Source of the DNA: an uncultured Phycisphaerales bacterium
GTDB taxonomy: Bacteria; Planctomycetota; Phycisphaerae; WQYP01
Assembly: GCA_903845195.1 (NCBI GenBank)
Contig: CAIMWO010000031.1
Location: forward strand, 69,207 to 133,206
Length of the DNA stretch: 64,000 bases
Direction of reading: 5' to 3'
Positions 1-64,000 of the stretch are shown here, piece by piece (the first letter of the stretch is position 1; each line of letters begins with the position of its first letter). Position numbers and translations under genes: made by a program. The notes beneath the pieces were generated by a model. It was not told where the DNA came from and did no database searches. It saw only the letters and a program-made list of their open reading frames with translations.

Positions 1-787
1 GCTGCATACGAGTAGTTTGGAATCTGGGGAGAATGCCAACGTATTGACGTACCAGGGAACGTCCATCGTTCCATCCGCGGTTCCACGTTCAACCGCATAG
101 AATCTGATGTGACATTTGTCCATTCCGGTGAAGTCGAATGTCGCAACGCGCGTGCCGTCTCTGGAGAAGGCGAACGTCGGGTTAGCGACCGGTAGTCCAA
201 AGGTTCGCACCAATCCGGACGAGGCCGCAGTGATCGGTGGAACATCGGGTAGATTCGAAGTGAGACTTTTCCCGTCCAGCCCGTTTGGTTCGGCCGACAG
301 GGTCGTGGTGGATTCCGACACGGTCGGCTCGGACGCCGCCGGCTGCTTCATATCATTCTCGTCCGAGATTGCCACCACGTCCGGCGGGGCGACGACGGTG
401 GTTGGCGTGATAGCCTCACCCAAAGGTCGCGAGGCCACTTCATGTTTCGCGATCGGTCTGCCAAAGGATCTGGAAAAGTAAATCCATGTACCCCACACTG
501 CTTCGCCGGAGAGTGCCGCAATAATTAGAATGGCCAGAACAAGGCGTATCTTGCTCCGGCCCGGTGGCGCCGGCACCGGGATCGCGGGGGTGGCCGGCGG
601 CGCTATTAGGTTCTTTGCGGATTCAGCAGCAGGCAGAGTTCTATCAGTAACGCAGTGGATTTTCTGTGCCGATGGGGTGGGAACCACGAATCGTCCCCCG
701 CACTTCGGGCATTTTCCGTTTCTGCCCGCCTTGTCGTCTGTGACTTGTAGGTCGACCCCGCAGTTTTCGCATTTGACGCTAATCATG
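1..787 (-). CDS. Partial (3' end runs off the window) zinc-ribbon membrane protein. N-term MISVKCENCGVDLQVTDDKAGRNGKCPKCGGRF, then a TM helix, a Pro/Thr-rich linker and a beta-propeller-like C-terminal region. Paralogue of the next two genes.
   Basis: Manual translation of the minus strand from ATG at ~787-785, preceded by a GAGGTAA RBS. Open to position 1 with no stop in the window, so it is absent from the ORF track. CxxC...CPKC zinc-ribbon motif is shared with ORFs 1533 and 2327. The plus-strand ORFs 116..481 and 530..790 are its antisense. Confidence 0.5.
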
Positions 788-1532
788 TGATTACCTCGTC
801 TTGCCTCGATAGCAGTGCTACGTTCCGGGAGTGAACGAGAATTGATGCCCGTGACCCACTAAAAAAGGGGTAGCATAGGTAAAGATATATCGAATCAGCA
901 CCAATGCAAGTCTAAAGCGACCAATTGGTCGCCTATTGTCTTTAACGCGTACTGTTGTTCGACGGAACGAGTGATGACGCGGGTCCAGACCTTTGGACCA
1001 AATTCGCATCGCGGGATCGTGGCAGTCGTTCATGCTGACACAACGCGGCCAGAATGCCGGTAGCTCACGGCGTCAGACGGTTCGCGAGTGCCTCGCGCAG
1101 CTCCGGGAAGCGAAACTCGAATTCCCTCGCACCCAGACGCCGGGAAATCAGATACGGCGCTATGCCAGAGGTGCGGCGGCTAGGTACTCGGTGCCGCCCC
1201 CACCCGTTCCCGGGCAATGAAATCGGTCGATTCTTGCTGCCCGAAAGAAATCTCTCACGCATCTGTTTTCGATTACCGCCACTGACGAAGGGCGTGTCAG
1301 CGCGACATGCTCCCGCGCCGCCGTAATTTTTTGGCCATTGCCGACGCCAACCAACTTCGGCGCATCGGCCGGGGAATGTGATCACAAAATAGGACTAATT
1401 AGTCTTGATGTATTCGGTTGGAGGATTTACCCTCCGCATATTCACATCTCTAAGGCGGCAAAGGGAATCGCCGTCTGCGCCTCATAAAAGTCGTAGCGAT
1501 GTCGGCATGGTGAACACGGCAGGAGCAGCGAA

Positions 1533-2255
1533 ATGATCCAAGCAACATGTCCGAAATGTTCCGAAATGGTAGAGGTGCCTGACCGTCTGTCGGGACAGGA
1601 GTACACCTGTCCAGCGCGCAAGTCGGCCGTCGCCATTCCACCCGCCTCCATAACAGCCTTGATCTGTTTGGTGGTCGCGGCCTTCGTCGTAGGCTGCTCC
1701 GGCTGTGGGTCACCGCCTCCGGCCGTCGATACGCCAGACGCCAAGGTCCAGCCAATCGGCGTCCATCGACGCACGGGCAATAACCTCGCGTTCGACAATC
1801 AAAATTCTGTTAGCACCACCCAGCCAAATCGCACGTTCATCGTCGTTCACGTTAAGGTGACGCCCAAACAGGCCACGGAGAGACCGGAGAAACCGGAAGG
1901 ACTCCCGGCGATGGTGACTAAGTATGGTACGTGGCCGAAAGGCAGCTATATGTTTGAAACACCCTTTGCCATGATTCGGCCCGACGGCGAGGATAAATGG
2001 AGCTTCTGCGCGGGGGTGATCCAAGATCAATGCGATTTGGTGGTCCCAGCGGACAACGAGAGCATTTCCTGGTTTTCAGCACCGGCAGTTTACGATGGAT
2101 TGAGCCAGATCACGTTCCTCGCGCCAGGGCACTCTTCCGTCATGGCGCTCGTCTTCAGCGTCCCGGATTCCGCCAAGAACGCCACACTCCGATTTCACGG
2201 GGCCGTAGAAGTCCCCATCAGCCTCGACAACTGGGGAAAGCAACCTTCGCCCTGA
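1533..2255 (+). CDS. Zinc-ribbon (CPKC...CP) N-terminal domain protein with a single TM helix and an extracytoplasmic domain. Function unknown.
   Basis: ORF track 240 aa. AGGAG RBS upstream. MIQATCPKCSEMVEVPDRLSGQEYTCP motif. Hydrophobic stretch ITALICLVVAAFVVGCSGC. Confidence 0.6.
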   Translation: MIQATCPKCSEMVEVPDRLSGQEYTCPARKSAVAIPPASITALICLVVAAFVVGCSGCGSPPPAVDTPDAKVQPIGVHRRTGNNLAFDNQNSVSTTQPNRTFIVVHVKVTPKQATERPEKPEGLPAMVTKYGTWPKGSYMFETPFAMIRPDGEDKWSFCAGVIQDQCDLVVPADNESISWFSAPAVYDGLSQITFLAPGHSSVMALVFSVPDSAKNATLRFHGAVEVPISLDNWGKQPSP

Positions 2256-2356
2256 GCTTCGTTCACGGCTGAATGTCGCTCAATAGCTTGCCGTTCGCCT
2301 ATGTATCTCTGTGAGAATGAAAAAAGGTGTCTGCCAAGAGTAGTCGAAAAGAGGGA

Positions 2357-3340
2357 ATGCTGATGATCAACTTCCAGTGTCCGAAATGCAACGAACCGCT
2401 TAGCGTTCCGACGTCAGTCGCGGGCGAACTTGAGACGTGTCCATCATGTAAGTGCGAGATCCAAGTTCCCTCCGTCGAACGGGCATCGACATCTGATTGC
2501 GACGGCGTGGGAAAGGCAACTGCGCCAGCTGCTACCATCGCCAGCCGTGTCGATCCCAGCACTGGTACGAGTCAGATTCCGGTCCCACTTCCATGCCAAT
2601 CGGGGCCGTCCGGTTCGCATGCCATTGTGGGAGCGGGCCGTCGCACAATATCTCCCATTAAGATTGGCGAGGTATTGGGCGAGACATGGCGGCTCTACAG
2701 ATCGAAGCCGATCGCGTTGACTCTGACACTGATCATACCGTGCCTCCTACTGGCAGGTCTTAGCGCGCTGGGAATTCTTGGAGATCAGGTCCTACGACAT
2801 CTGAACGTCCAGAAAGGATCACCCGCGGAGGGCCTCGCCGGGATCGTATTGTCTGTGCCCATTCTTGTGCTTCTAACGTTAGCATTTACCGGCCCAACAG
2901 TGTCTGCGCTTAATCTAGCTCGCGGCAATTCCAGCACAGTTCTGGCCGATCTGCGACGTGGTTTACGGTATACTCTATCTTTCTGGATGGCTCTTGTGGG
3001 GGTTGCGTGGTGGATAGGTTTGAGTGGCGTCTTGCTGTTCATTCCGTCTCCGTGTGTGACGGCGAGGTTGTCTCAGGTCTTTCCTGAGATCGTTGACCGG
3101 GACATAATCTACTTTCGTTGGCCGTTTTTCGCCTGTGGCGAGACAAGCTACCGATTGACGAAGGGGAACACCTTCACGCTGGTTCTTCTTCAGTTGTTTG
3201 CACTCGCGATGGTCATCGTCGCCGCGATTCCGTTTGGCATTGGTTTAGTCGTGGTGTTACCTTATCTTCACATCCTCGGTGCGGTGATATATGTTCATCT
3301 CACAAATCGCGAGCCCGGGACAAAAGTTAGTAGGTGTTGA
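2357..3340 (+). CDS. Zinc-ribbon N-terminal domain polytopic membrane protein of unknown function.
   Basis: ORF track 2327..3340 begins with GTG. The internal ATG at 2357 (MLMINFQCPKCNEPL...) is preceded by an AAGAGGGA RBS. C-terminal half carries several hydrophobic helices. Confidence 0.55.
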   Translation: MLMINFQCPKCNEPLSVPTSVAGELETCPSCKCEIQVPSVERASTSDCDGVGKATAPAATIASRVDPSTGTSQIPVPLPCQSGPSGSHAIVGAGRRTISPIKIGEVLGETWRLYRSKPIALTLTLIIPCLLLAGLSALGILGDQVLRHLNVQKGSPAEGLAGIVLSVPILVLLTLAFTGPTVSALNLARGNSSTVLADLRRGLRYTLSFWMALVGVAWWIGLSGVLLFIPSPCVTARLSQVFPEIVDRDIIYFRWPFFACGETSYRLTKGNTFTLVLLQLFALAMVIVAAIPFGIGLVVVLPYLHILGAVIYVHLTNREPGTKVSRC

Positions 3341-3395
3341 AAGGCGAGGACCAGTGGTCCTTCTCGGTTCCAATCCCGATCAACTGAAGATATCC

Positions 3396-4079
3396 ATGCT
3401 GAAAGCCGAAGAATGGTTCTTACGCGACCCCGCATCCTCACCGGAAGAGCTGCGGGTGCTCATTTACTTCAGTCTGAACAACGTGGTATGCGTCTTTGTT
3501 GACAAGGGCGGAACGCTTCTGCTCATGGAAATCGGCCTGCAGACGTTTCCGTACATTTCGGCCGACGGTAAGCTCTCGGTCATCGTCCGCCGCAGTTTCG
3601 TGACGGGCGCATTTTCAGTAGAGATCAACGGCGTCAAGCGATCGCTGCGAAAAGGCGGGCCTGCCTCCATGCCGACGTGGGACTGCATGCCGGTGTTTCC
3701 CAGCGTCCGCATCGGCGACAAAGTCCTGTTTGACATAATGGAACTCACCTACCGCAAGTCCGACTTCGAGGCTGCAGCGCTGAACCGACGTGGAGTTCTG
3801 ACACCCCGTTTGCAGGAACAGGCCAAGGCGGAACTGAAGGCGGTTCCGCAGAAGGCTGAAGCGTCGAAACAGGGACAGCAGGCGGCGGCTGGCATCATGG
3901 GATGCGGCGTTGTGCTTGTCGTTCTAGGACTGGGTTCGACGATCCTGCCCGCCTTCGGCTATCAATTTACGGCGATGAAGAATGCGACGGAAAGGTCCAT
4001 CGCCTGTATGGTCATTGCGGGATTCGCCTTGATCGTCTTTGGCGTCGGCATGCTAATCTTCAACGCTCGTCGCAAATGA
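3396..4079 (+). CDS. Hypothetical protein with two C-terminal TM helices.
   Basis: ORF track 3291..4079. The ATG at 3396 avoids overlap with the upstream gene. C-terminal AAGIMGCGVVLVVLGLGSTILPAF and MVIAGFALIVFGVGMLIF helices. Confidence 0.45.
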   Translation: MLKAEEWFLRDPASSPEELRVLIYFSLNNVVCVFVDKGGTLLLMEIGLQTFPYISADGKLSVIVRRSFVTGAFSVEINGVKRSLRKGGPASMPTWDCMPVFPSVRIGDKVLFDIMELTYRKSDFEAAALNRRGVLTPRLQEQAKAELKAVPQKAEASKQGQQAAAGIMGCGVVLVVLGLGSTILPAFGYQFTAMKNATERSIACMVIAGFALIVFGVGMLIFNARRK

Positions 4080-4666
4080 ACGAATCGGGTCCCGCGATCG
4101 TCTTGAGCCATGGCTGTATGGGAAATCCGAACTTTTCTTCGGGGCTCTCTCCCGATAACCAGCACATGGTTATCCAATTTCTTGACAAATTTCTCGATCC
4201 CAAGCGACCAGACGTCCGGCAGTTTCTGCTCCAACATCTCAAAGCCTTCTTTTCCGTAGAGGCGGGAAACCTGCGCCCAGAAACTCTTGACGCCATTAAG
4301 GACGCACAAGGAAACGCGCCATCTTTGACAGTGTTTCTAGACACCAACTTTGACTACGGTCTCTTGCGCTTGATGATCATAGGTCAGAGGAGACATCCCG
4401 ATGGAAACGCCCCCGCAAGAAGTAGACATGAGCAAAAGTGGCACCGCGTGGCACTTGGAGGGGGAGCCGGGACAGTGGGCACGCGTCATCGGCAAGGTGC
4501 AAGGACGCGTCAAGCGGGGCGCAGTCCAGAACCACGTGATCATAGCCCGCTTCAAACAAGGATTATTTCACTCTTTCCAGGTAAAACGCGAGGTTGCCTT
4601 TCTGCGGGAGTGGCAGCGTGTGGATGCCCAAACGGCTGGCGAAGTATCCCGCCTGCATCTCCTTGA
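4076..4666 (+). CDS. Possible small ORF coupled by an ATGA overlap to the preceding gene. The C-terminal half looks like low-complexity read-through.
   Basis: ATG at 4076 overlaps the TGA of 3396..4079 (translational coupling pattern). Second half is Arg/Gly-rich and not protein-like. Confidence 0.2.
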   Translation: MNESGPAIVLSHGCMGNPNFSSGLSPDNQHMVIQFLDKFLDPKRPDVRQFLLQHLKAFFSVEAGNLRPETLDAIKDAQGNAPSLTVFLDTNFDYGLLRLMIIGQRRHPDGNAPARSRHEQKWHRVALGGGAGTVGTRHRQGARTRQAGRSPEPRDHSPLQTRIISLFPGKTRGCLSAGVAACGCPNGWRSIPPASP

Positions 4667-4838
4667 GCCGCGCTGCCGACTCGGCCAGGTGTTCCCCCAA
4701 TGCCAATAGCTTCGCGGGTGATACCTTGGGGTGGGTGGAGCGTGGAAGGTGTTCCCAGCATGTGATTCCGTCGGCCCAGAGTTGGCGCTCGACAGCGGCT
4801 GAAATGCCCGGCAAATGGCAGAACGTGTTCTGGATCAT
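4563..4838 (-). pseudogene. 91-aa ORF with a helix-hairpin-helix motif (HLPGISAAVERQLWADGITCWEHL). Possibly the N-terminal fragment of an HhH-containing nuclease-family gene.
   Basis: LPGIxxxxxxxL + GI HhH signature. Ends abruptly with no continuation of the expected downstream domain. Confidence 0.2.
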
Positions 4839-6313
4839 GGGGACGGCTTACAGGGCGGATGGCAGAAAGAAATGATTCTACCGCCGTCAGGCACCGCCGT
4901 CGCATGGCCCTGCAACCGATGGCTCACCGAACAGCGGAAATCGTGCTTCCCTACGCCAGCAGGCAGGCAGAGTCTGCTGCGGCGGGCGATGCAGGATTGG
5001 GGAGATATTTCTATTGTTTCTGCGCAAGATCGCCTCGATTCAAGCGTATACAGTGGGGAGGACACACCTATGGAATCACTTGCCCCGCCTTCTCATCCCA
5101 CCTCCTTTGCAGGCATCCTTGCCCTGCTGGACCCCAACCGGCCAATGGACGACGACCTCACCCGCCTGTTGGGCGATCTGGTATCGCTGGCCGAAGAGGA
5201 TTTGAGCTTCATCCCTTACCACCCGCCCCGTAACCCCTCCGTCTCGTCTCCAACGTCGCTTTCTGGCAATGACCTGCATGGCCCAGCAAAATAAAATCAT
5301 GCGGGGGGGTAGACCGGCCCCATAGGGGTGTTGCGCAATGCCAAAATGGGAACCCGCCATGGATATCCTGTCACACTTTTAACCCGAGGCGTCTGTTGTC
5401 CGGGCCGTTTTTTATGGCCCAAAAAGCAAGATCACAAAATCTAGTCTGGGGCAAAAATGCGGCCCCGGCCCCGTAACGCCCACTGCCAGGTGAGTCTCAC
5501 ACGGGCTTCCCATTCATCCAACGGGCCAGAAAACGTCATCGGCTTCGGAGGTTTTGCATCCGGATGGAGGATGCAGGAGGAAGCCTGCGGAGCTGGTGCC
5601 GCCTCCGAAACCTTCGAGTCCACCAGAGAAAGGCGGCTTTTGTGTGGGTTGTACTTCTGGCGGGAATCCATGCCGTTATTTGCTTGGCCCGTTTTCGTGG
5701 CGGTGAAAAAGCGGAGCGGCGTATCTATGCACCTCACGTGGGTGATTCACTTTCGCGTGATCGGGTTAAGACAAAATGCACAAGAGGATGGAGGAGGAAA
5801 TGCGGGGGCGATGGAAGAGAGAGCCATGGAAACCATGCTCACATCCGACACTATTCTTGACGGTCACAGGATGCAACCTGCGATTTACGCCATCGAACAC
5901 ATCTCATCGGGGAAACGGCTGATTTGCTCAACACGTTGCCTGTCAAAACGGTTGTGGGACCAGCGCCGTCGGCTGGATCGCCGCCAACACCCCAACCACG
6001 CTTTGGATGCCGAACTCACACAAGGTGGACCCGAAGGGTTCATCATCGTCGTGCTGGAGCTGGTCGAGGACCACCGCACTCTTCCCCAGCGAAAACGTCA
6101 CCATCTTGAACAGGCGAGGGCTGGGAATGGGACGTTCAACGCTCCAGAGCCATCCTGCAGGAAGGCTGTCATGGTGGCACCAACGGCCGCTCCGATGACC
6201 GGGGTAAACGAGCTACTGGATCGGCTTGATCAACTTGAGCGGATGCCTGCGGATTCATCTGAAGACCGAGCGGCACGGGTGAAAGCACTGATCGAGGAGG
6301 TCCGCAATCGGCT

Positions 6314-7114
6314 TCATCCCTGATGCCGGACTTTCGCGACTCTCTTCTCGATCTGCTCCATCACGTATTTCAGGGGTTCGGTTTGGTCCTTGGCTCCAAT
6401 CCACACCCCCGCATCATTCACATCTCGAATGGCGGGCAATATGGCAGCCAAATCCGCATCTGAAAGCGCAGAAAGAAGTTCAAACCGACACCGACGACCA
6501 TAGTTGGCCTGCGGGGTCGATTCGCAGGGAGAGAGTATCTCGGGCAGGCCATACTTCTCCGCAAAGGCCGTGGCGTCCTTGGCAATCCGTCTTCCTTCGG
6601 CTGCCTTCCGCTTCTGCTCCAGCTTTGCAGCTTCCTCACGCTCTCTTTGCTGGCGGGCCTCCTCCAAAGCCTTCGGCATGGCCAGAAGGCATGAGATGGC
6701 ATCTCCGACGTGCTGGCGCAGCTTCTCAATCCACACCTTGGCTTGACGTTCGTTGCGCAACACGTCCATAGCCTCGTAGATCGTCTTTGCCTCAGCCTCT
6801 GGCTTTCCTTGTGTGACCATCATCAACTGGGGAAAGAGTTCAGACAGGAAGTCCCTCCGAACGATCCGTCCCCAGTCAACCTGGCGAGGAGTTCCCAACA
6901 GGAGGGGCAAGTGGTATTCACGCTCGAATGGTGGAACGTTATCGGGGATAAGAATCGGTTGGGGAACGGGAACACACACCACTGCCTGCACAGGCGGATT
7001 TGGAGGAATGCACGCCATCGGTTTCTTGGCCTTCTTACCCTTCCTGACATTCGTGATCTTCTTCTTGGCGGGTTGTTTGCCCACGTCATCCCAATCAACT
7101 AGACCGTCCGACAT
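6314..7114 (-). CDS. Hypothetical protein (element-associated), with a charged coiled-coil-like central region.
   Basis: ORF track 6314..7183. Internal ATG at 7114 is preceded by a GAGGTGA RBS. Co-directional with the Prim-Pol gene and 63 nt downstream of it. Confidence 0.5.
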   Translation of the reverse strand: MSDGLVDWDDVGKQPAKKKITNVRKGKKAKKPMACIPPNPPVQAVVCVPVPQPILIPDNVPPFEREYHLPLLLGTPRQVDWGRIVRRDFLSELFPQLMMVTQGKPEAEAKTIYEAMDVLRNERQAKVWIEKLRQHVGDAISCLLAMPKALEEARQQREREEAAKLEQKRKAAEGRRIAKDATAFAEKYGLPEILSPCESTPQANYGRRCRFELLSALSDADLAAILPAIRDVNDAGVWIGAKDQTEPLKYVMEQIEKRVAKVRHQG

Positions 7115-7248
7115 AATCGTCACCTCAACTGTTACCTGTTTTATCGACCTGCCGGGAGATGCAACCCAGCCCAACTGCTTCAAGAGAGAAGCAAAGCAAA
7201 GAAGGAGGTACTATTACGCTACCCCCCTTTAGCGTCTCAAAAATGGCC

Positions 7249-9066
7249 CTATGCGGCGTTGGACCAGGCAGTTCCGGCCACGATCTCTTTGACTTCAGTG
7301 GAAACGGTGAACATCGTTCCTTCGCTCTGACCAGCCTTCATATCCAGGCGTCCCTTCTTGATGATGCGGATTAGGCCACGTTTCTGGAGTGCCAGAAGGC
7401 AGGGGGAGATGGCGTTCATGCACAAGGTTATGGACGCTGCCTCTCTCATGAACCCTCGCAACGTGTCGTGCGAAAAGAAGGGGTCCGTGTTGTCCTCGGC
7501 GAGCTTGGCCAGCACGAACAGTACGCCAGCCATTTGGGCAGGGCAGACTGCTTTGATCTGGGGCCGCTTCCCCTTGGTCTTGTATTTCTTGAACGGCACG
7601 ACGATCCCCTCGACCAGTCGCTCGAGTCCCAGGCGTGCCTTCTCCCATCCCTCCATATCGATCCCCGAAGTCATCGCGGAATCGAATTTTCCTTCATAGA
7701 AATGTTTCATCCCTTGGAAGGTCTTCAACCTTCGTTCAGAGTTGTCGGTCTTGTTCAACCCAAGGACAACGTATTGTTCATTAGCTTCTTCCGGGCTGAC
7801 AAGTTCCCGTTCACGGCGACACAGCAGCTTGTAGAAGCCATTCAGACGTGCGAAATCCGCCTTGGGATCTGTGGATGCCTTTAGAAGACGGAGTTCCTCG
7901 ATCTGCTCCTCAAAGGTGCGGCGGCGGTAGAAACTCACGTACCGAGCTTCCCCTACACTTTCCCACACACTGCCATCAGAGTCGAAAAGATCCGTTTCTG
8001 AGCTACCAGCGGGGGGTAGTGTAATAATACCTTTATCATTGCCTTGCCTCTCTCTTGCTTGAGTGGGCTGAGGAATCGGCTCACGTACCTGGAAGTGGTC
8101 AATCAAGTAGACAGGAGAGAAGTGAAACTGCCGCACATCCTCAAGCGTGAAGAAGTAGGGCAGCTTCATGCAATATGAACGTTTGATCAGCAGTTTCTTC
8201 TTCACCCACAATGAAGGGAGGCCGAAGACACGACGGTCGATCTTGGCATTGAAGCCTTTATGGATGCGAAGGGAGTCGAGGTCCGACAGGAACAGCTTGA
8301 GCTTGTTGGTCAGGCAGACGAGATTGTAGACGACTTTCGAGGGATCGTGCATGGAGTAGGCCGTTTTGATGTAGAGGTGGAACCCGTTGCCGTGGGTTGA
8401 CCTCTCCCAGTAGGCGTCAGGGAAATACGTCCCATGGAGCCACTGGAAGACAGCCTCGGCATCATTGACAGTTCCCATAGGGTACTGGTCCTCGTGGAAG
8501 TCGATGTCGATGGTGAGGAGGATCGCACCGACTGGGTAATCCACTCGTTCTGTGTTTACACCCAATGCCTCGGAGAACACTGTCGAACTCGCTTGTCGGG
8601 CCGACGCACCGAATCCCGTGAAGTACGGCGACGCCAGTTCACCCCGGTAGTAGATGAATTGCCGCTCTACCTTCGCATCCTCTTCCTCGGGATTCTCTTT
8701 CTGGGAGATTCCATACTCCCTGTGTAGCTTGAAATCGCCTTTCGAGAGTCGATCCAACCCAACTTCTCCACCATCGGAATCGTTGGGATTACAGCGAACG
8801 ATTCCGTACTTGCCGTCTCCCTTCTGGCCAAACTTTGCGGGAAGCCCTTGCCACTTGAGCAGGATGTCATCGTTGAGATTCATGGGGGAGAAATACTTGT
8901 CGGTCTTGAGGTTGCAGTCCATGACGTTGAAGAAGGGCTTCAGGGCGTACCAGCCTGCCTCGGTTACGATGTCGTATGTGGTCCTTTCGCGAGACTTCGC
9001 TGCCACCGCGACGTTGGCGTCCGTCTGCGGCGGTTGATCCGCATGCTTCTTTCTGATGTGTGCCAT
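7249..9066 (-). CDS. Replication initiation protein of the archaeo-eukaryotic primase / Prim-Pol type with a C-terminal winged-helix-like region. Typical of plasmid/phage/integrative elements.
   Basis: 605 aa. Motif I hhhDhD = ILLTIDIDFHED. Motif II sxH = STHGNGFHLYIK. C-terminal basic/helical region. Confidence 0.55.
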   Translation of the reverse strand: MAHIRKKHADQPPQTDANVAVAAKSRERTTYDIVTEAGWYALKPFFNVMDCNLKTDKYFSPMNLNDDILLKWQGLPAKFGQKGDGKYGIVRCNPNDSDGGEVGLDRLSKGDFKLHREYGISQKENPEEEDAKVERQFIYYRGELASPYFTGFGASARQASSTVFSEALGVNTERVDYPVGAILLTIDIDFHEDQYPMGTVNDAEAVFQWLHGTYFPDAYWERSTHGNGFHLYIKTAYSMHDPSKVVYNLVCLTNKLKLFLSDLDSLRIHKGFNAKIDRRVFGLPSLWVKKKLLIKRSYCMKLPYFFTLEDVRQFHFSPVYLIDHFQVREPIPQPTQARERQGNDKGIITLPPAGSSETDLFDSDGSVWESVGEARYVSFYRRRTFEEQIEELRLLKASTDPKADFARLNGFYKLLCRRERELVSPEEANEQYVVLGLNKTDNSERRLKTFQGMKHFYEGKFDSAMTSGIDMEGWEKARLGLERLVEGIVVPFKKYKTKGKRPQIKAVCPAQMAGVLFVLAKLAEDNTDPFFSHDTLRGFMREAASITLCMNAISPCLLALQKRGLIRIIKKGRLDMKAGQSEGTMFTVSTEVKEIVAGTAWSNAA

Positions 9067-9310
9067 GTGTTCCTCGACTGCTCACGGCTTGGCCGAAAAG
9101 CAATGACGCCCGCCACTGCGGACCAGCACAGTGACGGGCGTCAGCGATTGGGATTAATGGATCGAGCCGACGTACTGGTCCACGCGGCGCTATATTTCTC
9201 TATTCGAGGAGACGACCGGCGTCACCTTCTAGGCCAAAGATCATCGCAAACTGCCATGCAAACAGCGGCTTGCAGATGCGTGCCGGGCAGATGGATGTGC
9301 GCCGTTATCG

Positions 9311-9757
9311 CTACGGTGTCGTCACTACACCAGGTTCCTCATACATGTCGGGCAGAAGACGTTGCAGGAATCGCATTTCCTGCTCTTCGTCATATGTCTC
9401 CTTACGCTTCCTCCACGCTTCCATCTCTTCGGGTAGATCGCTCGGTGGTCCAATCATCTCATCCCGCCATCCCGTGATGTCCAGCGAAGCCAAGGCGTCT
9501 GCTCCGAACTTCTCGGAGTAGCACGAGTAACAGAGGCTCAGGATTATGTCAGTGCGTTCGCCGTTGTCGATCTCTGAAAGGATCACCCCTTCCTCCGGAC
9601 CACACCGCTGCACCCATTGCACCGTTACCATCGCCACCTCGCGAGTCTGCAACTGCGCCTTGCTAATTTTGCATTGTGTGCATGTCGCGTGGTCATCGTT
9701 GTCTGGCCTGTCAAACCAAGTCTTTTTTTCCATCGGTTTCCCTTTCCATATAGGCAT
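9311..9757 (-). CDS. Small Cys-rich hypothetical protein.
   Basis: 148 aa. CxxC (CTQC) and CYSCYS motifs. Same strand as neighbours. Confidence 0.4.
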   Translation of the reverse strand: MPIWKGKPMEKKTWFDRPDNDDHATCTQCKISKAQLQTREVAMVTVQWVQRCGPEEGVILSEIDNGERTDIILSLCYSCYSEKFGADALASLDITGWRDEMIGPPSDLPEEMEAWRKRKETYDEEQEMRFLQRLLPDMYEEPGVVTTP

Positions 9758-9910
9758 GTGGCATCACTCCCATTACTGCTGGGCCAGGAGCAGCTCGTGG
9801 CATCGTGGGCGATTCCGTTAGGCCACTGACGGCTTACACGGCTCCTTCACAAGCGTAAAGCAGTTAGCGTTTCTTGCGTTTCCTCTTCCGGTGCCGGGCA
9901 TATGTCCTAC

Positions 9911-11188
9911 CTAATCTTTGGATGGATAGATACGCTTCGGCGGCTCATCCGCTTCAAGCGTCCTCCAGGCTCCCTCGGCAAGTTTATCAATTGGACATGC
10001 AAGAACTCGGTAGTCTGAGCGACGGATGCCCTCTACAGTGACTACGAGGTGTTCTTGTGCCAGCTGACCACTACCTACAGGCAGGGTGCGCTTGGTAACA
10101 GCTGCGATGAGCCGGGGCTTTTTGGCCAGGCAAAAGCTTCTGGCCCATGAGTACCAACAATCTGACATATCGTAGTTTTCGTTGTCGTCGGGATCTTCGA
10201 CCGGGGCTTTTGTTTCCATCATCCAAAACCATCCCTCAGGTTGGATATCTAAGTACATGAGTATCGGAGAAGAAGTGAAATGATACGTATCTAGGTGAGC
10301 AAACGGAATTGACTTGAGCAAGAGTCGCACAGCTTCATCAGTGGTTTGGTCGCACCCGGTATCAACATTTTCCTCAGCTCTCATCATCGTCTCTAGAATG
10401 TACGGAATTGTGGCGCAGACGTCTGGAGATTCAAGACGGAAGTCCTTAACGCTGCGGTAGTGTCGTAAGAGTGCTGTCTTTCCTTCGACTGGAATATGCA
10501 AAATGTGTCGATCCTTTGGCTCTGCAACTGACTGAAATAGAACGCCCGCGAAGTGCCCGATTGAGTGGTAATGTCCGAGGTACATAAACGTGGTATCGGG
10601 CTCGATCATCGACAGGACCGCTTGAACGGTTTCTTCAGCCAGGTGCAGACCGGCCTCTCGAATCTCGGCGATGACTTCGTGAAGTTGGAGCAGTTTCTCT
10701 GGTAGTGGAGGTTGCTTCCCTTCGCCAAGAGAGTAGAGCGCCGGAGAAGGCTCGCCGTCGATATTATGCGTCGCCATTTCTGGTTGTTCACTAAGTGTGC
10801 CGTCACTATTGATAGACCACACTAGCTGATACTCCTTAGTTGGATTGGCCAATTGGATCGAAAGTGAGCGTTCGTCTCCTTGTTCCACCAGAGTCACCGC
10901 AGCTGCCGCTTCGGGAGTGATTGAGCAAATTGCGAGGAGTATTGCACGACGTAGCCACTTGGCGTACTCATCGCGGTCTTCCCGGAGACCTTCGTCACTA
11001 TCGGACATCTCAATATGGACACCGTCCCATGTACCATTCGTAAAGACCTGAAGTACGCACGGAGCCGCAAGACGCCTGCCCATCGACTCCCATTGGGTGC
11101 GGAAGTCTCGCAAAAAAGAGTTGAATATTTTGTTATCGGGGAACATTTGATTAGTCTCCATAAATTGAATGCCGGTATGACTTGCCAA
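9911..11188 (-). CDS. Hypothetical protein (425 aa).
   Basis: Long ORF with ordinary composition, tightly spaced with the downstream and upstream genes. Confidence 0.5.
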   Translation of the reverse strand: MASHTGIQFMETNQMFPDNKIFNSFLRDFRTQWESMGRRLAAPCVLQVFTNGTWDGVHIEMSDSDEGLREDRDEYAKWLRRAILLAICSITPEAAAAVTLVEQGDERSLSIQLANPTKEYQLVWSINSDGTLSEQPEMATHNIDGEPSPALYSLGEGKQPPLPEKLLQLHEVIAEIREAGLHLAEETVQAVLSMIEPDTTFMYLGHYHSIGHFAGVLFQSVAEPKDRHILHIPVEGKTALLRHYRSVKDFRLESPDVCATIPYILETMMRAEENVDTGCDQTTDEAVRLLLKSIPFAHLDTYHFTSSPILMYLDIQPEGWFWMMETKAPVEDPDDNENYDMSDCWYSWARSFCLAKKPRLIAAVTKRTLPVGSGQLAQEHLVVTVEGIRRSDYRVLACPIDKLAEGAWRTLEADEPPKRIYPSKD

Positions 11189-11198
11189 GGGGGCATTT

Positions 11199-12395
11199 TC
11201 ACAGCCCCATTTCCTTCATTTCGGCGGGGCTGGGGAAAGCTTCGACCCTCCACCTCTCCGGATAGGTTCCCAGTGGTTGCATGCGATATCCCATAACTTG
11301 ATGCACTCGTTCCCATAAAACGTTACCGTACACAACTCGTTCTTGATCGCCGGCGGCGGGGTTAGTGAATACCACATATGTCACCTCTGGAAGCAGCGTC
11401 ACGTAGTCGCGCATCCAAAAAGCCAACGTGAATTCATCGATACATGTTTCTCCGATGAAAACACTGGCGATGACGTCCACATCCTGGCAATATGCCAACA
11501 GTTCCCTATTCTTGTCTTGATGTACATAATGAGACGCAAGACTGCGGAGTCGAAGCTCACGGAATGGCGAATAGACCGACGAGCATTCGGGCGGGATGAA
11601 TGTTTTCCAGGTCCCGCCACTGCGAAGTAAGGGAATGCCACTTAGAAATCGCGGGCCTTGTCGGCGAAGCTTGGCGATCGTCGCCATTTCGGCAAGTGCC
11701 GGCTCGTTGTTGGCGGGAGCCACCAGAAGGCAGTCACGATGAGGAATCATTGCTACCAGATCATCGTGTAGCGCTCCGGGTACGAGCTCGTCCAAGATCG
11801 TTAATCGAGCACTATCATAGTTATCCTGCCAGGGAGAGATCATTAGGCCACTGGGCCGGCGAATTAACGCCTTAGTACTAACCCGCCGCAGATTCTCCTT
11901 TGCAACGGCAATGGCTTCTTCGAACGAGATGCTCAATTTCAGCAATTGCGCCTTGTCGAGGAACATAATGTGATCCGGCAGATCGCGAGCGATTTCGACC
12001 GTGACATGATCGCCGAGTAGTTGATACGCGGGCGCCGATGCGTGCGCGTATTTGACGGGTTTCGGAGCCAATGTCCGATATAGGATATCCACGATCGGCA
12101 GGAGGTGGGGTCGCATTGACTCCAGCGACGCGCTTGCTACCATTTCCCAATTCTGCGTCCAACCGTGAGCGATGTCGCGGATTGTTGTACTTGCCTTTGC
12201 AGACGACCATTCGCGATAGACATTTTCCAGAAGTAGCGTCGTGCCTCCGGAAATATCGATCTGAAAGTTGTCGCGGTCATACGTGATGGCTAGATTGCCC
12301 CTGCAACTTTTCATAGCGTCGATCATCGCTTGCGCGAATTGATCTCGAGCCTGACTGTCGGATACGTTTCCACTAGAGTGCTGTTTCTCATACAT
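11199..12395 (-). CDS. Hypothetical protein (~398 aa).
   Basis: ORF track 11199..12482. Internal ATG (MYEKQHSSG...) is preceded by an AAGGAG RBS at optimal spacing. 10-nt gap to the upstream gene's stop. Confidence 0.55.
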   Translation of the reverse strand: MYEKQHSSGNVSDSQARDQFAQAMIDAMKSCRGNLAITYDRDNFQIDISGGTTLLLENVYREWSSAKASTTIRDIAHGWTQNWEMVASASLESMRPHLLPIVDILYRTLAPKPVKYAHASAPAYQLLGDHVTVEIARDLPDHIMFLDKAQLLKLSISFEEAIAVAKENLRRVSTKALIRRPSGLMISPWQDNYDSARLTILDELVPGALHDDLVAMIPHRDCLLVAPANNEPALAEMATIAKLRRQGPRFLSGIPLLRSGGTWKTFIPPECSSVYSPFRELRLRSLASHYVHQDKNRELLAYCQDVDVIASVFIGETCIDEFTLAFWMRDYVTLLPEVTYVVFTNPAAGDQERVVYGNVLWERVHQVMGYRMQPLGTYPERWRVEAFPSPAEMKEMGL

Positions 12396-12405
12396 TCTAT
12401 TCTCC

Positions 12406-12759
12406 TTAAAGTTGATGAAGTGACGTGTAGACTGACGCCTCACGCACGAGCGCTTCGGCGAGCTTGAGATTCCCGGTATCAATCAGCAGTGCCCAGGTGT
12501 AACCGTTATCTGTCGTGTCTGGGGCCAAAGTGTCGATCCCGAAACCGAGCTCGGTGATACCCGCGGCGCCTACGCGTTGTCGCAGATAGTCAACCTGTTC
12601 CCGGGCATAAACGGACTGGCAGTACCCGGTGTTCCCATATATCCCAACAGCGTCTTCTGTTATCGCGAGGCAGCCAATACGAGACTCGAACCAATACCGG
12701 CAGGCATAGTTCGCCGTGTCGATAGCTAAGTTTCGCCACCAAATGTGGTCTCGTGACAT
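12406..12759 (-). CDS. Small hypothetical protein (117 aa).
   Basis: Complete ORF packed between neighbouring genes on the same strand. Confidence 0.4.
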   Translation of the reverse strand: MSRDHIWWRNLAIDTANYACRYWFESRIGCLAITEDAVGIYGNTGYCQSVYAREQVDYLRQRVGAAGITELGFGIDTLAPDTTDNGYTWALLIDTGNLKLAEALVREASVYTSLHQL

Positions 12760-12844
12760 GAGAATCTCCAGTGATTCCGGATAGTTGATACGTACCTCGA
12801 GGGCCGCGAACGCGCGTTCGCGTTACCATCACGCCATTAGGGAT

Positions 12845-13342
12845 TCATCCCGCCCTCTCGATCAATCGATCGGGTGCCATGCTGGCGAGGATGTTGCCAA
12901 GAGAAGTTTGCATTGCTGCGATCTGTTGGCGGGCCTCAGTGGCGGTATGGCGCCACGCATAGTTGCATTCGGTTTGCTCCGCGATCAGACGTATGATCGC
13001 ATGCGCGTGTTCGAGTCTGTCGAGCACATTCCGTTGCCGGTCAAGCACCGAAGCGTGCTCGTGCCGAATCTCAACGGCGAGCGACTCCATGTTGTCCTGC
13101 CTGGGGGCCGAAGTCGAAGGCGGTGTAGATACCACCTGGCCGGGGGACGTGACCTCAGGGGCAGACTCGCCAGCACGCGTATCCTGCTTCGAATCAGGAG
13201 TCGCGGGTGTCGGTAGGGTAGTCTCAGCGGCTGATGACGATGCCGTCGAGAATACGTCGGCGAGAGGAGGCAGTTGATTCGTCGGTAGCATGACTCCTGC
13301 CTCCTGAGTAGGGGTCGCGTCGGCTTGCAGTGCCGTATTCAT
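12845..13342 (-). CDS. Hypothetical protein (~165 aa). N-terminal half is Thr/Pro/Ser-rich.
   Basis: ORF track 12845..13504. The ATG at 13342 (MNTALQADATP...) has an AGGAG RBS. Confidence 0.4.
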   Translation of the reverse strand: MNTALQADATPTQEAGVMLPTNQLPPLADVFSTASSSAAETTLPTPATPDSKQDTRAGESAPEVTSPGQVVSTPPSTSAPRQDNMESLAVEIRHEHASVLDRQRNVLDRLEHAHAIIRLIAEQTECNYAWRHTATEARQQIAAMQTSLGNILASMAPDRLIERAG

Positions 13343-13591
13343 AATGACTCCTGGATTCCAGTACTGGACGCGGTGGCGGGCGTCTGTCGCAGCAGGCGAG
13401 TGTCGCCTGATATAGAAATGGGGCATTTTGTGCGTGTCTAGTGACACGTGGTGACGTACCCTTGGCGTACCCTTATTGAAAAGGGCGAAGCGAAGGGCCA
13501 TCATCGAAGGTTGGCAAACACTTAACGACCGGCGGGAGTGATGCCGATCACGGGTGAGACAACCATGCGCCCGGCAGGACGAGATTCGTCT

Positions 13592-15028
13592 TCAGACATA
13601 CCAGTCCAGCCAAGTGGCCGGTTGGTAGCTGTAGGATGCCTTGCCATGAACTGGCCGTATGCTATTTCGCAAATACAGGGAGCAGTGCGGCATGGTTTTG
13701 CTGATCTTCTCCCGACAGTCCTGCATGCGTGCTTTCACGCGGCGGCGTGCTGCTTCTGCCTCCGACTTCGATCCCTCTTCCCCCGCTTTCCTTGCTGCCT
13801 TAGCTTCGCGAAGTTGCTGGCGAAGTTCATCCACATTCTCCGCGCCGGTGTCTACCGCAATCTCCAGTTCGTCTGATAGTAGTTTTTCCTCAGCCGTCAG
13901 CAACTCGTTTCCCGCGTCTGTCGCAAATGAATCGGATTCGTCGGATCGTTTGTTGCTTCGCCGCGATGCACCTGCAGCGCCAAGGTCTGCGGGGTCGATG
14001 TGTTTTGACCGGTCCTTTATCCGCGTCACGTCTGCAGCTGTTGCTGCTTTGCCAGACGGACTTTGCTCCAAGCAACTAACCGGGTCACCTCGGCGTCGAA
14101 GAATCTCCGCAATGTATTGGAAACCCAGTGATGCTTCGTCCATGAAGGAGTCTTCCTCCGTTGTCGCTGCATCGACTCTGAACCGCAGATGCCATCTGCC
14201 TCTTTCAAGATGAAACATGTAATCGGGCAATGTAGAGGTCTCGACCGTCGAAGTTGTGGTCGTAATAGTCATCGGCACTTCTACTGGAGCGGATTTCAGT
14301 TCGATCGGCAACTTCGGCAGTTCCCGACCCAGCTCGCCCCCCTCCTCCATCTGGATCACCCACGGATTGAGTAACAAAGCGCGGTCCGGGTCGAGGATCA
14401 TCTCGATTGCCGTGATCGACACGCGAAACAGATCAGGCGTCAGCGTCTCGCAAGAGCTGGTCATCAATTCAAAACGACCCTTATTTTCAGCCCATTTCAA
14501 CGGGCCAGAGTCTTCCAGCCAATCGTCATCACACCACGTCTTAATGCTGTGCTCTGTCCGAAGAAGCGGTTGGGGATAGCGGGCGGCGATGTGGTAAACA
14601 AGTTCAAGAAATCCCGGCCAGCCCTCCATCGTTAGGGCAATCCGACTGCGCATTTCGTTTTGGACAGCACAGGCACTTCCGGCCAGATGCTTGAATTGCT
14701 GCAACCCTTTCCCGTTTCCAAAGAATCGCCCGTACCAATCCCCGTCTTGTCCTGAGCCAGAATCGTGTGGGGGGGGGTCATCGTATTTGAGGATGGGAAA
14801 ATGCGACTTTACGGGGCCGTGCCATTCCTGCCACTTGCCGGAAGTTAGAGCGTGCCCTACCTCGTAAATCTTGCGGGCTTCGTACGTGACGCCTGCGCCA
14901 CGATGTTGGCTGTCGTAAATCCGTTGGTGATAAAGTGGGTGAGGAAAGGCCTTTGCTGCGCGCCGAAATTCACGGAGCAGTGCGTTCCAGTTGAATCGAA
15001 ATGGTTCAGCCATCATCACCTCAGTCAT
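13592..15028 (-). CDS. Hypothetical protein (478 aa) with an acidic/coiled-coil C-terminal region.
   Basis: Long ORF on the same strand as the element genes. No recognisable motif. Confidence 0.5.
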   Translation of the reverse strand: MTEVMMAEPFRFNWNALLREFRRAAKAFPHPLYHQRIYDSQHRGAGVTYEARKIYEVGHALTSGKWQEWHGPVKSHFPILKYDDPPPHDSGSGQDGDWYGRFFGNGKGLQQFKHLAGSACAVQNEMRSRIALTMEGWPGFLELVYHIAARYPQPLLRTEHSIKTWCDDDWLEDSGPLKWAENKGRFELMTSSCETLTPDLFRVSITAIEMILDPDRALLLNPWVIQMEEGGELGRELPKLPIELKSAPVEVPMTITTTTSTVETSTLPDYMFHLERGRWHLRFRVDAATTEEDSFMDEASLGFQYIAEILRRRGDPVSCLEQSPSGKAATAADVTRIKDRSKHIDPADLGAAGASRRSNKRSDESDSFATDAGNELLTAEEKLLSDELEIAVDTGAENVDELRQQLREAKAARKAGEEGSKSEAEAARRRVKARMQDCREKISKTMPHCSLYLRNSIRPVHGKASYSYQPATWLDWYV

Positions 15029-15270
15029 GTCGCCATTTCAGATTCTCGTTGTGATCCGCGATGCAAACAGGACTAGATTAACGCGCAGACACTCGTGACG
15101 CATCTTATGCACCTTCGGGCCCAAAAAGTCGATCCCACCCTCTACTTGCCCTTGGAAAATAATGCGGCTGGGCATTCTACTTGTCTATCCGTAGCTTTGT
15201 TGCCGCGTTTGTAGCATTGAATATAGTGTGTTCTCCCTTTCTTGATTGTTGGTGATGGATTGACTGGCCT

Positions 15271-17736
15271 TCAGGACACGTTGGCAGCGACCTTCTCGGC
15301 CTTCTTTTCGGGGCCTACGAGTTCCATGGCGCGGATATCCTCACGGCGATGCCGTATATCTGCCTCTACCGCTTTTATGTCAGTGGAGTAGAGGCGACAG
15401 GCCTTCTGTACTTGCCTCTGCGCGGTCGGATCAGGTCGCTGGCGCGCGGCAGGATACGTTTGAAACACAAAGGCGTCAGTTGGTCCTGTCGGTGTGAGGA
15501 GTCGTGCGGCAGCATGGAAATTCGGCAGTGTTTGGAGGTCTGCCGGTCCGAAGTTTGGGCGCGAGTAGATGGCCAGCTTTTCTGCATCTGGGGCGCCGAG
15601 TCGAAATAGAACCATGCTGCCGACATTCCCCAGCACCGAATTCACAAGATTCTCCTGTCCCTTTCCGACCGACAACTGTGTTAGATTTTGATTGGCAAGC
15701 GTTAGGCACAACCCGAATTTTCGCGACTCTGAGAGAAGCGATGCCGTGGCATCGGTAGTGAAATTCTGGAATTCGTCCACGTACACCATGAGCGGTTTGC
15801 GTCTGCTTGTCGCCATGTTCAGCCTACTCATCGCCGCGCACATGAGCTTAGTTAGCACGATCATCCCGAGTAGGCGCATATCAAGTTCGCCCAAGGCACC
15901 ACGGGATAGATTTACCAACAGTATGCGGCGGTTATCCATAATCCCGCGGAAATCGACTGTGCTCTTGGTTTGCCCGATGATGGGCCGGAGTACGGCGTTA
16001 TGTACGAATCCATTTAACTTTGAAACGATGTACGGCGCGATATTTGCCAGTCTTGCTTCTCCTCCAGCGGCGTCGGCCATTTTCCAGAAGTCCGCCAGCA
16101 GAGATGGTCCGCATCGCTCAAGCATCGCCTCGCGATACCTTTTGTGTTCAAACACCGCCGACATATCGACCAGGGTGCCCTGGTTGTCTGGATCCGCCAT
16201 GATCAATTGAAGTGCCCCCCGGAAGTACTGCTCGAACATGGGGCCGCCGCATTGTTTCATATCGTAGAGTTTCTCTAGAATCGCGAAGACTTCGTTAATA
16301 ACGAAGTTGACCTGCATTTCCCGGTAAGGTTCTGTGCAGTCGAGTAAGTTGATCCCGACGGCTCGTTTGCGATCGCAGGGGTCCAATAGAACGACGTCGC
16401 CTGCGCGGTGTGCAGGGATGGACGCGCGTACCTGACGGTACAAATCGCCGTGCGGATCAATGAGGCAAACTCCCTCGCCGTGCTGAATATCCTGCATTAC
16501 CAGGTTGTAGAGCAGGGTCGATTTTCCTGTGCCGGTGGCTCCCAGAATGTAAAGGTGGTGGCTCCGTTCTTTTCGGCACAGCTTAACGGCCTGCTCAGTT
16601 TGGCCATCTCGGATGCATCCCATCCTTGCGCCAGTCTTGGGGAAGCCCAGTTTCTCTCTGTTAAAGAATCGACGAACGCCATGCTGGGCCAATGCCTCAG
16701 GTGGTGGAAAAAGGGAGGGAAGGGGAACTGTTGAGGGGATGCAGTTTCTCAGGTCAAGAAAGTGATTCGTCAATGCTGCCACCGCGCTGTCACTGCCCGC
16801 GCGATCGCCTTCGGCGCGACGAGAGAAAACGCGGGCGGTGCCGTGGTAGATCTCGCCAGCAAGCATCCTCAGGAATGATTCGGAGATGGGATGTGACGAT
16901 GATACCGAGCACGTCACGCGACAACCGGCCAAGGTCTTGAGCCAGACATTTGCGGCATTTTCCAGATGCGCTGGAAGCTCGCTGTTTAGGCTTCGGTTGA
17001 GGATAAAATCTTGGGCCGACTTGATCACATGCTCTTGTGTCCGGTTGAGATGGCAGGATTCCAGTGCGATCGAAATTCGCATAGGTACGTGGCTGGATAC
17101 CAGGAGTTTGACTATTGAACTAAATGCCCGAGCGCGTTCATTTGTGTAATGAGGGAGCCAAACAGTGGTATCGGTTTCTGTGGCGGACTCACCGAATCCA
17201 AAGAGTCCCTTGGTGAACTCCACATGTGTACCCTCTGGCTGGATCAGCCCGATCCACTTGTCTCCGACAGTGCGTAATTGGGTTGCGGCGTTATCCGAGA
17301 GTGGTCGGAACCGGTAGCAAGTCTTCTGGCTTTCCAGGACGGTCATCAGGGCATACCGGACATTTCGCAACTGCTCACCTGCTTGCGCGGCAGATTCGCC
17401 GCTCGACGCCTCTCCGAAAATACGCCACCGTAGGGGCGACTGACCTCCTCCCTCGTAGACGAAAATTACCTTCTGCTCAGGGTCCAAAACCGACACGAGA
17501 GAAGACATCATGCGATCTTGCTCTGACGCCGCCTCAGCACCAAACGCGTCAACCAAGTCAGTGCCCGAGTGAGGGCGAGCCGTGACGCTAACAACCTCGT
17601 ATCCGCACCAAGCCACGTGTCGGTGACATTCCGCCTGTTGCTCAACCGTTTCAGAGCATCGCTCATTCCGCGTTCCGCGGATCGTCGATTCCACGGAAGT
17701 AGCTACGGCTTGGATATGTCCGGCAAAGTGTTCCAT
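15271..17736 (-). CDS. P-loop ATPase of the FtsK/HerA/TraG-VirD4 (DUF87 / type IV coupling protein-like) superfamily. Possible conjugative DNA-transfer or DNA-pumping ATPase.
   Basis: 821 aa. Walker A HLYILGATGTGKSTLLYN. Walker B LMVYVDEFQNF, followed by FGLCLTLANQNLTQL. ATPase sits in the C-terminal half and the N-terminal half is novel. Confidence 0.6.
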   Translation of the reverse strand: MEHFAGHIQAVATSVESTIRGTRNERCSETVEQQAECHRHVAWCGYEVVSVTARPHSGTDLVDAFGAEAASEQDRMMSSLVSVLDPEQKVIFVYEGGGQSPLRWRIFGEASSGESAAQAGEQLRNVRYALMTVLESQKTCYRFRPLSDNAATQLRTVGDKWIGLIQPEGTHVEFTKGLFGFGESATETDTTVWLPHYTNERARAFSSIVKLLVSSHVPMRISIALESCHLNRTQEHVIKSAQDFILNRSLNSELPAHLENAANVWLKTLAGCRVTCSVSSSHPISESFLRMLAGEIYHGTARVFSRRAEGDRAGSDSAVAALTNHFLDLRNCIPSTVPLPSLFPPPEALAQHGVRRFFNREKLGFPKTGARMGCIRDGQTEQAVKLCRKERSHHLYILGATGTGKSTLLYNLVMQDIQHGEGVCLIDPHGDLYRQVRASIPAHRAGDVVLLDPCDRKRAVGINLLDCTEPYREMQVNFVINEVFAILEKLYDMKQCGGPMFEQYFRGALQLIMADPDNQGTLVDMSAVFEHKRYREAMLERCGPSLLADFWKMADAAGGEARLANIAPYIVSKLNGFVHNAVLRPIIGQTKSTVDFRGIMDNRRILLVNLSRGALGELDMRLLGMIVLTKLMCAAMSRLNMATSRRKPLMVYVDEFQNFTTDATASLLSESRKFGLCLTLANQNLTQLSVGKGQENLVNSVLGNVGSMVLFRLGAPDAEKLAIYSRPNFGPADLQTLPNFHAAARLLTPTGPTDAFVFQTYPAARQRPDPTAQRQVQKACRLYSTDIKAVEADIRHRREDIRAMELVGPEKKAEKVAANVS

Positions 17737-18202
17737 GGTAATGCGTTCCCATTTCTATGAAATGTCTGCTTGGCAGTCATCTGCGAAAACGTGCCGTAAC
17801 CCGATGCTGCTGTGCATCAAACATTCAACGGCCACGGCGGATTGGTCGTCTCGAAAACGAAGGGGCGAATGTATTCTCATACGAAGCGTTCATACCTCTC
17901 TCGCCCGCTGTTCTCCTTACGTTGCGGATGAAGGTGTATTTCAGCCCCTCTCAACTAAGGCGTGACACGATCTGTTCGCTAGCATCCCACTTCGTTGTTG
18001 GCGAATTTACTGTGAAAGCAGCTACGACTTCTTGGATTCCCCGCAAACCACCTCTGAAGATGTTTGCGATGTCGTAGTATGCTGGCCATCACGCACCGCA
18101 ACTTCGCGAGTCGTCTTTGAAAAACATGTTCAACGAGCAGCGGGCCATAGATCATCGCCCTCTCGCATGCCCGGATTCCCTGACTTTGCCTTCCCACTAC
18201 GC

Positions 18203-19381
18203 TTAGCCCCGTGGCGCTTCGCAGGTGGAAGCCAGCCGGACCATTCCTCGAAATGGGTGTCGCCGTAAGAACGCTACAGTGAAATACAATAAGAGCAGCG
18301 TCCCCGTACCGACGAAGACACTGGCGACCACGATTTGGGCCCCCCGTTTAGAATTCCAGCTACGATCTGCAACCATCAAGAAGCAGAATCTGTCGCCGAC
18401 CGTTTCCATGCCTATTTCATCCACCCGATCCAACCGTTCTGGGTCGTGCATCCGATCCCAAATTGTGCTCTTCCTGGCGTCCCATGCCGCAATGGATGCA
18501 ATGTCGCGGAACTGCACCGGCGGCGTAAGAGGGAAAGTGATTCCATTCCCGATGATGGCCTGATTTTCCGTGCGCGTCCGGAGCAATCCATGACTGGTGG
18601 TCAGTTCCAGGAAAAGATCCCATTTGTGGGGCGGCAGAAGCCGTAACTCTATTCCCGGTTTGGCGGTCAGTCGTATGGCTTTGACTAGTGCTGCATTTTC
18701 CGCCGACGGGCCGACTAGGAGAATGACGGCGCCCAGTGCTAGGGCGAACACACCGACCGCGATTCCAAGCCGATGTGCGTGACGATTCCATCGTGGCCCC
18801 TGTATTGCCTGCACAATCGCTTTAGACGCCGCATCATCGTCACCCCCTGCTTCGGGCATACAAGCAGCTGCGGCACCCGACAGGAAAACCGCCGAGCAAA
18901 ATACGATGGTTCCGGATCCAACATTCACATCCATGATGCTGTGCAACATCAGTGTGTCTCCCGTCTTGACGACCACAACCATCACCGCGGCAACGAACAC
19001 GTCGAGCATGGAAAATCGTGCCAGTGATCTGGCCGACGCCAGCAATTGCCGCCGTACCGCCAATGGAAATACGGGGATTAACGATGCTCCCCCCGCCACC
19101 ATCAGCAGTTTGACAAAGGGAAAGACAAAGCTAAAAACGAAAATCACGGTCCCAAGTACGATATTTCTCTGACGAAACAGTTCCACGATTCCGCCCAAAA
19201 TCGTGTAGTCATACTGCCTGCCAAACTGGCGCATCACGATAAACGGGAGTTCGTTGGCCAGGACCAGCATTCCAAATGCCAGCACGCACAGCGTTAGGGC
19301 GAACAACTCGCGGCGAAATGTCATACGCCGTACTGACTGAGAATCAGTCGTGTTTCTCGAATGGGTATCTGGGACTAGCAT
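18203..19381 (-). CDS. Integral membrane protein, tentatively PqiA-like (paraquat-inducible protein A family).
   Basis: AAGGTAAGG RBS upstream of 19381. Segment ILGGIVELFRQRNIVLGTVIFVFSFVFPFVKLLMV resembles the PqiA signature. Multiple TM helices. Confidence 0.4.
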   Translation of the reverse strand: MLVPDTHSRNTTDSQSVRRMTFRRELFALTLCVLAFGMLVLANELPFIVMRQFGRQYDYTILGGIVELFRQRNIVLGTVIFVFSFVFPFVKLLMVAGGASLIPVFPLAVRRQLLASARSLARFSMLDVFVAAVMVVVVKTGDTLMLHSIMDVNVGSGTIVFCSAVFLSGAAAACMPEAGGDDDAASKAIVQAIQGPRWNRHAHRLGIAVGVFALALGAVILLVGPSAENAALVKAIRLTAKPGIELRLLPPHKWDLFLELTTSHGLLRTRTENQAIIGNGITFPLTPPVQFRDIASIAAWDARKSTIWDRMHDPERLDRVDEIGMETVGDRFCFLMVADRSWNSKRGAQIVVASVFVGTGTLLLLYFTVAFLRRHPFRGMVRLASTCEAPRG

Positions 19382-19526
19382 CGTCTCGACCTTACCTTAG
19401 TGGGCGTAGCTGCAAGCTCTCGGTCTTACAAATTTATCGGCTGACAGAACCTTGGCTGAAATATGAGTCAGGCCTAGGGGTTGTGCGTCCGTTTAGTTTC
19501 GCCAGTGCTTTAGGTGCGGGAGCTGT

Positions 19527-20876
19527 TTAGGGAGCTGGCAGAAGGATAACGCTCACCCGCGTGGAGGAAATGGGCACGGGCTCTTGAGGCATAAAATGCA
19601 ACGATTTGCCATCCGACAACGTCACACTGACGCGTAAGTCATGCGGCGCGATCTGTCCTGCTGCGAATCCTGATGGAAACGGTGTAACTTCGGAAAGCTG
19701 TGCGTCGTTGTTCGCGCCACACACCGGGATGCGGAATTCAGCGTTCCGAACCATTCCATTGAGCATCCAATGACAGGTCACAAACACGTCAAGTTGCCGC
19801 GTATTGATCGGTACGTTCATAATCTGGAGCGATGGTTTACTTGGACTTGGCGGCGGTGCAATAGTTTCCAGTGTTTCTTTCCGCTGAATTGTTGACGATA
19901 GGGCCATAGGCTGCACTCGCTGATAGGATGAGAATTGGCCGTCATTCCATTGAATAATTAGCAGATTATCTCGTCCTGGAATCTTGGTGTCGGCGAATTT
20001 AGGCGGCAAGCGCAGTGTATTACTGCTATGGGTCCCCTTGTCCACGTCGAATGTGAGTCGTTCGCGGCAGATTCGCGAGGGAACATCATGAGAATCGCGA
20101 AGAGTTAGGGTCGTCATCAGCTTCTCGGCTCCAGCCGGAACGTTGAAGTATTGAATCGATGGACCGACAACGATCATCGAAGCGTGTGTTTGGGTGATTA
20201 TTGGGACGGACTTTGGAGGATTGGCCGGGAAAGGGTTAGAGAGGCTTAGGGACAGCTCCTGCATCCTCTGGACCGGCGGTTGCCGTCCAACTTTCGTGGA
20301 ATCCGTGATGGCGCAAGGGGCTGACTTCGTGGGTACATCCGGGGCCTTAATAGGTGTTTGAACCGCGATCGTAAGAGGCTCGGAGGGGCTGTGAAGCATC
20401 GACGTTCGTGCATCCGCGTCCTTCGTGCAGATGAAACCTTCTGCCCCCTCCGGATCCGCGAGGATCGTATTTCGAATATCGTCCGCTCGTCCTGTGTCAT
20501 TAGTAGCCATGGATACGGGTCGTGAGTTGAATAGGGGCTCATCGGAACGAAGCGGAGGCGACATAGCTGGTGCAGAGTTGCTTGGGCGCGTCGTGGGCAT
20601 ACGCTGATTTAGGTCGGAGATGATGTTGTTGAGGATTGTGTCGCGCTTCCGGTCGGCATTTCGATGTTGCGTCCAGGCACGAACCACGGGATCCGTTGAG
20701 GGCGCAACGGGGGGAAGAGTCGATTCCGCCGAATTGACGGGGGCCGATGGCGCTGAGATTGGACTCGCAGCGCTGGATTTTGGGAAATTGGCCTCCCACA
20801 GGGTTCTGCCGTAGCGGTTCCAGCCGATGATCCCAAGTACCAGTATGCCAATGATCAATAGCAGTCGTTTAATCAT
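19527..20876 (-). CDS. Secreted/membrane-anchored hypothetical protein (449 aa). The N-terminal ~100 aa is duplicated at 35527..35913.
   Basis: Strong AGGAGG RBS. N-terminal signal/TM MIKRLLLIIGILVLGIIGW. Ser/Pro-rich linker. Confidence 0.55.
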   Translation of the reverse strand: MIKRLLLIIGILVLGIIGWNRYGRTLWEANFPKSSAASPISAPSAPVNSAESTLPPVAPSTDPVVRAWTQHRNADRKRDTILNNIISDLNQRMPTTRPSNSAPAMSPPLRSDEPLFNSRPVSMATNDTGRADDIRNTILADPEGAEGFICTKDADARTSMLHSPSEPLTIAVQTPIKAPDVPTKSAPCAITDSTKVGRQPPVQRMQELSLSLSNPFPANPPKSVPIITQTHASMIVVGPSIQYFNVPAGAEKLMTTLTLRDSHDVPSRICRERLTFDVDKGTHSSNTLRLPPKFADTKIPGRDNLLIIQWNDGQFSSYQRVQPMALSSTIQRKETLETIAPPPSPSKPSLQIMNVPINTRQLDVFVTCHWMLNGMVRNAEFRIPVCGANNDAQLSEVTPFPSGFAAGQIAPHDLRVSVTLSDGKSLHFMPQEPVPISSTRVSVILLPAP

Positions 20877-21090
20877 TTCTTCGCCTCCTGAGTCGGATCC
20901 ACTTCGAGATGCCAGTCTCCACCCGAGTTGACAAGTCTTGCATGCACTTGTTCGAACCTGCTGTTTTTGTAAGTGAGATCCGATACGTCGCGAGGAAATA
21001 TTCCTCGAAACGATCGTCTGTAATACCTGCGTGACAACTTCTGCTCCGAAAGACCTCCACCAAAGGTTGGATCGCGTTAACCGTGCTCAA
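20869..21090 (-). pseudogene. 73-aa ORF spanning a deletion junction. Its 3' ~85 nt are the tail of the gene homologous to 35910..36878, read in a different frame. Probably not a functional gene.
   Basis: DNA identity of 20869-20960 with 35910-35996, but the stop falls in another frame (ND* versus DPTQEAKK*). Confidence 0.25.
20955..21045. repeat. Dispersed copy of the ~85-bp element also found at ~37975-38060 (upstream region of the second locus copy).
   Basis: Near-identical string gtgagatccgatacgt.gcgaggaaa.attcctcgaa.cg.tcgtctgtaata.ctgcgtgacaac at both sites. Confidence 0.5.
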
Positions 21091-21408
21091 AAGAGGGCCG
21101 ACAGACGCAAGGATGATTCCATTGAAGGAAGCTTTTCGTGTGGCGCAACACGTAACGCATAAGCGACGGTGCAGCCTTGCTCTCGGCAGGCTCCCCCTCT
21201 ATTAGGCTCGAACCAGCTCTGACCCCCAACCGACGATTGTTAAAGGAATAAGGCTGTCCAGTGAAGCAGTTTCAATGGCATTATTACGGTAAAATGAGGT
21301 CTGATACCACTAACCGGCATTACTATAACTGCATAATTTGTAACCAGTTACGATAACGTAAACACCTATGGGCGTATTTTGTGACACAATGCGTCACGCT
21401 ATGCTTGT

Positions 21409-22389
21409 ATGAATACATTACGCAGTACCATCGTTGCATTCATCGTCGCGGTTGCCCTCACGTTTTTGGGGTGCGAAGAACATTCTGATAAACCACAGGC
21501 ACGCAAGACAGTTGGCGTCCTACTTCTTGCGTCTCATCCGGTCCTTCAAGAGCTACGCGACGGATTCCGGGAGCGTCTCGACGAAATCGCCAAGGCGAAG
21601 AATGTGCAGCTATCGTATGATGAGAAAAACGCCGAGGGAAACGCCGCCACCCTGAATCAACTAGCCGCCTACTTCTCGACTGGGAAACACGATCTCGTTT
21701 ACGCTGTAGGGTCTGATAGTGCACTGAAATTGAAGTCCAAGGAATCTCAGATTCCCGTCATCTTCGCTGGCACCCCTGACCCTATCCGCAATGGATTTGT
21801 GGATTCATTGGAGAAGCCTGGTTCCAATCTAACAGGGGTGCGTTTCTTGGCGCCGGCAACTGTGCTTCTTGATGTCTTAGCAAAACGTCATCCAGGCATC
21901 CACAGAATTGCCGTCCTCCGAAATCCTTCTGAAATCAATTCCCTGTCGGTGGCAGATCCATTCATTGCAGAAGCTCGCAAACGAGGCATTATCATCGGCG
22001 ATTTTGGCGTCACAGAGATATCTCAACTTCCATCAATCCTCGGGAAAATCGGTTCCGAGAAATGGGAAGCCGTCTTCGTTCCCAATGACAATCTTATTTA
22101 CCAGAATCTCAAGCAGGCTGCGGCATCGCTCGCTTCATACGGTATCCCATTCTTCAGTGTCACCGACGCGTCTGTAAGAGCAGGAGCTGAATTTGCAGTG
22201 GGTGTCTCCTATCGCGAGATGGGACGCCAGGCTGCTTCGGTTGCTGCGAAGATATTGTTCGAGGGGAAGAAACCTGGCGAAGTTCCCGTGCTCGAGTTGC
22301 GCGAGGGTTGCCTCTATGTACCTGCTCAAAAATCGCAGGAATTTTCTTCTATGGCGCCTCGGGAATTTCCTGTTACGCCGGTAAAATAA
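21409..22389 (+). CDS. ABC transporter substrate-binding lipoprotein of the uncharacterised-transport family (COG2984 / ABC_sub_bind-like).
   Basis: 326 aa. Signal peptide plus lipobox LTFLGC. Periplasmic-binding fold pattern. First gene after an AT-rich ~300-bp promoter region. Confidence 0.65.
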   Translation: MNTLRSTIVAFIVAVALTFLGCEEHSDKPQARKTVGVLLLASHPVLQELRDGFRERLDEIAKAKNVQLSYDEKNAEGNAATLNQLAAYFSTGKHDLVYAVGSDSALKLKSKESQIPVIFAGTPDPIRNGFVDSLEKPGSNLTGVRFLAPATVLLDVLAKRHPGIHRIAVLRNPSEINSLSVADPFIAEARKRGIIIGDFGVTEISQLPSILGKIGSEKWEAVFVPNDNLIYQNLKQAAASLASYGIPFFSVTDASVRAGAEFAVGVSYREMGRQAASVAAKILFEGKKPGEVPVLELREGCLYVPAQKSQEFSSMAPREFPVTPVK

Positions 22390-22408
22390 ACGATAGGACT
22401 GTTCAATC

Positions 22409-23263
22409 GTGATTGAAGAAATCATCATGCAGACCGGGATTTATTGGTTCATGGCGCTTGGGCTGTGGATCAATCTCCGAGTCGTTCGATATCCCGACCT
22501 TGCCGTCGAGAACGTCCTGGTCTTGGCAGCCATGAGCACATGCGGCATTGCTGCCGCCGGCATAAACGGTGCAAGCGGTGTTGTCCTCACGGTAGTCCTG
22601 GGCGTGCCATCGGCGCTCCTCGTAGCAGGCTGCGCGTGGATAGCATGGAAAGTTCTGCGTGTTCATGCCATTATTGTCAGTCTTGCCTTAGGATACATCC
22701 TTTATTCGGTGGCGCTTGAAGCGTTTGGCGCTATGAAGGACGGGCAGGGTTTGCCTAAATTGCGTGCGAACGCACAAGGCTTGGCTATCGTCTATAGTTC
22801 CATTCTTGTTATCTGTGGGGTGCTGCAAATGATTAGAGGCTCCTCGGCAGGACGCCATTTCCTAGCCGCAGTTGGTAATCCGCCCCTCGCCCGCGCCTTG
22901 GGCATGAAACCAGCAGTCTGGCAGTGGTTGGGGCTGTCATTTGGGACATTCCTCATGATGGTCAGCGGACTTCTTCATGCCTGCTATTACACTTATGTTA
23001 ACATTGGGGATGCGGTGGGTTTTCTGCTTCTTGGAATCTTTTCAGCAGTCCTTGTAGCGAACGGCCTGTGTCCGCGTATCGTTGGCTTATGGAATGGGCT
23101 AGCGACGTTAATTGCCGTCGCGGCGTTTCAATCCGTCATCACCGTCGCGATTTACGCAGGCCTTCCAATAAATCTAAACAAAGGCTTGATGGGCTTGCTG
23201 CTGATAGGTGTGGTGGCGTTACTTCGATACAAGAAGGTCTCTCAACCCATCACTTTGAGTTAG
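22409..23263 (+). CDS. ABC transporter permease (COG4120-like, branched-chain amino acid permease-type fold).
   Basis: 284 aa with about eight hydrophobic helices. Directly follows the SBP gene. Confidence 0.6.
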   Translation: MIEEIIMQTGIYWFMALGLWINLRVVRYPDLAVENVLVLAAMSTCGIAAAGINGASGVVLTVVLGVPSALLVAGCAWIAWKVLRVHAIIVSLALGYILYSVALEAFGAMKDGQGLPKLRANAQGLAIVYSSILVICGVLQMIRGSSAGRHFLAAVGNPPLARALGMKPAVWQWLGLSFGTFLMMVSGLLHACYYTYVNIGDAVGFLLLGIFSAVLVANGLCPRIVGLWNGLATLIAVAAFQSVITVAIYAGLPINLNKGLMGLLLIGVVALLRYKKVSQPITLS

Positions 23264-23266
23264 CCC

Positions 23267-23896
23267 ATGATTACTCTTTCGCAGCTAACCTTCTCCTACA
23301 CGGAGGCCTTCGACGGATTTCGACTTGGCCCAGTTGACATGGCGATGCAACCAGGCAAGACCTACGGATGGAGGGGAAACAATGGCAGCGGCAAGTCCAC
23401 ACTTGCATCCATTCTTGCTGGTCAGCGGTCTGCAGCGACAGGTGGAATTGATGGACTCCCACCTCGGGTCCTCTATTTTCAGCAAAACATTGCGGCAAAC
23501 ATTTTTCCGGATCTCACGGTGGGGGAGCATCTTCGTCTCTGCAAAACTGCCGAGAGACGAGCAGATATCTTGCACGTGTTTCCGTCCCTCTCGCAATTCG
23601 CACGCAAGTATCCTGATGCGCTATCGGGTGGTCAACTCCAGCGCCTGGCATTCTCCCTCGCATTGATTCGCGACTTCGACCTTTACATATTTGATGAAGT
23701 AACCAACCACCTCGATCAGCAAACAGCGAAACTTGTTGGCGAAACGATGCAGTCCCTCCTCAGACGAAAACCGGACTGCACCGTGGTCTTCATAAGTCAT
23801 GATCATGACTTTCTTCGCCGCTACGCAGACGTTATCTTTACCTTCGACGAAGGAAAAGTGATTGAGGAATCCCAGTATGACCATTCGTTCACCTAA
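23267..23896 (+). CDS. ABC transporter ATP-binding protein (COG1101-like).
   Basis: Walker A GNNGSGKST. ABC signature LSGGQLQR. Walker B LYIFDEVT. H-loop ISHD. Confidence 0.8.
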   Translation: MITLSQLTFSYTEAFDGFRLGPVDMAMQPGKTYGWRGNNGSGKSTLASILAGQRSAATGGIDGLPPRVLYFQQNIAANIFPDLTVGEHLRLCKTAERRADILHVFPSLSQFARKYPDALSGGQLQRLAFSLALIRDFDLYIFDEVTNHLDQQTAKLVGETMQSLLRRKPDCTVVFISHDHDFLRRYADVIFTFDEGKVIEESQYDHSFT

Positions 23897-24620
23897 CGAT
23901 TGCAATAGAACTGCTATTGTGGTCGGCGGGACTTCAGGGTTTGGGGCTGCGATTACCGAGGAATTGCGTCAGCGTCGTTTCGCTGTGATCACGGTTGGTC
24001 GAAGTGCCGATTCGCCGCGGGGCGTGCGGCTTCATTTCTCATGTGATGTGGGCGATCTCCAGGCCTGGGATATGACCGTCGGCAAGATTCTTGAGGCAAC
24101 AATTTCTGCCAAAGTGGATGTCCTGATTTATACCGTAGGCTACGCTCGAGTATTTCCATTCGGTCACACTCCGTCGGAAGAATGGCACCGGCACCTACGG
24201 TTAAATTTGACCTATGTAGCAGAGAGTTTTCCGTACCTGGAGACGGTTCTTTCTGAGAATGCAAGCATAGCTACGACGGGGAGCCAATGGTCTTTCCGAC
24301 ACGGGTGGCCTGACCTAATTCCTTACATAACGGCTAAGCATGCATTGGCAACCCTCACCGAAGAGTACGCTGCGACTTTTCCTCAGCGGCGATTTAGGCA
24401 CTACTGCGTGCCTACTATGGCAACCCCTGGTTACGATGCGGTGCGCCAGTCTGTAATCGAGAACAAGGGAACACTGCATACCCTCTCCGACAAATCTCGT
24501 CCTGCTGATATTGGATTAATTAGTCGCGTATTCGTAACCGATCTGCTAGATTCTACCGTTACTCATCCCGTGACGCGTGAAATCAGCGCTGCCGGTAATC
24601 TGAAACCTGTTGGTGCATGA
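23877..24620 (+). CDS. Short-chain dehydrogenase/reductase (SDR) family oxidoreductase.
   Basis: ORF track 23862..24620. TAIVVGGTSGFGAAI (TGxxxGxG cofactor motif). YITAKHAL (YxxxK catalytic motif). Confidence 0.65.
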   Translation: MTIRSPNDCNRTAIVVGGTSGFGAAITEELRQRRFAVITVGRSADSPRGVRLHFSCDVGDLQAWDMTVGKILEATISAKVDVLIYTVGYARVFPFGHTPSEEWHRHLRLNLTYVAESFPYLETVLSENASIATTGSQWSFRHGWPDLIPYITAKHALATLTEEYAATFPQRRFRHYCVPTMATPGYDAVRQSVIENKGTLHTLSDKSRPADIGLISRVFVTDLLDSTVTHPVTREISAAGNLKPVGA

Positions 24621-25657
24621 TGAAAGATAGCGTAAAGGAAGTCGCCGAATACTTTGGGAAGCGCGCTGCACGATACCAGCTTTCGCAAGAAACATGCCCT
24701 ATGGCGCGAAGCCTGGATTTAATTCCTTACGTATACGTTATTGATGGCGTGATACGCCAATTCTCTCGAAGTCCAGGAGACTTACGGATTTTCGATGCCT
24801 TTGGAGGCTCCGGCTTTTTGTCGAGGTCATTTGCACACACTGAAATTCGTTTCACAATTGCTGATTGCACAAACGCCTATAAGCAAGACGGCAGCAACAA
24901 ACATGAGTGGCTGATATGTCCCGACTATTTCCGCGCCATATCCGCAGAACGAGCTGGAGAATATGATCTTGTGTTTGCGCATGGTGGACTTCATCACGTC
25001 TATGTTAAAGACAATGCTGGACTGGAAGATGAAACATCTGTCGGCCTTCAACACCAGTGTGTCGCTAACCTCTCGCGGCTACTCCGCAAGGGAGGTTTCC
25101 TGGTGTTAGCGGACATACCAGACCGGCCGTCCCGAGTGGACGCACATGGAAGTGACATTTCGCTTATCGATACCAGCATGGCAATTGACTTATTTGGCAA
25201 CGAACGACTAGCGTTCCTTCGGTCTGCAGCCACCGATTTCTCACTGTCTCCGTCGTTGAATAACACGTGCCACACTGTTGAGTCCATTTTCCGTGACTCC
25301 ACCCACCCCGGCTCTCTGCGGCGTTTCTTTGACGAGGAAGTTGCGCGCAAGACTCCCAACGGCCACGAAGCCTGTTTCCTTGATTTTGAAAGGATCATAG
25401 CAAGGGCTGCCAAACATGATCTGTGTTTAATGGCCCTCATACCTTACCCGGGAGCATGGGTATTTGAGACTGCGAACCAGGCCGTGTGGTTCTTTCGCGA
25501 AATGTTTGGCTTTGGACAATCGATGCCCCCTTTCCAGGAAGATTCGCAAGATTACGTCGTGAAGTCCGCCATTTCCGACACACTAGGGATGAGGAGTGTG
25601 GGCGATCATCTCGCGGTTAACTGGGGCGTGAGCTACGCAATCTTCAGGAGGGATTAA
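24617..25657 (+). CDS. Class I SAM-dependent methyltransferase.
   Basis: Motif I IFDAFGGSGFLS. Motif LRKGGFLVLADI. 4-nt overlap with the upstream gene. Confidence 0.55.
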   Translation: MMKDSVKEVAEYFGKRAARYQLSQETCPMARSLDLIPYVYVIDGVIRQFSRSPGDLRIFDAFGGSGFLSRSFAHTEIRFTIADCTNAYKQDGSNKHEWLICPDYFRAISAERAGEYDLVFAHGGLHHVYVKDNAGLEDETSVGLQHQCVANLSRLLRKGGFLVLADIPDRPSRVDAHGSDISLIDTSMAIDLFGNERLAFLRSAATDFSLSPSLNNTCHTVESIFRDSTHPGSLRRFFDEEVARKTPNGHEACFLDFERIIARAAKHDLCLMALIPYPGAWVFETANQAVWFFREMFGFGQSMPPFQEDSQDYVVKSAISDTLGMRSVGDHLAVNWGVSYAIFRRD

Positions 25658-25658
25658 C

Positions 25659-27923
25659 ATGGCGCAAGACATGCAGATCCTCCTGCAGAACTATCAGGGT
25701 ACGTTCATCCTAGACATGCTGAATGAGTTCCGCAAAGATGTTATTCGATGCATGTTTCGGGACATGGTTATTGCCATTGATTCGATCCATACCTCGCCAC
25801 CTCTCGAGAACCATTCGAGGGAACTGTCTGCTTTTCTGCGTAATTCCGATTGCCTAGCTTGGGCGAACTCGTTTTCCGAATGGTTTGGCGCCGATTGCCC
25901 GGCTCATGTGAAATCGCTATACGTCAATCTTCAACTCGCGGCAAGAGAATTTATAGTGAAATTCAATAGTAAACCGAAGACCGAAATATGGGCATACTTA
26001 TACTCGCCACAGTTCGCCACAAAATTGCGTATAAGTGCTGGGGATAAGCAAGGTTACAGAGGTGATTCCTTAGCCGGTCTTTTCAACGTCGTGGCTCTTT
26101 CGATCGACAAGAAGAACGTTAAGCTCATCCAGCCGCATGACATTGAGTTAACTGGCGGATTTCACACTTTACAATGTTGCTTCCCTATTTTGAACGCGAC
26201 GGCCCGGAGCCAACTCGCTAAAGATTTCGAGGAAGAACAAGAGTTTATATCACTCCCGCTCGAAGAAGATTTTTCTATTAAGCCTGCGATTTTTCGAGGA
26301 CATACAGCCGTCTGCTACGACACGGGCTATTACCAACATCACGTAGGAAGTTTGAGTCTTCTCCCAAAGGCACGACGGGTATACAACACTTGCTTTCTGC
26401 AAATCAGACCTCAGGCGGATCTGCAAAAGGCCAACGGTCCGGTTGGGTTCATTCAATTACAGTGCTGCTTGCCAGGACTAATGAACTTTCTTGTCCCGAA
26501 GTCGACAAGCAAGGATACAGATGTTCTGGTGTTGGGCATCGATAAACAGCTCGTTGCCACGAAAGGATGCGAAGATAACTTCAAAGACGTGGTCCTTGCC
26601 GAATTTGCTAACGATTGGTGGGAGAGCGACAAAGAACGGAGAAGTTTATGTACCTTCTGGAGGCTGCGAGAACTTACGCATGGCTGGCCGCGTAGGCTTT
26701 ACAACATTCTGGACTTAGGCAAGAGGCAGGCGGCCATACTGGAGAAAGAGTTGGTTCGGCGGGAGCAGCACAAATACCGCCAGCAACTTCAGTTGTTGGA
26801 TCAACCCATTGACGACTTACTGTCGGCCGTCGGCCTCCTGCAAGAGTCGTCCAGCCAGGTGTACGCGATAGTGAGGGAGCCGTCTGACGCAATTTTCGGA
26901 ATACATCACCAAGTGGCACCACTTTTCGATGAGAACAGCGGGAAACTAGTGGTCGCATCGGACTTCTCTGCGCGGATCCAACACGATCCGATGGAATATG
27001 ACGAGAAGGAGGAAGTTGATATTAAATCTTTGCGCTCTGTAGTAGCGATGCTTCTCCTTAAGTGGACTGGGTATCACAAGAAAACAACGACGTTAACATA
27101 TCTGCAGTTTATGACAAAGGCGTCACAATGGCTCGATAAATGCGAGCGTGATGGCAAGGCCTACCATTGGCTTCTGTCGCAAATCCGGGGTGTGTTACTA
27201 CGCCCAGCACCTAACGCTACCACGCCACCCCAAGTGGACCGAATGAGCGATCTGCTGGGAACAGGGTACCCATTCGCCGCGCTTCAGCAGGGTGCTTGTG
27301 CCGCCAAGTCACTGTTGTTTACCCCGTTCAAACTTGGTGCGAGTGAATTGGGGGTGCTTCCAGTAGCCATTGCCGCAAAACTCGATCACAAGAAGACGTT
27401 TGATATCGATCGCGGAGAAGTGATAAAGGCAACAATTTCGGACGTCGCGGCGGTCGAGGAACACCTCACGTTGACGCGCGACATTTCCCCCGCATTACCA
27501 AAGGACATCATCCAATTTATACACGGCGTTGTTGGGGAAGCGTTCAACCGCCGCCAGTCTCTCAATGTTGACGCTTTGCAGATTAAAAGGTGGTACTACG
27601 AGGACAGGGACATCAATTGGCAGCATATTCGAATCACCTTTTCTGATTCGTATTTGAAAGGGGCATTGAAGAAGTTGCGTGGCGAAGTGGATAGCCTGCT
27701 AAGAGCTGACCGCGATTGGAGAATAGAGTTTGGCGCTTCCGGCAATTTCAGTGCACCTTTTAAGACGTTGGCAAATCGGCTGCTCGGCGTTGGATCGGAA
27801 TGGTTCGTGTCTCCCACGCTTGAAGAAAGCGATGTCTTTAGGCTTATGAACGCAACGAGCCACAATACTTTCGCCGTTTCATCCCATGACAGGTGCATTT
27901 GCCTTGAATGGCAAAAAAAGTGA
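25659..27923 (+). CDS. Large hypothetical protein (754 aa), no recognisable domain.
   Basis: Begins 2 nt after the methyltransferase stop. Balanced composition. Confidence 0.55.
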   Translation: MAQDMQILLQNYQGTFILDMLNEFRKDVIRCMFRDMVIAIDSIHTSPPLENHSRELSAFLRNSDCLAWANSFSEWFGADCPAHVKSLYVNLQLAAREFIVKFNSKPKTEIWAYLYSPQFATKLRISAGDKQGYRGDSLAGLFNVVALSIDKKNVKLIQPHDIELTGGFHTLQCCFPILNATARSQLAKDFEEEQEFISLPLEEDFSIKPAIFRGHTAVCYDTGYYQHHVGSLSLLPKARRVYNTCFLQIRPQADLQKANGPVGFIQLQCCLPGLMNFLVPKSTSKDTDVLVLGIDKQLVATKGCEDNFKDVVLAEFANDWWESDKERRSLCTFWRLRELTHGWPRRLYNILDLGKRQAAILEKELVRREQHKYRQQLQLLDQPIDDLLSAVGLLQESSSQVYAIVREPSDAIFGIHHQVAPLFDENSGKLVVASDFSARIQHDPMEYDEKEEVDIKSLRSVVAMLLLKWTGYHKKTTTLTYLQFMTKASQWLDKCERDGKAYHWLLSQIRGVLLRPAPNATTPPQVDRMSDLLGTGYPFAALQQGACAAKSLLFTPFKLGASELGVLPVAIAAKLDHKKTFDIDRGEVIKATISDVAAVEEHLTLTRDISPALPKDIIQFIHGVVGEAFNRRQSLNVDALQIKRWYYEDRDINWQHIRITFSDSYLKGALKKLRGEVDSLLRADRDWRIEFGASGNFSAPFKTLANRLLGVGSEWFVSPTLEESDVFRLMNATSHNTFAVSSHDRCICLEWQKK

Positions 27924-27930
27924 GGACGTA

Positions 27931-28689
27931 ATGAAGGTTGTCATACACGACCACAAATCCCGCGACGATTTCTCTTGGGCCAAAATAATCGCGAAACTCG
28001 CCACGAAGACGGGTGTGAGGATTGCGGAATTCGTCACGGATAGGCCGAGCATTGATATGGTGCGTCCGGAGTGTGGAGGGGGTGACACCATCATTTTCTT
28101 ACATTCGGAGCAGTGGAGACAATGGAATATTGCTCAGGAGAATATCGTTCAGCCTCTTGCAGGCATTCTTGTACATGTCGGAACAAATGGTTTTTCAGGG
28201 CAGCATTCACCTTTCCAAAACCGTCGGTATGCAAGTAGGTTTACGGCGAAACAATTCGCGGAAAATGGCAGGGGGGAAGCGTTCTTTGCTTCTGTTGCGA
28301 ATGGGCATCCAGATTGGGAGTTCCTCAATCCGGCTGCGACGGAGGAACTCCGTGCCCTCAAGATCCTGTGCGAAGCGTGGAAGTTTGTTTTTGTTGCAGA
28401 GAAGAAGAAGGTTGCCGGCATTTCCGTTCACGCCCCGGAAACCCCGGCGGCCTGGTTCAAACCTTTCGACTGGATGTTCCCGGCCCCGGTTAACCTCAAC
28501 AGCGAGGAGGAAAAGCGTCGTATCCATAAAGAACTACCAGCTTTGGTCGCCCTGATGGGAGATGCCGAGGGAGACGCGATGAATCTGCTGACGGCGGTTA
28601 TAACGGGAGACGACCTCAGGATACCGGTCGAGACATTCCTGGATAGGTTCCCTGGCTCCAAACCAGCAGCAACGAAGGCGGGCACATGA
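27931..28689 (+). CDS. Hypothetical protein (~252 aa).
   Basis: ORF track 27886..28689. ATG at 27931 has an AGGA RBS and lies 8 nt after the upstream stop. N-term MKVVIHDHKS...IIFLHSEQW suggests an alpha/beta fold. Confidence 0.45.
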   Translation: MKVVIHDHKSRDDFSWAKIIAKLATKTGVRIAEFVTDRPSIDMVRPECGGGDTIIFLHSEQWRQWNIAQENIVQPLAGILVHVGTNGFSGQHSPFQNRRYASRFTAKQFAENGRGEAFFASVANGHPDWEFLNPAATEELRALKILCEAWKFVFVAEKKKVAGISVHAPETPAAWFKPFDWMFPAPVNLNSEEEKRRIHKELPALVALMGDAEGDAMNLLTAVITGDDLRIPVETFLDRFPGSKPAATKAGT

Positions 28690-30230
28690 CAACCACGCCC
28701 CCCATGAATCCTGTTTCGCGGGCTCTTTCCTTTGTCCTGAAAGGGAATCCCAGTCTCCTCGTCCTCGATTACGCGGACAAGGGCACATTCTCGGATCTCT
28801 GGCTAAAGGGATTGGAGTCATACACTCCAGAAATTGCTGGACACCAGGTGCCTTGGAATGATGAGCACGAGGTTGTGCTAATTGTTGGTGGACCGCCTCC
28901 CGCCGAGGCATTCAAGGAAATGCCGGAGTGCCTCAACGGTATCAATTTTCGCGATCATTTAACTGCGGCGTCATGGGCGGCGGCCTGGCGGCTCAGGTTT
29001 CCAGGCGCCAAGGCGCGTGTAGTTGTGCTCGCATCGAGTTCATATGGAACGGTGGGTTCGATCGCCGAGGCTCTGGCCACCCTGTTTAGCGCTCATGATG
29101 CGACCGGTTTGCCGCTCGTGCCTGGGATTAGCTTCTTGGGGTCGCCCTCGCTGGAAATCCTGTGCGAGAGCCTGAATGCTGATGACGGTGAAGTCATGGA
29201 ACCAACACCAACTGTCTTGGCGATGCTGCGCACCACTCTCTGGTACGGACTGACTTCTGATCGCGGTGACCACCATGCCGTGAGCAACGTCCTAGGTGCA
29301 CTCTTGCTGAGCTCTCAAGTAGGAAGGGGAGAGGCTCACGGAGGTCGAGCTTGGGCTGAAGATTATCTTCTCGCCCTGGCGAAGGCATGTGGCGTATTCG
29401 CCAACAGCGATCAAGCAGAAGTCAAGAATCGCCAGGGATCCAAGTGTTGGATAAATCCGCAAATACAGAGCGTCGTTAGCGCGGCAGTCCTGATCGATGA
29501 CATGGCCGACTTATGGGGAGTTTTCCTTCGAAACGCACTTGGGTTTGCCAGTGGTGCGGATTTCACAGGACAAGACCGCACCTTCCGTGAAAGTTTCGTC
29601 AGCTCACCTGACGGGAAATTCTTCGATGAACTCCAAGGATTGCCTGCAAGGTTAAAGGCTTTTCTCGGCTCCGGTGATCCATTCATTGCCGCCAGTGACC
29701 TTATCTCCGGGCAGCATAAGGTCAAGAAAGACTTCGTTCTATTCCTAGATCTTCGCCTCTTTCCCAAACGCGGTCTTGGCAGAAGCGATCAACAGGCGAT
29801 GTTTTTTTCAGAACTCGCTGAATTCGGTCTTGCCCTGCTTAATCCTGATCGCAATCTGCCATGGCTCGATGAGCTCGGACAAGAGCTTCTGCGGAATGAA
29901 CTTGGGCAATATGACGTCACGGTCTCGCATCAACCCTCTAATGGTGCGGGCCTCGACCTGCCTCCAGAGGAAACACTATTGCCCCGCCTCCTATCGCTGC
30001 TGGACCCAACACTTCCTATCGTCATCTTCTCTTCCACGCATCACAGTGAATTGACAGACCCATTCCGCGATTATGGCAACATCATCACCACCTTTCGAAA
30101 ACCGGTCGTCACCGCCATGACTCGTGATTGGATAGCGACGCTTGAGGAACTCCACGCCGATTTCGTCTCGGCGCTGGAGAAGTCAGCCAAGGTGATGAGT
30201 GCAAGAAGCATACTGCAGAGTTTTTATTAA
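28686..30230 (+). CDS. Hypothetical protein (514 aa).
   Basis: ATGA-type 4-nt overlap with the upstream gene. No known motif recognised. Confidence 0.5.
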   Translation: MTTTPPMNPVSRALSFVLKGNPSLLVLDYADKGTFSDLWLKGLESYTPEIAGHQVPWNDEHEVVLIVGGPPPAEAFKEMPECLNGINFRDHLTAASWAAAWRLRFPGAKARVVVLASSSYGTVGSIAEALATLFSAHDATGLPLVPGISFLGSPSLEILCESLNADDGEVMEPTPTVLAMLRTTLWYGLTSDRGDHHAVSNVLGALLLSSQVGRGEAHGGRAWAEDYLLALAKACGVFANSDQAEVKNRQGSKCWINPQIQSVVSAAVLIDDMADLWGVFLRNALGFASGADFTGQDRTFRESFVSSPDGKFFDELQGLPARLKAFLGSGDPFIAASDLISGQHKVKKDFVLFLDLRLFPKRGLGRSDQQAMFFSELAEFGLALLNPDRNLPWLDELGQELLRNELGQYDVTVSHQPSNGAGLDLPPEETLLPRLLSLLDPTLPIVIFSSTHHSELTDPFRDYGNIITTFRKPVVTAMTRDWIATLEELHADFVSALEKSAKVMSARSILQSFY

Positions 30231-30252
30231 CAAGGTTATTTCGGGGTGCGGC

Positions 30253-31446
30253 ATGAAATTGTTGGAAGTGTTCTTGGATGAATCTGGGGATATTAATCGC
30301 GGCGGGCCGATGAACATCACCGGAATCGCGGTCCTAAGTCCAAGCGCCAAGGTTGCACAAGCTTTTCATGCTTCGCTCTACACTGTTCTCAAGCCCGAAG
30401 GCCTGACTTCGGGCCTTTGCGATCAATCAGTCGCCAACGGCTCAACATGGGAAACTGTTCGTGCTCCGCAGGGCTACATCCCCAAGCGGCCGAAATCCGG
30501 CGAATGGCTGCAATTCGAAGGGAAGATATCGCAAGTCGCTCAACGCGCTGACGTCCTAGCTGAACGGCTAGGGGTATGGATCAGCGCCTTTTCCTTGGAA
30601 TTTCGCGCCAGTAACCGGCGAGGGTGGAGCACAAACAACGCCACCGAAGATCTGTTGTTGGATCGCACTTACGGGGAGTGCCTTCAGGATGTACTGGAAG
30701 TCTTGCTTTACGAAACTCCTGGCATCCGAGCCAGTTTATCTGATACAGAGGGTTGTGCCCTGGGGATAGATCTTCCCTCACGTATGCTTGGCGCATCAGG
30801 GGCCGATGCGTCCAGCCAAAGAGCAACTATTCAGCAGATGTGGCGGAATTGGGGTATTGACGCCTGGACAGAGATGGCAGATGACGGCCAAATCCAGGTG
30901 ATGGCCAACACGCTTGGAGCATCCGACGGTGTTGACGTCCTAACCGCAGCGCTCAATCGTCGCAAGAATGCAGATATTGCTTTCATAGTGCAACGAGCGC
31001 GATGCTGCAGGCTTGTGACATGGTCGCAATGGCTGGAGGCTGGGAACCTCCCAGAGCAGTCACGAATATCAAAACAGTCTACCATGATTAATAGCACTCC
31101 CCGCCCGAAGCAGATTCATTATTTGGCTGACTATTTAGCGAATCGCTTATTTCAAGGCAGTATCCAGCCAAACAGCGCTCCCTTCGGAAAGTGGTTTGAC
31201 CGTGGATTCCTTCTCTCAAGCGCGGATGAGCATGCTGGCTCATGGATCGGAGCATCGAGGGCGTTTGCGAATGGCAATCGAGTCGAAGCGATACGAAATG
31301 CAGGTGTCATTTGTGCTGATCCTCAGCATAGAGAGACAAAAACATCTTCCTTTTTTAGACGGGCAGCGCGGGAATGGGCAAAGTCCCTTACAGGAAATGA
31401 CTTCCGGGAACTCTTTGGACTAGCCCCAGGGACGACGAATATCTAG
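30253..31446 (+). CDS. DUF3800-like protein (N-terminal LxxFLDESGD motif).
   Basis: ORF track 30199..31446. Internal ATG at 30253 gives MKLLEVFLDESGD..., which resembles the conserved DUF3800 N-terminus. Confidence 0.4.
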   Translation: MKLLEVFLDESGDINRGGPMNITGIAVLSPSAKVAQAFHASLYTVLKPEGLTSGLCDQSVANGSTWETVRAPQGYIPKRPKSGEWLQFEGKISQVAQRADVLAERLGVWISAFSLEFRASNRRGWSTNNATEDLLLDRTYGECLQDVLEVLLYETPGIRASLSDTEGCALGIDLPSRMLGASGADASSQRATIQQMWRNWGIDAWTEMADDGQIQVMANTLGASDGVDVLTAALNRRKNADIAFIVQRARCCRLVTWSQWLEAGNLPEQSRISKQSTMINSTPRPKQIHYLADYLANRLFQGSIQPNSAPFGKWFDRGFLLSSADEHAGSWIGASRAFANGNRVEAIRNAGVICADPQHRETKTSSFFRRAAREWAKSLTGNDFRELFGLAPGTTNI

Positions 31447-31454
31447 AGGCTCAA

Positions 31455-32228
31455 ATGTCTTCAACAGTCTTAAATGAATGGCAATATAATCCACCGGAAT
31501 CGGTGGTGGTTGGCTGCGGCTCTTATTCCGCGGCCCTTGCCAGTATTTTGGGGACAGTCCCCCTTCCATTCGACGAACTGCATGCCGGTCCGGAACCAGA
31601 TACTGACGGCAGCTATGAATGCCTTTTGGAAAACCTGAAACACGTGCTCTTGGTAGTCTCAAACGAAATGGCTGCCGCCGAGACGCTCCGATGTCATCAA
31701 TCCTTATGGCGCTGGGTCGAAAAATTATCCTCTGCTGGTTGCCAGCATGATCTGGCCTTTCTATTCGTTCTCCTGGAAAATACTTCCGAACAATACGAAC
31801 ACGCCCTCGCAATCGGCTTGAGCGTCCCCGCTATCCATCCACCAACCACCGGCCATGCCGTCTGGCGGCGGTCAGGGTCACTCCCGGAACTGCTCGACCT
31901 CGTGGCGGCCACCCAATCGATGGACTTACTCCAACTGACGGCCCGCCGGGCTGTCGACATCAAGCGCCTGGCCTTGGCACGGCTACAGTCCGCTGTTGGA
32001 CGGGATGATTTGAATGACCTCCAAGGCGCCGTGCAGGCCGTTTTTCAAACTTTCCGCGGCAACGAATATGAATTCGATCTATTCTGCCGGCCCCCGAGTC
32101 ACCGCAATGGTAATCTTCTTCGCCGATGGCTGACCGTCGCCGTGACCGGAACCGTCACGCAGGATTGGTGGACCACCGGGAAATCTCAGCTTACCTCCTG
32201 GCTAGATGAAAGGCTGCTATCACCATGA
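31455..32228 (+). CDS. Hypothetical protein (257 aa).
   Basis: 8-nt gap after the upstream gene, 4-nt overlap with the downstream gene. Confidence 0.45.
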   Translation: MSSTVLNEWQYNPPESVVVGCGSYSAALASILGTVPLPFDELHAGPEPDTDGSYECLLENLKHVLLVVSNEMAAAETLRCHQSLWRWVEKLSSAGCQHDLAFLFVLLENTSEQYEHALAIGLSVPAIHPPTTGHAVWRRSGSLPELLDLVAATQSMDLLQLTARRAVDIKRLALARLQSAVGRDDLNDLQGAVQAVFQTFRGNEYEFDLFCRPPSHRNGNLLRRWLTVAVTGTVTQDWWTTGKSQLTSWLDERLLSP

Positions 32229-33544
32229 GCTCTATTCGGATACTAATCGTTGAGGATGACTCGCAACTGCTACCCATTTTAGCGACTTCCTATCGCAAGA
32301 TCTTCGCGTCCCTTGGCTACGTGGTGACCATTGAGCAAACGAGTAATGTGGCGGACGCAAGACAACTGGCGAAGGCCGCTCATGGTAAACCTTACGATTT
32401 TGTTTCACTCGACGTAAATCTTGGGGACGGCACGCTGACTGGTCTGAACGTCTTGGAAACGTTCAATCGATTTCGATCCGCCTGGATGGTGGCCTTGCTC
32501 ACCGGCGTCGAATCGGACGCGAAGCTGGATGCGACCTTAGGGAGGTCCGAAGCCGAGGATCTTCGCAAAAAGCTTCGCCGGCATGCATACGCGAACTTTC
32601 CAGCGGAACGGCTCATGGTGGTCGAAAAGCCATCCCCGAATGCCGACGACGCGCAGACACTTCTTTCTAATCGGCTAATCCAAATCGCTTTAGTTTACGA
32701 CGAGGTTGCACGCCTTCGCTACGTGTTCCGCCCCATAGAGGTCGCCGGACTCAAGCGCGTCCGGGCGCCCAAGGGAAAGAAGGTGAAGCGCTCGTTCATC
32801 AATACTACCTCGGTGCATTGGCAGATCAGGTTCAATTGTGGCGAAATCAGGACCCTACCAGATATGGCCGGCTTTCAAACTCTCCACCGCTTACTGGCGC
32901 TAGATCGCACCCAGTCGGTTACCCCCGAAGAAGCATTGATGAGTGAACCCAAGACCGAAAAGGCTGAGACCATAAAGACCGAGACGGTCACGCCGGATTG
33001 CGATGCCGATCCGTTGGCTACCTACTTTGAGGCCAAGGGAATCACCTGGAAGGGGCTCCCCCGAGAGGAGCAGGACACGCTGATTCGAGCGGCACTTTCC
33101 CTGCGGATAACGCGATACGTGGAGTTAAGAGAACTGCAGGATGATGAGGACGTCTCGCCTGCCGAAGGAAACGAATTGGATGCAATCAAGAAGGAACTCG
33201 GTCCGCTGGTGGGCGCGGCAGAGCGTGCCTATCAGAGCATTACTGCAATATCCAATCGCCAGAAGGCAGAGGAGGAAGAGGACAAGGACGAGAAATTTGG
33301 GGTGGCAGAAATGTCGGCGGAGGGTCTCCACCTTGAAGGCGGAAACTATGACCGAATCGGAAACGACCGGCGAGGATGGGATTCACCGGGAGGCCAAGCC
33401 TTCCGTGCCAGGATGAAACGCGTCAGGGATTGCCTGCGGGAGAATGGGTTTGACGATTTCGCCACACACATCGAAAAGTCCATCCAGTCCGCCAACGGCA
33501 AGTGGAGTTACAATCAGCCTAACGACATCGAGTGGACAACATGA
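32225..33544 (+). CDS. Response-regulator receiver (REC) domain protein with an uncharacterised ~300-aa C-terminal domain and no obvious HTH output.
   Basis: ILIVEDD...DFVSLDVNLGDG...ALLTG phospho-acceptor pattern. C-terminal ...KWSYNQPNDIEWTT is shared with the paralogue at 33868..35247. Confidence 0.6.
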   Translation: MSSIRILIVEDDSQLLPILATSYRKIFASLGYVVTIEQTSNVADARQLAKAAHGKPYDFVSLDVNLGDGTLTGLNVLETFNRFRSAWMVALLTGVESDAKLDATLGRSEAEDLRKKLRRHAYANFPAERLMVVEKPSPNADDAQTLLSNRLIQIALVYDEVARLRYVFRPIEVAGLKRVRAPKGKKVKRSFINTTSVHWQIRFNCGEIRTLPDMAGFQTLHRLLALDRTQSVTPEEALMSEPKTEKAETIKTETVTPDCDADPLATYFEAKGITWKGLPREEQDTLIRAALSLRITRYVELRELQDDEDVSPAEGNELDAIKKELGPLVGAAERAYQSITAISNRQKAEEEEDKDEKFGVAEMSAEGLHLEGGNYDRIGNDRRGWDSPGGQAFRARMKRVRDCLRENGFDDFATHIEKSIQSANGKWSYNQPNDIEWTT

Positions 33545-33867
33545 CTGGCGTGATAGCCAGATCAAGTGTTTGGGGCGCAATGCTCGGAAGACCTATCATC
33601 GGTATTGCCTGAAATCCGCTTCTTTTCGCTTTTCATTTTGGTCCGTCCATTTCACCACCCATGCGCCAATGTCCGTTTCGGCGCTGAAGTAATACCCTTG
33701 CTCCTGCAGATGTGATGGGACGATTCGTGCCACTGGGCTGGGCCTGCTGGTTGTTGAAATGGATCCCCCCGTAATGAAATGCAGGGAAACACCTCATTTG
33801 GCAATGCCGATAACAGAAGGGCATTTGACCAATGATGCTCTCAAACTCTTAATCTTAGGATCGCCGC

Positions 33868-35247
33868 TTATGTCGTCCACTCTATGTCGTCGGGTGGATT
33901 ATAGCTCCATTTGGCGCCGGGAGACTGAATAGAGTCTTCGATGTGTTTTGCGAACTCAGCGTATCCGTTTTCCCGCAGGTATTTGAAGACGCGCCCCTTT
34001 CTTTGACGGAAGGCCCAGCCAGCCTTTGACTCCTTTCCACGTCGGGCGGGACCATTAGTTACATCAATCCCGCCCTCCTGCCCGAGACCCTCGACAGCCG
34101 CTACCGTCGCCCCCCCCGGCCGGCGATTCTTGGCGTCCCGCCCGGGAGCTTCTTGTTCAGTATCGTTCTGCTTTCCTGCGGCGGCAGCCCTGCTGCGGTA
34201 TTTGTCCTCGGCAATGGCTGCGAGTGGACCAAAGCCCTTCACCATTGCCTCCAACTCATTTTCTTCGCTGGCCAAGAAGTAGGCCTTGGGGTTCTTATCA
34301 TCCTGCATTTCCCTTAGCTCCATGTATCGCATCATCTTCGGGGAAAGCTCCTCTTGAATCAGCGCGTCCAGAGTGTCAGGCGGAAGCCCATCACAGACGA
34401 TTCCCTTGGCTTTGAAATAGGCGGCCACTCCCCTGGCTACGGAGTTTGCGGCCACGGGCTCTTCATTCGCATCTGGACTGACGTTCTCAGGCTTTTCGTT
34501 TTTGGGTTCTTTCATCAATGCTTCCTCGGGCGTAACCACTTGGTTGCGATCTTGCGAGAGCAGGAGCCGGAGAGTCTGGAAGCCGACCATGTCGGGAAGG
34601 GTTCTCATGTCGCCACAATTAAACCTGATCTGCCAATGCACGGAGGTCGTCTCGATAATCCTGCCCTTCTCCTTTGAACCTTTGGGCGATGGAACGCGTT
34701 TGAGGCACGGAACCGTAATGGGTCGGAACACGTAACGAAGGCGCTCGATCTCTTCATACACATGCGCGATTTGTACCAGTCGATTAGTAAGGCGTGCTTG
34801 TGCCTTTTCTGCCTTGTCTGCATCCTTAAGCAAGGAATCCGGTTTTTCGACGACCATCAGTCGCTCGGCGGGGAAACTCGCGTACGCACGCTGCCGGAGC
34901 GTTTTACGAAGGTCCTCCGCTTCGATGCTCCCCACCGTCTTATCCAAGCTCTCGTCCGATTCCACGCCCGTGAGCAACGCGACCATCCAGGCAGATTGGA
35001 AACAATTCAGCGTCTCCAGGACGTGCAGCCCGTTCAGGGTGCGTTCCCCGAGATTTACGTCTAGGGAAACGAAATCATATGGTTTTCCGCGAGCAGTTTT
35101 CGCCAGTCGCCTCGCGTCCGCTACAGTACTCGCCTGCTCAAAAGTTGGCTTGTATCCAAGATCTGAAAATATCTTGCGATACGACGCTTTTAAAAACGCA
35201 AGCAGATTCAGATCGTCTTCGACAATCAAAATATGGACGGACTTCAT
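33868..35247 (-). CDS. Paralogous REC-domain protein (same architecture), convergent with 32225..33544.
   Basis: ORF track 33868..35352. ATG at 35247 (MKSVHILIVEDD...) has a GAAGG RBS. About 55% identity to the upstream paralogue across the full length. Confidence 0.6.
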   Translation of the reverse strand: MKSVHILIVEDDLNLLAFLKASYRKIFSDLGYKPTFEQASTVADARRLAKTARGKPYDFVSLDVNLGERTLNGLHVLETLNCFQSAWMVALLTGVESDESLDKTVGSIEAEDLRKTLRQRAYASFPAERLMVVEKPDSLLKDADKAEKAQARLTNRLVQIAHVYEEIERLRYVFRPITVPCLKRVPSPKGSKEKGRIIETTSVHWQIRFNCGDMRTLPDMVGFQTLRLLLSQDRNQVVTPEEALMKEPKNEKPENVSPDANEEPVAANSVARGVAAYFKAKGIVCDGLPPDTLDALIQEELSPKMMRYMELREMQDDKNPKAYFLASEENELEAMVKGFGPLAAIAEDKYRSRAAAAGKQNDTEQEAPGRDAKNRRPGGATVAAVEGLGQEGGIDVTNGPARRGKESKAGWAFRQRKGRVFKYLRENGYAEFAKHIEDSIQSPGAKWSYNPPDDIEWTT

Positions 35248-35526
35248 GGGAATACCTTCTTTCCATCTAACCAAGAGGTAAGTTGGGTTTATCTCGAGAC
35301 TCATTAATCCTGCGTGACAGGGTTGGTCACAGTGGCATTCAACCACTTGCAAAGAAGATGACCATCTTCATGGTGGTCGGGCTGTCGACAGTACAGATCA
35401 ACCCCTACAAGGCCGAAGGCGTGCACAATACCCCGCGCGACGGCCTGGATGACTTTTCTCCTAAGTGCTGTATCGTAAGGTGTTAAACGTCGATTGCTCT
35501 TTCGTTCCGCCGGATTGAGATGCAGT

Positions 35527-35913
35527 TTAATTCTTATGAGCGACAACTGGTGGCCTTGGATCAGGGCGAGGGTTTGATGGAAGCGTATTTGGAGGCGATG
35601 GAGCTGGTGCGGGGTTGCCGGGGCGCGTCGTGGGCATACGCTGATTTAGGTCGGAGATGATGTTGTTGAGGATAGTGTCCCGCTTCCTGTCGGCATTGCG
35701 ATGCTGCTCCCAGGCACGAATCACGGGATCCGTTGAGGGCGCAACGGGGGGAATCGTCGATTCCGCGGAATTGGCAGAGGCCCTAGGAGGCGAGATCCAA
35801 CGCGCGACGTTGGCTTTCGAGAGCCCGGCCTCCCACAGGGTTCTGCCGTAGCGGTTCCAGCCGATGATCCCAAGCGCCAGTATGCCAATGATCAATAGCA
35901 GTCGTTTAATCAT
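35527..35913 (-). pseudogene. Truncated duplicate (first ~100 aa) of the secreted protein 19527..20876. Diverges into unrelated sequence after ~300 nt.
   Basis: MIKRLLLIIGILALGIIGWNRYGRTLWEA... is nearly identical to the N-terminus of 19527..20876. DNA identity over ~35615-35913. Confidence 0.4.
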
Positions 35914-36878
35914 TTCTTCGCCTCCTGAGTCGGATCCACTTCGAGATGCCAGTCTCCACCCGAGTTGACAAGTCTTGCATGCACTTCATCGCCTCCCAGA
36001 CGTCCATATCTCTGCCGAATGCTCTCCCAGTTACTGGCCACCGATGGCTTGAGCCGTATCTGCACATTCACAAAGCGGCCGTCCAGCCCGAAGCCCCTTG
36101 CCGGTAGTTCGCGGTAGAGACCCTCCGGCAACTCTGAAGCCGCCTGCCAAGGGCCCACTGTCACGCCCGCGCGGTTAAACGTCAGGCGTGCGACACGATT
36201 GTCGTGCCCAATTCCATAGAAGACATCGCCGATGGACTTAGCGGCTTCCAACTCGTTATTGGCCGGCCATGTCACACGCAACACCGCCGTGTCTTTACCT
36301 GCGTCGGCGATTTGGGGAGATTGGACTGCTCGCTCATTTTCCCGGGCGGCCTGCTCCTTCGATTGTCGCAGGGGAATATTCTGTTGCTTGGACGCGTCGG
36401 CCTTGCGGTCCGCTTCGGCCTGCAGGTCCCGAGTTGCGCGGAGTGTATTCTCGCTAACCTCGACCTCGTCAACTTTTGCCGGAAGATGCGGCTCCTGCTT
36501 CGCCTGCGCAGGTTGTGAGGATGGGTTCGTGTGTGCTCCTTCCGTAATCGTGCTGTTCTGTGCCCCGCCGAGGCAAAGCAGCAGTGCTAAACAGGTGACC
36601 GCCAGGCTTGCAGTCACCATCCCCCACATCCTGCCGGTGGGAAGACCCCGACATCGCGCTGCACCTGTTTGAAGTCGAGCTGGTGCCGGCACGGTCTCCC
36701 GATACACTTCCTCGGCGGGCGCCATTTGTGCAAGGACTTCACTTAGAGCCTCCGTTGCGTTGGACGAAAGCTTCGGTACACATGCAGTTGCCGCCTTCTC
36801 ATGCCACGACAGATACCAGACTGCGGCGGCCACCGCAGTCACACCCGCCAGTAGAATGATTGTTGCTGCCAGTACCAT
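35910..36878 (-). CDS. Membrane-anchored/secreted hypothetical protein (322 aa).
   Basis: N-terminal TM. Its 3' tail is duplicated (frameshifted) at 20869-20960. Confidence 0.45.
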   Translation of the reverse strand: MVLAATIILLAGVTAVAAAVWYLSWHEKAATACVPKLSSNATEALSEVLAQMAPAEEVYRETVPAPARLQTGAARCRGLPTGRMWGMVTASLAVTCLALLLCLGGAQNSTITEGAHTNPSSQPAQAKQEPHLPAKVDEVEVSENTLRATRDLQAEADRKADASKQQNIPLRQSKEQAARENERAVQSPQIADAGKDTAVLRVTWPANNELEAAKSIGDVFYGIGHDNRVARLTFNRAGVTVGPWQAASELPEGLYRELPARGFGLDGRFVNVQIRLKPSVASNWESIRQRYGRLGGDEVHARLVNSGGDWHLEVDPTQEAKK

Positions 36879-36956
36879 GAGAGATCCTCCATGTCTGTGT
36901 TCATGTAAGAAACCACGGCGGCTTCGCCAGCCGTGGCCCCCTCTCCGCCTTGTGGT

Positions 36957-37976
36957 TTACCTTGCCGCCGCCGGTGCCGGCGACGGCGCCGTCGTCGGCG
37001 TCGGACTCTGAGTTGCTTGGCGTCGCTGTTGCATGTACTTCTGAACCTGGTCGTGGGACGCCGGTTCGATGGCAGTATTGCCATCTTTGGGCGTGAGCTG
37101 GCCTCGGATGGTTTTGAACAGGGTCGCTGCCGCTACCTGACCAGGGTTGGGTTGGCCGCTGCTGTAGGAGGAGCGGATCCGCTCGCTCGTGTCCAGCAAC
37201 CGCAACCCGTTTGCCATCTGGCGATATAGATAGGCGTTGGCAGCGCTTTCCGCCGACAGAACGGCCATCTCCGCTCCCGCCGAGGCCAAGGTGAGGTCCC
37301 AGCCAGCGGTGGAGCCGCCGGCGACGTTGAGGTCCCCCTGTCCGCATATCTGCTTGATGTTGTTCTCTGCTGTCTCCTTCGCGGATAGGAAGATTCCCAG
37401 CTTCTCTTCCGCCACCGCCGCCGCCTGCTTATCGTTGGCTTTTTGCGCTGCCTCAAGCTCATTCGCCGCATCGTCGATGGATGGTTGCAGATTGGAGTCT
37501 GCCATCGCCTGCTGGACGATGTCCCCGGCGCCTTTTCCCGAGCCTGTTTGTGCCGCCATGCCGACGCTCTTGCTGGCTTCCCCAAAGCGCTGGCTGGCCA
37601 CCTTCGCCTGCTGGCTGATGTGCGCATACTGCTCGGCGACTTGCACGGCAGTCTCCGCGGCCTTCTCCCACTCGCGGGTTTTCGGGTCAGCGGCCTTTCC
37701 CAAGGTGTCGAGCAGCGGGTTCAACACATCGTAGCTGATGGCCGCGGCGGAACGCTCCGCTTTATCCAAGTCCCGCTTCGCCTTGCGCACTACCACTTCA
37801 TTGTCGACGTTCCCGGCATCAACGCCGCCGGCCCCAGTATCCTTCTGGTCCGACACCATGCTCTGGCCCGAAACTTCGGGCGTTGCACCGAGTACCGTCT
37901 GGTTCCACATCGGCGAGCACGCCGCGGCAACTGCGAGAGAAATGGTCAGCGAACGAAGAGTCTGTGACATCGTCAT
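36957..37976 (-). CDS. Secreted hypothetical protein (~339 aa) with an Ala/Gln/Glu-rich helical core.
   Basis: ORF track 36957..38063 begins with TTG. ATG at 37976 gives a signal peptide MTMSQTLRSLTISLAVAAACSP. Confidence 0.45.
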   Translation of the reverse strand: MTMSQTLRSLTISLAVAAACSPMWNQTVLGATPEVSGQSMVSDQKDTGAGGVDAGNVDNEVVVRKAKRDLDKAERSAAAISYDVLNPLLDTLGKAADPKTREWEKAAETAVQVAEQYAHISQQAKVASQRFGEASKSVGMAAQTGSGKGAGDIVQQAMADSNLQPSIDDAANELEAAQKANDKQAAAVAEEKLGIFLSAKETAENNIKQICGQGDLNVAGGSTAGWDLTLASAGAEMAVLSAESAANAYLYRQMANGLRLLDTSERIRSSYSSGQPNPGQVAAATLFKTIRGQLTPKDGNTAIEPASHDQVQKYMQQRRQATQSPTPTTAPSPAPAAAR

Positions 37977-38042
37977 GGTAAACCTGCCTTTTTTGTTAGT
38001 GAGATCCGATACGTTGCGAGGAAACATTCCTCGAACCGTTCG

Positions 38043-38200
38043 TCTGTAATATCTGCGTGACAACTTTTGTCGCCGGAGGAAGATTCATCACGACATCCAT
38101 CCTGTAATCCCTGCGTGACAGTTACTGTCGTCGGAAGAATGTTCATCACGACATGCTTCCTGTAATCCCTGCGTGACAGTTACTGCTGCCGCGAGACCGC
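38043..38200. repeat. About 2.6 tandem copies of a ~58-bp unit (ctgtaat.c.tgcgtgaca...ttcatcacgacat.c.tc), immediately upstream of gene 36957..37976. Candidate regulatory array.
   Basis: Direct visual alignment of three consecutive units. A partial unit also follows the dispersed element at ~21028-21045. Confidence 0.5.
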
Positions 38201-38394
38201 GACTACGGGCGGGGTTAGATCATCTGGACTACACCGGCGAACCCAGAGAGGTCAAGAGGGATCCTTGGAGAGTGTTGATGCCACGCGTGACACATTACGT
38301 AACGCATTTTGGATGGGCAGGCAGCGCAGCCGGCGTACCTCAATCTGCAAGCCATCGATCCACCGAGTGGAAATCAAGTCAAGGAGCAATGCCC

Positions 38395-38799
38395 ATGAAC
38401 GACAAAATTGCGGATGCCATTCTCGTTCGCGTCGAAAGGCAGTTTGGATGGTTTCGAAAAAACGCCATCACCTGGCATGAGTTGATAGGCTATGCCTGCA
38501 ATATGCTATTAGCTAACAAACGGCTTGATCTCGCGGTCCCTGTGGCGCGGATGTTTGCACCATCTGAACAGTTACGCTTGCGGTGGTGGGCCAGAGACAT
38601 TCTCGATCGTTTCGGCGAAACCACACTGGATGACATCACGCCAGATAGCCCCATCTATACTGAGCCGACAAATAAGGATATTACCTCCGGTTGCCATCCG
38701 GCGGCTCTAGCTGAGCTGGCACGGCGCTTTCAGATGGCACTTGCCGAGAACTCGGGAAAAAGCAGGGTCGGGCCATCGGATGATGCTGGAGCTCCGTGA
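38395..38799 (+). CDS. Hypothetical protein (~134 aa).
   Basis: ORF track 38173..38799. The AAGGAG RBS sits 8 nt before the ATG at 38395. Confidence 0.4.
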   Translation: MNDKIADAILVRVERQFGWFRKNAITWHELIGYACNMLLANKRLDLAVPVARMFAPSEQLRLRWWARDILDRFGETTLDDITPDSPIYTEPTNKDITSGCHPAALAELARRFQMALAENSGKSRVGPSDDAGAP

Positions 38800-38945
38800 C
38801 GAACGCCCACCGTCCTCATCAAGGGTGAACACGGATGCTGGGGCCTGTTGGTCCATCGCAACGAAGATGAGATGACAAGAAGACCACGATCTTAGAGGTG
38901 ACCGTCTTTTACGACAGACCCCAAAGACATGAAAGGAGATGTCAG

Positions 38946-39260
38946 ATGCGTCAGCAAACACCCCTCGAACAACTACACTTACCACCCGAAAAGATCCAGG
39001 CAATCAAAGCCGCGGGCATCACCTGCGTCGAAGAACTGTGTGCCAAACGGCTTACCGAGGTCGGCAACATTGTTGGCCGCACTATCGACGACATCAAGGA
39101 AGTCCGTGTGGCTTTAGCCGAACTTGGCTTGGACATACGGCGGCAATTTGAGGATCCAGCTGGCTCACCCGATATCCCCTCCCGCAAGGCGTTTCGTAGC
39201 CTTCTGGACCGCCTTGATCTGATGCCGCTAACGAGGGAAAAACAACGCTCCATTTACTGA
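38946..39260 (+). CDS. Small protein with an RNA polymerase alpha-subunit C-terminal-domain-like HhH motif.
   Basis: AAGGAG RBS. LHLPPEKIQAIKAAGITCVEEL matches the alphaCTD pattern LxLSxRxxNxLKxAGIxTVxDL. Confidence 0.4.
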   Translation: MRQQTPLEQLHLPPEKIQAIKAAGITCVEELCAKRLTEVGNIVGRTIDDIKEVRVALAELGLDIRRQFEDPAGSPDIPSRKAFRSLLDRLDLMPLTREKQRSIY

Positions 39261-39488
39261 TTGTGATTACTCGCAGCGAAGTGTTATGCAGTGTCGAACC
39301 GGAAGACCGCGAGAAGATCGAACGGCTGCTTGAGCTTATGGTTGAGGTCGATCGATGACCCTTATGGCTATGTGGCGCAAGCCAGCGAAAAAGTCGCGAG
39401 GGACTTTGCGCAGACTCTCAAGGAGGTTGAGAGAACAAAGCAACGCGATTGAATTGCCAACGGCAAACGTATTGCGAAAGGAGACCAG

Positions 39489-39899
39489 ATGATTCCACTC
39501 GACGCACTTCACTTGCCTGATGAAATGCTACAGAAGCTCCGGGCTTTGGGTTACAACAGCGTTTGGGACCTACACGCGAGCAATAAATACACACTCCGAA
39601 TACGCTCGCGTCTTAGCATCAGTGCCGAAGAAGTTGACCAGATTGTTGCAGCCATGCGAGCCATCGGATGGGACTTTAAGGATCCAGCAGACGATCCGGT
39701 GGGTGCCGAAGACTTCCCCTCAGCAGTAGTCTTACGGAATTTACTGACCGCCCTTCGTCTTAATCCGCGGTCGAGCCGTTTCTTGAGATACTACTTGCGT
39801 GGTGTCAGCACATTGCCCGAACTGCTCAAGGGGATTGAGCCGGATGACACCGAAACGATTATCGGGCTTCTTAGGTTGATGAAGGTTGAGGATATTTGA
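39489..39899 (+). CDS. Paralogous alphaCTD-like small protein.
   Basis: AAAGGAG RBS. LHLPDEMLQKLRALGYNSVWDL. A second similar motif sits in the C-terminal half. Confidence 0.4.
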   Translation: MIPLDALHLPDEMLQKLRALGYNSVWDLHASNKYTLRIRSRLSISAEEVDQIVAAMRAIGWDFKDPADDPVGAEDFPSAVVLRNLLTALRLNPRSSRFLRYYLRGVSTLPELLKGIEPDDTETIIGLLRLMKVEDI

Positions 39900-39927
39900 G
39901 AGGCAATTAGCAGAATGGAGGTCCGCC

Positions 39928-40479
39928 ATGACGTGGTGCGTGCCGAAAGACCGAAGTATCTACGTTGCGGAAAATTTTCGTACCGCAGAGCAACTGGAGG
40001 ACATAGCGAGTAAGTTGGAGACAATCGCGCGCCGTTCTCCGGAGCCCGTGTGTTTCGAGTTTTGTTCTCTCTTCGCCGATGTGGACGTCTTCGCGGCCAT
40101 GGCATTCGTCAAGCGAATGCGGCGTAATGTGCCGGAGCTGATAACGGTCACCCGATTGGACACTTGTGGGAGCGCTATTGTTGTTCTCCAAGCTGGAGCC
40201 AGGCGATTAATAACTAGGGCGGGAGGGATGATCTTTAGGGACCCGATCACTTTTCGGAATTCTGAGATACCGGCGCGAATATTTTCAGATGAGGAGCAAC
40301 GCCGCCTGCAAGTAGCCGCAATTGAGTCCGCACAACTTATTGCTGACCGTTCTCGCCTTAGTATGGCGATGATCGCCCATTTCCGTTCACGGCGCCATAT
40401 TCTGGGTCCCGATAAGATCCTGGAGTACTTTTTGGCTGACGGTGTCAAAGACGCTCCATTATGGAATTTCACTGGATAG
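39928..40479 (+). CDS. ClpP/crotonase-fold (peptidase S14-like) protein, probably non-catalytic because the His is replaced.
   Basis: GGAGG RBS. TCGSAIVVLQAGARRLITRAGGMIFRDP aligns to ClpP TxxxGxAASMGxxLLAAGxxxxRxxxPxxxxMIHQP, with F in place of the catalytic His. Confidence 0.35.
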   Translation: MTWCVPKDRSIYVAENFRTAEQLEDIASKLETIARRSPEPVCFEFCSLFADVDVFAAMAFVKRMRRNVPELITVTRLDTCGSAIVVLQAGARRLITRAGGMIFRDPITFRNSEIPARIFSDEEQRRLQVAAIESAQLIADRSRLSMAMIAHFRSRRHILGPDKILEYFLADGVKDAPLWNFTG

Positions 40480-40532
40480 ATACTCTTTGGATTAGGGGGC
40501 CATAGGTATCAATTATGCTTCTAGGAGAAAAT

Positions 40533-40793
40533 ATGTGGAAAATCAGTGATTACCAGTCGGGTAAGAATAATTCGGTAGATGAAATCGCCGCGTCAAACCT
40601 GAGGGTACGGACAAAACATCCTTTGAAGAATTTGGGCGTGAGGACCGTCGACGAACTGACGGCACTCAGTGCGACCCAGATCCAGCAGGCACGAAATGCC
40701 GGAGTAAATACTCTGCCTGATATCCAAGCCTTTCTGGCACATAGGGGTAAGTGTCTCGCCTCTCATTCGCTTCCGAAAATACCAAGCGAATGA
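40533..40793 (+). CDS. Third alphaCTD-like small protein.
   Basis: AGGAGAAAAT-ATG RBS. LRVRTKHPLKNLGVRTVDELTALSATQI. Confidence 0.4.
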   Translation: MWKISDYQSGKNNSVDEIAASNLRVRTKHPLKNLGVRTVDELTALSATQIQQARNAGVNTLPDIQAFLAHRGKCLASHSLPKIPSE

Positions 40794-41069
40794 TGTCCCA
40801 CTGGCAGCCAGATGACATTGGCATCAGACCTTTGGACATGGCGCTCTTCGTGGAGTTCAAGAACTTGCCGGGTGCGCCCCGGGGGCACAGTCGCACGTCG
40901 GTGAATCGCATGAATGTGCTAAAGGACAGAATTCCCCTACAGCTCAGCCAGGCACGGACAAGGACGGTTGGTCTAAGGCGTTGCGACGGACAAACCACAA
41001 CGGGCTCAATTCATGGGATGGAATTAGCGTGATGGCCGCGATTACTTTCAACTTGTTCAATTCATGATC

Positions 41070-43286
41070 CTATTTCACCTTCATAGAATCCCATAGCCGC
41101 TTGAAATCATCCCAATGTCTGTCGAATGTCCCGGCGGTTGTGGTTAGTGAAATCATCACGATCTTTCCGTTACTAACTGCCAAGACTTCTATTGTATGCA
41201 TCTTTATTCCTTTCGGCGCACGCTCAATGGTAAAAGCAATCGCCTCCGCGCCTGCTAAAGTGGTTTTTACAGGATCGGAATACTTTTCAGTTGGATTGTC
41301 TTTGTGGGCATTCACCACGATACGAGCATAAATATCCGCCGGACTATTATTAGGCCCACGCGATTGGAGCCATGAGACTAATATTTCATCATAAAGTCCA
41401 TCCACTGGTGGACCCGAAAAACGGAATCCTTGGCCGGCGGTCAACTGCGGGATACTCCGCTTGAAATTAGCTGGGTAGCTAAAGCTGATGTCATTGGTCT
41501 CATCGGCATAGTTCAGGTCTGGCTGATCCGTCGCTCCCGGCTGTCGGGCGAGAAGCCCTTTGAGAATTTGTATGGGATCATTTTGTTCGCCGGCGCCTGC
41601 CGGTGTAACAATGCCATTTTGCCGGTCTACAAGCGATTTCATCGCGCGGGTCTGATTGTCTGACAAAGCATTGGTTTCGTTTTGAAAGGTAAGCGCCAAT
41701 AGCTGATCTTCCTGAGTCTGCCTATTAGCTAGAGCCTGCCGATCCTGCGCCTGCCGCTGTAACAATTGATCCATTCGGTTTTTCTTTTCGGTAGCAGGGT
41801 CTACAACCACAACTTTGTCATGGTCGAAGCGAACTTTTGGAGATGACGCCGGTTTGGAGTTTAGAGCGTTTTGTTCTTGCGACTGCGCGTTCGCCAAGGC
41901 CGTGGTGTCTTTGCTATGCCGATTGACTATGTCGGCTTGACGCTGCTGCTGGCTCTTTCGTAAGTCGTCGCGAGACTGGGACTGTTGCAGTTTCAACGCA
42001 TCTATTTCACGATGATTCCGTGTCTGTTGTTGTCTGAGCTTTTCATCGTTTTGCTCGCGCGCGATGCGTTCCGCATCTTGATTCGCATCCGCATTATTGG
42101 AATGGTTGTTATTGGTCGATGGTATAATTTCTGGTGCGCTTGGCGTTCTATGTTCCTGCAACCATTTCTTAGCTACATCGTCGCCAAGTTCCGCCGCCTT
42201 CCGGAACCACTTGGCCGCTTCATCATCGTCCTTAGAAACGCCTCGACCCGCAGCGTACATGAAGCCGAGTTTTGTCATACCCGCGGGGTTGCCACGATCG
42301 GCTGCCTTCCGGAACCAGGCGACCGCTTTGGCATCATCATTAAGAACACCGCGAGCATTTTTGTACATGTTGCCGAGATTAGCCATGGCGATGACACTGC
42401 CTGCATCGGCGGCCCTCTGATACCATTTCACCGCTTCGGTATCGTCATTGGGAACACCGTGACCTTCGCCGTACATCCAACCGAGATAGCCCATGCCCTC
42501 AGCGTCACCAGCATTCGCAGCGTTTCGAACTAACTTGTACGCTTCGGTTTCGTCCTTAATCGTGCCGCGGCCGTTCATGTACATGTTGCCGAGATTAGTC
42601 ATGGCTGTGACATTACCAGCATCTACCGCCCTTCGGAACCACTTGACCGCTTCGGCATCGTCGTTGGTCACGCCGAGCCCGTCCCGGTACATTGAGCCAA
42701 GATTCATCATCCCATACGAATTGCCCGCATCCGCAGCTTTCTGGTACCACTTGACCGCTTGGACATATTCCTTCTGTACCCCAATACCTCTTTCGTAGCA
42801 GACGCCAACATCGTTAATTGCGAATAAGTTCCCTGAATTTGCGGCCTTTTGATATAAGTCGAATGCCTTAACGCAGTCTTTCGGCACTCCTTGGCCTTCC
42901 TGGTACTGTCTGGCGAGTCTCTCGGTTGCAATTGCATTGCGGGCGTCATCGTCTAGAGTTGCCGTTACGCCGGATTGCTGCGGAATAACCTTCTCAGATA
43001 CATCTGCAGTCCTATTTTGAAATATTGGCGTGGAATAATTTGGATTAGCCGTACCAATATGACGAGTCGAAGTCACAATCTGTAACAGGAATACAATTAA
43101 TAGCGGGAGGAGAATTGCTGCCCACATCGCGAGTATGAGCACTATTTTTAAGGGATGCAGAGCCGACGCGAATGGCACCGGAGCAAGCCCCACACTCTTT
43201 GCAGAATCGCGATGCGAACCAGATGGTCGCCCCTCTCCTGCCGCGGGTGAACTGCTCGATCTAGAAGTGTTTAATGGTATTGACAT
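41070..43286 (-). CDS. Sel1-repeat (TPR-like) membrane-anchored protein, last gene of the T7SS-like operon.
   Basis: 738 aa. AAGGA RBS. N-terminal TM. At least eight tandem Sel1 units (A.KWYRKAAEQGNA.AQ.NLG.MY..G.GV..D...A..W-type). C-terminal domain of ~200 aa. Confidence 0.65.
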   Translation of the reverse strand: MSIPLNTSRSSSSPAAGEGRPSGSHRDSAKSVGLAPVPFASALHPLKIVLILAMWAAILLPLLIVFLLQIVTSTRHIGTANPNYSTPIFQNRTADVSEKVIPQQSGVTATLDDDARNAIATERLARQYQEGQGVPKDCVKAFDLYQKAANSGNLFAINDVGVCYERGIGVQKEYVQAVKWYQKAADAGNSYGMMNLGSMYRDGLGVTNDDAEAVKWFRRAVDAGNVTAMTNLGNMYMNGRGTIKDETEAYKLVRNAANAGDAEGMGYLGWMYGEGHGVPNDDTEAVKWYQRAADAGSVIAMANLGNMYKNARGVLNDDAKAVAWFRKAADRGNPAGMTKLGFMYAAGRGVSKDDDEAAKWFRKAAELGDDVAKKWLQEHRTPSAPEIIPSTNNNHSNNADANQDAERIAREQNDEKLRQQQTRNHREIDALKLQQSQSRDDLRKSQQQRQADIVNRHSKDTTALANAQSQEQNALNSKPASSPKVRFDHDKVVVVDPATEKKNRMDQLLQRQAQDRQALANRQTQEDQLLALTFQNETNALSDNQTRAMKSLVDRQNGIVTPAGAGEQNDPIQILKGLLARQPGATDQPDLNYADETNDISFSYPANFKRSIPQLTAGQGFRFSGPPVDGLYDEILVSWLQSRGPNNSPADIYARIVVNAHKDNPTEKYSDPVKTTLAGAEAIAFTIERAPKGIKMHTIEVLAVSNGKIVMISLTTTAGTFDRHWDDFKRLWDSMKVK

Positions 43287-43298
43287 AATAATTCCTTA

Positions 43299-43508
43299 TC
43301 ATTCATATATGTTAAGCAGCGCCCGATTCATCTCCTCATCCAAGTCCTCCATGGCTTGGAGCAACATCATCGCGACTTGCTCACATTCTTGCCAACAATC
43401 GCGTTCGAACTTAGTTGCTGCCTGGTCGTTCCACTGGTCCTGTGTTGCAGCCCATTGTTTGGTAAGGCGTTGCCATTCGACGTACAAGAGTTCGGTTTGT
43501 TCGGACAT
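43299..43508 (-). CDS. Small acidic helical protein (~69 aa). Possible WXG-like or chaperone-like accessory protein.
   Basis: ORF track 43299..43571 starts at GTG. ATG at 43508 gives MSEQTELLYVEWQRLTKQW.... Trp-rich helical sequence. Confidence 0.3.
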   Translation of the reverse strand: MSEQTELLYVEWQRLTKQWAATQDQWNDQAATKFERDCWQECEQVAMMLLQAMEDLDEEMNRALLNIYE

Positions 43509-43571
43509 AGTTGTCTTCAGTCCAAGTCTATTACCACCATGTCTCTTTCTACTGCCAATAGTCCGTGCCAC

Positions 43572-43886
43572 TCATGGCGTCATGGTCACCCGATCATGGC
43601 CTCGTTTGAGTGATGCTTTGGCCGGTTCCGGCTCGCGCACGAGCCAATCAAGCGTTAAAATCGCAGCTATCGGATTCATGCCGTGTTCCCTCATCAATGT
43701 CTCAATGTTATAGCCCTCGATAATTAGGGGTGATATCTGACCACTCGTCCACCACAGCTCAAATGCCACTTGTAGGGCAGGGGCGAGAGCGGTGAGATCG
43801 GTAGCAATCAACTCCGCACCATGGGGGGGATAGCCGAATTCATTGGAAAGCCTCGCTAACAACACTTCTTTTGAAATCGATATCAT
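43572..43886 (-). CDS. Putative immunity protein (~104 aa) for the upstream HExxH toxin.
   Basis: ATG at 43886 is 1 nt after the toxin stop, with a perfect GGAGGAG RBS inside the toxin 3' end. Small cytoplasmic protein. Confidence 0.45.
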   Translation of the reverse strand: MISISKEVLLARLSNEFGYPPHGAELIATDLTALAPALQVAFELWWTSGQISPLIIEGYNIETLMREHGMNPIAAILTLDWLVREPEPAKASLKRGHDRVTMTP

Positions 43887-43887
43887 T

Positions 43888-44949
43888 TTAATCTCCTCCG
43901 AGGGGATAAAGACGCAGCCGAATAGCACTTGCATACGTCCACGCGTCCGCCTCAATAGGTTGGGCTTTGTAACGCGCCTGGCCATACTTCTCAGCCGATA
44001 GGTAGTTACCAGGTATATTGTTGTTTCGCCAGGATGCCACTTCTTCTACATTGGAATGGAACATTGGGTGTTTAATGGCATAGTGCTGATAAGCATGACG
44101 TCCTTCATGAGCAATAGTATCGACGGTTTCTGATATGTCGTCCCACATCTTGGTATTAATATGAATTGCATGCTCATCAAAATACCCATAAGTTCTGGAA
44201 TCCATCTTTTCGGCAACGACTGGCACTGCCGGCCGACCTTGGACATTGGCGAGTTTATATTCGATTTCCTGAACAACTGTAACCCTTTCCTCGTCATTGA
44301 GGCTGATCCAGACCTTCGGGGTAAGTTGTATCATCCCTCTAAGCGAATCAACACCCCGGTCTGAAATCACCGAGCCTGGCAAATCGGAACCCGATGTCGG
44401 ATTAGTTGCATCTGAATGTGATTGCGCAGCAGAAGTCATGTTGATTGCCGATGGCTGATTTGCACCTAGATTCGGTTTGATTGACTGATAATGGTTTATG
44501 GCATCAATATGCTGCTGGAGAATGCCTTGGGAGCGGGGCACATGCTCACCAGCAAGTTCGGCAAACTCCCTTGTTCGTCTCTGGAATTCCTCATAGGCGT
44601 CCTGTACTTGCCCCATTGCCGCCGTTAGATCGTCAACTCGATCCTGAGCGGGGCTTAGGTCATTCCGTAGTTCAGAACGCCGCTCGGCGTTGAGATCCTC
44701 GCCGGTCTCTTCATCGGGGCTATAGTCAAGCGACGCCAATTCATCTTTAATCGAATCTACGCGTGCCTGAAGGGAGTGTAAGGAATGCGTTAGCTCTGAC
44801 CATTTGCTTTGAAACTTCCTATCGTAGAGTTCCAAACAGGATGTACCGCGGTTTGCAAACAGTCCAAGCGCAGCATGAAGAGTTTCCAGCGCTTCCAAAC
44901 ACTGAATATTAACGCTAAGACTGCTGGAGGTTTCTGTCGACATTGCCAC
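43888..44949 (-). CDS. Polymorphic-toxin-like protein. N-terminal ~200-aa helical (LXG/WXG-superfamily-like) secretion domain plus a C-terminal zinc-metallopeptidase (HExxH) domain.
   Basis: 353 aa. C-terminal TIAHEGRHAYQHY (HExxH). N-terminus is helical with heptad-like spacing. The ORF track start is GTG at 44949, with an ATG 2 codons in. Confidence 0.5.
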   Translation of the reverse strand: MAMSTETSSSLSVNIQCLEALETLHAALGLFANRGTSCLELYDRKFQSKWSELTHSLHSLQARVDSIKDELASLDYSPDEETGEDLNAERRSELRNDLSPAQDRVDDLTAAMGQVQDAYEEFQRRTREFAELAGEHVPRSQGILQQHIDAINHYQSIKPNLGANQPSAINMTSAAQSHSDATNPTSGSDLPGSVISDRGVDSLRGMIQLTPKVWISLNDEERVTVVQEIEYKLANVQGRPAVPVVAEKMDSRTYGYFDEHAIHINTKMWDDISETVDTIAHEGRHAYQHYAIKHPMFHSNVEEVASWRNNNIPGNYLSAEKYGQARYKAQPIEADAWTYASAIRLRLYPLGGD

Positions 44950-44967
44950 ACCACAAATACATCCGGG

Positions 44968-45237
44968 TTATCGATGATACTCCTCTTCAATAATGCGGGC
45001 TTTTTCTCGGAGGTATGCGACGTATTTCTCACAGTCCTCGAGAAATTGCGCCAACTTCACCGTAGTTTCGTCCAGATCCTGTTCAAAGGCTCGATACTTG
45101 GCATCGCGCCACGCGTCCCTCAACATCCGAGCCTTGTTGATTACAGAAAGGTTCTTTCCCCGCATATCTCTACCGAGCGTCTCTAGTACATTGGCAAAAT
45201 TTCGTGCCGCTTCAGGGTCGAAAATCGCTTGTGACAT
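44968..45237 (-). CDS. WXG100-like small helical protein (89 aa).
   Basis: AGAGGAAG RBS. ~90-aa two-helix composition. Follows a clearer WXG100 gene. Confidence 0.4.
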   Translation of the reverse strand: MSQAIFDPEAARNFANVLETLGRDMRGKNLSVINKARMLRDAWRDAKYRAFEQDLDETTVKLAQFLEDCEKYVAYLREKARIIEEEYHR

Positions 45238-45251
45238 GGCTTCCTCTCTTT

Positions 45252-45548
45252 CTAAAGGCGAGGTTTGACACTATGAAACTTATCAATTGCCGCGGCGTCA
45301 TGTTCCAAGTCTTTCGCGGCTAAACGCCCGCTAACTAAAAATTTAGCCAACGATTGCCGTGATTTTGCAAACTGATCGCAGAATTGCTCATACCCATCAT
45401 CACGAAAGGTATTCCCCAACCAAGTGAGATCACGCCGAATAGTGGTGTCGAATTCTTCGACATTATCACAAAAACGGGCTAACTCACGTGCAAATCCTCG
45501 GATTTCTTCAGAATTGGCGTAAACCCGTTTGGATCCTGCATCGCTCAT
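45252..45548 (-). CDS. WXG100-family (ESAT-6/EsxA-like) protein (98 aa).
   Basis: AGGAGG RBS. Central W-x-G (TWLGN) between two helices. Size ~100 aa. ATGA overlap with the upstream ATPase stop. Confidence 0.5.
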   Translation of the reverse strand: MSDAGSKRVYANSEEIRGFARELARFCDNVEEFDTTIRRDLTWLGNTFRDDGYEQFCDQFAKSRQSLAKFLVSGRLAAKDLEHDAAAIDKFHSVKPRL

Positions 45549-48500
45549 GACGATCCTCCTTTAATTTGACTTGCGACCTGTCGAATCCACGCGAGGTCAG
45601 GCAGGCGGTAAGGTCTATATTTCTGAACTGGAGCATTTTGGACAGCATCCACAAAGAACATTCGGTGCTGCTTTCCTTCCAAACGTGCCGCGTCGGGAAC
45701 GTCGAGAAAAGCTCGCGATTCCTCTGGTGAGAGCGCTGCGGACGTCTTTAGTCCGAAATTGGCCATCGAGCGTTTGAGTGTCTTCACGGCGGTTGGGTGA
45801 GTATCACACCATGCCAAAACATGAATACCAAATTCTGCCCCATCCTTGAGGATGGAACAAAACAAATCGTAAAGACTGGTTTCCCGAACCGTACCAATGA
45901 CAGGAAAGCCTCCATCATCGGTTGGTCGTAAGTCCCGCGCGCGGTGGAGGCCTGCGATAATGAGATATGTAGGTGTTATGTCTTCTTTGCCGTCAATTCG
46001 CAATCGTATGCGGTCAACTATTCCCTGAAGTGCAGTGCGCAGCATTGGTCGGGAAAGTCTCTGAATAAAGTGGAAGTCAAACCGCTCACATATCTCGTCG
46101 ATCAAAGGAGGACATGGGCCATCGGGCGACGTAAAATCCAATAGATAAAATTGAGAAGCCTGTGGTACATTCTGTGCCATTAGTGCTATCCACGCAGAGA
46201 GAAGAACCCCCATCCCTTCAGACTCATCACGATTGAGTACCATCAAGTTTGCGTCAGTTTGATGACCCAATAGCACTGGAATCGGCCCTGAGAGATTTAG
46301 TGGCTCCCCGAGCCAAATTGTCGCCGCTCTTCCACGAGGACGGACAGACTTTGTTTGGAACATCTGGGTCAGCGGTTGGCATTGTTCCAAGTTCGGTGGT
46401 TCATCGGCCTCGAATACTATAGGTATACGATTACTGCCATCAATCGCCGCCGCGGCCTTTGCGATGCCTCGTACGTAAACTGCAATTTCTTCATTCTCTT
46501 TGGTTTTATCTTTATCATCTTTGCCGATTAGTGCAACTTGGAAATCTTCGTTAGCTTCGAGCCGGCCGCCATCCCCGTTATAGATTGCCTGGCCGGGCTG
46601 CGTGAGTTTTGATGCCACAAGTTTCTGCCTCGGCAACAATATTTCAGCATCAACATCGCTACAAGGTAATGCAATCCGCAAGCCCATCAATCCAAACATG
46701 CTGCTCAGTCGCGACATATCTGATCCTGCCAGTGTTTGAGTGACCAAAATTAGGTGTATGCCGAATTGCCGTCCTTGCTTTACTAGTTGGGTCAAAAGGG
46801 ACCGCGCTTGTTCGGCAACGCTGTCCTCGTTAGCGAAGAATTCTTGGAATTCGTCTGCGATCAAGAGAATCCGTGGGAGTACATCATCAGCAGATGCCCT
46901 ATTTCTATATGCGGCTACACTCTCCACCCCACCAGCGTTACGAAAAAGATCCATACGTCGGGTCATTTCCGCGCTAAGCTTTTGCAGAACGCTAAGTCCA
47001 AATTCTCGATCACTTTGAATGGCGATGACTTTTGCATGTGGTAAAGAATTCTGCGCATACGGTTTGAAACCGACACCGCCTTTGAAATCGATGAGATAAA
47101 GCTCTATTTCGTGGGGTGGATACGTTAATGCCAATCCGGTGATCAATACGTGCATTAATTTGGTTTTTCCGGAGCCGGGCTTGCCTATGACCAAGCCACT
47201 GTGCGTGGTACCGTTCCCTCCTAACGTGAGATACTGGAGTTGCCCAGCTTTGCCAGGGCCTAGTGGCACGCGGATATCGTTTGCCGTTGACGATTCGTTC
47301 TTCCATATGATGTTTGCCCCATCCAACCCAGCCTGTTTGAGCATATCAGCAAACGGCACCTCAATCTTCATGGCCTCCTTTGAAGTCGTGCCGGCCTTGT
47401 GAATGATGTCGTTGAATAATTCATCGCCTGGAGGTAGATCAGGTAGCACTTGAGCATCGAAGAGGTCTTTGTCCTGCCACGTTACCCCTTGGGGTCCCCA
47501 CTCTATAATGCTGGCAACTTTGTCTAATTCATTGAGATTGAAACCGTAGGGCGCAATCTCATCTTTGCTTACATCTCTGATAATTAGTGTGTAGACGCCG
47601 CATCGCTGCCCATTGCGAATAATGGTCAGCAGTCGATCTGCCGCCGCCTTGGAGAATCCACACGGGAAGTCGAAGATAACTAGGAATCGAAACGCCTCCG
47701 CGACGGCTCGTTGTTCAGCGTTGTAATTATTAAGTGTCGCATATTTGTTACGGAGCAGGTTGCTAATTACCCTTTCCATATGGCTAGTGAGTTCCGTCAG
47801 CCGCTGCTCAATGTCGCCAGGCTCAGTCCAGGGCTTTTGGTTAATCAATGACTTGTCATGGTCCCCTAGGGCGAGGAAAGACGCCACGTTCTGGCCTATC
47901 CCGACTGGATCGATAAACGTGAACCGTAATTTGCCCGGCGGCGTGTTGGCAAGCATCCGCAACATGACTGACTGCATCGCCTTCGTTGCGGCGTCTTTAT
48001 TGACACCTTCCGCTTTCAAAAGCAGGCAGCGATTGTCTGTAAAGGGAACGAGTGCTGGTAGTCTAAAATCGAGGTTCAATCTAGGAAGATGGGCCTTTAG
48101 AAACCGAGTATCAAGTACGAGTTGACCGATTTGTGCGGCGAAACCGGGAGATGGGTCTGGGGCCCATGTATTCCATACGGGATCGTCCCATTTAGCTCCC
48201 GCGTATTGGGAACGTGAGGTAAAAGAAGAGAATTCAACATAAAATTGTGCCGCTTTGGGCTTAAGCAATATTTCATTCCTAACCATTTCTATGGCATGGA
48301 GATTTACAGCTGCCTGAAAACCGTTGTGCATATTATTGTTGGCCTGTTCCATACAATTATTGAGACAGGCTTCTGCGACAGCCCGATGATGCTGCAATTG
48401 TTGATAGCGCCGCTCTGACCTGAAGGCGGCGTACCAACGTAGAGTGACCATGACAGCTAGATAAAGGATTGGTGCAAAACAAAGTGCAATGCAGACCGTT

Positions 48501-48970
48501 CCAATGAGTAAAAATATGTAGGGACTGATTGTCCCTTCATTAATTGGCCAGAGTGAAGGTTTTTTAATTCGGCAGATTGCATCCAGATCGGCCTTGACTG
48601 AATTGGCATATGTTGTGGCTACTGCCCAATCGCCAGAATCGCCGTGTGGATCGACTGTGGGCGCATGTCCATGATATACTTTCTGTAGTTCTAGGTATTG
48701 TATCGCTTGATTGTGCCAATCTGTTAATGCGGTTCGTATTTCATTTACCGCAGTTGTTGCGTTTTGATATTGAGCCTCGATGCTTTTTTTATCAGCGTTC
48801 AGCTTCGTATCCGCTGCATCTATTTGTTGCCAGTAAGGTTCCAGTAGCTCGGACTTAATCCGGCCAACTATGTTTTTGGCTTCTGATGGAAGTTCGAACT
48901 CGATTAGCCCATCATCGGACACAGCTGAGGACGCAGCCCTTTGATATCCCGTAGCTGATACTGGGTCCAT
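45545..48970 (-). CDS. FtsK/SpoIIIE-family triple-ATPase-domain membrane protein, EssC/EccC-like type VII secretion ATPase.
   Basis: 1141 aa. GAGGTAA RBS. N-terminal ~150-aa region then a TM segment ISPYIFLLIGTVCIALCFAPILYLAVMVTL. Domain 2 has canonical Walker A GKPGSGKT and Walker B LLIADEFQEF. Domains 1 and 3 are degenerate FtsK-like. Confidence 0.65.
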   Translation of the reverse strand: MDPVSATGYQRAASSAVSDDGLIEFELPSEAKNIVGRIKSELLEPYWQQIDAADTKLNADKKSIEAQYQNATTAVNEIRTALTDWHNQAIQYLELQKVYHGHAPTVDPHGDSGDWAVATTYANSVKADLDAICRIKKPSLWPINEGTISPYIFLLIGTVCIALCFAPILYLAVMVTLRWYAAFRSERRYQQLQHHRAVAEACLNNCMEQANNNMHNGFQAAVNLHAIEMVRNEILLKPKAAQFYVEFSSFTSRSQYAGAKWDDPVWNTWAPDPSPGFAAQIGQLVLDTRFLKAHLPRLNLDFRLPALVPFTDNRCLLLKAEGVNKDAATKAMQSVMLRMLANTPPGKLRFTFIDPVGIGQNVASFLALGDHDKSLINQKPWTEPGDIEQRLTELTSHMERVISNLLRNKYATLNNYNAEQRAVAEAFRFLVIFDFPCGFSKAAADRLLTIIRNGQRCGVYTLIIRDVSKDEIAPYGFNLNELDKVASIIEWGPQGVTWQDKDLFDAQVLPDLPPGDELFNDIIHKAGTTSKEAMKIEVPFADMLKQAGLDGANIIWKNESSTANDIRVPLGPGKAGQLQYLTLGGNGTTHSGLVIGKPGSGKTKLMHVLITGLALTYPPHEIELYLIDFKGGVGFKPYAQNSLPHAKVIAIQSDREFGLSVLQKLSAEMTRRMDLFRNAGGVESVAAYRNRASADDVLPRILLIADEFQEFFANEDSVAEQARSLLTQLVKQGRQFGIHLILVTQTLAGSDMSRLSSMFGLMGLRIALPCSDVDAEILLPRQKLVASKLTQPGQAIYNGDGGRLEANEDFQVALIGKDDKDKTKENEEIAVYVRGIAKAAAAIDGSNRIPIVFEADEPPNLEQCQPLTQMFQTKSVRPRGRAATIWLGEPLNLSGPIPVLLGHQTDANLMVLNRDESEGMGVLLSAWIALMAQNVPQASQFYLLDFTSPDGPCPPLIDEICERFDFHFIQRLSRPMLRTALQGIVDRIRLRIDGKEDITPTYLIIAGLHRARDLRPTDDGGFPVIGTVRETSLYDLFCSILKDGAEFGIHVLAWCDTHPTAVKTLKRSMANFGLKTSAALSPEESRAFLDVPDAARLEGKQHRMFFVDAVQNAPVQKYRPYRLPDLAWIRQVASQIKGGSS

Positions 48971-49314
48971 GTCACATTACCTCAAAGGATGATTACCCAA
49001 TGACGAGACTCTCCAACACCGGGGCAGGAGCAATTAAACATTGCCGTCTGCACCATCGCGACCTTCGGTTGGTCTAGAATAGAGCGGACCAGCCCAAGCG
49101 TCGGCGCAAGACCGCGGAATCCAGCACGTTTCCCGTTTGCGGGATATGAACAATGACCGTGCGGCCTGTCGGATTGTGGGAACAAATAGTGTTCAAACCA
49201 CTCAACACCGCCCGCCGATGCGGCAAGCTGCATGAAAGATAACACGGGCTTATGATTGTGCAAGTGGTACGAGTGGGAAATTGGGACTTTCCCACTTCTG
49301 GACCCGGAAATCTT

Positions 49315-49773
49315 CTAAGAACCGGTGCGCCGTTTAATCCATCGCACGGTGTAAACCCTGCGGCTGACTTGGGAATTATTGAACACCCGGCCATCCAAGT
49401 CTAGCGTGATCTCTACGCAGGGCCGATCAGCCGACAGGCCGGGAATCCCGCGGCACGGGTCGTTGATCTCCACGGGGTAAACCATTTTCGCCTGCTTCTC
49501 GGCCGCCTCGGGATTGTTCGGTTTCGCCAGCAATGTCCAAATCTTCCCACTCTGATCCTGGACGACCTTCGTGCCGCGGTCGAAGACGAAGACCTCCTCG
49601 CCATCTTGGTCCAACGATGGAAGCCTTGCCGGCAGAATGGCTCGCTCCGGTGCGTCGCGGGTAGACGCCGGGATCGTCGGTGCATTTTCGGGAAGCTTGC
49701 AGACCTTGAGTGTGACGCTAGTGGTAGCTGGCGGTTTGACCACGGCGCTGTTGATGTAGGGGGTGTGCAGCAA
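49315..49773 (-). CDS. Hypothetical protein (152 aa) upstream of the T7SS-like ATPase.
   Basis: ORF on the same strand. Overlapping alternative-frame ORFs make the call uncertain. Confidence 0.3.
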   Translation of the reverse strand: MLHTPYINSAVVKPPATTSVTLKVCKLPENAPTIPASTRDAPERAILPARLPSLDQDGEEVFVFDRGTKVVQDQSGKIWTLLAKPNNPEAAEKQAKMVYPVEINDPCRGIPGLSADRPCVEITLDLDGRVFNNSQVSRRVYTVRWIKRRTGS

Positions 49774-50119
49774 CGTAGCAGCAGGTCAGGTAGGTGCCGC
49801 GTTGACTGCCCGATGCCTTGTGGTCGGCTACACACGCCAATGGTGATCTGCCCGGTGCCTCGGGTTGAAAGGGAAGGTGGTGGCGAAATCTGCGCAAGGT
49901 GATGGGGAAACGGTTTTACAAATGGACATAAATCCATTGTAGTAAAATGTAGTAAAATTAGCATTCATGATGCACGCGATGCACATCATGCGCATTCTGG
50001 AAATGCTCATAAATCACTTGTTTGCAAGTATTTCAGCGATGTCAGAGAGAAAATGCAGAAATGGCAAAACAGGCTATAGCCCGCTCATAACCCGGAGGTC
50101 GGAGCCGTCGAAGAACTCT

Positions 50120-51440
50120 GTGTGCAGACGGAAGATCGGTTGTCTGAAACTGTTCGTGTGGCATCACCCTGCTTCTACGCCGCCTTCCTGTAATAATGCC
50201 GCATCAGTCCACCAAGGAATGTTCGGCACTTCACTTCGCCCTTCGCTGTTGGCCGTGGCGGCGGGGACTGACCGGGGAATCGAAGTGGCTCGTTCGACTT
50301 CGACTGATGGGGCCGGTGGGTGTTGTAAAACGCCACGGCCTGTCGAGCGATGTAATCCAAATGGGCCAAACTGAAACCGTAAAAGTGGTTCAGACACTCT
50401 CGCTTGAAATTTCCGATCCATGATTCTGCGAAGGCGTTCGCATCGGGAGCCTCGAACGGCGTCTTTACTACCTTCACGCCATCGTTCCGAAAAATGGTGT
50501 CGAATTCCTCCGAGAACTTCTTGTCTCGATCATGCAGGATGAATCGCTGCTCGATGCCCGCATCATCCAACCACATCTTCAGGTTGCGTGCTTGCTGACA
50601 CACCCACTCCTCCTCGGGATGGTACGTCGCAGGCGACAGGAACACCTTCCGGCTCTCAACATGGATGAACATCAAGAAGTAGGCCGTCTTCTTGCCCAGC
50701 GGCGTCAGCACGTCCTTGCAGAAAAAATCACACGCCACGAGCGTGTTCATGTGCAACTCGATGAACTTCCGCCACGGGGAGTCAGGGACTCGGTGGGCAC
50801 GACGATGGGGGTCAGGGTACAGCCCCTCCTTCTTCAGGATGCGTCGGATGGAAGATCGTCCCACCTTTTCCCCCAGCTTCCGAAGTTCCCCGGTTATCCG
50901 GTTGATGCCCCACCCAAGGTTCTCCTTGCCAAGCCGGATCACGAGGTCGATGAGTTCCTTAGCCAACTTCGGGCGGCCCACCTTCTTGGGCTGCTTCCCA
51001 TCTCGCTCTTCCCGCTGCCAAGTCCGGTAGGTTTTGAGGCTCACCACTTGGAGGGTATCTTGAACTGCATGGCTCAGTTCGGCACCGAGGGCCAATAACC
51101 GCTTACGGTCGGTCGGGTCGATGACGACCCGGTTGCCCGGCAATTTCTTACGCAGTATTTCGTTCTGGAGTTTAAGGAAACGGACTTGAGCATCACGGCG
51201 GGCCGAAAGGCTCTCCATCAGCATCACGAGAACCATATGAAACCACTGCGGCATGGAAAATGGCCTTTCAAAAAAAGAAGCCATAAACCCTGTAACGGCA
51301 AAGGCCCGACAATTTGGACCCTTGCTACGCAGTTTCAACTTACAACACGAATTGGGGTGGGGCGAATTTCTCCCTCAACTACCCTCATTTTCATGCAAAT
51401 CGTCCAACCTATGGACTAAGGCATCCCGAATCATGCGACA
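50120..51440. mobile_element. Insertion sequence (approximate boundaries) carrying the transposase above.
   Basis: Transposase ORF with ~50-100 bp flanks. Possible imperfect terminal inverted repeats around ~50135-50160 and ~51325-51350 (gaaactg / cagtttc). Boundaries not resolved by eye. Confidence 0.35.
50175..51338 (-). CDS. DDE transposase (integrase-core rve domain with an N-terminal HTH), single-ORF IS481-like type.
   Basis: 387 aa, TTG start. HTH GRPKLAKELIDLVIRLGKENLGWGINRITGEL. rve motifs ACDFF (D), LHDRDKKF (D), downstream E. Confidence 0.65.
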   Translation of the reverse strand: MKLRSKGPNCRAFAVTGFMASFFERPFSMPQWFHMVLVMLMESLSARRDAQVRFLKLQNEILRKKLPGNRVVIDPTDRKRLLALGAELSHAVQDTLQVVSLKTYRTWQREERDGKQPKKVGRPKLAKELIDLVIRLGKENLGWGINRITGELRKLGEKVGRSSIRRILKKEGLYPDPHRRAHRVPDSPWRKFIELHMNTLVACDFFCKDVLTPLGKKTAYFLMFIHVESRKVFLSPATYHPEEEWVCQQARNLKMWLDDAGIEQRFILHDRDKKFSEEFDTIFRNDGVKVVKTPFEAPDANAFAESWIGNFKRECLNHFYGFSLAHLDYIARQAVAFYNTHRPHQSKSNEPLRFPGQSPPPRPTAKGEVKCRTFLGGLMRHYYRKAA

Positions 51441-51460
51441 GGTATCGAAACGCTCCCCCG

Positions 51461-51697
51461 CTACTTCTTGTAGAATAAGGACTTACGATGAAAATTGTGA
51501 GGTATGTCGGCCACGTGCTCAGGCGCAAATTTTCGCAGGCGCTCAATCAGTACCGTCACCAGCTCGATCATTGGCGCGCGGACGTGCGTCTCAAACAATT
51601 CCTTGCGTGGAGCGAACCACTCGCGGTCATTGTTGTGCTCCAGCTCGCGAAAGAAGGTCGGCATCTGCCGTGCAAAACCGGAAAAACTGCTCTTCAT
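51461..51697 (-). pseudogene. N-terminal fragment (78 aa) of a DUF2461 (TIGR02453) family gene, truncated next to the IS.
   Basis: FSGFARQMPTFFRELEHNNDREWFAPRKELFE matches the conserved DUF2461 N-terminus. The family is ~220 aa and the remainder is missing. Confidence 0.45.
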
Positions 51698-51760
51698 AAT
51701 GGATCAATTGTATGCTGCCCTAATCCTCAAAATATTTCCATGCGCAATTTCCCCGGATCA

Positions 51761-54700
51761 TCAGAAGTTCGCGTAGCCCCAGAATTGGGGTTCTAGGCGG
51801 GCTTCAATGGCTTCGTCAGAAGTACCGGTGGCCTGACGGTTGGACCAATAGAGGCGATCTTTGACTTGGTTGCCATCGTCAGTGGTGAGGAAGCCCCAGT
51901 CCATACGGAGTCGGAGTCCTTTCTTGGGTTTGAGGCCGAGGTCGGAAAGGGGGATGGAGGCTTCGACGGTGAAGTCGTTGCCACCGGAGGCGGCGACTTT
52001 GGCGTTCGGGAGTTCGACGACGCGTTGGAAAGCGGTTTCGCCACCGGCGGGGGTGTAGGCGCGCCAGGCTTCGGTGGCTTTGGCGCCTGGGGCGACGGGT
52101 TGATAGAGGACGACGCGCGGTTTTCCGGCAACCATGGAGATGAGGAGTCGCAGATCGCCTGCGACGGGCTTGGTGCGGGCGGGGTCGGCGTCAGGGCTGG
52201 TGCCGAGGAGGAGGTCGACGGCGGCGCCGGTCTTGAAGAGGCGTTGAAAATCGCCGCCGGAATTCTTAAACGGACCGATCCCTTTGGCGGTCCAGCAGAG
52301 ATAAAGATTCTTCTCGTCATAGGCCATGGAAAAGGTGTGCGGGTTGTCGTTGCCCATGGTGGCGCCGGCATCTCCCCATTCCTTGGGCTTGCGAAGACCA
52401 TCGATCTTGGGCGTTTCGCCATCGAGAGGATCGATGGCCTTGACCTTAAGGATGGAGGGCCGGCTTTCAACGAGCCTCCGGACCTGCTGCGATTCCCAGG
52501 CTTTGGCGCGATCGATATCGGCCTGGGTGACGGTGAAATCAGTGGTGACGCGTTTGAAACGGTCGAGGCCGCGGACTTCCATGATGCTCATGCTGGTGAA
52601 GCCGGTGATGATGTAGTATTTGCCGGTGGCCTCGGCGCGGGTGAAGAAGCCGTGGAAGTGTTCCTGTGAGCCGGTGAGCGGATCGACGCGCATGCCGGGC
52701 TTGATGTCGGGCATGGAGAGGAAGTGGGCGCGGGGGTCGGTTTTGTGAAGGAGGATTTGTCCTGCGAGGAGCCCGTCGGCGGTCCAGATGCGCCACTGCC
52801 CATCGTTGCCGGAGGTGACGACAAATTCGCCGAGATCGCCGGGGTCGGTTTCGTGTCCGATGATGCCGAACTCGTTGGCGACATCGCCAGCTTTCCATGG
52901 ATGGATGGAAAGGCCCGAGACGCCGGCGTTGGAGACGGGGTAGGACCAGAGGAGCTTGCCATTGGGATCGGTGACGAAGTTGCTTTCGGGCCCGTCGGCG
53001 CCGGGGTGACCGTGGAGGGTGAGGAAGTTGCCATTGTTGAGTTTGAGGAACGAGCCGCGGTTGGGCGAGGCGACGCGCTGGTAGACGGGCGAACCGTTGG
53101 GGAGGGTTTCTTTAACCTCGTAGCGTGCATCGGTACCCATGCATCCGAGCTGGGTGTCGAAGGGACCGAATGCGGGTCCTCGTTCGTCGTCGGCCTTGGG
53201 TTCAAAGGTGACTTCGTCGGGCGAAACCTTGCCGTCGCCATTGCGGTCGGTCCAGATAAACTTGAAATCTTCGGGGCATTTTCCGCCGAGGAGAGAGACG
53301 ATGGCGCTGGCGCGCAGGGGCGGGAAGTGGTCGGCGTTGCCAAAGGCGGCGACCATGCGCACGGGCGTATTGTCATCGGCGAGGTAGACGATGGGGACGG
53401 ATTGGCGGTCGTTGAGCGTGATGGGGACAGTCACGAGGTAGGTATGGCCATTGGCCCGGGCCGCGACGAGATCGTTACCGTAGAACGGCTGGACGAGCTG
53501 GCTGTGGATTCGGGAGAAGTTCTTGGCGTAGTCGATTTCGAACTCGGTGTTGCCGAGGTAAGCACGGGAGATGTCGTAACGGTTGAGAGTGCCGCCGCCG
53601 CCATAATGCGTACTGCCGGTCATTTCCTTGAGGAGCTTGCCGGTAGTGGCGTTGTATTGGAGGACGCGGCGCGGGTTGTCGACGCCTTCGACGATCCAGA
53701 GGCTGAGGTTGCGGTCGACGCACATGGAGATGACGTTGCGGTTGAAGCGCTGGGGGTCCCAGGGCCCGACCGCAGCGCCGCCCGGATTGCCGATGGTGTG
53801 GAGAAATCTTCCGGAGGTATCGAAGACGCGGACAGTGCCGTGGCCGACGTCGGAGAAATCCATGACATAGAGGTTGCCATCGGGACCGACGGCCATATTG
53901 GCGCATTCGACGTTGACGAGCGTGGTCAGTGCACCGGTGTCGGTGTTGACTTTGACGATGGAGCGGTGGTCGCCGTTGATGGCGACGAGCTCGCCGGACG
54001 GGAGAAAGCCCAAACCATGCCAGCCAAGGTGGACAGGGAGCTCTTTGAGGAGTGTGCCGGTAGTGCCATCGTGGATTTCAAGGCGTTCGTAGACGAGGGA
54101 GTCGATGGGGGGTTCCCCGCCGAGGTATTGGAGGGGCGCGACGCCGTAGATTTTGCAGCGGCGGGTGTCAAGGTTCATGATGTAGGACTTGGAGATATGC
54201 ATGCCGTGTTCGTCGCGGCCGTCATGACGGAGGCAGCCGCCTTCGGCGTTGTCCATCCAGGGCTCGACGATGCGGATGCGGACGGCGCGGGTGGTCTGGG
54301 AGGTGCGAACGCCATTCTCTTTGAATTCGACGTAGCCATCGATGTAGTTGGCGTATTGATTGTCATCAGCTTTGTATTTTGCGGTGCGGCGGCCGGGTTT
54401 GAAGGTGGCGACATTTTTCCAGCCGGCGGTGGTGGGGGAGGCGACGGGCGCATCGAGGGGGATGGTGCCATCGGGTCCGTTCCAGACGTCGATCTCGGCA
54501 CGAGCGCCATCAATTTCCTTGATCGCCAGGCCATCGATCTTCTGGGGGGTGGTCCATTCCATGAGATAGACGGCGGGTTTGTCCTCGCCGATGGATTCGG
54601 TGCGCTGGGCTTCCCATTCGCCGTTGGCAGTGGGTTTGCCGGAGTTGACGCGGATGGCGGCGGTAGTGGAGAGATCCTTGAAACGGCGGTTGAGGATGCG

Positions 54701-56932
54701 GAGGCCGTCGAGGTGAGCGAACCACTGTTTGTCGCTGAGAGCATCTCCGCCGGAGCGGCTGATCTTGACGCGGAGGGCGCGGGTCAGTGTGTTCTCGGCG
54801 GCGGTGAGGCATTCCCAGCGGCCGGGGCGGCCCTGGTCGGGAAGTGGCGTCCAGTCTTTGTTGTTGGAGGGCCGTGGAGGGAAGGGGGCATCAGCTTTGA
54901 GGACGCTGAATTCGAGTTTGTCCGTGGTGACGGGGTGGGGGAAAACAATGCTGCCGATGGGGACGGGCTGTTTGAAGGCGATGACGGTGTATTGTTCATC
55001 GCCGGTGCCTTCGGTGGTTTCGAGGTTGAGGTCGCCATTGCCCTGGGGCTTGCCGGTCTTGGCGGGGGCCTCCTTGCCGGGGACTCTTCCGCCGAGGCGG
55101 AGGAGGTGTGGAAGTTGCGTGGTGGGTTTGGGCAGGCAATGTTCGAGATCGACGCCGGCGGTGGAGGTGGGGTTGTCGAAGAGGGGGATGCCGGAAAAGG
55201 CGAGATAGACTTTGTTGTCGTGAGCGGAGATGGCGGTGAGGCTTCCGCGGCGTTCGGGGGTGCCGATGGGGAAGATGACGCTGGCTTCGTGGGTGGCGGG
55301 GTCCATGCGGTAAATTTTATGGCCGGTGGATTCGATGAAGACGGATTTCTGATCTGCGGTGAGGCGATTGACGCCGAGCCATGCGCCGAAGTCGTGACGG
55401 CCCCAGAGTTTTTTGCCATCGAGGTCGGTTTCGATCATGCAGACGCCGGCTTCAGCCATTGGCGCGCCGAAGTAGACGTGGTCGCCGACGGAGGTGACGG
55501 CCCAGTTCTGAGAGTGGTCGGAGAGCCAGCCGTTGGGGCCGTCGTGGCTGGTGAGCCACGGGGTGCGGTCGGGGAAATAGTTTTGCACGTTGGGGTAGGG
55601 GCAATTCTGGAAGACGAGTTCGACGAGAGGCCCGGTGATGGCCTTGAGCCGGTAATTGCCAGGGGCGACATAATTTCCAGTGGGATCTTTGAGGTTCCAG
55701 GGGATTTCACGGGTGGCTTTGGGGAGAACGGTCTGGGCCGAGAGATTCAGGAGGCGATGGCCATCTGCGGTGTCGATCGCCAACGCGGACGGCCCCTCGG
55801 CGGTGATGGCGGCGGGGATGCGGAAGGGAGGGCCATCATCGCGCTGGGTGATTGCGGGCGGGGTGGCGTCTTTCAGATCAATGAAAGAGCCGAAGCCGCT
55901 GATCCAGGCGTCGTTTCCATTGCTGCCGGTGATTTCAATTTTTACGGCGCGCGTGGCGCCGGCAGGAAGGTTCACCCAGCGGGTGAAGTAGCCCCACCAT
56001 TTGAATTTGTGAGTGCATTCGCGAACGGCGGCGGCATCAATCTTTTCCCAATCCTGTGCGGGGGCCAGAGCGGGGTTAGCGGCGACATCGCCCTTCATGC
56101 GATAGACGTTGAAGGCGGTGATATTGGAACTGAAAAAGAGGCCGGCGATGTCCTGAGGTTTATCCCAGGCCAGGACATACCAGGTCGGATTCTTGGGCGT
56201 GGGGGCGGTGTTCTTGGACTTGGTTTTTCCGGCGGCGAGGCTGGACCAGCCGGTGCCGCGGGCGATGCCGTCGGGATCTCCCGCGCTGGCGCCGCCTGCA
56301 CAGTAGCCTTTGGCGGAAAAGGTGAGGTCGGCAAGGCGGGCGCGATAGAAATTCCAATGGGCGAGGCTGGAGGAGCCTGCAGTACGGACGTCACGATAAA
56401 GGAAGGCGCGGGTTTTTGTGCCTGGTGGAAGGGCGGCGCTGCGGAGAAGCTGCTGAACGCCAGTGAATTCAATTTTATTCCACTGGGCCTGGTCGACGGG
56501 ATTGGGGGCTGCCGAGACATTGTCTTTGAGGTAGAAGACTTCACCGCCGTTCCGGGAGCCGGTGTTGGTGGAGAAATCAGCAGGTTCGATGGCGACGGTG
56601 CCGACGGTGACGGGTTCCTTGAGCACGACGAGGTAATCGAACGTGGTCTCCGCGTCGACTCCAACTTTTCCCGCTTCCCAGCGATTTTCCTCCCAATTGC
56701 CGTCAGGCGAGGTCAGACCGAGGGTGCGGGAGACGATGGCGGCATCGCCGGGTGTGGCTTTGCCGTTGAGAGACGTGCGGGTGAGGGTCATGTCGATCTT
56801 GTCGGCGGAGAAGGCGAGGGTGAAGGCATCGCCGGTGGGGCGCGGTTCAGCCCAAGTGGAAAGGAGGAAGGCGGCACTGGCGAGGATCGCGAAGGCAGGG
56901 AGCAGGAATTTTGTTCGTTTGCGCGAGTTCAT
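51761..56932 (-). CDS. Giant secreted protein (1723 aa) with beta-propeller-like repeats and a C-terminal carbohydrate-binding-like (CBM9/DOMON-like) domain.
   Basis: Signal peptide MNSRKRTKFLLPAFAILASAAFLLSTWA. Repetitive Gly/Asp/Thr-rich beta-strand composition. C-terminal ~250-aa region with conserved W/Y/G pattern. Confidence 0.65.
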   Translation of the reverse strand: MNSRKRTKFLLPAFAILASAAFLLSTWAEPRPTGDAFTLAFSADKIDMTLTRTSLNGKATPGDAAIVSRTLGLTSPDGNWEENRWEAGKVGVDAETTFDYLVVLKEPVTVGTVAIEPADFSTNTGSRNGGEVFYLKDNVSAAPNPVDQAQWNKIEFTGVQQLLRSAALPPGTKTRAFLYRDVRTAGSSSLAHWNFYRARLADLTFSAKGYCAGGASAGDPDGIARGTGWSSLAAGKTKSKNTAPTPKNPTWYVLAWDKPQDIAGLFFSSNITAFNVYRMKGDVAANPALAPAQDWEKIDAAAVRECTHKFKWWGYFTRWVNLPAGATRAVKIEITGSNGNDAWISGFGSFIDLKDATPPAITQRDDGPPFRIPAAITAEGPSALAIDTADGHRLLNLSAQTVLPKATREIPWNLKDPTGNYVAPGNYRLKAITGPLVELVFQNCPYPNVQNYFPDRTPWLTSHDGPNGWLSDHSQNWAVTSVGDHVYFGAPMAEAGVCMIETDLDGKKLWGRHDFGAWLGVNRLTADQKSVFIESTGHKIYRMDPATHEASVIFPIGTPERRGSLTAISAHDNKVYLAFSGIPLFDNPTSTAGVDLEHCLPKPTTQLPHLLRLGGRVPGKEAPAKTGKPQGNGDLNLETTEGTGDEQYTVIAFKQPVPIGSIVFPHPVTTDKLEFSVLKADAPFPPRPSNNKDWTPLPDQGRPGRWECLTAAENTLTRALRVKISRSGGDALSDKQWFAHLDGLRILNRRFKDLSTTAAIRVNSGKPTANGEWEAQRTESIGEDKPAVYLMEWTTPQKIDGLAIKEIDGARAEIDVWNGPDGTIPLDAPVASPTTAGWKNVATFKPGRRTAKYKADDNQYANYIDGYVEFKENGVRTSQTTRAVRIRIVEPWMDNAEGGCLRHDGRDEHGMHISKSYIMNLDTRRCKIYGVAPLQYLGGEPPIDSLVYERLEIHDGTTGTLLKELPVHLGWHGLGFLPSGELVAINGDHRSIVKVNTDTGALTTLVNVECANMAVGPDGNLYVMDFSDVGHGTVRVFDTSGRFLHTIGNPGGAAVGPWDPQRFNRNVISMCVDRNLSLWIVEGVDNPRRVLQYNATTGKLLKEMTGSTHYGGGGTLNRYDISRAYLGNTEFEIDYAKNFSRIHSQLVQPFYGNDLVAARANGHTYLVTVPITLNDRQSVPIVYLADDNTPVRMVAAFGNADHFPPLRASAIVSLLGGKCPEDFKFIWTDRNGDGKVSPDEVTFEPKADDERGPAFGPFDTQLGCMGTDARYEVKETLPNGSPVYQRVASPNRGSFLKLNNGNFLTLHGHPGADGPESNFVTDPNGKLLWSYPVSNAGVSGLSIHPWKAGDVANEFGIIGHETDPGDLGEFVVTSGNDGQWRIWTADGLLAGQILLHKTDPRAHFLSMPDIKPGMRVDPLTGSQEHFHGFFTRAEATGKYYIITGFTSMSIMEVRGLDRFKRVTTDFTVTQADIDRAKAWESQQVRRLVESRPSILKVKAIDPLDGETPKIDGLRKPKEWGDAGATMGNDNPHTFSMAYDEKNLYLCWTAKGIGPFKNSGGDFQRLFKTGAAVDLLLGTSPDADPARTKPVAGDLRLLISMVAGKPRVVLYQPVAPGAKATEAWRAYTPAGGETAFQRVVELPNAKVAASGGNDFTVEASIPLSDLGLKPKKGLRLRMDWGFLTTDDGNQVKDRLYWSNRQATGTSDEAIEARLEPQFWGYANF

Positions 56933-57119
56933 AGAGATTCCTTTGCGGATGAACGTGCGATTTGGAGGTCACATGCGAAATGACACAAGGACTAGGGGAC
57001 GCGACTACAAGAGTTTCGAGAACAGAAATCTATTAGAGAAGCAGGAATAAAGAATCAAGAAGAAAGAAAAAGAGTACCTAACCTTCTTGATTCTTCCTCC
57101 TTACTTCATAGACAACATC

Positions 57120-58751
57120 TTAATTCTTTTCGCCTTCAGTTGCGCCGCCGAGGGTGTCGTCGAAGTGGTGGACGGTCTTGAGGCGGACGTGGGCTTCGGA
57201 CGCAGCACCGCTCTTCGGGAAGAGGTGGTTGACCTTGCGAAGCAGTTTGATGGCGGTGTCGTTGTCGTTGAGTTTTTCGTATTCGAGAGCCATGCAGTAG
57301 ATGGCGTGAGGCGTATCGGTTTCGAAGGCGGCGCCGATTTCGGAATATTGGGCGATGGCTTCCTTGTATTTCTTCTGGGCCGAAAGGCATTCGGCGACGC
57401 GATAGAGATTGGCGGGTTCATTCTGGGCCTGGCGGAATTCCTTGATGGCTTCATCATTCTTGCCCGACCAGGCCAGCGCATTGCCGACCCACATGAAAAC
57501 ATTGGTAGATTCATGGGAATCGAGTTCGGAGATTTTGCGGCGGCGGGTGATGGCGTCGTTCAACTTGCCGGCCTGGCGTAACACTTCGGAAGTACGCTCG
57601 AGGCTGAACTTGCGGTTTTTCATCAGGTCCCAGGCGGCGACGGCCTGTTCGATGTCGCCTTTCTCACGGACGAGGGTGGCGTACATATCGATGGCCCAGT
57701 CGGCATCCTTGTGGAACTGGCGGGCCTCGGAGGCGACGCCGATGGCTTTGTCGATTTTGTTGGCGCGCTTGTAGAGCTCGACCATGAGGCCGTAAGTCCA
57801 AGGCGCGTTGCTATAGAGTTTGCGGGCTTCGAGGGCCTGCTTGACGGCTTCGTCGGTGTTCCCGATCGTCTGGAAGATGTTGACGACGCCGCGGGTCAGA
57901 TCTTCGTGGTAAGGGCGATCCTTATTTTCGTGAAGCCAGCCCATGACCGTGTTGGAAAGAAGCTCTGCGACTTTGTCACGGCGGGCGGCCAGTTCCTTGG
58001 TGTTGAGATCGTAGATGACCGATTCGCCGTTGCCTACGAACATGCGCTGCGCATCGGACTCCTGCCGGACGGATCGGTACAGGATATATGCGCCGGGAAC
58101 ATCACCGGCCAGAAGTTTCTCGCGAGCCAGCCCTTCGGCGGCCTCACGGTAACGATCGCCATCCAAACGGTTCTTGTTAAAGCGGTCGATGAATTCTTCC
58201 CAGACGGGGACGCGCTCGCGGAGTTTCTTCTGGCCTTCAAGAATGGCCACGTGCTCGAGCGCTGCGTGGAACGCGGTGGGGTGCGTGCCGTTATTCTTGA
58301 AGAGGTCCTTATAAATGACGATCGCTTTTTCGACATCACCCGACTGGCGATAGCACTGGCCGATGCGGAGGTAGGCCCACTTGGCGTCATCGGAATCGGG
58401 GGCGATATCCCGGACGAACTGAAAATCAGAAACGGCGAGATTGGGCTTGCCCTGAAGGCGGAGGCATTCGGCCATCATGAGCTGGCAGTAGGTGGCGACA
58501 TCGCTCTTGGAGTGGGCATTCATGAATTTTTCGTAGGAGTTGCGCGCCGCGGTGAAGGAGGCTTTCTTGCGGAAGACGTCCTCGGCGGCCTTGAGCTCGG
58601 CGAATTCTATTTCACTGAGATTTTTCCAACGCGCAGCGCTGAGGGCGCCGGGTTCGTCGGCGCTCGCGGTACGTGGCAAGGGAATGAGCATCGACGCTCC
58701 AAGGAGCGTCAGCAAAACAGCAATAGTAGGGGGGCGTTGGAAGGATTTCAT
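57120..58751 (-). CDS. Secreted TPR-repeat protein.
   Basis: 543 aa. Signal peptide. Multiple 34-aa TPR-like units (A..YL..AECL...G). Confidence 0.6.
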   Translation of the reverse strand: MKSFQRPPTIAVLLTLLGASMLIPLPRTASADEPGALSAARWKNLSEIEFAELKAAEDVFRKKASFTAARNSYEKFMNAHSKSDVATYCQLMMAECLRLQGKPNLAVSDFQFVRDIAPDSDDAKWAYLRIGQCYRQSGDVEKAIVIYKDLFKNNGTHPTAFHAALEHVAILEGQKKLRERVPVWEEFIDRFNKNRLDGDRYREAAEGLAREKLLAGDVPGAYILYRSVRQESDAQRMFVGNGESVIYDLNTKELAARRDKVAELLSNTVMGWLHENKDRPYHEDLTRGVVNIFQTIGNTDEAVKQALEARKLYSNAPWTYGLMVELYKRANKIDKAIGVASEARQFHKDADWAIDMYATLVREKGDIEQAVAAWDLMKNRKFSLERTSEVLRQAGKLNDAITRRRKISELDSHESTNVFMWVGNALAWSGKNDEAIKEFRQAQNEPANLYRVAECLSAQKKYKEAIAQYSEIGAAFETDTPHAIYCMALEYEKLNDNDTAIKLLRKVNHLFPKSGAASEAHVRLKTVHHFDDTLGGATEGEKN

Positions 58752-60022
58752 TGGTGAACCTTGTTCTCCTCAAGCCACGCGGCGTACTTGTTCATGGAAT
58801 AATAGAGCACATTAAGTCCCAGGCGATAAGATCCTTCGACTACGGAGGGTTCGATGCCGCTGTGGCCGTCTTTCCATGCGTCGCCGATGTCTCCGGGGTG
58901 CAGGAATGCTACCCAACGTCCCTGAACTTTCCAGCCCCAGGGGACGGTAGGCCGTTCGTGCGGTGAGGTAAAGGGGAAGCTCCTGAGGTGATAGGGGGCC
59001 TGGAAGATTTCGTCATCGAGCGGGATTTCGACCGGTTTGACGTCGGGCAGAACGCGGGACATGAGGCGGCGGAAATGTTGTGCCCAGCCGGGCGAGGAGG
59101 CGTCGGCGAAGATCATGCCGTGGCGGTCGACGAGGTAACGCCGGAGGGTGGCATCCTCCCGCGAGGAGGTATTGAGGTCTTTGGCCCCGGTGATGTAGAC
59201 GATGGGTGGGGAGGCGTATTTGGGGAAGGAGTTGAGGCCGTCGATCTCCTTGTATTCGGATTTGTCGGCGACTTTCCAGCCTCTGGAACTGCCTGCGGCG
59301 GTGCGGACGTGAACTTCGAGCAGGAGGTTGTAGTCGGCGCCTTTGCCCATGTTGGAGTCCCAGTTTCCACCATCATATTTGAGGCGGATCCAGCGGACGA
59401 CGCCATTGCCGCGGCCGACGCCAAAGCCCGCGCCATCGCCGGAACCGCGGCCGAGCATGCCGCTGCCGGGCCCGTCGCCGTTTTCGGTGCCTTCGCCGTG
59501 GCCTTCTGCGCCGGCCTTGTACTGCAGGTTGGAGAATTCCTCGAGTTTTTCGTCGACTTTTTCGCGGGCGGCGTCATCGATCTTGGGCACGGTGAACTTG
59601 ATGGGGCTGAACTTGTTGGTGACGAACTTCACTTGCTTCTGTTTCTTTTTCTTGATGATGCGGATGATTTCCTGCTGCCGGGAGCCGCCGGCCATGGAGC
59701 CGCCGCCGCCGCCGGCCGGCAGGTAATAGTAATCACAGCCGCGGAGCATCATGGGGAGGTAAAAGGCCAGTGCAAAGAGGATGTGCGCCAGCAGGCTGAT
59801 CGTGAAGCCGTGCCAGAATTTGGAATTTTTCTGGCCATAGAGCGTGGCGTCGGGGCGAAGGATGTTCCACTCAATGCCGCGGACGAAGACGGAATGCAGG
59901 ATGAATCTGCCGACGGCTCCGAGCATGCGCATGACGAAGGTGGCGGTGAGGTCGATGTAATCGACGAAAGCGTTGATGGCGCGGTCGCGGAGCGAAGAAG
60001 TTGTATCGTTTTCAAACTGCAA
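58748..60022 (-). CDS. Membrane protein with a C-terminal DUF4159-like domain.
   Basis: 424 aa. N-terminal TMs. Gly-rich linker. C-terminal RWIRLKYDGGNWD...pattern reminiscent of DUF4159. 4-nt overlap with the downstream TPR gene. Confidence 0.4.
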   Translation of the reverse strand: MQFENDTTSSLRDRAINAFVDYIDLTATFVMRMLGAVGRFILHSVFVRGIEWNILRPDATLYGQKNSKFWHGFTISLLAHILFALAFYLPMMLRGCDYYYLPAGGGGGSMAGGSRQQEIIRIIKKKKQKQVKFVTNKFSPIKFTVPKIDDAAREKVDEKLEEFSNLQYKAGAEGHGEGTENGDGPGSGMLGRGSGDGAGFGVGRGNGVVRWIRLKYDGGNWDSNMGKGADYNLLLEVHVRTAAGSSRGWKVADKSEYKEIDGLNSFPKYASPPIVYITGAKDLNTSSREDATLRRYLVDRHGMIFADASSPGWAQHFRRLMSRVLPDVKPVEIPLDDEIFQAPYHLRSFPFTSPHERPTVPWGWKVQGRWVAFLHPGDIGDAWKDGHSGIEPSVVEGSYRLGLNVLYYSMNKYAAWLEENKVHQ

Positions 60023-60060
60023 AAAACTCTCTTTTGCGGGTGAGGGACGCGGATTGGCGA

Positions 60061-60480
60061 TCAGCGCAGGTTATTCATCATGTCGTCGACCTTGTTGGGC
60101 GTCTTCTTGTTAATTTCGTCCGGTGTGGCGGAATCATTCTTCATGACCTTTTCAATAACTTCCTTGGGGGGGTCTTTCGCTTCCACAGGGGTGGGGGCCG
60201 GCGCCTTGGGGGCCGCAGTTACGGATTTGGTGGTATCGGCGGCGCGGGTGGCGGGAGCGGTGGCGGCGTCCGCCTGGGCCTTTTCCGCGGCGGCCAGACG
60301 TTCGGCGGCGCCTTTGGGATCAATCCACGTGTCATGGATGTACGTTGTGGAGGTGCCCAGCAGCAGGACGACGTGAATCGCCAGCGCCACGCTGAGCCAG
60401 ATGAGGCTGTCGCGTGAGGAGAGCTGCTGAATCATGCGCGCGGCGTTTTGCTTGCGAGCGGTGGACATTGTGCTGTTCAT
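60061..60480 (-). CDS. Small membrane-anchored protein with an Ala/Pro/Thr-rich periplasmic region.
   Basis: 139 aa. Single TM LIWLSVALAIHVVLLLG. Upstream of the ExbD pair. Confidence 0.4.
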   Translation of the reverse strand: MNSTMSTARKQNAARMIQQLSSRDSLIWLSVALAIHVVLLLGTSTTYIHDTWIDPKGAAERLAAAEKAQADAATAPATRAADTTKSVTAAPKAPAPTPVEAKDPPKEVIEKVMKNDSATPDEINKKTPNKVDDMMNNLR

Positions 60481-60509
60481 ATAACGGGCCTCGAAAGGAA
60501 GTTCCGGAG

Positions 60510-60920
60510 TCAGGGGGTACGTGTTTCGTGAACGATGGCGATGATGCCGCCGGCGTCGCCGATGGCTTGGTAGACTTTCTGGTAATCCTTGTATTTGAGA
60601 TCTTTATCGCAGCGGAAGCGGACTTCGCAATCCTTGGGCGTCTTCTTGTCGACGAGGAGGGCCTTGAGTTCCATGCCGAGTGATTCGGCGGAGGGCATCT
60701 CCTGGCCGTTGAGGAACAGCTTGGCGCCCTTGTCCATGGCGACGCTGATGGGGGTTTCAGTTTGCTTGGTTCGCGGCAGCTTGGGCAACGCCACCACGAG
60801 CCGATCGCGCATGAACGTCGACGTGAGCAGGAAGAAGAAGATGATGAGAAAAGCGATGTCGGCCAGGGAAACCATCTGGGTTTCCTTGACCGGTTCAGTT
60901 CGCTTCTTTTGGATTCTCAC
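60510..60920 (-). CDS. exbD: ExbD/TolR-family biopolymer transport protein.
   Basis: ORF track 60510..61004. A GTG start ~60920 preceded by AGGAGG gives a basic N-terminus plus TM (RIQKKRTEPVKETQMVSLADIAFLIIFFFLL) typical of ExbD. Confidence 0.55.
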   Translation of the reverse strand: MRIQKKRTEPVKETQMVSLADIAFLIIFFFLLTSTFMRDRLVVALPKLPRTKQTETPISVAMDKGAKLFLNGQEMPSAESLGMELKALLVDKKTPKDCEVRFRCDKDLKYKDYQKVYQAIGDAGGIIAIVHETRTP

Positions 60921-61323
60921 CGGAACCCTCCTCTGACATGACAATGATTCCACCGGCCTTCTGGATGGCATACAGGATGTCGGCATCGCGCTGGAAGGGA
61001 ACATCGTCGGCGGCAGTCAATACCACCAGCCGTTCGGAATCTTTCTTGGTGGTGCTGAGCAGGGCCTTGATGCGGTCCTGCAAAGCGTTGAAATCGACAA
61101 TTTCACCGTTGACGGTGACGACCTGTGCGCTGGCCTGCACGGTGATGGTCTTGGATTGCGAGGGTGACGGATCATTGGTGCTGCTGGGGCTGTCGAGATT
61201 GAGCGAATCATTTTGCGCAAAGGTGGCCGCCACCAGGAAGAAAATAATGATCTGCCAGGCGATGTCCGCCAGGGAGATGAAGGGAATATGGGGTGCCGGA
61301 GGTGGGCGGCGTTTGACTTTCAT
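60895..61323 (-). CDS. exbD: ExbD/TolR-family protein (second copy).
   Basis: MKVKRRPPPAPHIPFISLADIAWQIIIFFLVAATF N-terminus. 142 aa. Confidence 0.6.
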   Translation of the reverse strand: MKVKRRPPPAPHIPFISLADIAWQIIIFFLVAATFAQNDSLNLDSPSSTNDPSPSQSKTITVQASAQVVTVNGEIVDFNALQDRIKALLSTTKKDSERLVVLTAADDVPFQRDADILYAIQKAGGIIVMSEEGSGENPKEAN

Positions 61324-62066
61324 ACAGCAGTGGTCTCATTTGAGGGCCGCACGTGGGAATTCGCAGGATGCCCGGAGGAATCCTCAGTTTCCTTGGCCTG
61401 GGCATCCAGAACGCGTTCGACCAGTTTGGTGGCCGCCGACTGGACCTGCAAAACGTAACGATTCACGCGCGTGGTGAAGTAGTTGAATTCGACGGTAGCC
61501 ATGGCGGCGACGATCAGCCCGCCGGCGGTGCAGTGGAGGGCTTCGGCGATACCGCCGGAGACCGCAGCGGGGGTCAGGTTGCCGGTGCGGGCGACCGAGC
61601 CGAAGGCGTTGATCATGCCGATGACGGTGCCCATCATGCCCAGGATCGGCGCGAGGGAGGCGACCGTGGCCAGCGCGGTGAGATTTCGTTCGAGGAAGTC
61701 GACGACGTGGCCGCCGTGGTCTTCCATGGCTTGGACGATGCCTTCTTCAATTTCCTCGGGGCGCTTCCCGATTTTTTCGAGGAACTTAAGTTTGCGCAGG
61801 CCGATGGCCAGCGTTTCGGCTGTGGGTCCGGGCGTGGCCTGGCAGATGTCGATGGCGGCGGGGAGGTTCTTCTCGTCGAGTTTTTTCGATACGCGATCGA
61901 GGAGATCTTCGGCGTCGATATCGGCTTTGCGAAGGGTGCGCCAGCGTTCCAGGGTGATGCCCAGACTGATCACGGAACAGACCGTGATCACCCACATGGC
62001 CCATCCCCCTTCCATAATAAACTGCAGCATACGAACATCCTTACTTAGAGGCGGTTGGGGCAGCAA
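61320..62066 (-). CDS. exbB: MotA/TolQ/ExbB proton-channel protein.
   Basis: ILGMMGTVIGMINAF...AAVSGGIAEALHCTAGGLIVAAMA signature. Three TMs. True start may be the internal Met ~62030. Confidence 0.65.
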   Translation of the reverse strand: MLPQPPLSKDVRMLQFIMEGGWAMWVITVCSVISLGITLERWRTLRKADIDAEDLLDRVSKKLDEKNLPAAIDICQATPGPTAETLAIGLRKLKFLEKIGKRPEEIEEGIVQAMEDHGGHVVDFLERNLTALATVASLAPILGMMGTVIGMINAFGSVARTGNLTPAAVSGGIAEALHCTAGGLIVAAMATVEFNYFTTRVNRYVLQVQSAATKLVERVLDAQAKETEDSSGHPANSHVRPSNETTAV

Positions 62067-62117
62067 GAATCAAGGAGCAACGATCAAGAAGAGAACGCCA
62101 TTTTACAATATCGGCGG

Positions 62118-63905
62118 TTACTTTTCGTCGCCGCTGTCGGTCTTCGCGGCGGTGAGCATTTCCGGCAGCGTCAACTGACCACGGGCATACCGTGCGGCAT
62201 CGGAATCCGGGAAATCCCAGGTGCAGCGGCGGTAGCGGCGGTAGGCCAACTGAGCGTCGCCGGCCTTGTGGTAGCTCTGGCCGGCCCAGAACATCGCGTC
62301 GGAGCGAAGGTCAGAGTCGGTGTAGCGTTCGACGAGATTATCAAAGGCCTTGGCGGCGAGGAGGTAATTCTTTTTCACATCGGAGGCCGAAGCGCCGGGC
62401 TCCTTGGTGGGCGTTTCGGCGGCTTTGAAGTAGCACTGTCCCTGACGAAAGGCGAGTTTGGGCGCCCATTCGTGATCGGGATACTGCTGAAGGAACTGCG
62501 AACAGATGTTGGCCGCGACCAGGAGCTTGCTGGATTTATAGAAGTAGTCGCTGAGGCGGACCATGCACTTGGCGATGAGCGGGTTATCCGGATAGGTGTA
62601 CGCCAGGCGGACATACTCTTCGCAGGCACGATCCATATCGCCTTTGTCTTCGAAGCATTGGGAGAGCTTGTACTGGGCGTCGGGGGCAAAGGCGTTGTTG
62701 GAGTAAGCGCGGATGACGGTCTGGTAGCACTCGATCGCTTTGTCGAATTCTTTGAGTTCCTGATGGAAGCCGCCGAGCAGGTAGAGCACGCGGGCTTCAT
62801 AGTTGGAGCCGCGGTAGTTTTCGCGGACGCTGGCCAGGATGCCGCGGCCGGCTTCGAGAGCCTCCTTGGCTTCGGCGACATCCTTGAGCTGGTTGTGGCT
62901 CTTGAAGAGTTCGAAATAGCACTCGGCGAGTTTGAACTGCGTTTCGACGGCGAGTTCCTGATCGCTGAACCGTTTGGAGAATGCCGTGACGTTCGCATCG
63001 GCGCCCGGGGCGACATGCACGGTGAAGGTGCGATCGATGGCCGTCAACGAACGGGTGTTGAATTCATCGACGTACGTCAGCGTGAATGTATCGCCGAAAC
63101 GTGCCTCGAGGGCTTGAGTGTTCGGATCGGGTTTGTCGGACTGGATGGTCGGGAGCTCGGCGGTGAAGACGCCGGAATGGCCGAGCGTTTCCCTGAGCTT
63201 GAGGTCGATCTTCTTACCGGAAGTGCTGGTGAGTTTCACGGTGATTTCGTCCTCATCAGGAGTGAGGTCCCGGTCGGCATCTTCGACGCGGAGGAAGAGT
63301 TTCTCGCCCAGGTGGATAGTAGAGATTTCCTCGCGGCCGTCGCGGCTGAGGTTGGCCAGCGTAGCATCCGTGACCATGCGGGCCTCGGCGGTGCGCGTGA
63401 TGTCGTCGCCGGCGGGGGAGCGCTTATCCACGTAGGTTGCGGTGATGGTGTCGTTGCCGCTGATGGCCAGAACGGGAACGCGAACGGCGCCGTCATCGCC
63501 GGTGAGATCCTGGGCATAGCGCCATGCGCCCAGGAGGTTGCGGGCGCTTTCGACAGGGACGTTCACGGTGGACTTTCCGTTTTCGTCGGGTTTGCCGAGG
63601 ACGAGGAGGGCCTGGCCGACGAAGCGGCCGGATTCGAGCGGCGTGCCGAGTTGCCGTCCGCCGGGCTGGGCGCCGTTGCTGAGCTCGAGCGGGATCGAAA
63701 GTTTGGCGCCGGCGGAGGTGGTGACCTTAACGACAACGGCCGAGTGGGCGTCCTTGGCGGCGTCAGGATCAATGACTTCGATGGTCAACGGTGCGCCCAG
63801 CACCACACGAGAAGGCTTGCCGGGCTCCGGTGCGAGGAAGATCTGGCGCACCTCGGGCTGAGCGCCAGGGGTGCCAGCGGTCGCGGGGTTCGTACGCACT
63901 TCCAC
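62118..63905 (-). CDS. TPR-repeat protein (tol-pal/ExbBD-associated YbgF-like C-terminal region with a large N-terminal beta-rich domain).
   Basis: 595 aa. C-terminal half has consecutive TPR units (AKLAFRQGQCYFKAAE..., AMFWAGQSYHKAGD...). Confidence 0.55.
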   Translation of the reverse strand: MEVRTNPATAGTPGAQPEVRQIFLAPEPGKPSRVVLGAPLTIEVIDPDAAKDAHSAVVVKVTTSAGAKLSIPLELSNGAQPGGRQLGTPLESGRFVGQALLVLGKPDENGKSTVNVPVESARNLLGAWRYAQDLTGDDGAVRVPVLAISGNDTITATYVDKRSPAGDDITRTAEARMVTDATLANLSRDGREEISTIHLGEKLFLRVEDADRDLTPDEDEITVKLTSTSGKKIDLKLRETLGHSGVFTAELPTIQSDKPDPNTQALEARFGDTFTLTYVDEFNTRSLTAIDRTFTVHVAPGADANVTAFSKRFSDQELAVETQFKLAECYFELFKSHNQLKDVAEAKEALEAGRGILASVRENYRGSNYEARVLYLLGGFHQELKEFDKAIECYQTVIRAYSNNAFAPDAQYKLSQCFEDKGDMDRACEEYVRLAYTYPDNPLIAKCMVRLSDYFYKSSKLLVAANICSQFLQQYPDHEWAPKLAFRQGQCYFKAAETPTKEPGASASDVKKNYLLAAKAFDNLVERYTDSDLRSDAMFWAGQSYHKAGDAQLAYRRYRRCTWDFPDSDAARYARGQLTLPEMLTAAKTDSGDEK

Positions 63906-64000
63906 GCGGGTGGGAAGGATGCTGACGATGCCTTCAGTCGGCTTGGCGACGGTGAACTCCGCGACGCGATCGGTGCGCGAACCGGGGTTAGTGTTCTGGC

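What the first reader, a model, noticed from the sequence alone, without database searches (positions are those of the whole stretch)
41070..48970. Type VII-secretion-like locus (EssC/EccC-like FtsK ATPase + WXG100 pair + toxin/immunity + Sel1 protein) in an apparently Gram-negative-type, Planctomycete-like genome
Seven co-directional genes on the minus strand, tightly coupled, with strong RBSs. In order of transcription they are:
- 1141-aa membrane-anchored protein with three FtsK/SpoIIIE domains (only domain 2 has canonical Walker A/B), ATGA-overlapped by
- a ~100-aa WXG100 protein,
- a second ~90-aa helical protein,
- a 353-aa protein with a helical N-terminal domain and a C-terminal HExxH,
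- an immunity-like gene 1 nt downstream,
- a 69-90-aa acidic protein,
- a 738-aa Sel1-repeat membrane protein.
The FtsK-SpoIIIE ATPase plus WXG100 pairing is the minimal signature of T7SS. These systems are characterised in Actinobacteria and Firmicutes and are barely described in diderm lineages such as this genome appears to be. No EsaA/EssA/EssB/EccB/D/E homologues are present. This could therefore be a minimal or divergent secretion apparatus, possibly using the Sel1 protein and the small upstream ORFs 48982-49773 as accessory components.
Basis: partly seen in the sequence, partly recalled or inferred. Interest (0 to 1): 0.8.

Follow-up and report, generated by a model that had tools for sequence, protein, structure and literature searches.

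The report
Minimal type VII-like secretion locus
A bacterium of the double-membraned PVC group (Planctomycetes and relatives) carries a stripped-down relative of the Gram-positive type VII secretion system with an exchangeable toxin-like cargo, belonging to a large family that has been noted in Gram-negatives but never tested.

Summary
The seven co-directional genes are real and placed as described. The 1141-aa membrane ATPase is much closer to EccC/EssC than to FtsK or conjugation coupling proteins, by sequence profile and by predicted structure. It has three FtsK-like domains, not the four of T7SSa-j, and only the middle one keeps Walker A/B.

The two ~90-aa genes belong to the WXG100 superfamily, in the Helicobacter HP0062 "W-R-D" subtype. 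The 69-aa acidic gene is a third, shorter relative.

In 80 related loci, 65 from Planctomycetota, the only conserved neighbours of the ATPase are:
- a ~90-aa WXG-like gene;
- a helical "middle" protein of 166-370 aa with a variable C-terminus;
- a ~70-aa WXG-like gene.

No EssA/B, EsaA, EccB/D/E, MycP or YukD homologue is present.

In the closest relative (L089, ATPase 69% identical) the middle protein has a different C-terminal domain and no following gene. The window carries an HExxH domain plus a 104-aa partner that travel together elsewhere. That is a cargo/antidote cassette swap.

The Sel1 protein and the upstream ORFs are not conserved. The LXG family test fails.

Verdict: a new variant of a known kind. 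Export itself, and any outer-membrane step, are unproven.

The parts
45545..48970 (-). EccC/EssC-like membrane ATPase, 1141 aa. It has N-terminal cytoplasmic helices, a two-helix membrane hairpin (~145-187), a long stalk helix to ~253, and three tandem FtsK-like domains (280-535 degenerate; 565-845 with Walker A/B; 880-1140 degenerate).
   Evidence: Pfam FtsK_SpoIIIE 1.9e-28. NCBIfam EccCa 3.9e-39, above EssC and EccCb, with FtsK far behind; all below the curated cut-offs. PDB profile search. AF2 model with pLDDT 84. Foldseek: EccC 4nh0 8.5e-29 over 968 columns. Internal hhalign: d2-d3 E=4.8e-15, d1-d3 E=4e-6. Hydrophobic segment.
45252..45548 (-). g2, 98 aa: WXG100-like helical hairpin protein. 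It is an extra paralogue found only in the ATPase-first subclade and is translationally coupled to the ATPase by an ATGA overlap.
   Evidence: Homologues sit directly after the ATPase in L001-L006 and L089 (71% identity). Iterated HMMs merge it with g3 and g6 into one family. It is a member of alignment A2, whose profile hits solved WXG100 proteins. On its own it has no Pfam hit.
44968..45237 (-). g3, 89 aa: WXG100-like hairpin of the HP0062 type. It has a W-R-D turn motif (AWRDAKY) and the family's conserved C-terminal ...EEY-x-R tail. It is the orthologue of the ~90-aa gene present in almost all related loci.
   Evidence: A2 profile versus PDB. 34 of 38 members hit Pfam WXG100. The single sequence gives only WXG100_2 at E=0.011.
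43888..44943 (-). g4, 351 aa: the 'middle' protein. Its N-terminal ~165-aa helical-hairpin domain is conserved beside the ATPase in most related loci. A disordered linker (156-187) follows, then a C-terminal globular HExxH domain (189-345; H279, E280, H283, E331 and D333 invariant).
   Evidence: Synteny and clustering. AF2 model with pLDDT 80 overall and >94 in the C-domain. The C-domain family consists of standalone ~200-aa proteins. Closest relative P0302: N-domain 61% identical, C-domain unrelated. Weak DUF6782 and SprT-like hits.
43572..43886 (-). g5, 104 aa: partner (putative antidote/immunity) of the HExxH domain, with its start one nucleotide after the g4 stop.
   Evidence: It is 31-52% identical to the gene that immediately follows each of three standalone HExxH homologues in unrelated contexts. 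It is absent from L089, where the middle protein has another C-domain. It is absent from all 80 related loci.
43299..43508 (-). g6, 69 aa, acidic: a short WXG-like helical protein (W...W-N-D...FE motif). It is the orthologue of the ~70-aa gene that follows the 'middle' gene throughout the family.
   Evidence: Pfam WXG100 E=0.0068-0.0078, below threshold. hhalign of A2 versus A3, E=1.8e-4, centred on the W-x-D turn. A3 profile versus S. aureus EsxA, 0.011. 69% identical to the L089 gene.
41070..43286 (-). g7, 738 aa: membrane-anchored Sel1-repeat protein (one TM at ~40-77, seven Sel1 repeats, a Q-rich region, and a C-terminal domain of unknown kind). It is operonic, with a 12-nt gap, but is not part of the conserved system.
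   Evidence: Sel1 1.2e-66. TM segment. No homologue in 80 related loci. In L089 the same position holds VWA and DnaJ-WD40 genes.

Best explanation
This is a minimal type VII-like protein export locus in a double-membraned bacterium.

Shown:
- An EccC/EssC-type membrane ATPase with three tandem FtsK-like domains, of which only the middle one is catalytically intact.
- Three WXG100-superfamily hairpin proteins encoded beside it (g2, g3, g6).
- A helical 'middle' protein (g4) whose N-domain is conserved, and whose C-terminal domain, together with the following gene, has been swapped relative to the closest relative.

Inferred by analogy with EccC/EssC, LXG-Lap1-Lap2 and EatA-TapA1/A2:
- The ATPase oligomerises in the inner membrane through its two-helix hairpin.
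- g3 and g6 (and g2) bundle with the helical N-domain of g4 into a composite helical targeting signal.
- The conserved C-terminal ...EEY-x-R tail of g3 is read by the degenerate C-terminal ATPase domain.
- ATP turnover in the middle domain drives the folded bundle across the inner membrane.
- The HExxH domain, probably a small zinc peptidase, is the cargo. g5 binds and neutralises it in the producer.

None of these proteins has a Sec or Tat signal, read directly from the sequences. The destination (periplasm or outside) and any outer-membrane step are unknown.
For: - ATPase identity: EccC/EssC models rank first and FtsK is far behind. Foldseek of a confident model (pLDDT 84) aligns 968 columns to the three-domain EccC cytoplasmic structure. 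Tandem-domain homology is shown by hhalign.
- WXG100 identity: the family profile hits HP0062, EsxB, EsxA and SAG1039. 34 of 38 members hit PF06013. g2, g3 and g6 converge to one HMM family.
- Conserved linkage: of 40 loci with enough flank, 39 have at least one WXG-like gene and 37 have the middle gene, all co-directional and abutting the ATPase. More than 592 species genomes carry the ATPase.
- Modular cargo: L089 has the ATPase at 69% identity, g2 at 71%, g3 at 72%, g6 at 69% and the g4 N-domain at 61%. Its C-domain is unrelated (DGRHR motif) and it has no g5.
- The HExxH domain and g5 co-occur as a two-gene module elsewhere.
- Other middle proteins carry other C-termini, namely DUF2380 and Imm33-like.
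- Tight translational coupling is visible in the sequence.
- Reviews define T7SS by exactly this ATPase plus WXG100 pair. They note untested Gram-negative examples (PMC10765036) and the same W-R-D protein with an FtsK/SpoIIIE neighbour in H. pylori (PMC3397514).
Against: - No secretion has been shown for any member of this family.
- No conserved partner could form a channel or cross the outer membrane. No EssA/B, EsaA, EccB/D/E, MycP or YukD is present.
- The ATPase has three domains, not the four of T7SSa-j (PMC11217815).
- All NCBIfam scores are far below the equivalog cut-offs.
- Most 'middle' proteins are short (166-240 aa) with no cargo domain, so toxin delivery cannot be the family's general role.
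- Chloroflexota homologues of the ATPase lack predicted membrane segments.
- The g4 N-domain matches no LXG or other T7SS substrate family.
- The fold of the HExxH domain could not be assigned.
- The HExxH+g5 module also sits beside HerA-like ATPases and in a toxin-antitoxin-rich islet. This fits an intracellular conflict role as well.
Confidence: 0.6

Rival explanations
1. The same proteins have a non-secretory job. The ATPase and its helical partners would form an intracellular, membrane-associated conflict or stress module. The HExxH protease would act inside the producer cell, for example in abortive infection or as a toxin-antitoxin pair, and g5 would be its antitoxin. The WXG-like hairpins would serve as adaptors or regulators rather than exported substrates.
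For: - The HExxH+g5 module occurs after HerA/DUF87-like ATPase pairs in L086 and L088, and among Gp49/HTH and BrnT toxin-antitoxin genes in L087.
- No channel or outer-membrane component is conserved.
- Some homologous ATPases lack membrane segments.
- Some family ATPases carry N-terminal fusions (S1, WD40, NACHT-like), as seen in conflict systems.
- The locus lies in a low-GC stretch next to an IS.
Against: - PADLOC gives only generic FtsK-domain matches (SspH, mad8, HerA) and nothing for the partners.
- The ATPase is specifically EccC/EssC-like and in this locus has a membrane hairpin.
- Every studied ATPase-plus-WXG100 pair is an export system (PMC10765036, PMC11217815).
- Fusing the HExxH domain behind a helical targeting-type domain is the layout of exported polymorphic effectors.
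Confidence: 0.25
2. It is a DNA translocase, either chromosome-segregation FtsK or a conjugative TraB/TcpA-type coupling protein belonging to a mobile element. The small genes would be unrelated passengers.
For: - The Pfam family is FtsK_SpoIIIE.
- Several database records name homologues 'DNA translocase FtsK'.
- An IS integrase lies 1.2 kb upstream and the locus GC is low.
Against: - FtsK and TcpA score 36-39 orders of magnitude worse than EccC in the profile search, and 16-19 orders worse by structure.
- No FtsK gamma domain, relaxase or other conjugation gene appeared in the Pfam scan of the seven genes and two upstream ORFs.
- The tandem three-domain layout is that of EccC.
- The small genes are conserved partners across phyla.
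Confidence: 0.03
3. It is an inactive remnant: a horizontally acquired, decaying cassette whose two degenerate ATPase domains reflect loss of function.
For: - Two of the three ATPase domains lack Walker motifs.
- Low GC and an adjacent IS.
- Accessory T7SS genes are missing.
Against: - The degenerate motifs are themselves invariant across 27 diverse homologues, for example F350/D354/P355/G359. This indicates selection.
- All seven ORFs are intact with coupled starts.
- Identical or near-identical copies recur in several metagenomes.
- The same architecture is kept in more than 592 species genomes.
Confidence: 0.07

Closest known systems
T7SSa EccC (ESX systems of Actinomycetota; T. curvata EccC, PDB 4NH0/4N1A; M. 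tuberculosis EccC5, 7NP7)
   Same: This is the best sequence and structure match of the ATPase. Both have an N-terminal two-helix membrane anchor without FHA domains. Both have tandem FtsK-like domains with one principal catalytic domain preceded by a degenerate one. Both are encoded next to a tandem pair of WXG100 genes.
   Different: - Three domains instead of four (DUF+D1+D2+D3).
- No EccB, EccD, EccE or MycP.
- The WXG turn is W-R-D.
- The host is a PVC-type diderm, not a mycomembrane organism.
- Scores are far below the NCBIfam equivalog cut-offs (135 versus 509 bits).
T7SSb and the T7SSc-j variants of Bacillota/Actinomycetota (EssC/TsxC + EsxA/TsxA + YukD-like TsxB; PMC11217815)
   Same: It has the defining ATPase plus WXG100 pair. 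Extra small WXG100-related genes lie next to a larger helical-domain effector, which has a variable C-terminal domain and a downstream immunity-type gene.
   Different: - All described variants have four NTPase domains and, almost always, a ubiquitin-like component plus further membrane proteins. None of these is present here.
- All described variants are from monoderm phyla.
LXG toxin with Lap1/Lap2 targeting factors (T7SSb; PMC9600955) and M. abscessus EatA with TapA1/TapA2 (bioRxiv 10.64898/2026.08.24.746431)
   Same: Both have the trio of one larger protein with an N-terminal helical domain and two small WXG100-like helical partners, encoded together. The variable C-terminal domain is neutralised by a neighbouring gene product. 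This is the working model for g3-g4-g6 (+g5).
   Different: - The g4 N-domain has no detectable similarity to LXG (PF04740) or any Pfam or PDB entry beyond coiled-coil noise.
- The gene order is small-middle-small.
- Most family members have no cargo domain at all.
Helicobacter pylori HP0062 (PDB 2GTS/3FX7) and its FtsK/SpoIIIE-domain neighbour
   Same: This is the top solved-structure match of the ~90-aa family (2.7e-12, full length). It has the same W-R-D turn motif, is found in a Gram-negative host, and is reported to cluster with an FtsK/SpoIIIE-domain gene (PMC3397514). It is a solved antiparallel four-helix-bundle dimer.
   Different: Its function is unknown too. Whether the H. pylori cluster has the middle and ~70-aa genes or a three-domain ATPase was not examined here.

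Membership tests
Type VII secretion system (generic definition: EccC/EssC ATPase + WXG100) | Membrane-bound FtsK/SpoIIIE-family ATPase of the EccC/EssC lineage | tested here: met
   Profile versus PDB: EccC 2.3e-50, EccC5 3.8e-41, YukB 3.3e-34, FtsK 1.3e-14. Foldseek: EccC 8.5e-29, EssC 6.9e-21, FtsK 1.3e-12. Membrane hairpin at 145-187.
Type VII secretion system (generic definition: EccC/EssC ATPase + WXG100) | WXG100-family helical hairpin protein encoded with the ATPase | tested here: met
   Met at the family-profile level: HP0062, EsxB and EsxA hits, and 34 of 38 members hit PF06013. The window's own g2, g3 and g6 each fall below Pfam's threshold when scanned alone. The turn motif is W-x-D, not W-x-G.
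Type VII secretion system (generic definition: EccC/EssC ATPase + WXG100) | Four NTPase-like domains in the ATPase (DUF/D0 + D1-D3), stated for T7SSa-j in PMC11217815 | tested here: not met
   The AF2 model shows three alpha/beta domains. hhalign confirms three related repeats. A protein of 1141 aa leaves no room for a fourth.
Type VII secretion system (generic definition: EccC/EssC ATPase + WXG100) | ATPase-dependent export of the WXG100 protein(s) | not testable with these tools
   This needs fractionation or secretome work in a carrier strain.
T7SSa (ESX) | EccB, EccD, EccE and mycosin MycP encoded with EccC | tested here: not met
   No such Pfam or NCBIfam hits in the seven genes or the upstream ORFs. 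No further conserved neighbour family in 78 loci.
T7SSb / T7SSc-j | EssA, EssB, EsaA (or Tsx equivalents) and a ubiquitin-like YukD/EsaB/TsxB protein | tested here: not met
   No hits in the locus. No conserved extra neighbour. Only the locus was searched, not the whole genome.
LXG polymorphic toxins (PF04740) | N-terminal LXG domain | tested here: not met
   g4 and 45 N-domain homologues give no LXG hit at E<=0.01, only coiled-coil families. The PDB profile search finds nothing specific.
Polymorphic toxin / immunity architecture (general) | Conserved N-terminal trafficking domain, C-terminal domain replaced between close relatives, cognate small gene co-varying with the C-terminal domain | tested here: met
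   P0302/L089: N-domain 61% identical, C-domain unrelated, g5 absent. g5 homologues follow three standalone HExxH proteins. Toxicity and neutralisation themselves were not tested.
Zincin-type metallopeptidase | HExxH helix plus a third ligand on a zincin fold | tested here: inconclusive
   HEGRH plus the invariant E331-x-D333. Weak DUF6782 and SprT-like hits, E=0.005-0.04, and SprT-like is on record for two homologues. The confident model found no significant fold match.
Sel1-repeat proteins (PF08238) | Tandem Sel1 repeats | tested here: met
   Seven repeats, E=1.2e-66. This is membership of a repeat class only and implies no link to the export system.
FtsK chromosome translocase / conjugative coupling ATPases | Best similarity to FtsK motor or TraB/TcpA; DNA-handling partners | tested here: not met
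   NCBIfam FtsK E=0.077. These families rank far below EccC/EssC.

The most novel reading that the evidence does not exclude
This four-gene cassette is a separate, ancient lineage of type VII secretion native to double-membraned phyla, mainly Planctomycetota but also Acidobacteriota and others. It consists of a three-domain EccC-like ATPase, a ~90-aa W-R-D hairpin, a helical 'middle' protein and a ~70-aa hairpin. It would work with the ATPase as its only dedicated membrane component. It would export helical bundles, sometimes carrying exchangeable enzymatic cargo, into the periplasm or beyond. If so, T7SS would no longer be a Gram-positive/mycobacterial speciality, and this would be a minimal model of how such a machine works.
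Probability: 0.4. Interest if true: 0.85.

Novelty: new variant of a known kind. Interest (0 to 1): 0.62.

Why it matters
Reviews up to 2026 still place T7SS in Actinomycetota and Bacillota. They mention Gram-negative ATPase-plus-WXG100 pairs only as untested curiosities (PMC10765036, PMC13492133).

This locus, with its more than 592 relatives in species genomes, gives that curiosity a defined and testable shape:
- a conserved four-gene unit;
- an ATPase with one domain fewer than any described T7SS;
- no accessory membrane proteins;
- in this window, a natural cargo/antidote swap that marks which protein is the likely passenger.

If export is confirmed, three things follow. First, the minimal requirements for type VII transport become accessible, because one ATPase might suffice. 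Second, it raises the question of how folded helical bundles pass, or stop at, a Gram-negative envelope. Third, it adds a secretion route to Planctomycetota, whose cell biology is unusual and whose secretion systems are little studied.

At least one carrier, Singulisphaera sp. Ch08, is a cultured isolate with a complete genome.

Tried and rejected
- **Phage defence.** PADLOC gave only generic FtsK/HerA-domain matches for the ATPase and nothing for the partners, so no defence system is assigned.
- **LXG or another known substrate family for the g4 N-domain.** The Pfam scan of 45 members and the PDB profile search found only coiled-coil noise.
- **Single-sequence PDB searches with ATPase domains 1 and 3.** Nothing relevant was found. 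Their FtsK-like nature rests on the model and on hhalign.
- **Combined alignments for modelling g4.** Merging N-domain and C-domain homologues (A7, A8) misaligned the two sets and was discarded. A4 was used instead.
- **Sel1 protein and upstream ORFs as components.** Sel1 has no homologue in any related locus. The upstream ORFs have no Pfam match and no conserved neighbour family corresponds to them.
- **RNA features.** There are no tRNA or Rfam hits in the window. Promoter and terminator scans were at background level.
- **Source organism.** The exact look-up gave no names, and the ATPase protein is not on record in the contig index. A conserved flanking protein resolved the taxon only to PVC level.
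- **Link between the window's other HerA/TrwB-like ATPase (15271-17736) and the HerA-like ATPases next to HExxH modules elsewhere.** No similarity was found.
- **Literature.** No paper in the held library describes this cassette in Planctomycetota. Sutcliffe 2011 and Unnikrishnan 2017 are not held and are cited only through PMC10765036.

Full report
**1. The observation**

The seven minus-strand ORFs exist as described. On a near-identical metagenome contig (L082) an independent gene caller produced the same set: 1141, 98, 89, 351, 104, 69 and 738 aa.

The junctions read directly from the sequence:
- The g2 ATG overlaps the ATPase TGA (ATGA at 45545-45548), behind AAAGGAGGA.
- The g5 ATG lies one nucleotide after the g4 TAA, behind GGAGGAG.
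- g7 starts 12 nt after g6.

Two gene models are refined. g4 is 351 aa from the ATG at 44943. g6 is the 69-aa acidic form from 43508.

The locus (41-49 kb) has GC 0.46-0.525 against 0.53-0.62 in the flanks. An rve_3 integrase gene lies 1.2 kb upstream, so the locus was probably acquired horizontally.

**2. The ATPase**

Pfam sees FtsK_SpoIIIE (1.9e-28). NCBIfam ranks the type VII models first: EccCa 3.9e-39, EssC 1.8e-26 and EccCb 8.2e-26. FtsK reaches only 0.077. All scores are far below the equivalog cut-offs.

A profile of 27 homologues (A1) was searched against all solved structures:

| Target | E-value |
|---|---|
| T. curvata EccC | 2.3e-50 |
| EccC5 | 3.8e-41 |
| B. subtilis YukB/EssC | 3.3e-34 |
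| FtsK | 1.3e-14 |
| Conjugative TcpA | 1.3e-11 |

The AlphaFold model is confident (pLDDT 84). It shows:
- N-terminal helices;
- a short two-helix hydrophobic hairpin (about 145-187);
- a long stalk helix;
- three alpha/beta domains (280-535, 565-845, 880-1140).

Foldseek's best hits are the three-domain EccC cytoplasmic structure (8.5e-29, 968 columns) and EssC/EccC D2-D3. FtsK motors come only afterwards.

hhalign on slices of A1 shows the three domains are homologous repeats: d2-d3 E=4.8e-15, d1-d3 E=4e-6. Only the middle domain has Walker A and Walker B. The degenerate loops of the other two are themselves invariant across the family.

The difference from every described T7SS is three domains instead of four (PMC11217815).

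**3. The small proteins**

Alone, g2, g3 and g6 give only sub-threshold hints. Their homologues in related loci settle the matter.

- phmmer and HMM iteration from any of the three converge on one family of 124 small ORFs in 66 loci.
- The ~90-aa set (A2) hits solved WXG100 hairpins over its full length: H. pylori HP0062 2.7e-12, B. anthracis EsxB 4.8e-11, S. aureus EsxA 5e-8.
- 34 of 38 members pass E<=0.01 against Pfam WXG100.
- The turn motif is W-R-D, exactly as noted for HP0062. That protein is reported to sit near an FtsK/SpoIIIE-domain gene (PMC3397514).
- The ~70-aa set (A3) is more remote: EsxA 0.011; 2 of 47 members hit Pfam; hhalign to A2 gives E=1.8e-4, centred on the W-x-D turn.

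The ~90-aa proteins end in a conserved ...EEY-L/H-x-x-R tail. I take this as a candidate export signal. That is an inference only.

**4. What is conserved around the ATPase**

The ATPase family is large.

The 80 best loci come from:
- 65 Planctomycetota, including the isolate Singulisphaera sp. Ch08;
- 4 Acidobacteriota;
- 6 Chloroflexota;
- 1 Betaproteobacteria MAG;
- 1 Cytophagia MAG;
- 1 Vulcanimicrobiota;
- 2 unclassified.

All ORFs within 8 kb were clustered. Apart from shadow ORFs inside the ATPase gene, only two neighbour families are conserved. One is the ~90-aa gene (57 loci). The other holds a 'middle' protein of 166-370 aa together with the ~70-aa gene (63 loci). All are co-directional.

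Of the 40 loci with enough flank, 39 have at least one WXG-like gene and 37 have the middle gene.

There are two gene orders:
- The usual order is small90 - middle - small70 - ATPase.
- The window, the Acidobacteriota loci L001-L003 and L005, L004 (Phycisphaerales), L006 (Vulcanimicrobiota) and L089 have ATPase - extra small - small90 - middle - small70.

Nothing resembling EssA/B, EsaA, EccB/D/E, MycP or YukD is present. No outer-membrane candidate is conserved.

**5. The middle protein and its cargo**

The N-terminal ~165 residues of g4 align with the middle proteins of other loci. They are predicted as a long helical hairpin. They match no LXG or other family. hhalign gives only a faint resemblance of the first helix and W motif to the WXG-like family (E=4e-4).

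After a disordered linker comes a compact domain (189-345, pLDDT >94) with invariant HEGRH and E-x-D.

Its homologues are standalone ~200-aa proteins. In three of three contexts examined, each is followed by a homologue of g5, 31-52% identical.

The decisive comparison is L089, the closest relative found:

| Gene | Identity to the window |
|---|---|
| ATPase | 69% |
| g2 | 71% |
| g3 | 72% |
| g6 | 69% |
| g4 N-domain | 61% |

In L089 the C-terminal domain of the middle protein is unrelated. It carries a DGRHR motif, and one relative has a weak ParB_N hit. There is no gene between the middle gene and the ~70-aa gene.

The window has therefore exchanged the C-terminal domain and gained its partner gene. 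This is the signature of a polymorphic effector with an antidote.

Other middle proteins carry DUF2380 or Imm33-like C-termini, and most carry none. The peptidase assignment rests on the motif and weak SprT/DUF6782 hits. The fold searches were uninformative.

**6. What does not belong**

- The Sel1 protein (seven repeats, one TM) has no homologue in any related locus. In L089 its place is taken by VWA and DnaJ-WD40 genes.
- The ORFs at 48982-49773 have no Pfam match, and no conserved neighbour family corresponds to them.

Both are probably local additions.

**7. Host**

A flanking DUF4159 protein finds only 35-47% identical relatives, named from Verrucomicrobiota and Planctomycetota. The window also encodes a BamD/YfiO-like TPR lipoprotein and PqiA. 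A PVC-type diderm is likely, but the phylum is not settled.

**8. Mechanism and rivals**

*Best explanation (0.6).* This is a minimal type VII-like exporter. The ATPase oligomerises in the inner membrane. WXG-like hairpins bundle with the helical domain of g4 to make the targeting signal. The middle ATPase domain powers transport. The HExxH domain is cargo, held in check by g5. The identities, linkage and cassette swap are shown. Assembly, signal recognition, export and destination are inferred by analogy with EccC/EssC, LXG-Lap and EatA-Tap systems.

*Main rival (0.25).* An intracellular conflict or regulatory module. The HExxH+g5 pair also sits beside HerA-like ATPases and in a toxin-antitoxin islet. 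No channel partner exists, and some homologous ATPases lack membrane segments.

*Minor rivals.* A DNA-translocase reading (0.03) and a decayed-remnant reading (0.07) are disfavoured and by the invariance of the degenerate motifs.

**9. Comparison with what is known, and novelty**

The pairing of WXG100 with an FtsK/SpoIIIE protein in some Gram-negatives has been noted since about 2009-2011. It is still called functionally unconfirmed (PMC10765036, citing Sutcliffe 2011 and Unnikrishnan 2017; PMC3397514).

The ten described subtypes T7SSa-j are all from Actinomycetota or Bacillota. All have four-domain ATPases, and nearly all have a ubiquitin-like protein (PMC11217815). No paper in the held library describes the cassette defined here.

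I therefore rate it a new variant of a known kind. It has the T7SS hallmark pair. It fails the four-domain and accessory-component criteria of every named subtype, and it fails the LXG test.

I score interest at 0.62. The system is untested, widespread and experimentally approachable, but its existence in outline was already suspected.

Noticed in passing
window 38898-39260, 39489-39899, 40515-40793 (+ strand): Three small paralogous ORFs with an RNA-polymerase alpha-CTD-like helix-hairpin-helix motif lie just beyond the Sel1 gene on the other strand. One of the gene calls in the equivalent region of L082 has a weak PF03118 hit. Their function is unknown.
   Followed up: no
window 50175-51338 (-) and 41000-49000: An rve_3 integrase/IS transposase lies 1.2 kb upstream of the ATPase. 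The whole locus has GC 0.46-0.525 against 0.53-0.62 in the flanks. This suggests a horizontally acquired island.
   Followed up: partly
L086:3186-8891, L088:2997-9157, L087:8001-9006: The HExxH-domain gene plus its g5-like partner also occurs as a free two-gene module. Twice it sits directly after a conserved pair of a 660-700-aa protein and a 910-980-aa HerA/DUF87-like ATPase (31% identical between the two loci). Once it sits in an islet of toxin-antitoxin genes. This may be a separate ATPase-linked system using the same effector.
   Followed up: partly
L089:3773-4798 (P0302); also P0306, P0311, P0318: The alternative C-terminal domain on the closest middle-protein relatives carries a DGRHR-type motif, with one weak ParB_N hit (E=0.012). 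It may be a ParB/sulfiredoxin-like nuclease-type cargo, and it has no adjacent antidote gene.
   Followed up: partly
L007, L008, L009, L015, L026 (Chloroflexota loci): The homologous ATPases in these Chloroflexota genomes are shorter (about 890-1025 aa as ORFs) and have no predicted membrane segment. The Planctomycetota and Acidobacteriota versions do have one. Some L008 and L009 ORFs may be truncated by contig ends.
   Followed up: no
one search hit list (e.g. P0027, P0036, P0053, P0061, P0104): Some ATPase homologues carry extra N-terminal domains on record, including S1 RNA-binding, ribosomal L7/L12 C-terminal-like, WD40 propellers, DnaJ and thioredoxin. This hints at varied regulation or anchoring in this family.
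   Followed up: no
window 15271-17736 (-): An 821-aa TrwB/HerA(DUF87)-like P-loop ATPase sits among a long run of ORFs without any Pfam match. It is unrelated to the HerA-like ATPases of L086 and L088. It may be another mobile or conflict element in the window.
   Followed up: partly
window 51761-56932 (-): A 1723-aa ORF has no Pfam hit at all. It lies in a stretch of GC 0.62 with strong positive GC skew.
   Followed up: no
L014:7202-8281 and similar ~355-aa middle proteins (L017, L059, L065, L073, L075): In L014 (Tepidisphaeraceae) the middle protein ends in an Imm33-like domain (E=1.7e-11). This is an immunity-protein-type fold in the position where the window has its HExxH domain. The similar ~355-aa middle proteins in five other Phycisphaerae/Pirellulales-type loci were not scanned. 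It is unexplained.
   Followed up: no

Follow-up and report, generated by a model that had tools for sequence, protein, structure and literature searches.

A tight minus-strand operon in the window (the whole 64,000-nt stretch of DNA that was analyzed) joins a peptidase/partner gene pair to WXG100-like genes and the gene for an EssC/EccC-related membrane ATPase. We consider it probable that the pair encodes a secreted zinc-protease toxin and the protein that neutralizes it, carried on a minimal mobile T7SS-like cassette. The kind of system is known; the protease/partner family is uncharacterized and very widespread. Judged from sequence comparisons, the C-terminal peptidase domain and its partner behave as a movable toxin/immunity-type cassette that has been grafted onto a four-gene T7SS-like core.

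The gene pair and its zincin-like domain

The minus strand carries the whole arrangement of the peptidase ORF and the 104-aa ORF. The peptidase ORF (43888–44949, minus strand) encodes 353 aa from a GTG start, and public gene calls begin at the ATG at 44943, giving a 351-aa product. Its stop codon, read from the sequence, is the TAA at 43888–43890. The partner gene (43572–43886, minus strand) begins with the ATG at 43886, 1 nt past this TAA, and a Shine-Dalgarno-like GGAGGAG lies within the 3′ end of the peptidase gene at 43893–43899 (minus strand), 6 nt before the partner ATG. Both the 1-nt spacing and the embedded ribosome-binding site had been called in an earlier, sequence-only reading of this DNA, and both are confirmed in the sequence. 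A promoter and terminator scan returned fewer sites than shuffled controls.

The same reading placed an HExxH signature at the C-terminus of the 353-aa protein. The motif is present as HEGRH at residues 281–285 (nt 44095–44109), inside TIAHEGRHAYQHYAIKHP, and it belongs to a conserved zincin-type domain that spans residues 196–353 (158 aa; 43891–44364, minus strand). A chance HExxH is expected in roughly 1 protein in 100 of such size, an estimate from typical residue frequencies. Although the bare motif arises by chance, we consider the one here real because it is conserved in homologues: the extended motif HExxHxxQ...QPxExDA is invariant in the domain family, and across 30 aligned homologues H281, E282, H285, Q288, E333, and D335 do not vary. 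E333 (nt 43951–43953, minus strand), within QPIEADA, is the putative third zinc ligand.

The AF2 model of the C-terminal domain (pLDDT 96.5, pTM 0.91) has a zincin topology composed of three strands, an active-site helix, and a Glu-bearing helix. In the numbering of the isolated domain, HEGRH lies within helix 77–98 and E138 opens helix 136–152. In this predicted structure, the placement of HExxH on a helix with a downstream Glu is that of a gluzincin, and the domain would accordingly be expected to bind zinc and to be catalytic. A confident α/β model with the motif on the canonical helix argues against a mere non-peptidase helix, an outcome that the sequence-only reading had itself allowed for. 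The top Foldseek matches of the model are jannalysin, PprI/IrrE, Spartan, thermolysin, and lethal factor, all at E > 0.3; PprI (8slm) is among them with a probability of 0.89. The best PDB matches by profile are also zincins and are likewise not significant, with an alignment that spans the strands and the HExxH helix of Spartan.

In profile scans, the window peptidase protein reaches no Pfam or NCBIfam cutoff. The nearest models, all below threshold, are DUF6782 (matched by 21 of 23 family members), SprT-like (19/23), and DUF3920 (12/23), for which the window domain scores 18.6 bits against a Pfam cutoff of 27, 16.1 against 25.6, and 16.9 against 27.3, respectively. Distant relatives do exceed the cutoffs (P0148 for DUF6782 at 50.9 bits and P0184 for DUF3920 at 32.5 bits), while the window domain stays below them, and we take this to indicate clan-level kinship with DUF6782/DUF3920/SprT-like rather than membership. 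Neither the Tox-MPTase models nor DUF4157 match the window protein or the 23 family members at E ≤ 1. Thus, among the three profile families to which the C-terminus had been provisionally compared, the SprT-like one stands as a weak match and the other two fall away. The family itself is large, with 5,576 representatives (50%-identity clusters) at E ≤ 1e-3 and 3,031 at E ≤ 1e-10, most of them ∼180–270 aa. Of 89 ORFs in the loci that we studied, 88 carry the domain at the C-terminus; in L042 alone it is internal. A literature search found no paper on the peptidase family or on DUF6782.

The 104-aa partner

In 72 of 86 loci, a homologue of the 104-aa protein is encoded next to the peptidase domain in the same orientation, directly downstream in 59 and directly upstream in 10. 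This adjacency is independent both of the N-terminus that the domain carries (LXG-like hairpin, WXG100 domain, or acidic leader) and of the ATPase type nearby (FtsK-type or HerA/DUF87-type). Conversely, the partner is absent from all 80 loci fetched via the window-type ATPase, every one of which lacks the peptidase domain. No partner is detectable in the remaining 14 of the 86 peptidase loci, and one Bacteroidales subclade of the peptidase family is without it. The divergence of the domain and that of the partner are correlated (r = 0.68). Because the partner tracks the domain across contexts and is missing from the ATPase-only loci, the two behave as a movable toxin/immunity-type cassette. 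The proposal that the downstream gene is cognate to the C-terminal domain is thereby borne out: it follows the domain strictly and not the secretion genes.

The partner is a helical, cytosolic protein; like the effector and the small proteins of the operon, it has neither a TM segment nor a signal peptide. It has no match in Pfam, NCBIfam, or PADLOC, its PDB matches appear only at E > 0.1, no HTH domain is detectable, and by profile it resembles no known immunity family (SUKH, the Imm families, etc.). A weak SAM_6 match occurs in 7 of 27 family members (best E = 3.7e-4). The partner retains ∼50% identity across phyla, an unusual degree of conservation for an immunity protein. We regard it as a candidate immunity protein or inhibitor of the peptidase domain. 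An alignment of the partner with the BAG domain was rejected as an identification, being weak and at chance level (E = 0.12), with no Hsp70 gene in the window. Hsp70-like genes do occur in 32 related loci, which made the alignment tempting.

The hairpin and the minimal T7SS-like cassette

The N-terminus of the 351/353-aa protein is a helical hairpin of ∼157 aa (44479–44943, minus strand), predicted as two ∼70-residue helices (residues 6–75 and 88–157; AF2 pLDDT 82–97). A disordered Ser/Thr/Asn-rich linker (44365–44478, minus strand; pLDDT < 50 at residues 164–188) connects it to the peptidase domain. The sequence-only reading described an LXG/WXG-like helical region of ∼200 aa. Its helical character holds over the shorter length, and the profile similarity does not: in a Pfam scan the LXG profile (PF04740) gave no match to the window N-terminus at E ≤ 1, and hhalign of the N-terminal alignment against the WXG-like proteins of the loci returned a probability of 7.5%, so that WXG homology is not demonstrable.

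An HMM built from the N-terminal alignment (A4) detects the hairpin in 52 of the 80 loci fetched via the ATPase, mostly as a stand-alone protein, with 13 copies bearing C-terminal extensions of at least 90 aa. The module thus recurs both with and without other C-terminal extensions, none of the 13 being the window-type domain. Only Imm33-like and DUF6782-like extensions are supported by profiles: Imm33-like extensions, which are not toxin domains, have profile matches in four cases and BLAST similarity only in a fifth, and the DUF6782-like extension, with an HEGTH motif, has a sub-threshold profile match. The others comprise an HEMGH motif, a sub-threshold DnaJ-type zinc finger, low-complexity tails, and nuclease-like (PD-(D/E)xK-like) and ParB-like extensions that were read by eye or at E ∼0.05. 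In L105, an additional gene is inserted ahead of the ∼70-aa gene. We regard the hairpin as a putative LXG-like core or trafficking module of the cassette.

The ATPase (45545–48970, minus strand; 1141 aa) is a membrane-anchored FtsK/SpoIIIE-family protein related to EssC/EccC, with one intact Walker A motif (GKPGSGKT at residue 596) and one hydrophobic stretch (residues 145–179). It matches PF01580 (FtsK_SpoIIIE) clearly at 99.9 bits and falls far below the equivalog cutoffs (134.9 bits vs 509 for TIGR03924 EccCa, 92.1 vs 778 for TIGR03928 EssC, and 90.4 vs 346 for TIGR03925). Pfam and NCBIfam scans detected no FHA domain in it. More than 80 metagenome loci encode homologues at 33–43% identity.

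Three small helical proteins accompany the ATPase. At its start, the gene for the 98-aa WXG100-like protein (45252–45548, minus strand) shares 4 nt with the stop end of the ATPase gene, and the protein is recognized at E = 2.7e-12 by an HMM of the locus-type WXG-like cluster. The 89-aa WXG100-like protein (44968–45237, minus strand) has W-R-D in place of W-x-G and matches the same HMM at E = 3.2e-33 and PF25547 (WXG100_2) at E = 0.011. Both lie below the PF06013 (WXG100) cutoff; cluster members in L001, L004, and L011 have PF06013 matches. The two WXG100 genes and the EssC-like ATPase that had been read upstream of the pair are therefore upheld as WXG100-like (by cluster HMM) and as FtsK/SpoIIIE, while the cutoffs for Pfam WXG100 and for EssC/EccC are not reached. 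The third, a 69-aa WXG100-related protein (43299–43508, minus strand), follows the partner gene and is a core gene of the cassette. It matches the cluster HMM at E = 1.6e-32, aligns with the WXG-like cluster at an hhalign probability of 82.5% (E = 1e-5), and was detected in 56 of the 80 loci fetched via the ATPase.

By ORF clustering, only four genes are conserved across the 86 loci: those for the ATPase, the WXG-like protein, the hairpin, and the ∼70-aa protein. EssA, EssB, EsaA, YukD, EccB/D/E, and MycP are not conserved among these 86 loci, nor is any outer-membrane component, though hosts of the window-type cassette include diderm phyla. Armatimonadota and Acidobacteria MAGs contain the six genes in the same order as the window.

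The cassette is flanked by an rve_3 integrase/transposase (50175–51338, minus strand; PF13683, E = 6e-11), and the GC content within the 40–50 kb region is 0.485–0.511 compared with 0.53–0.62 outside. On the basis of the integrase/transposase and the low G+C, we mark this region as a probable mobile island. Searches of plasmid and phage collections found no match. On the other flank is a 738-aa Sel1-repeat protein (41070–43286, minus strand; PF08238, E = 1.2e-66) with a TM segment at residues 39–77, the last in the apparent operon. A Sel1 protein comes after the pair in the window and in B. finegoldii, but only 3 of 86 loci have a Sel1 neighbour, and we therefore treat the linkage as coincidental; the Sel1 protein probably does not belong to the conserved system.

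Taken together, we propose that the 351-aa protein is a two-module effector in which a disordered linker joins a hairpin trafficking module to a gluzincin-type C-terminal domain. At its minimum, the cassette has four components: a WXG100-like protein, the hairpin, the WXG-related protein of ∼70 aa, and a membrane FtsK/SpoIIIE ATPase in which a single P-loop is active. The C-terminal domain would have been gained together with its dedicated 104-aa partner gene, inserted at the exact junction of the hairpin and ∼70-aa genes. Translational coupling of the partner to the peptidase, suggested by the 1-nt spacing and the internal Shine-Dalgarno sequence, would allow the partner to bind and silence the domain in the cytoplasm of the producer. 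The hairpin would bundle with the small WXG-like proteins in a complex that the ATPase recognizes and exports, and the exported peptidase would then harm a target cell or compartment, putatively bacterial, through proteolysis.

Alternative readings and known systems

Outside the window-type cassette, the pair keeps different company. In other phyla it lies near genes for HerA-like ATPases and for Hsp70-like, DnaJ-zinc-ribbon, Band-7, ThiF, and STAND-like proteins, and in one case it is fused to a GT4-conflict glycosyltransferase. These loci may include a second form of the system, common in gut Bacteroidales, Clostridia, and Anaerolineae, in which an Hsp70-like protein accompanies a membrane HerA/DUF87-like ATPase of ∼920 aa and the cargo carries acidic leaders; Bacteroides finegoldii JCM 13345 is an example. 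We entertain tentatively that the pair is the signature cargo of an undescribed family of FtsK/HerA-ATPase-driven export systems, with a WXG-type form (the window) and a HerA form, and thus of a new route of interbacterial antagonism.

It is unlikely, in our estimation, that the HExxH domain is instead an accessory peptidase that processes or matures co-exported cargo or itself, with the 104-aa protein as its regulator or chaperone. The idea draws on the many relatives in which the domain follows a nuclease domain: Endonuclea_NS_2 above the Pfam cutoff in P0105, P0153, P0085, and P0116, and a borderline Colicin-DNase/WHH match in L052. In addition, the neighbours of the partner-less Bacteroidales subclade include a PapB-like radical-SAM maturase and Cys-rich peptides with the same acidic leader as the subclade, and these fusions and this subclade are why we leave the accessory role some weight. 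The partner, moreover, is more conserved than typical immunity proteins, and the HExxHxxQ-E signature is shared with PVC-metallopeptidase, which acts mostly as a releasing peptidase (PMC3482391). However, the window protein and most family members, the latter at ∼180–270 aa, hold no second enzymatic domain to process, the domain occupies the usual toxin position at the C-terminus, and no profile match to DUF4157 was obtained. The partner also follows the domain through unrelated delivery contexts and vanishes with it. Finally, the pair in L006 stands in tandem with an HNH protein that shares its acidic leader, which is followed by a SUKH/SMI1_KNR4 immunity gene, so that the two pairs are arrayed like toxin/immunity cassettes.

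Slightly less likely still is an intracellular conflict module, abortive-infection or toxin-antitoxin-like, in which the ATPase cassette would serve as a sensor or effector system in the cytoplasm, without any secretion. The neighbours listed above and the GT4-conflict fusion fit such a module, as do the lack of signal peptides and the lack of a conserved outer-membrane conduit among cassettes with diderm hosts. PADLOC anti-phage models (SspH, mad8, HerA, and DndH) match the ATPase domains, but these are generic FtsK/HerA P-loop matches, and neither the peptidase nor the partner is represented by a PADLOC model. The negative phage and plasmid searches likewise speak against this module. WXG100-like proteins together with a membrane EssC/EccC-related ATPase are a hallmark of type VII export, and the SUKH gene and same-leader HNH protein of L006 suggest exported polymorphic toxins. 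A chance HExxH in a non-enzymatic helical protein beside an unrelated ORF would agree with the failure of both proteins to reach Pfam or NCBIfam cutoffs and with the nonsignificant Foldseek and PDB matches, yet it is effectively refuted by the conservation data, namely invariant motif residues in a family of thousands and a partner adjoining the domain in most loci, alongside a confident fold and sub-threshold matches that consistently fall in zincin families, two of whose cutoffs distant members pass.

If our favoured reading of a secreted protease toxin with a neutralizing partner is correct, the pair represents a large unannotated toxin/immunity-type family of thousands of clusters, for which no Pfam model reaches threshold with either protein. 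A four-gene transposase-flanked T7SS-like cassette could then be armed with an enzymatic domain and a cognate gene, as in firmicute LXG systems, which bears on whether and how type-VII-like export operates outside monoderm bacteria. The pair would also mark HerA-type ATPase loci in human-gut Bacteroidales and provide a handle on a possibly new antagonism system. Should the pair prove nontoxic, what remains is a widespread zincin-like protein with an obligate partner.

Several known systems invite comparison. ImmA/IrrE (PprI, COG2856) metallopeptidases, which have cognate repressors, also set a small zincin beside a small cognate protein, and PprI is a top structural match; in contrast to ImmA/IrrE, no HTH is detectable in the present partner, secretion-associated modules are fused to the peptidase, and the context is an ATPase/WXG cassette and not a prophage or ICE regulatory switch. 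The DUF6782, DUF3920, and SprT-like families are the best profile neighbours of the window domain, and to our knowledge none has a described secretion function or partner.

Like Tox-MPTase1–5 and PVC-metallopeptidase/DUF4157, the window domain is a small α+β zincin-like domain C-terminal to a putative trafficking module, and its signature (HExxHxxQ...E) is identical to that of PVC-metallopeptidase (PMC3482391). It differs in matching none of their profiles and in having a tightly linked partner, whereas the survey of Tox-MPTase1–5 and DUF4157 reported no cognate immunity family for them (PMC3482391). The solo-WXG systems described there (PMC3482391) resemble the window in their membrane ATPase (1141 aa in the window, with a single intact mid-protein Walker A), in the WXG-like genes alongside, and in their transposase flank, low G+C, and Gram-negative-type phyla. 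To these elements the present cassette adds the conserved ∼160-aa hairpin protein and the ∼70-aa WXG relative, and in the window it also bears an enzymatic C-terminal domain with its cognate partner.

A further parallel in organization is with the LXG toxins of firmicute T7SSb, such as TelA–C, EsxX, and TelE with Lap-type small helical partners (PMC10801868, PMC6193138). The window N-terminus differs from these in having no Pfam LXG match and no demonstrable WXG homology, and the hairpin is usually stand-alone in related loci, which makes it a core component and not always a toxin carrier. The window-type cassette is without EssA, EssB, EsaA, and YukD, and related cassettes occur in Acidobacteria and Armatimonadota MAGs. 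Nevertheless, the two share an elongated helical N-terminus followed by a C-terminal domain, which in the present family may likewise be variable, and a cognate gene downstream; both are accompanied by genes for small WXG100-type helical proteins and for an FtsK/SpoIIIE ATPase, and in both the export signal is plausibly a bundle of the small partners and the N-terminal domain.

The peptidase protein and its C-terminal domain

The effector is encoded on the minus strand (43888..44949) as a 353-aa protein from GTG, with public gene calls for identical contigs starting at an ATG two codons in (351 aa), and its HEGRH motif occupies residues 281-285 (nt 44095-44109, minus strand). The partner ORF (43572..43886, minus strand; 104 aa) begins 1 nt past the effector TAA, with a GGAGGAG (43893-43899, minus strand) 6 nt upstream of its ATG; both features are present as the sequence-only reading had described them. 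The pair lies in a tight minus-strand series in the order ATPase (45545..48970), 98-aa protein (45252..45548, a 4-nt overlap with the ATPase gene), 89-aa protein (44968..45237), effector, partner, 69-aa protein (43299..43508), and Sel1-repeat protein (41070..43286). A Sel1-repeat protein is also found 3′ of the pair in Bacteroides finegoldii (L052:9462-11123), but only 3 of the 86 loci have one in all, and this link is probably coincidental.

No Pfam or NCBIfam model matches the effector at threshold; in the Pfam scan DUF6782, SprT-like, and DUF3920 match below cut-off. A sequence search yielded 31 homologues that have only the last ∼155 residues in common. In their alignment W214, E230, R239, G255, T278, H281, E282, G283, R284, H285, and Q288 are invariant, as are W307, N310, Y316, Y327, Q330, E333, and D335, which gives the signature HExxHxxQ ... 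QPxExDA. When run against 1.84 billion proteins, the domain profile matched 5,576 cluster representatives (E ≤ 1e-3), 3,031 of them even at E ≤ 1e-10. The AF2 model of the C-terminal domain alone (pLDDT 96.5, pTM 0.91) contains three short strands, a long HEGRH-bearing helix, and a terminal helix from the invariant Glu, an arrangement that is, as modelled, the gluzincin layout. Foldseek against the PDB gave no significant match, and the best nonsignificant matches are all zincins (jannalysin 4jix, PprI/IrrE 8slm, Spartan 6mdw, thermolysin, and lethal factor). When the profile was searched against PDB sequences, Spartan aligned over the strands and the HExxH helix at E = 0.18. Among 23 members scanned singly, sub-threshold matches were obtained to DUF6782 (21/23), SprT-like (19/23), and DUF3920 (12/23), and the distant family members P0148 and P0184 pass the DUF6782 and DUF3920 cut-offs, respectively. 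The models proposed for a profile check of the C-terminus thus fared unequally: SprT-like matches below threshold, but DUF4157 and Tox-MPTase match none of the 23. We regard the domain as a genuine, if divergent, zincin with kinship to DUF6782, DUF3920, and SprT-like; the invariant motif, the AF2 layout, and the zincin-leaning weak matches are in line with the zinc-peptidase signature read from the HExxH motif. A chance HExxH motif is excluded.

Other arrangements of the domain were also observed. For three tandem peptidase-protein paralogues (L094:3376-5776) only a single partner gene is detectable, sitting between paralogues two and three, and a 2,284-aa Terriglobales protein (L042:5979-12833) carries the domain internally (residues 673-821) and a "GT4-conflict" glycosyltransferase domain at its C-terminus.

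The partner and the carrier of the cassette

The partner has neither a TM segment nor a signal peptide, and its matches in Pfam, NCBIfam, PADLOC, and the PDB are at chance level at most. In all metagenomic contexts first inspected, its homologues lie directly beside the peptidase gene irrespective of the N-terminus of the peptidase protein, be it an LXG-like hairpin (L001, L004), a WXG100 domain (L011), or an acidic disordered leader (L006, L009). Scanning one genome per species gave 234 loci, and 80 of these were retained. Scored with HMMs built in this analysis, 72 of 86 nonredundant loci have an adjacent partner in the same orientation (59 directly downstream, 10 directly upstream), and the 14 loci that do not have it belong mainly to one Bacteroidales subclade. 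Pairwise divergences of domain and partner are correlated (r = 0.68), the partner diverging a little faster, and partner conservation exceeds that usual for immunity proteins. The earlier proposal that the downstream gene is cognate to the effector domain is borne out by this adjacency, whatever the N-terminus.

In the AF2 model of the full effector (mean pLDDT 86, 30-sequence alignment), helices span residues 6-75 and 88-157, residues 164-188 form a disordered linker, and the C-terminal domain is compact. A long helical N-terminus had been anticipated and is indeed modelled, but it spans ∼157 rather than ∼200 aa. Neither the Pfam scan nor hhalign against the WXG-like proteins of the loci links the hairpin domain to LXG or WXG by profile, and its assignment to that superfamily is not upheld.

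We fetched 80 metagenome loci with the window-type ATPase as the sole bait. The peptidase domain and partner occur in 0/80, and the hairpin domain, a WXG-like gene, and a homologue of the 69-aa gene (the ∼70-aa gene) occur in 52, 51, and 56, respectively. Because ORF clustering yields no conserved gene beyond these three and the ATPase, we take the core to be four genes. The hairpin protein stands alone (160-195 aa) in most of the 52 loci that have it, and 13 copies bear C-terminal extensions of at least 90 aa, which differ in type: Imm33-like (three that exceed or approach the cut-off, one below it, and a fifth by weak BLAST similarity only), a DUF6782-like HEGTH domain (24.3 bits, cut-off 27), an HEMGH motif that matches no profile, a sub-threshold DnaJ-type zinc finger, PD-(D/E)xK-like and ParB-like motifs recognised by eye (with PDDEXK_4 matched at E = 0.048 only), and low-complexity tails. 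At L105 the extended hairpin gene is separated from the ∼70-aa gene by an extra gene, which thus occupies the position that the partner has in the window. The window order (ATPase, WXG, WXG, hairpin::peptidase, partner, ∼70-aa gene) recurs in MAGs of Armatimonadota (L023) and Acidobacteria (L040, L053). At L006 the pair follows an HNH protein (21.2 bits vs a cut-off of 21.4) that has the same acidic leader and its own SUKH/SMI1_KNR4 gene. In this distribution, domain and partner behave as the toxin/immunity-type cassettes of polymorphic toxin systems do. A secretion-chaperone role for the partner is argued against, since it belongs to the domain and not to the export machinery.

The Imm33-like extensions (L140:4132-5166, L145:1411-2436, L156:737-1810, and the sub-threshold L161:4416-5465) show a DSGW motif and place an immunity-type domain where a toxin domain is expected; L149:4383-5438, BLAST-similar to L161 and with no Imm33-like profile match, is less certain. 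The L006 array (L006:4580-6910), downstream of Band-7 and HerA-like ATPase genes, comprises three consecutive proteins with a common acidic leader carrying DLGG motifs: a 102-aa protein, the 182-aa HNH protein followed by its SUKH/SMI1_KNR4 gene, and the peptidase protein followed by the partner.

Other genomic settings and alternative roles

In 59 of the 86 loci the gene directly upstream of the peptidase gene encodes a HerA/DUF87-like ATPase of ∼920 aa that contains a hydrophobic segment; in 32 an Hsp70-like gene (∼640 aa) comes before it, all on one strand. The hosts of these loci are Bacteroidales (B. finegoldii JCM 13345 among them), Clostridia, and Anaerolineae, and the peptidase proteins there carry an acidic leader at the N-terminus and lack a signal peptide. 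In gut Bacteroidales and in the other two groups, such loci may represent an export or conflict system that has not been described. An example is L052:2118-8763 (AP027244.1, B. finegoldii JCM 13345), with 58 others among L016-L095; in 25 of the 59, a further ∼315-aa gene precedes the ATPase gene on the same strand. Just upstream of partner-less family members are Cys-rich CXXX-repeat peptides of ∼80-95 aa (L036:7520-7765, L038:7503-7787, L062:7524-7763, L072:7134-7412) and a PapB-like radical-SAM/SPASM maturase (L080:6472-7554), and the acidic "LExLE" leaders of the peptides resemble the N-termini of the adjoining peptidase proteins.

We consider a toxin/immunity mechanism for effector and partner the likelier account, with some reserve. 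An accessory or processing role for the peptidase domain is improbable; in its favour, the domain of longer relatives follows Endonuclea_NS_2 (above cut-off) or a borderline Colicin-DNase/WHH match, and one partner-less subclade adjoins a ranthipeptide-type radical-SAM cluster. Still less probable is an intracellular conflict role for the pair, to which generic PADLOC ATPase matches point, together with HerA, Hsp70, Band-7, and STAND genes that neighbour the pair in other phyla.

Proposed delivery machinery and known systems

Two WXG100 genes and an EssC-like ATPase had been read upstream of the pair. The 89-aa (E = 3e-33) and 98-aa (E = 3e-12) proteins match the WXG-like cluster of the loci, some members of which match PF06013, and the 69-aa protein is a WXG relative (hhalign, probability 82.5%). 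In the ATPase the FtsK_SpoIIIE domain is clear, but similarity to EccC/EssC is partial and far below equivalog cut-offs; the only Walker A lies at residue 596, and the protein contains one hydrophobic stretch, 35 residues long. By analogy with LXG-Lap complexes (PMC10801868), the hairpin and the small WXG-like proteins would bundle to form an export signal.

G+C is 0.485-0.511 over window positions 40000-50000 vs 0.53-0.62 in the flanks, and an rve_3 integrase/transposase gene (50175-51338) borders the cassette region; together these suggest horizontal acquisition, and they agree with mobility. Elsewhere in the window, a 1,723-aa ORF with no Pfam match (51761-56932, minus strand; 62% G+C, strong GC skew of +0.23 to +0.27) shares its DNA with a 1,419-aa ORF on the opposite strand (52724-56983, plus). 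Downstream of the cassette are three small plus-strand ORFs (38898-39260, 39489-39899, 40515-40793), alike by eye only, one of which has a weak RNA-polymerase-alpha-CTD-like (helix-hairpin-helix) match in precomputed annotations of identical contigs.

Architecture, context, and comparative behaviour partly support the reading in which a putative effector, with a zincin domain at its C-terminus and a cognate partner beside it, would be delivered by T7SS-like machinery. The signature reported for the PVC-metallopeptidase of polymorphic toxins (PMC3482391) is that of the effector domain, although the profiles do not place the domain in that family. Zhang et al. (2012) described "mobile versions of T7SS" consisting of solo WXG genes and a YueA-like ATPase in which only the middle domain is active, and the machinery in the window fits this description.
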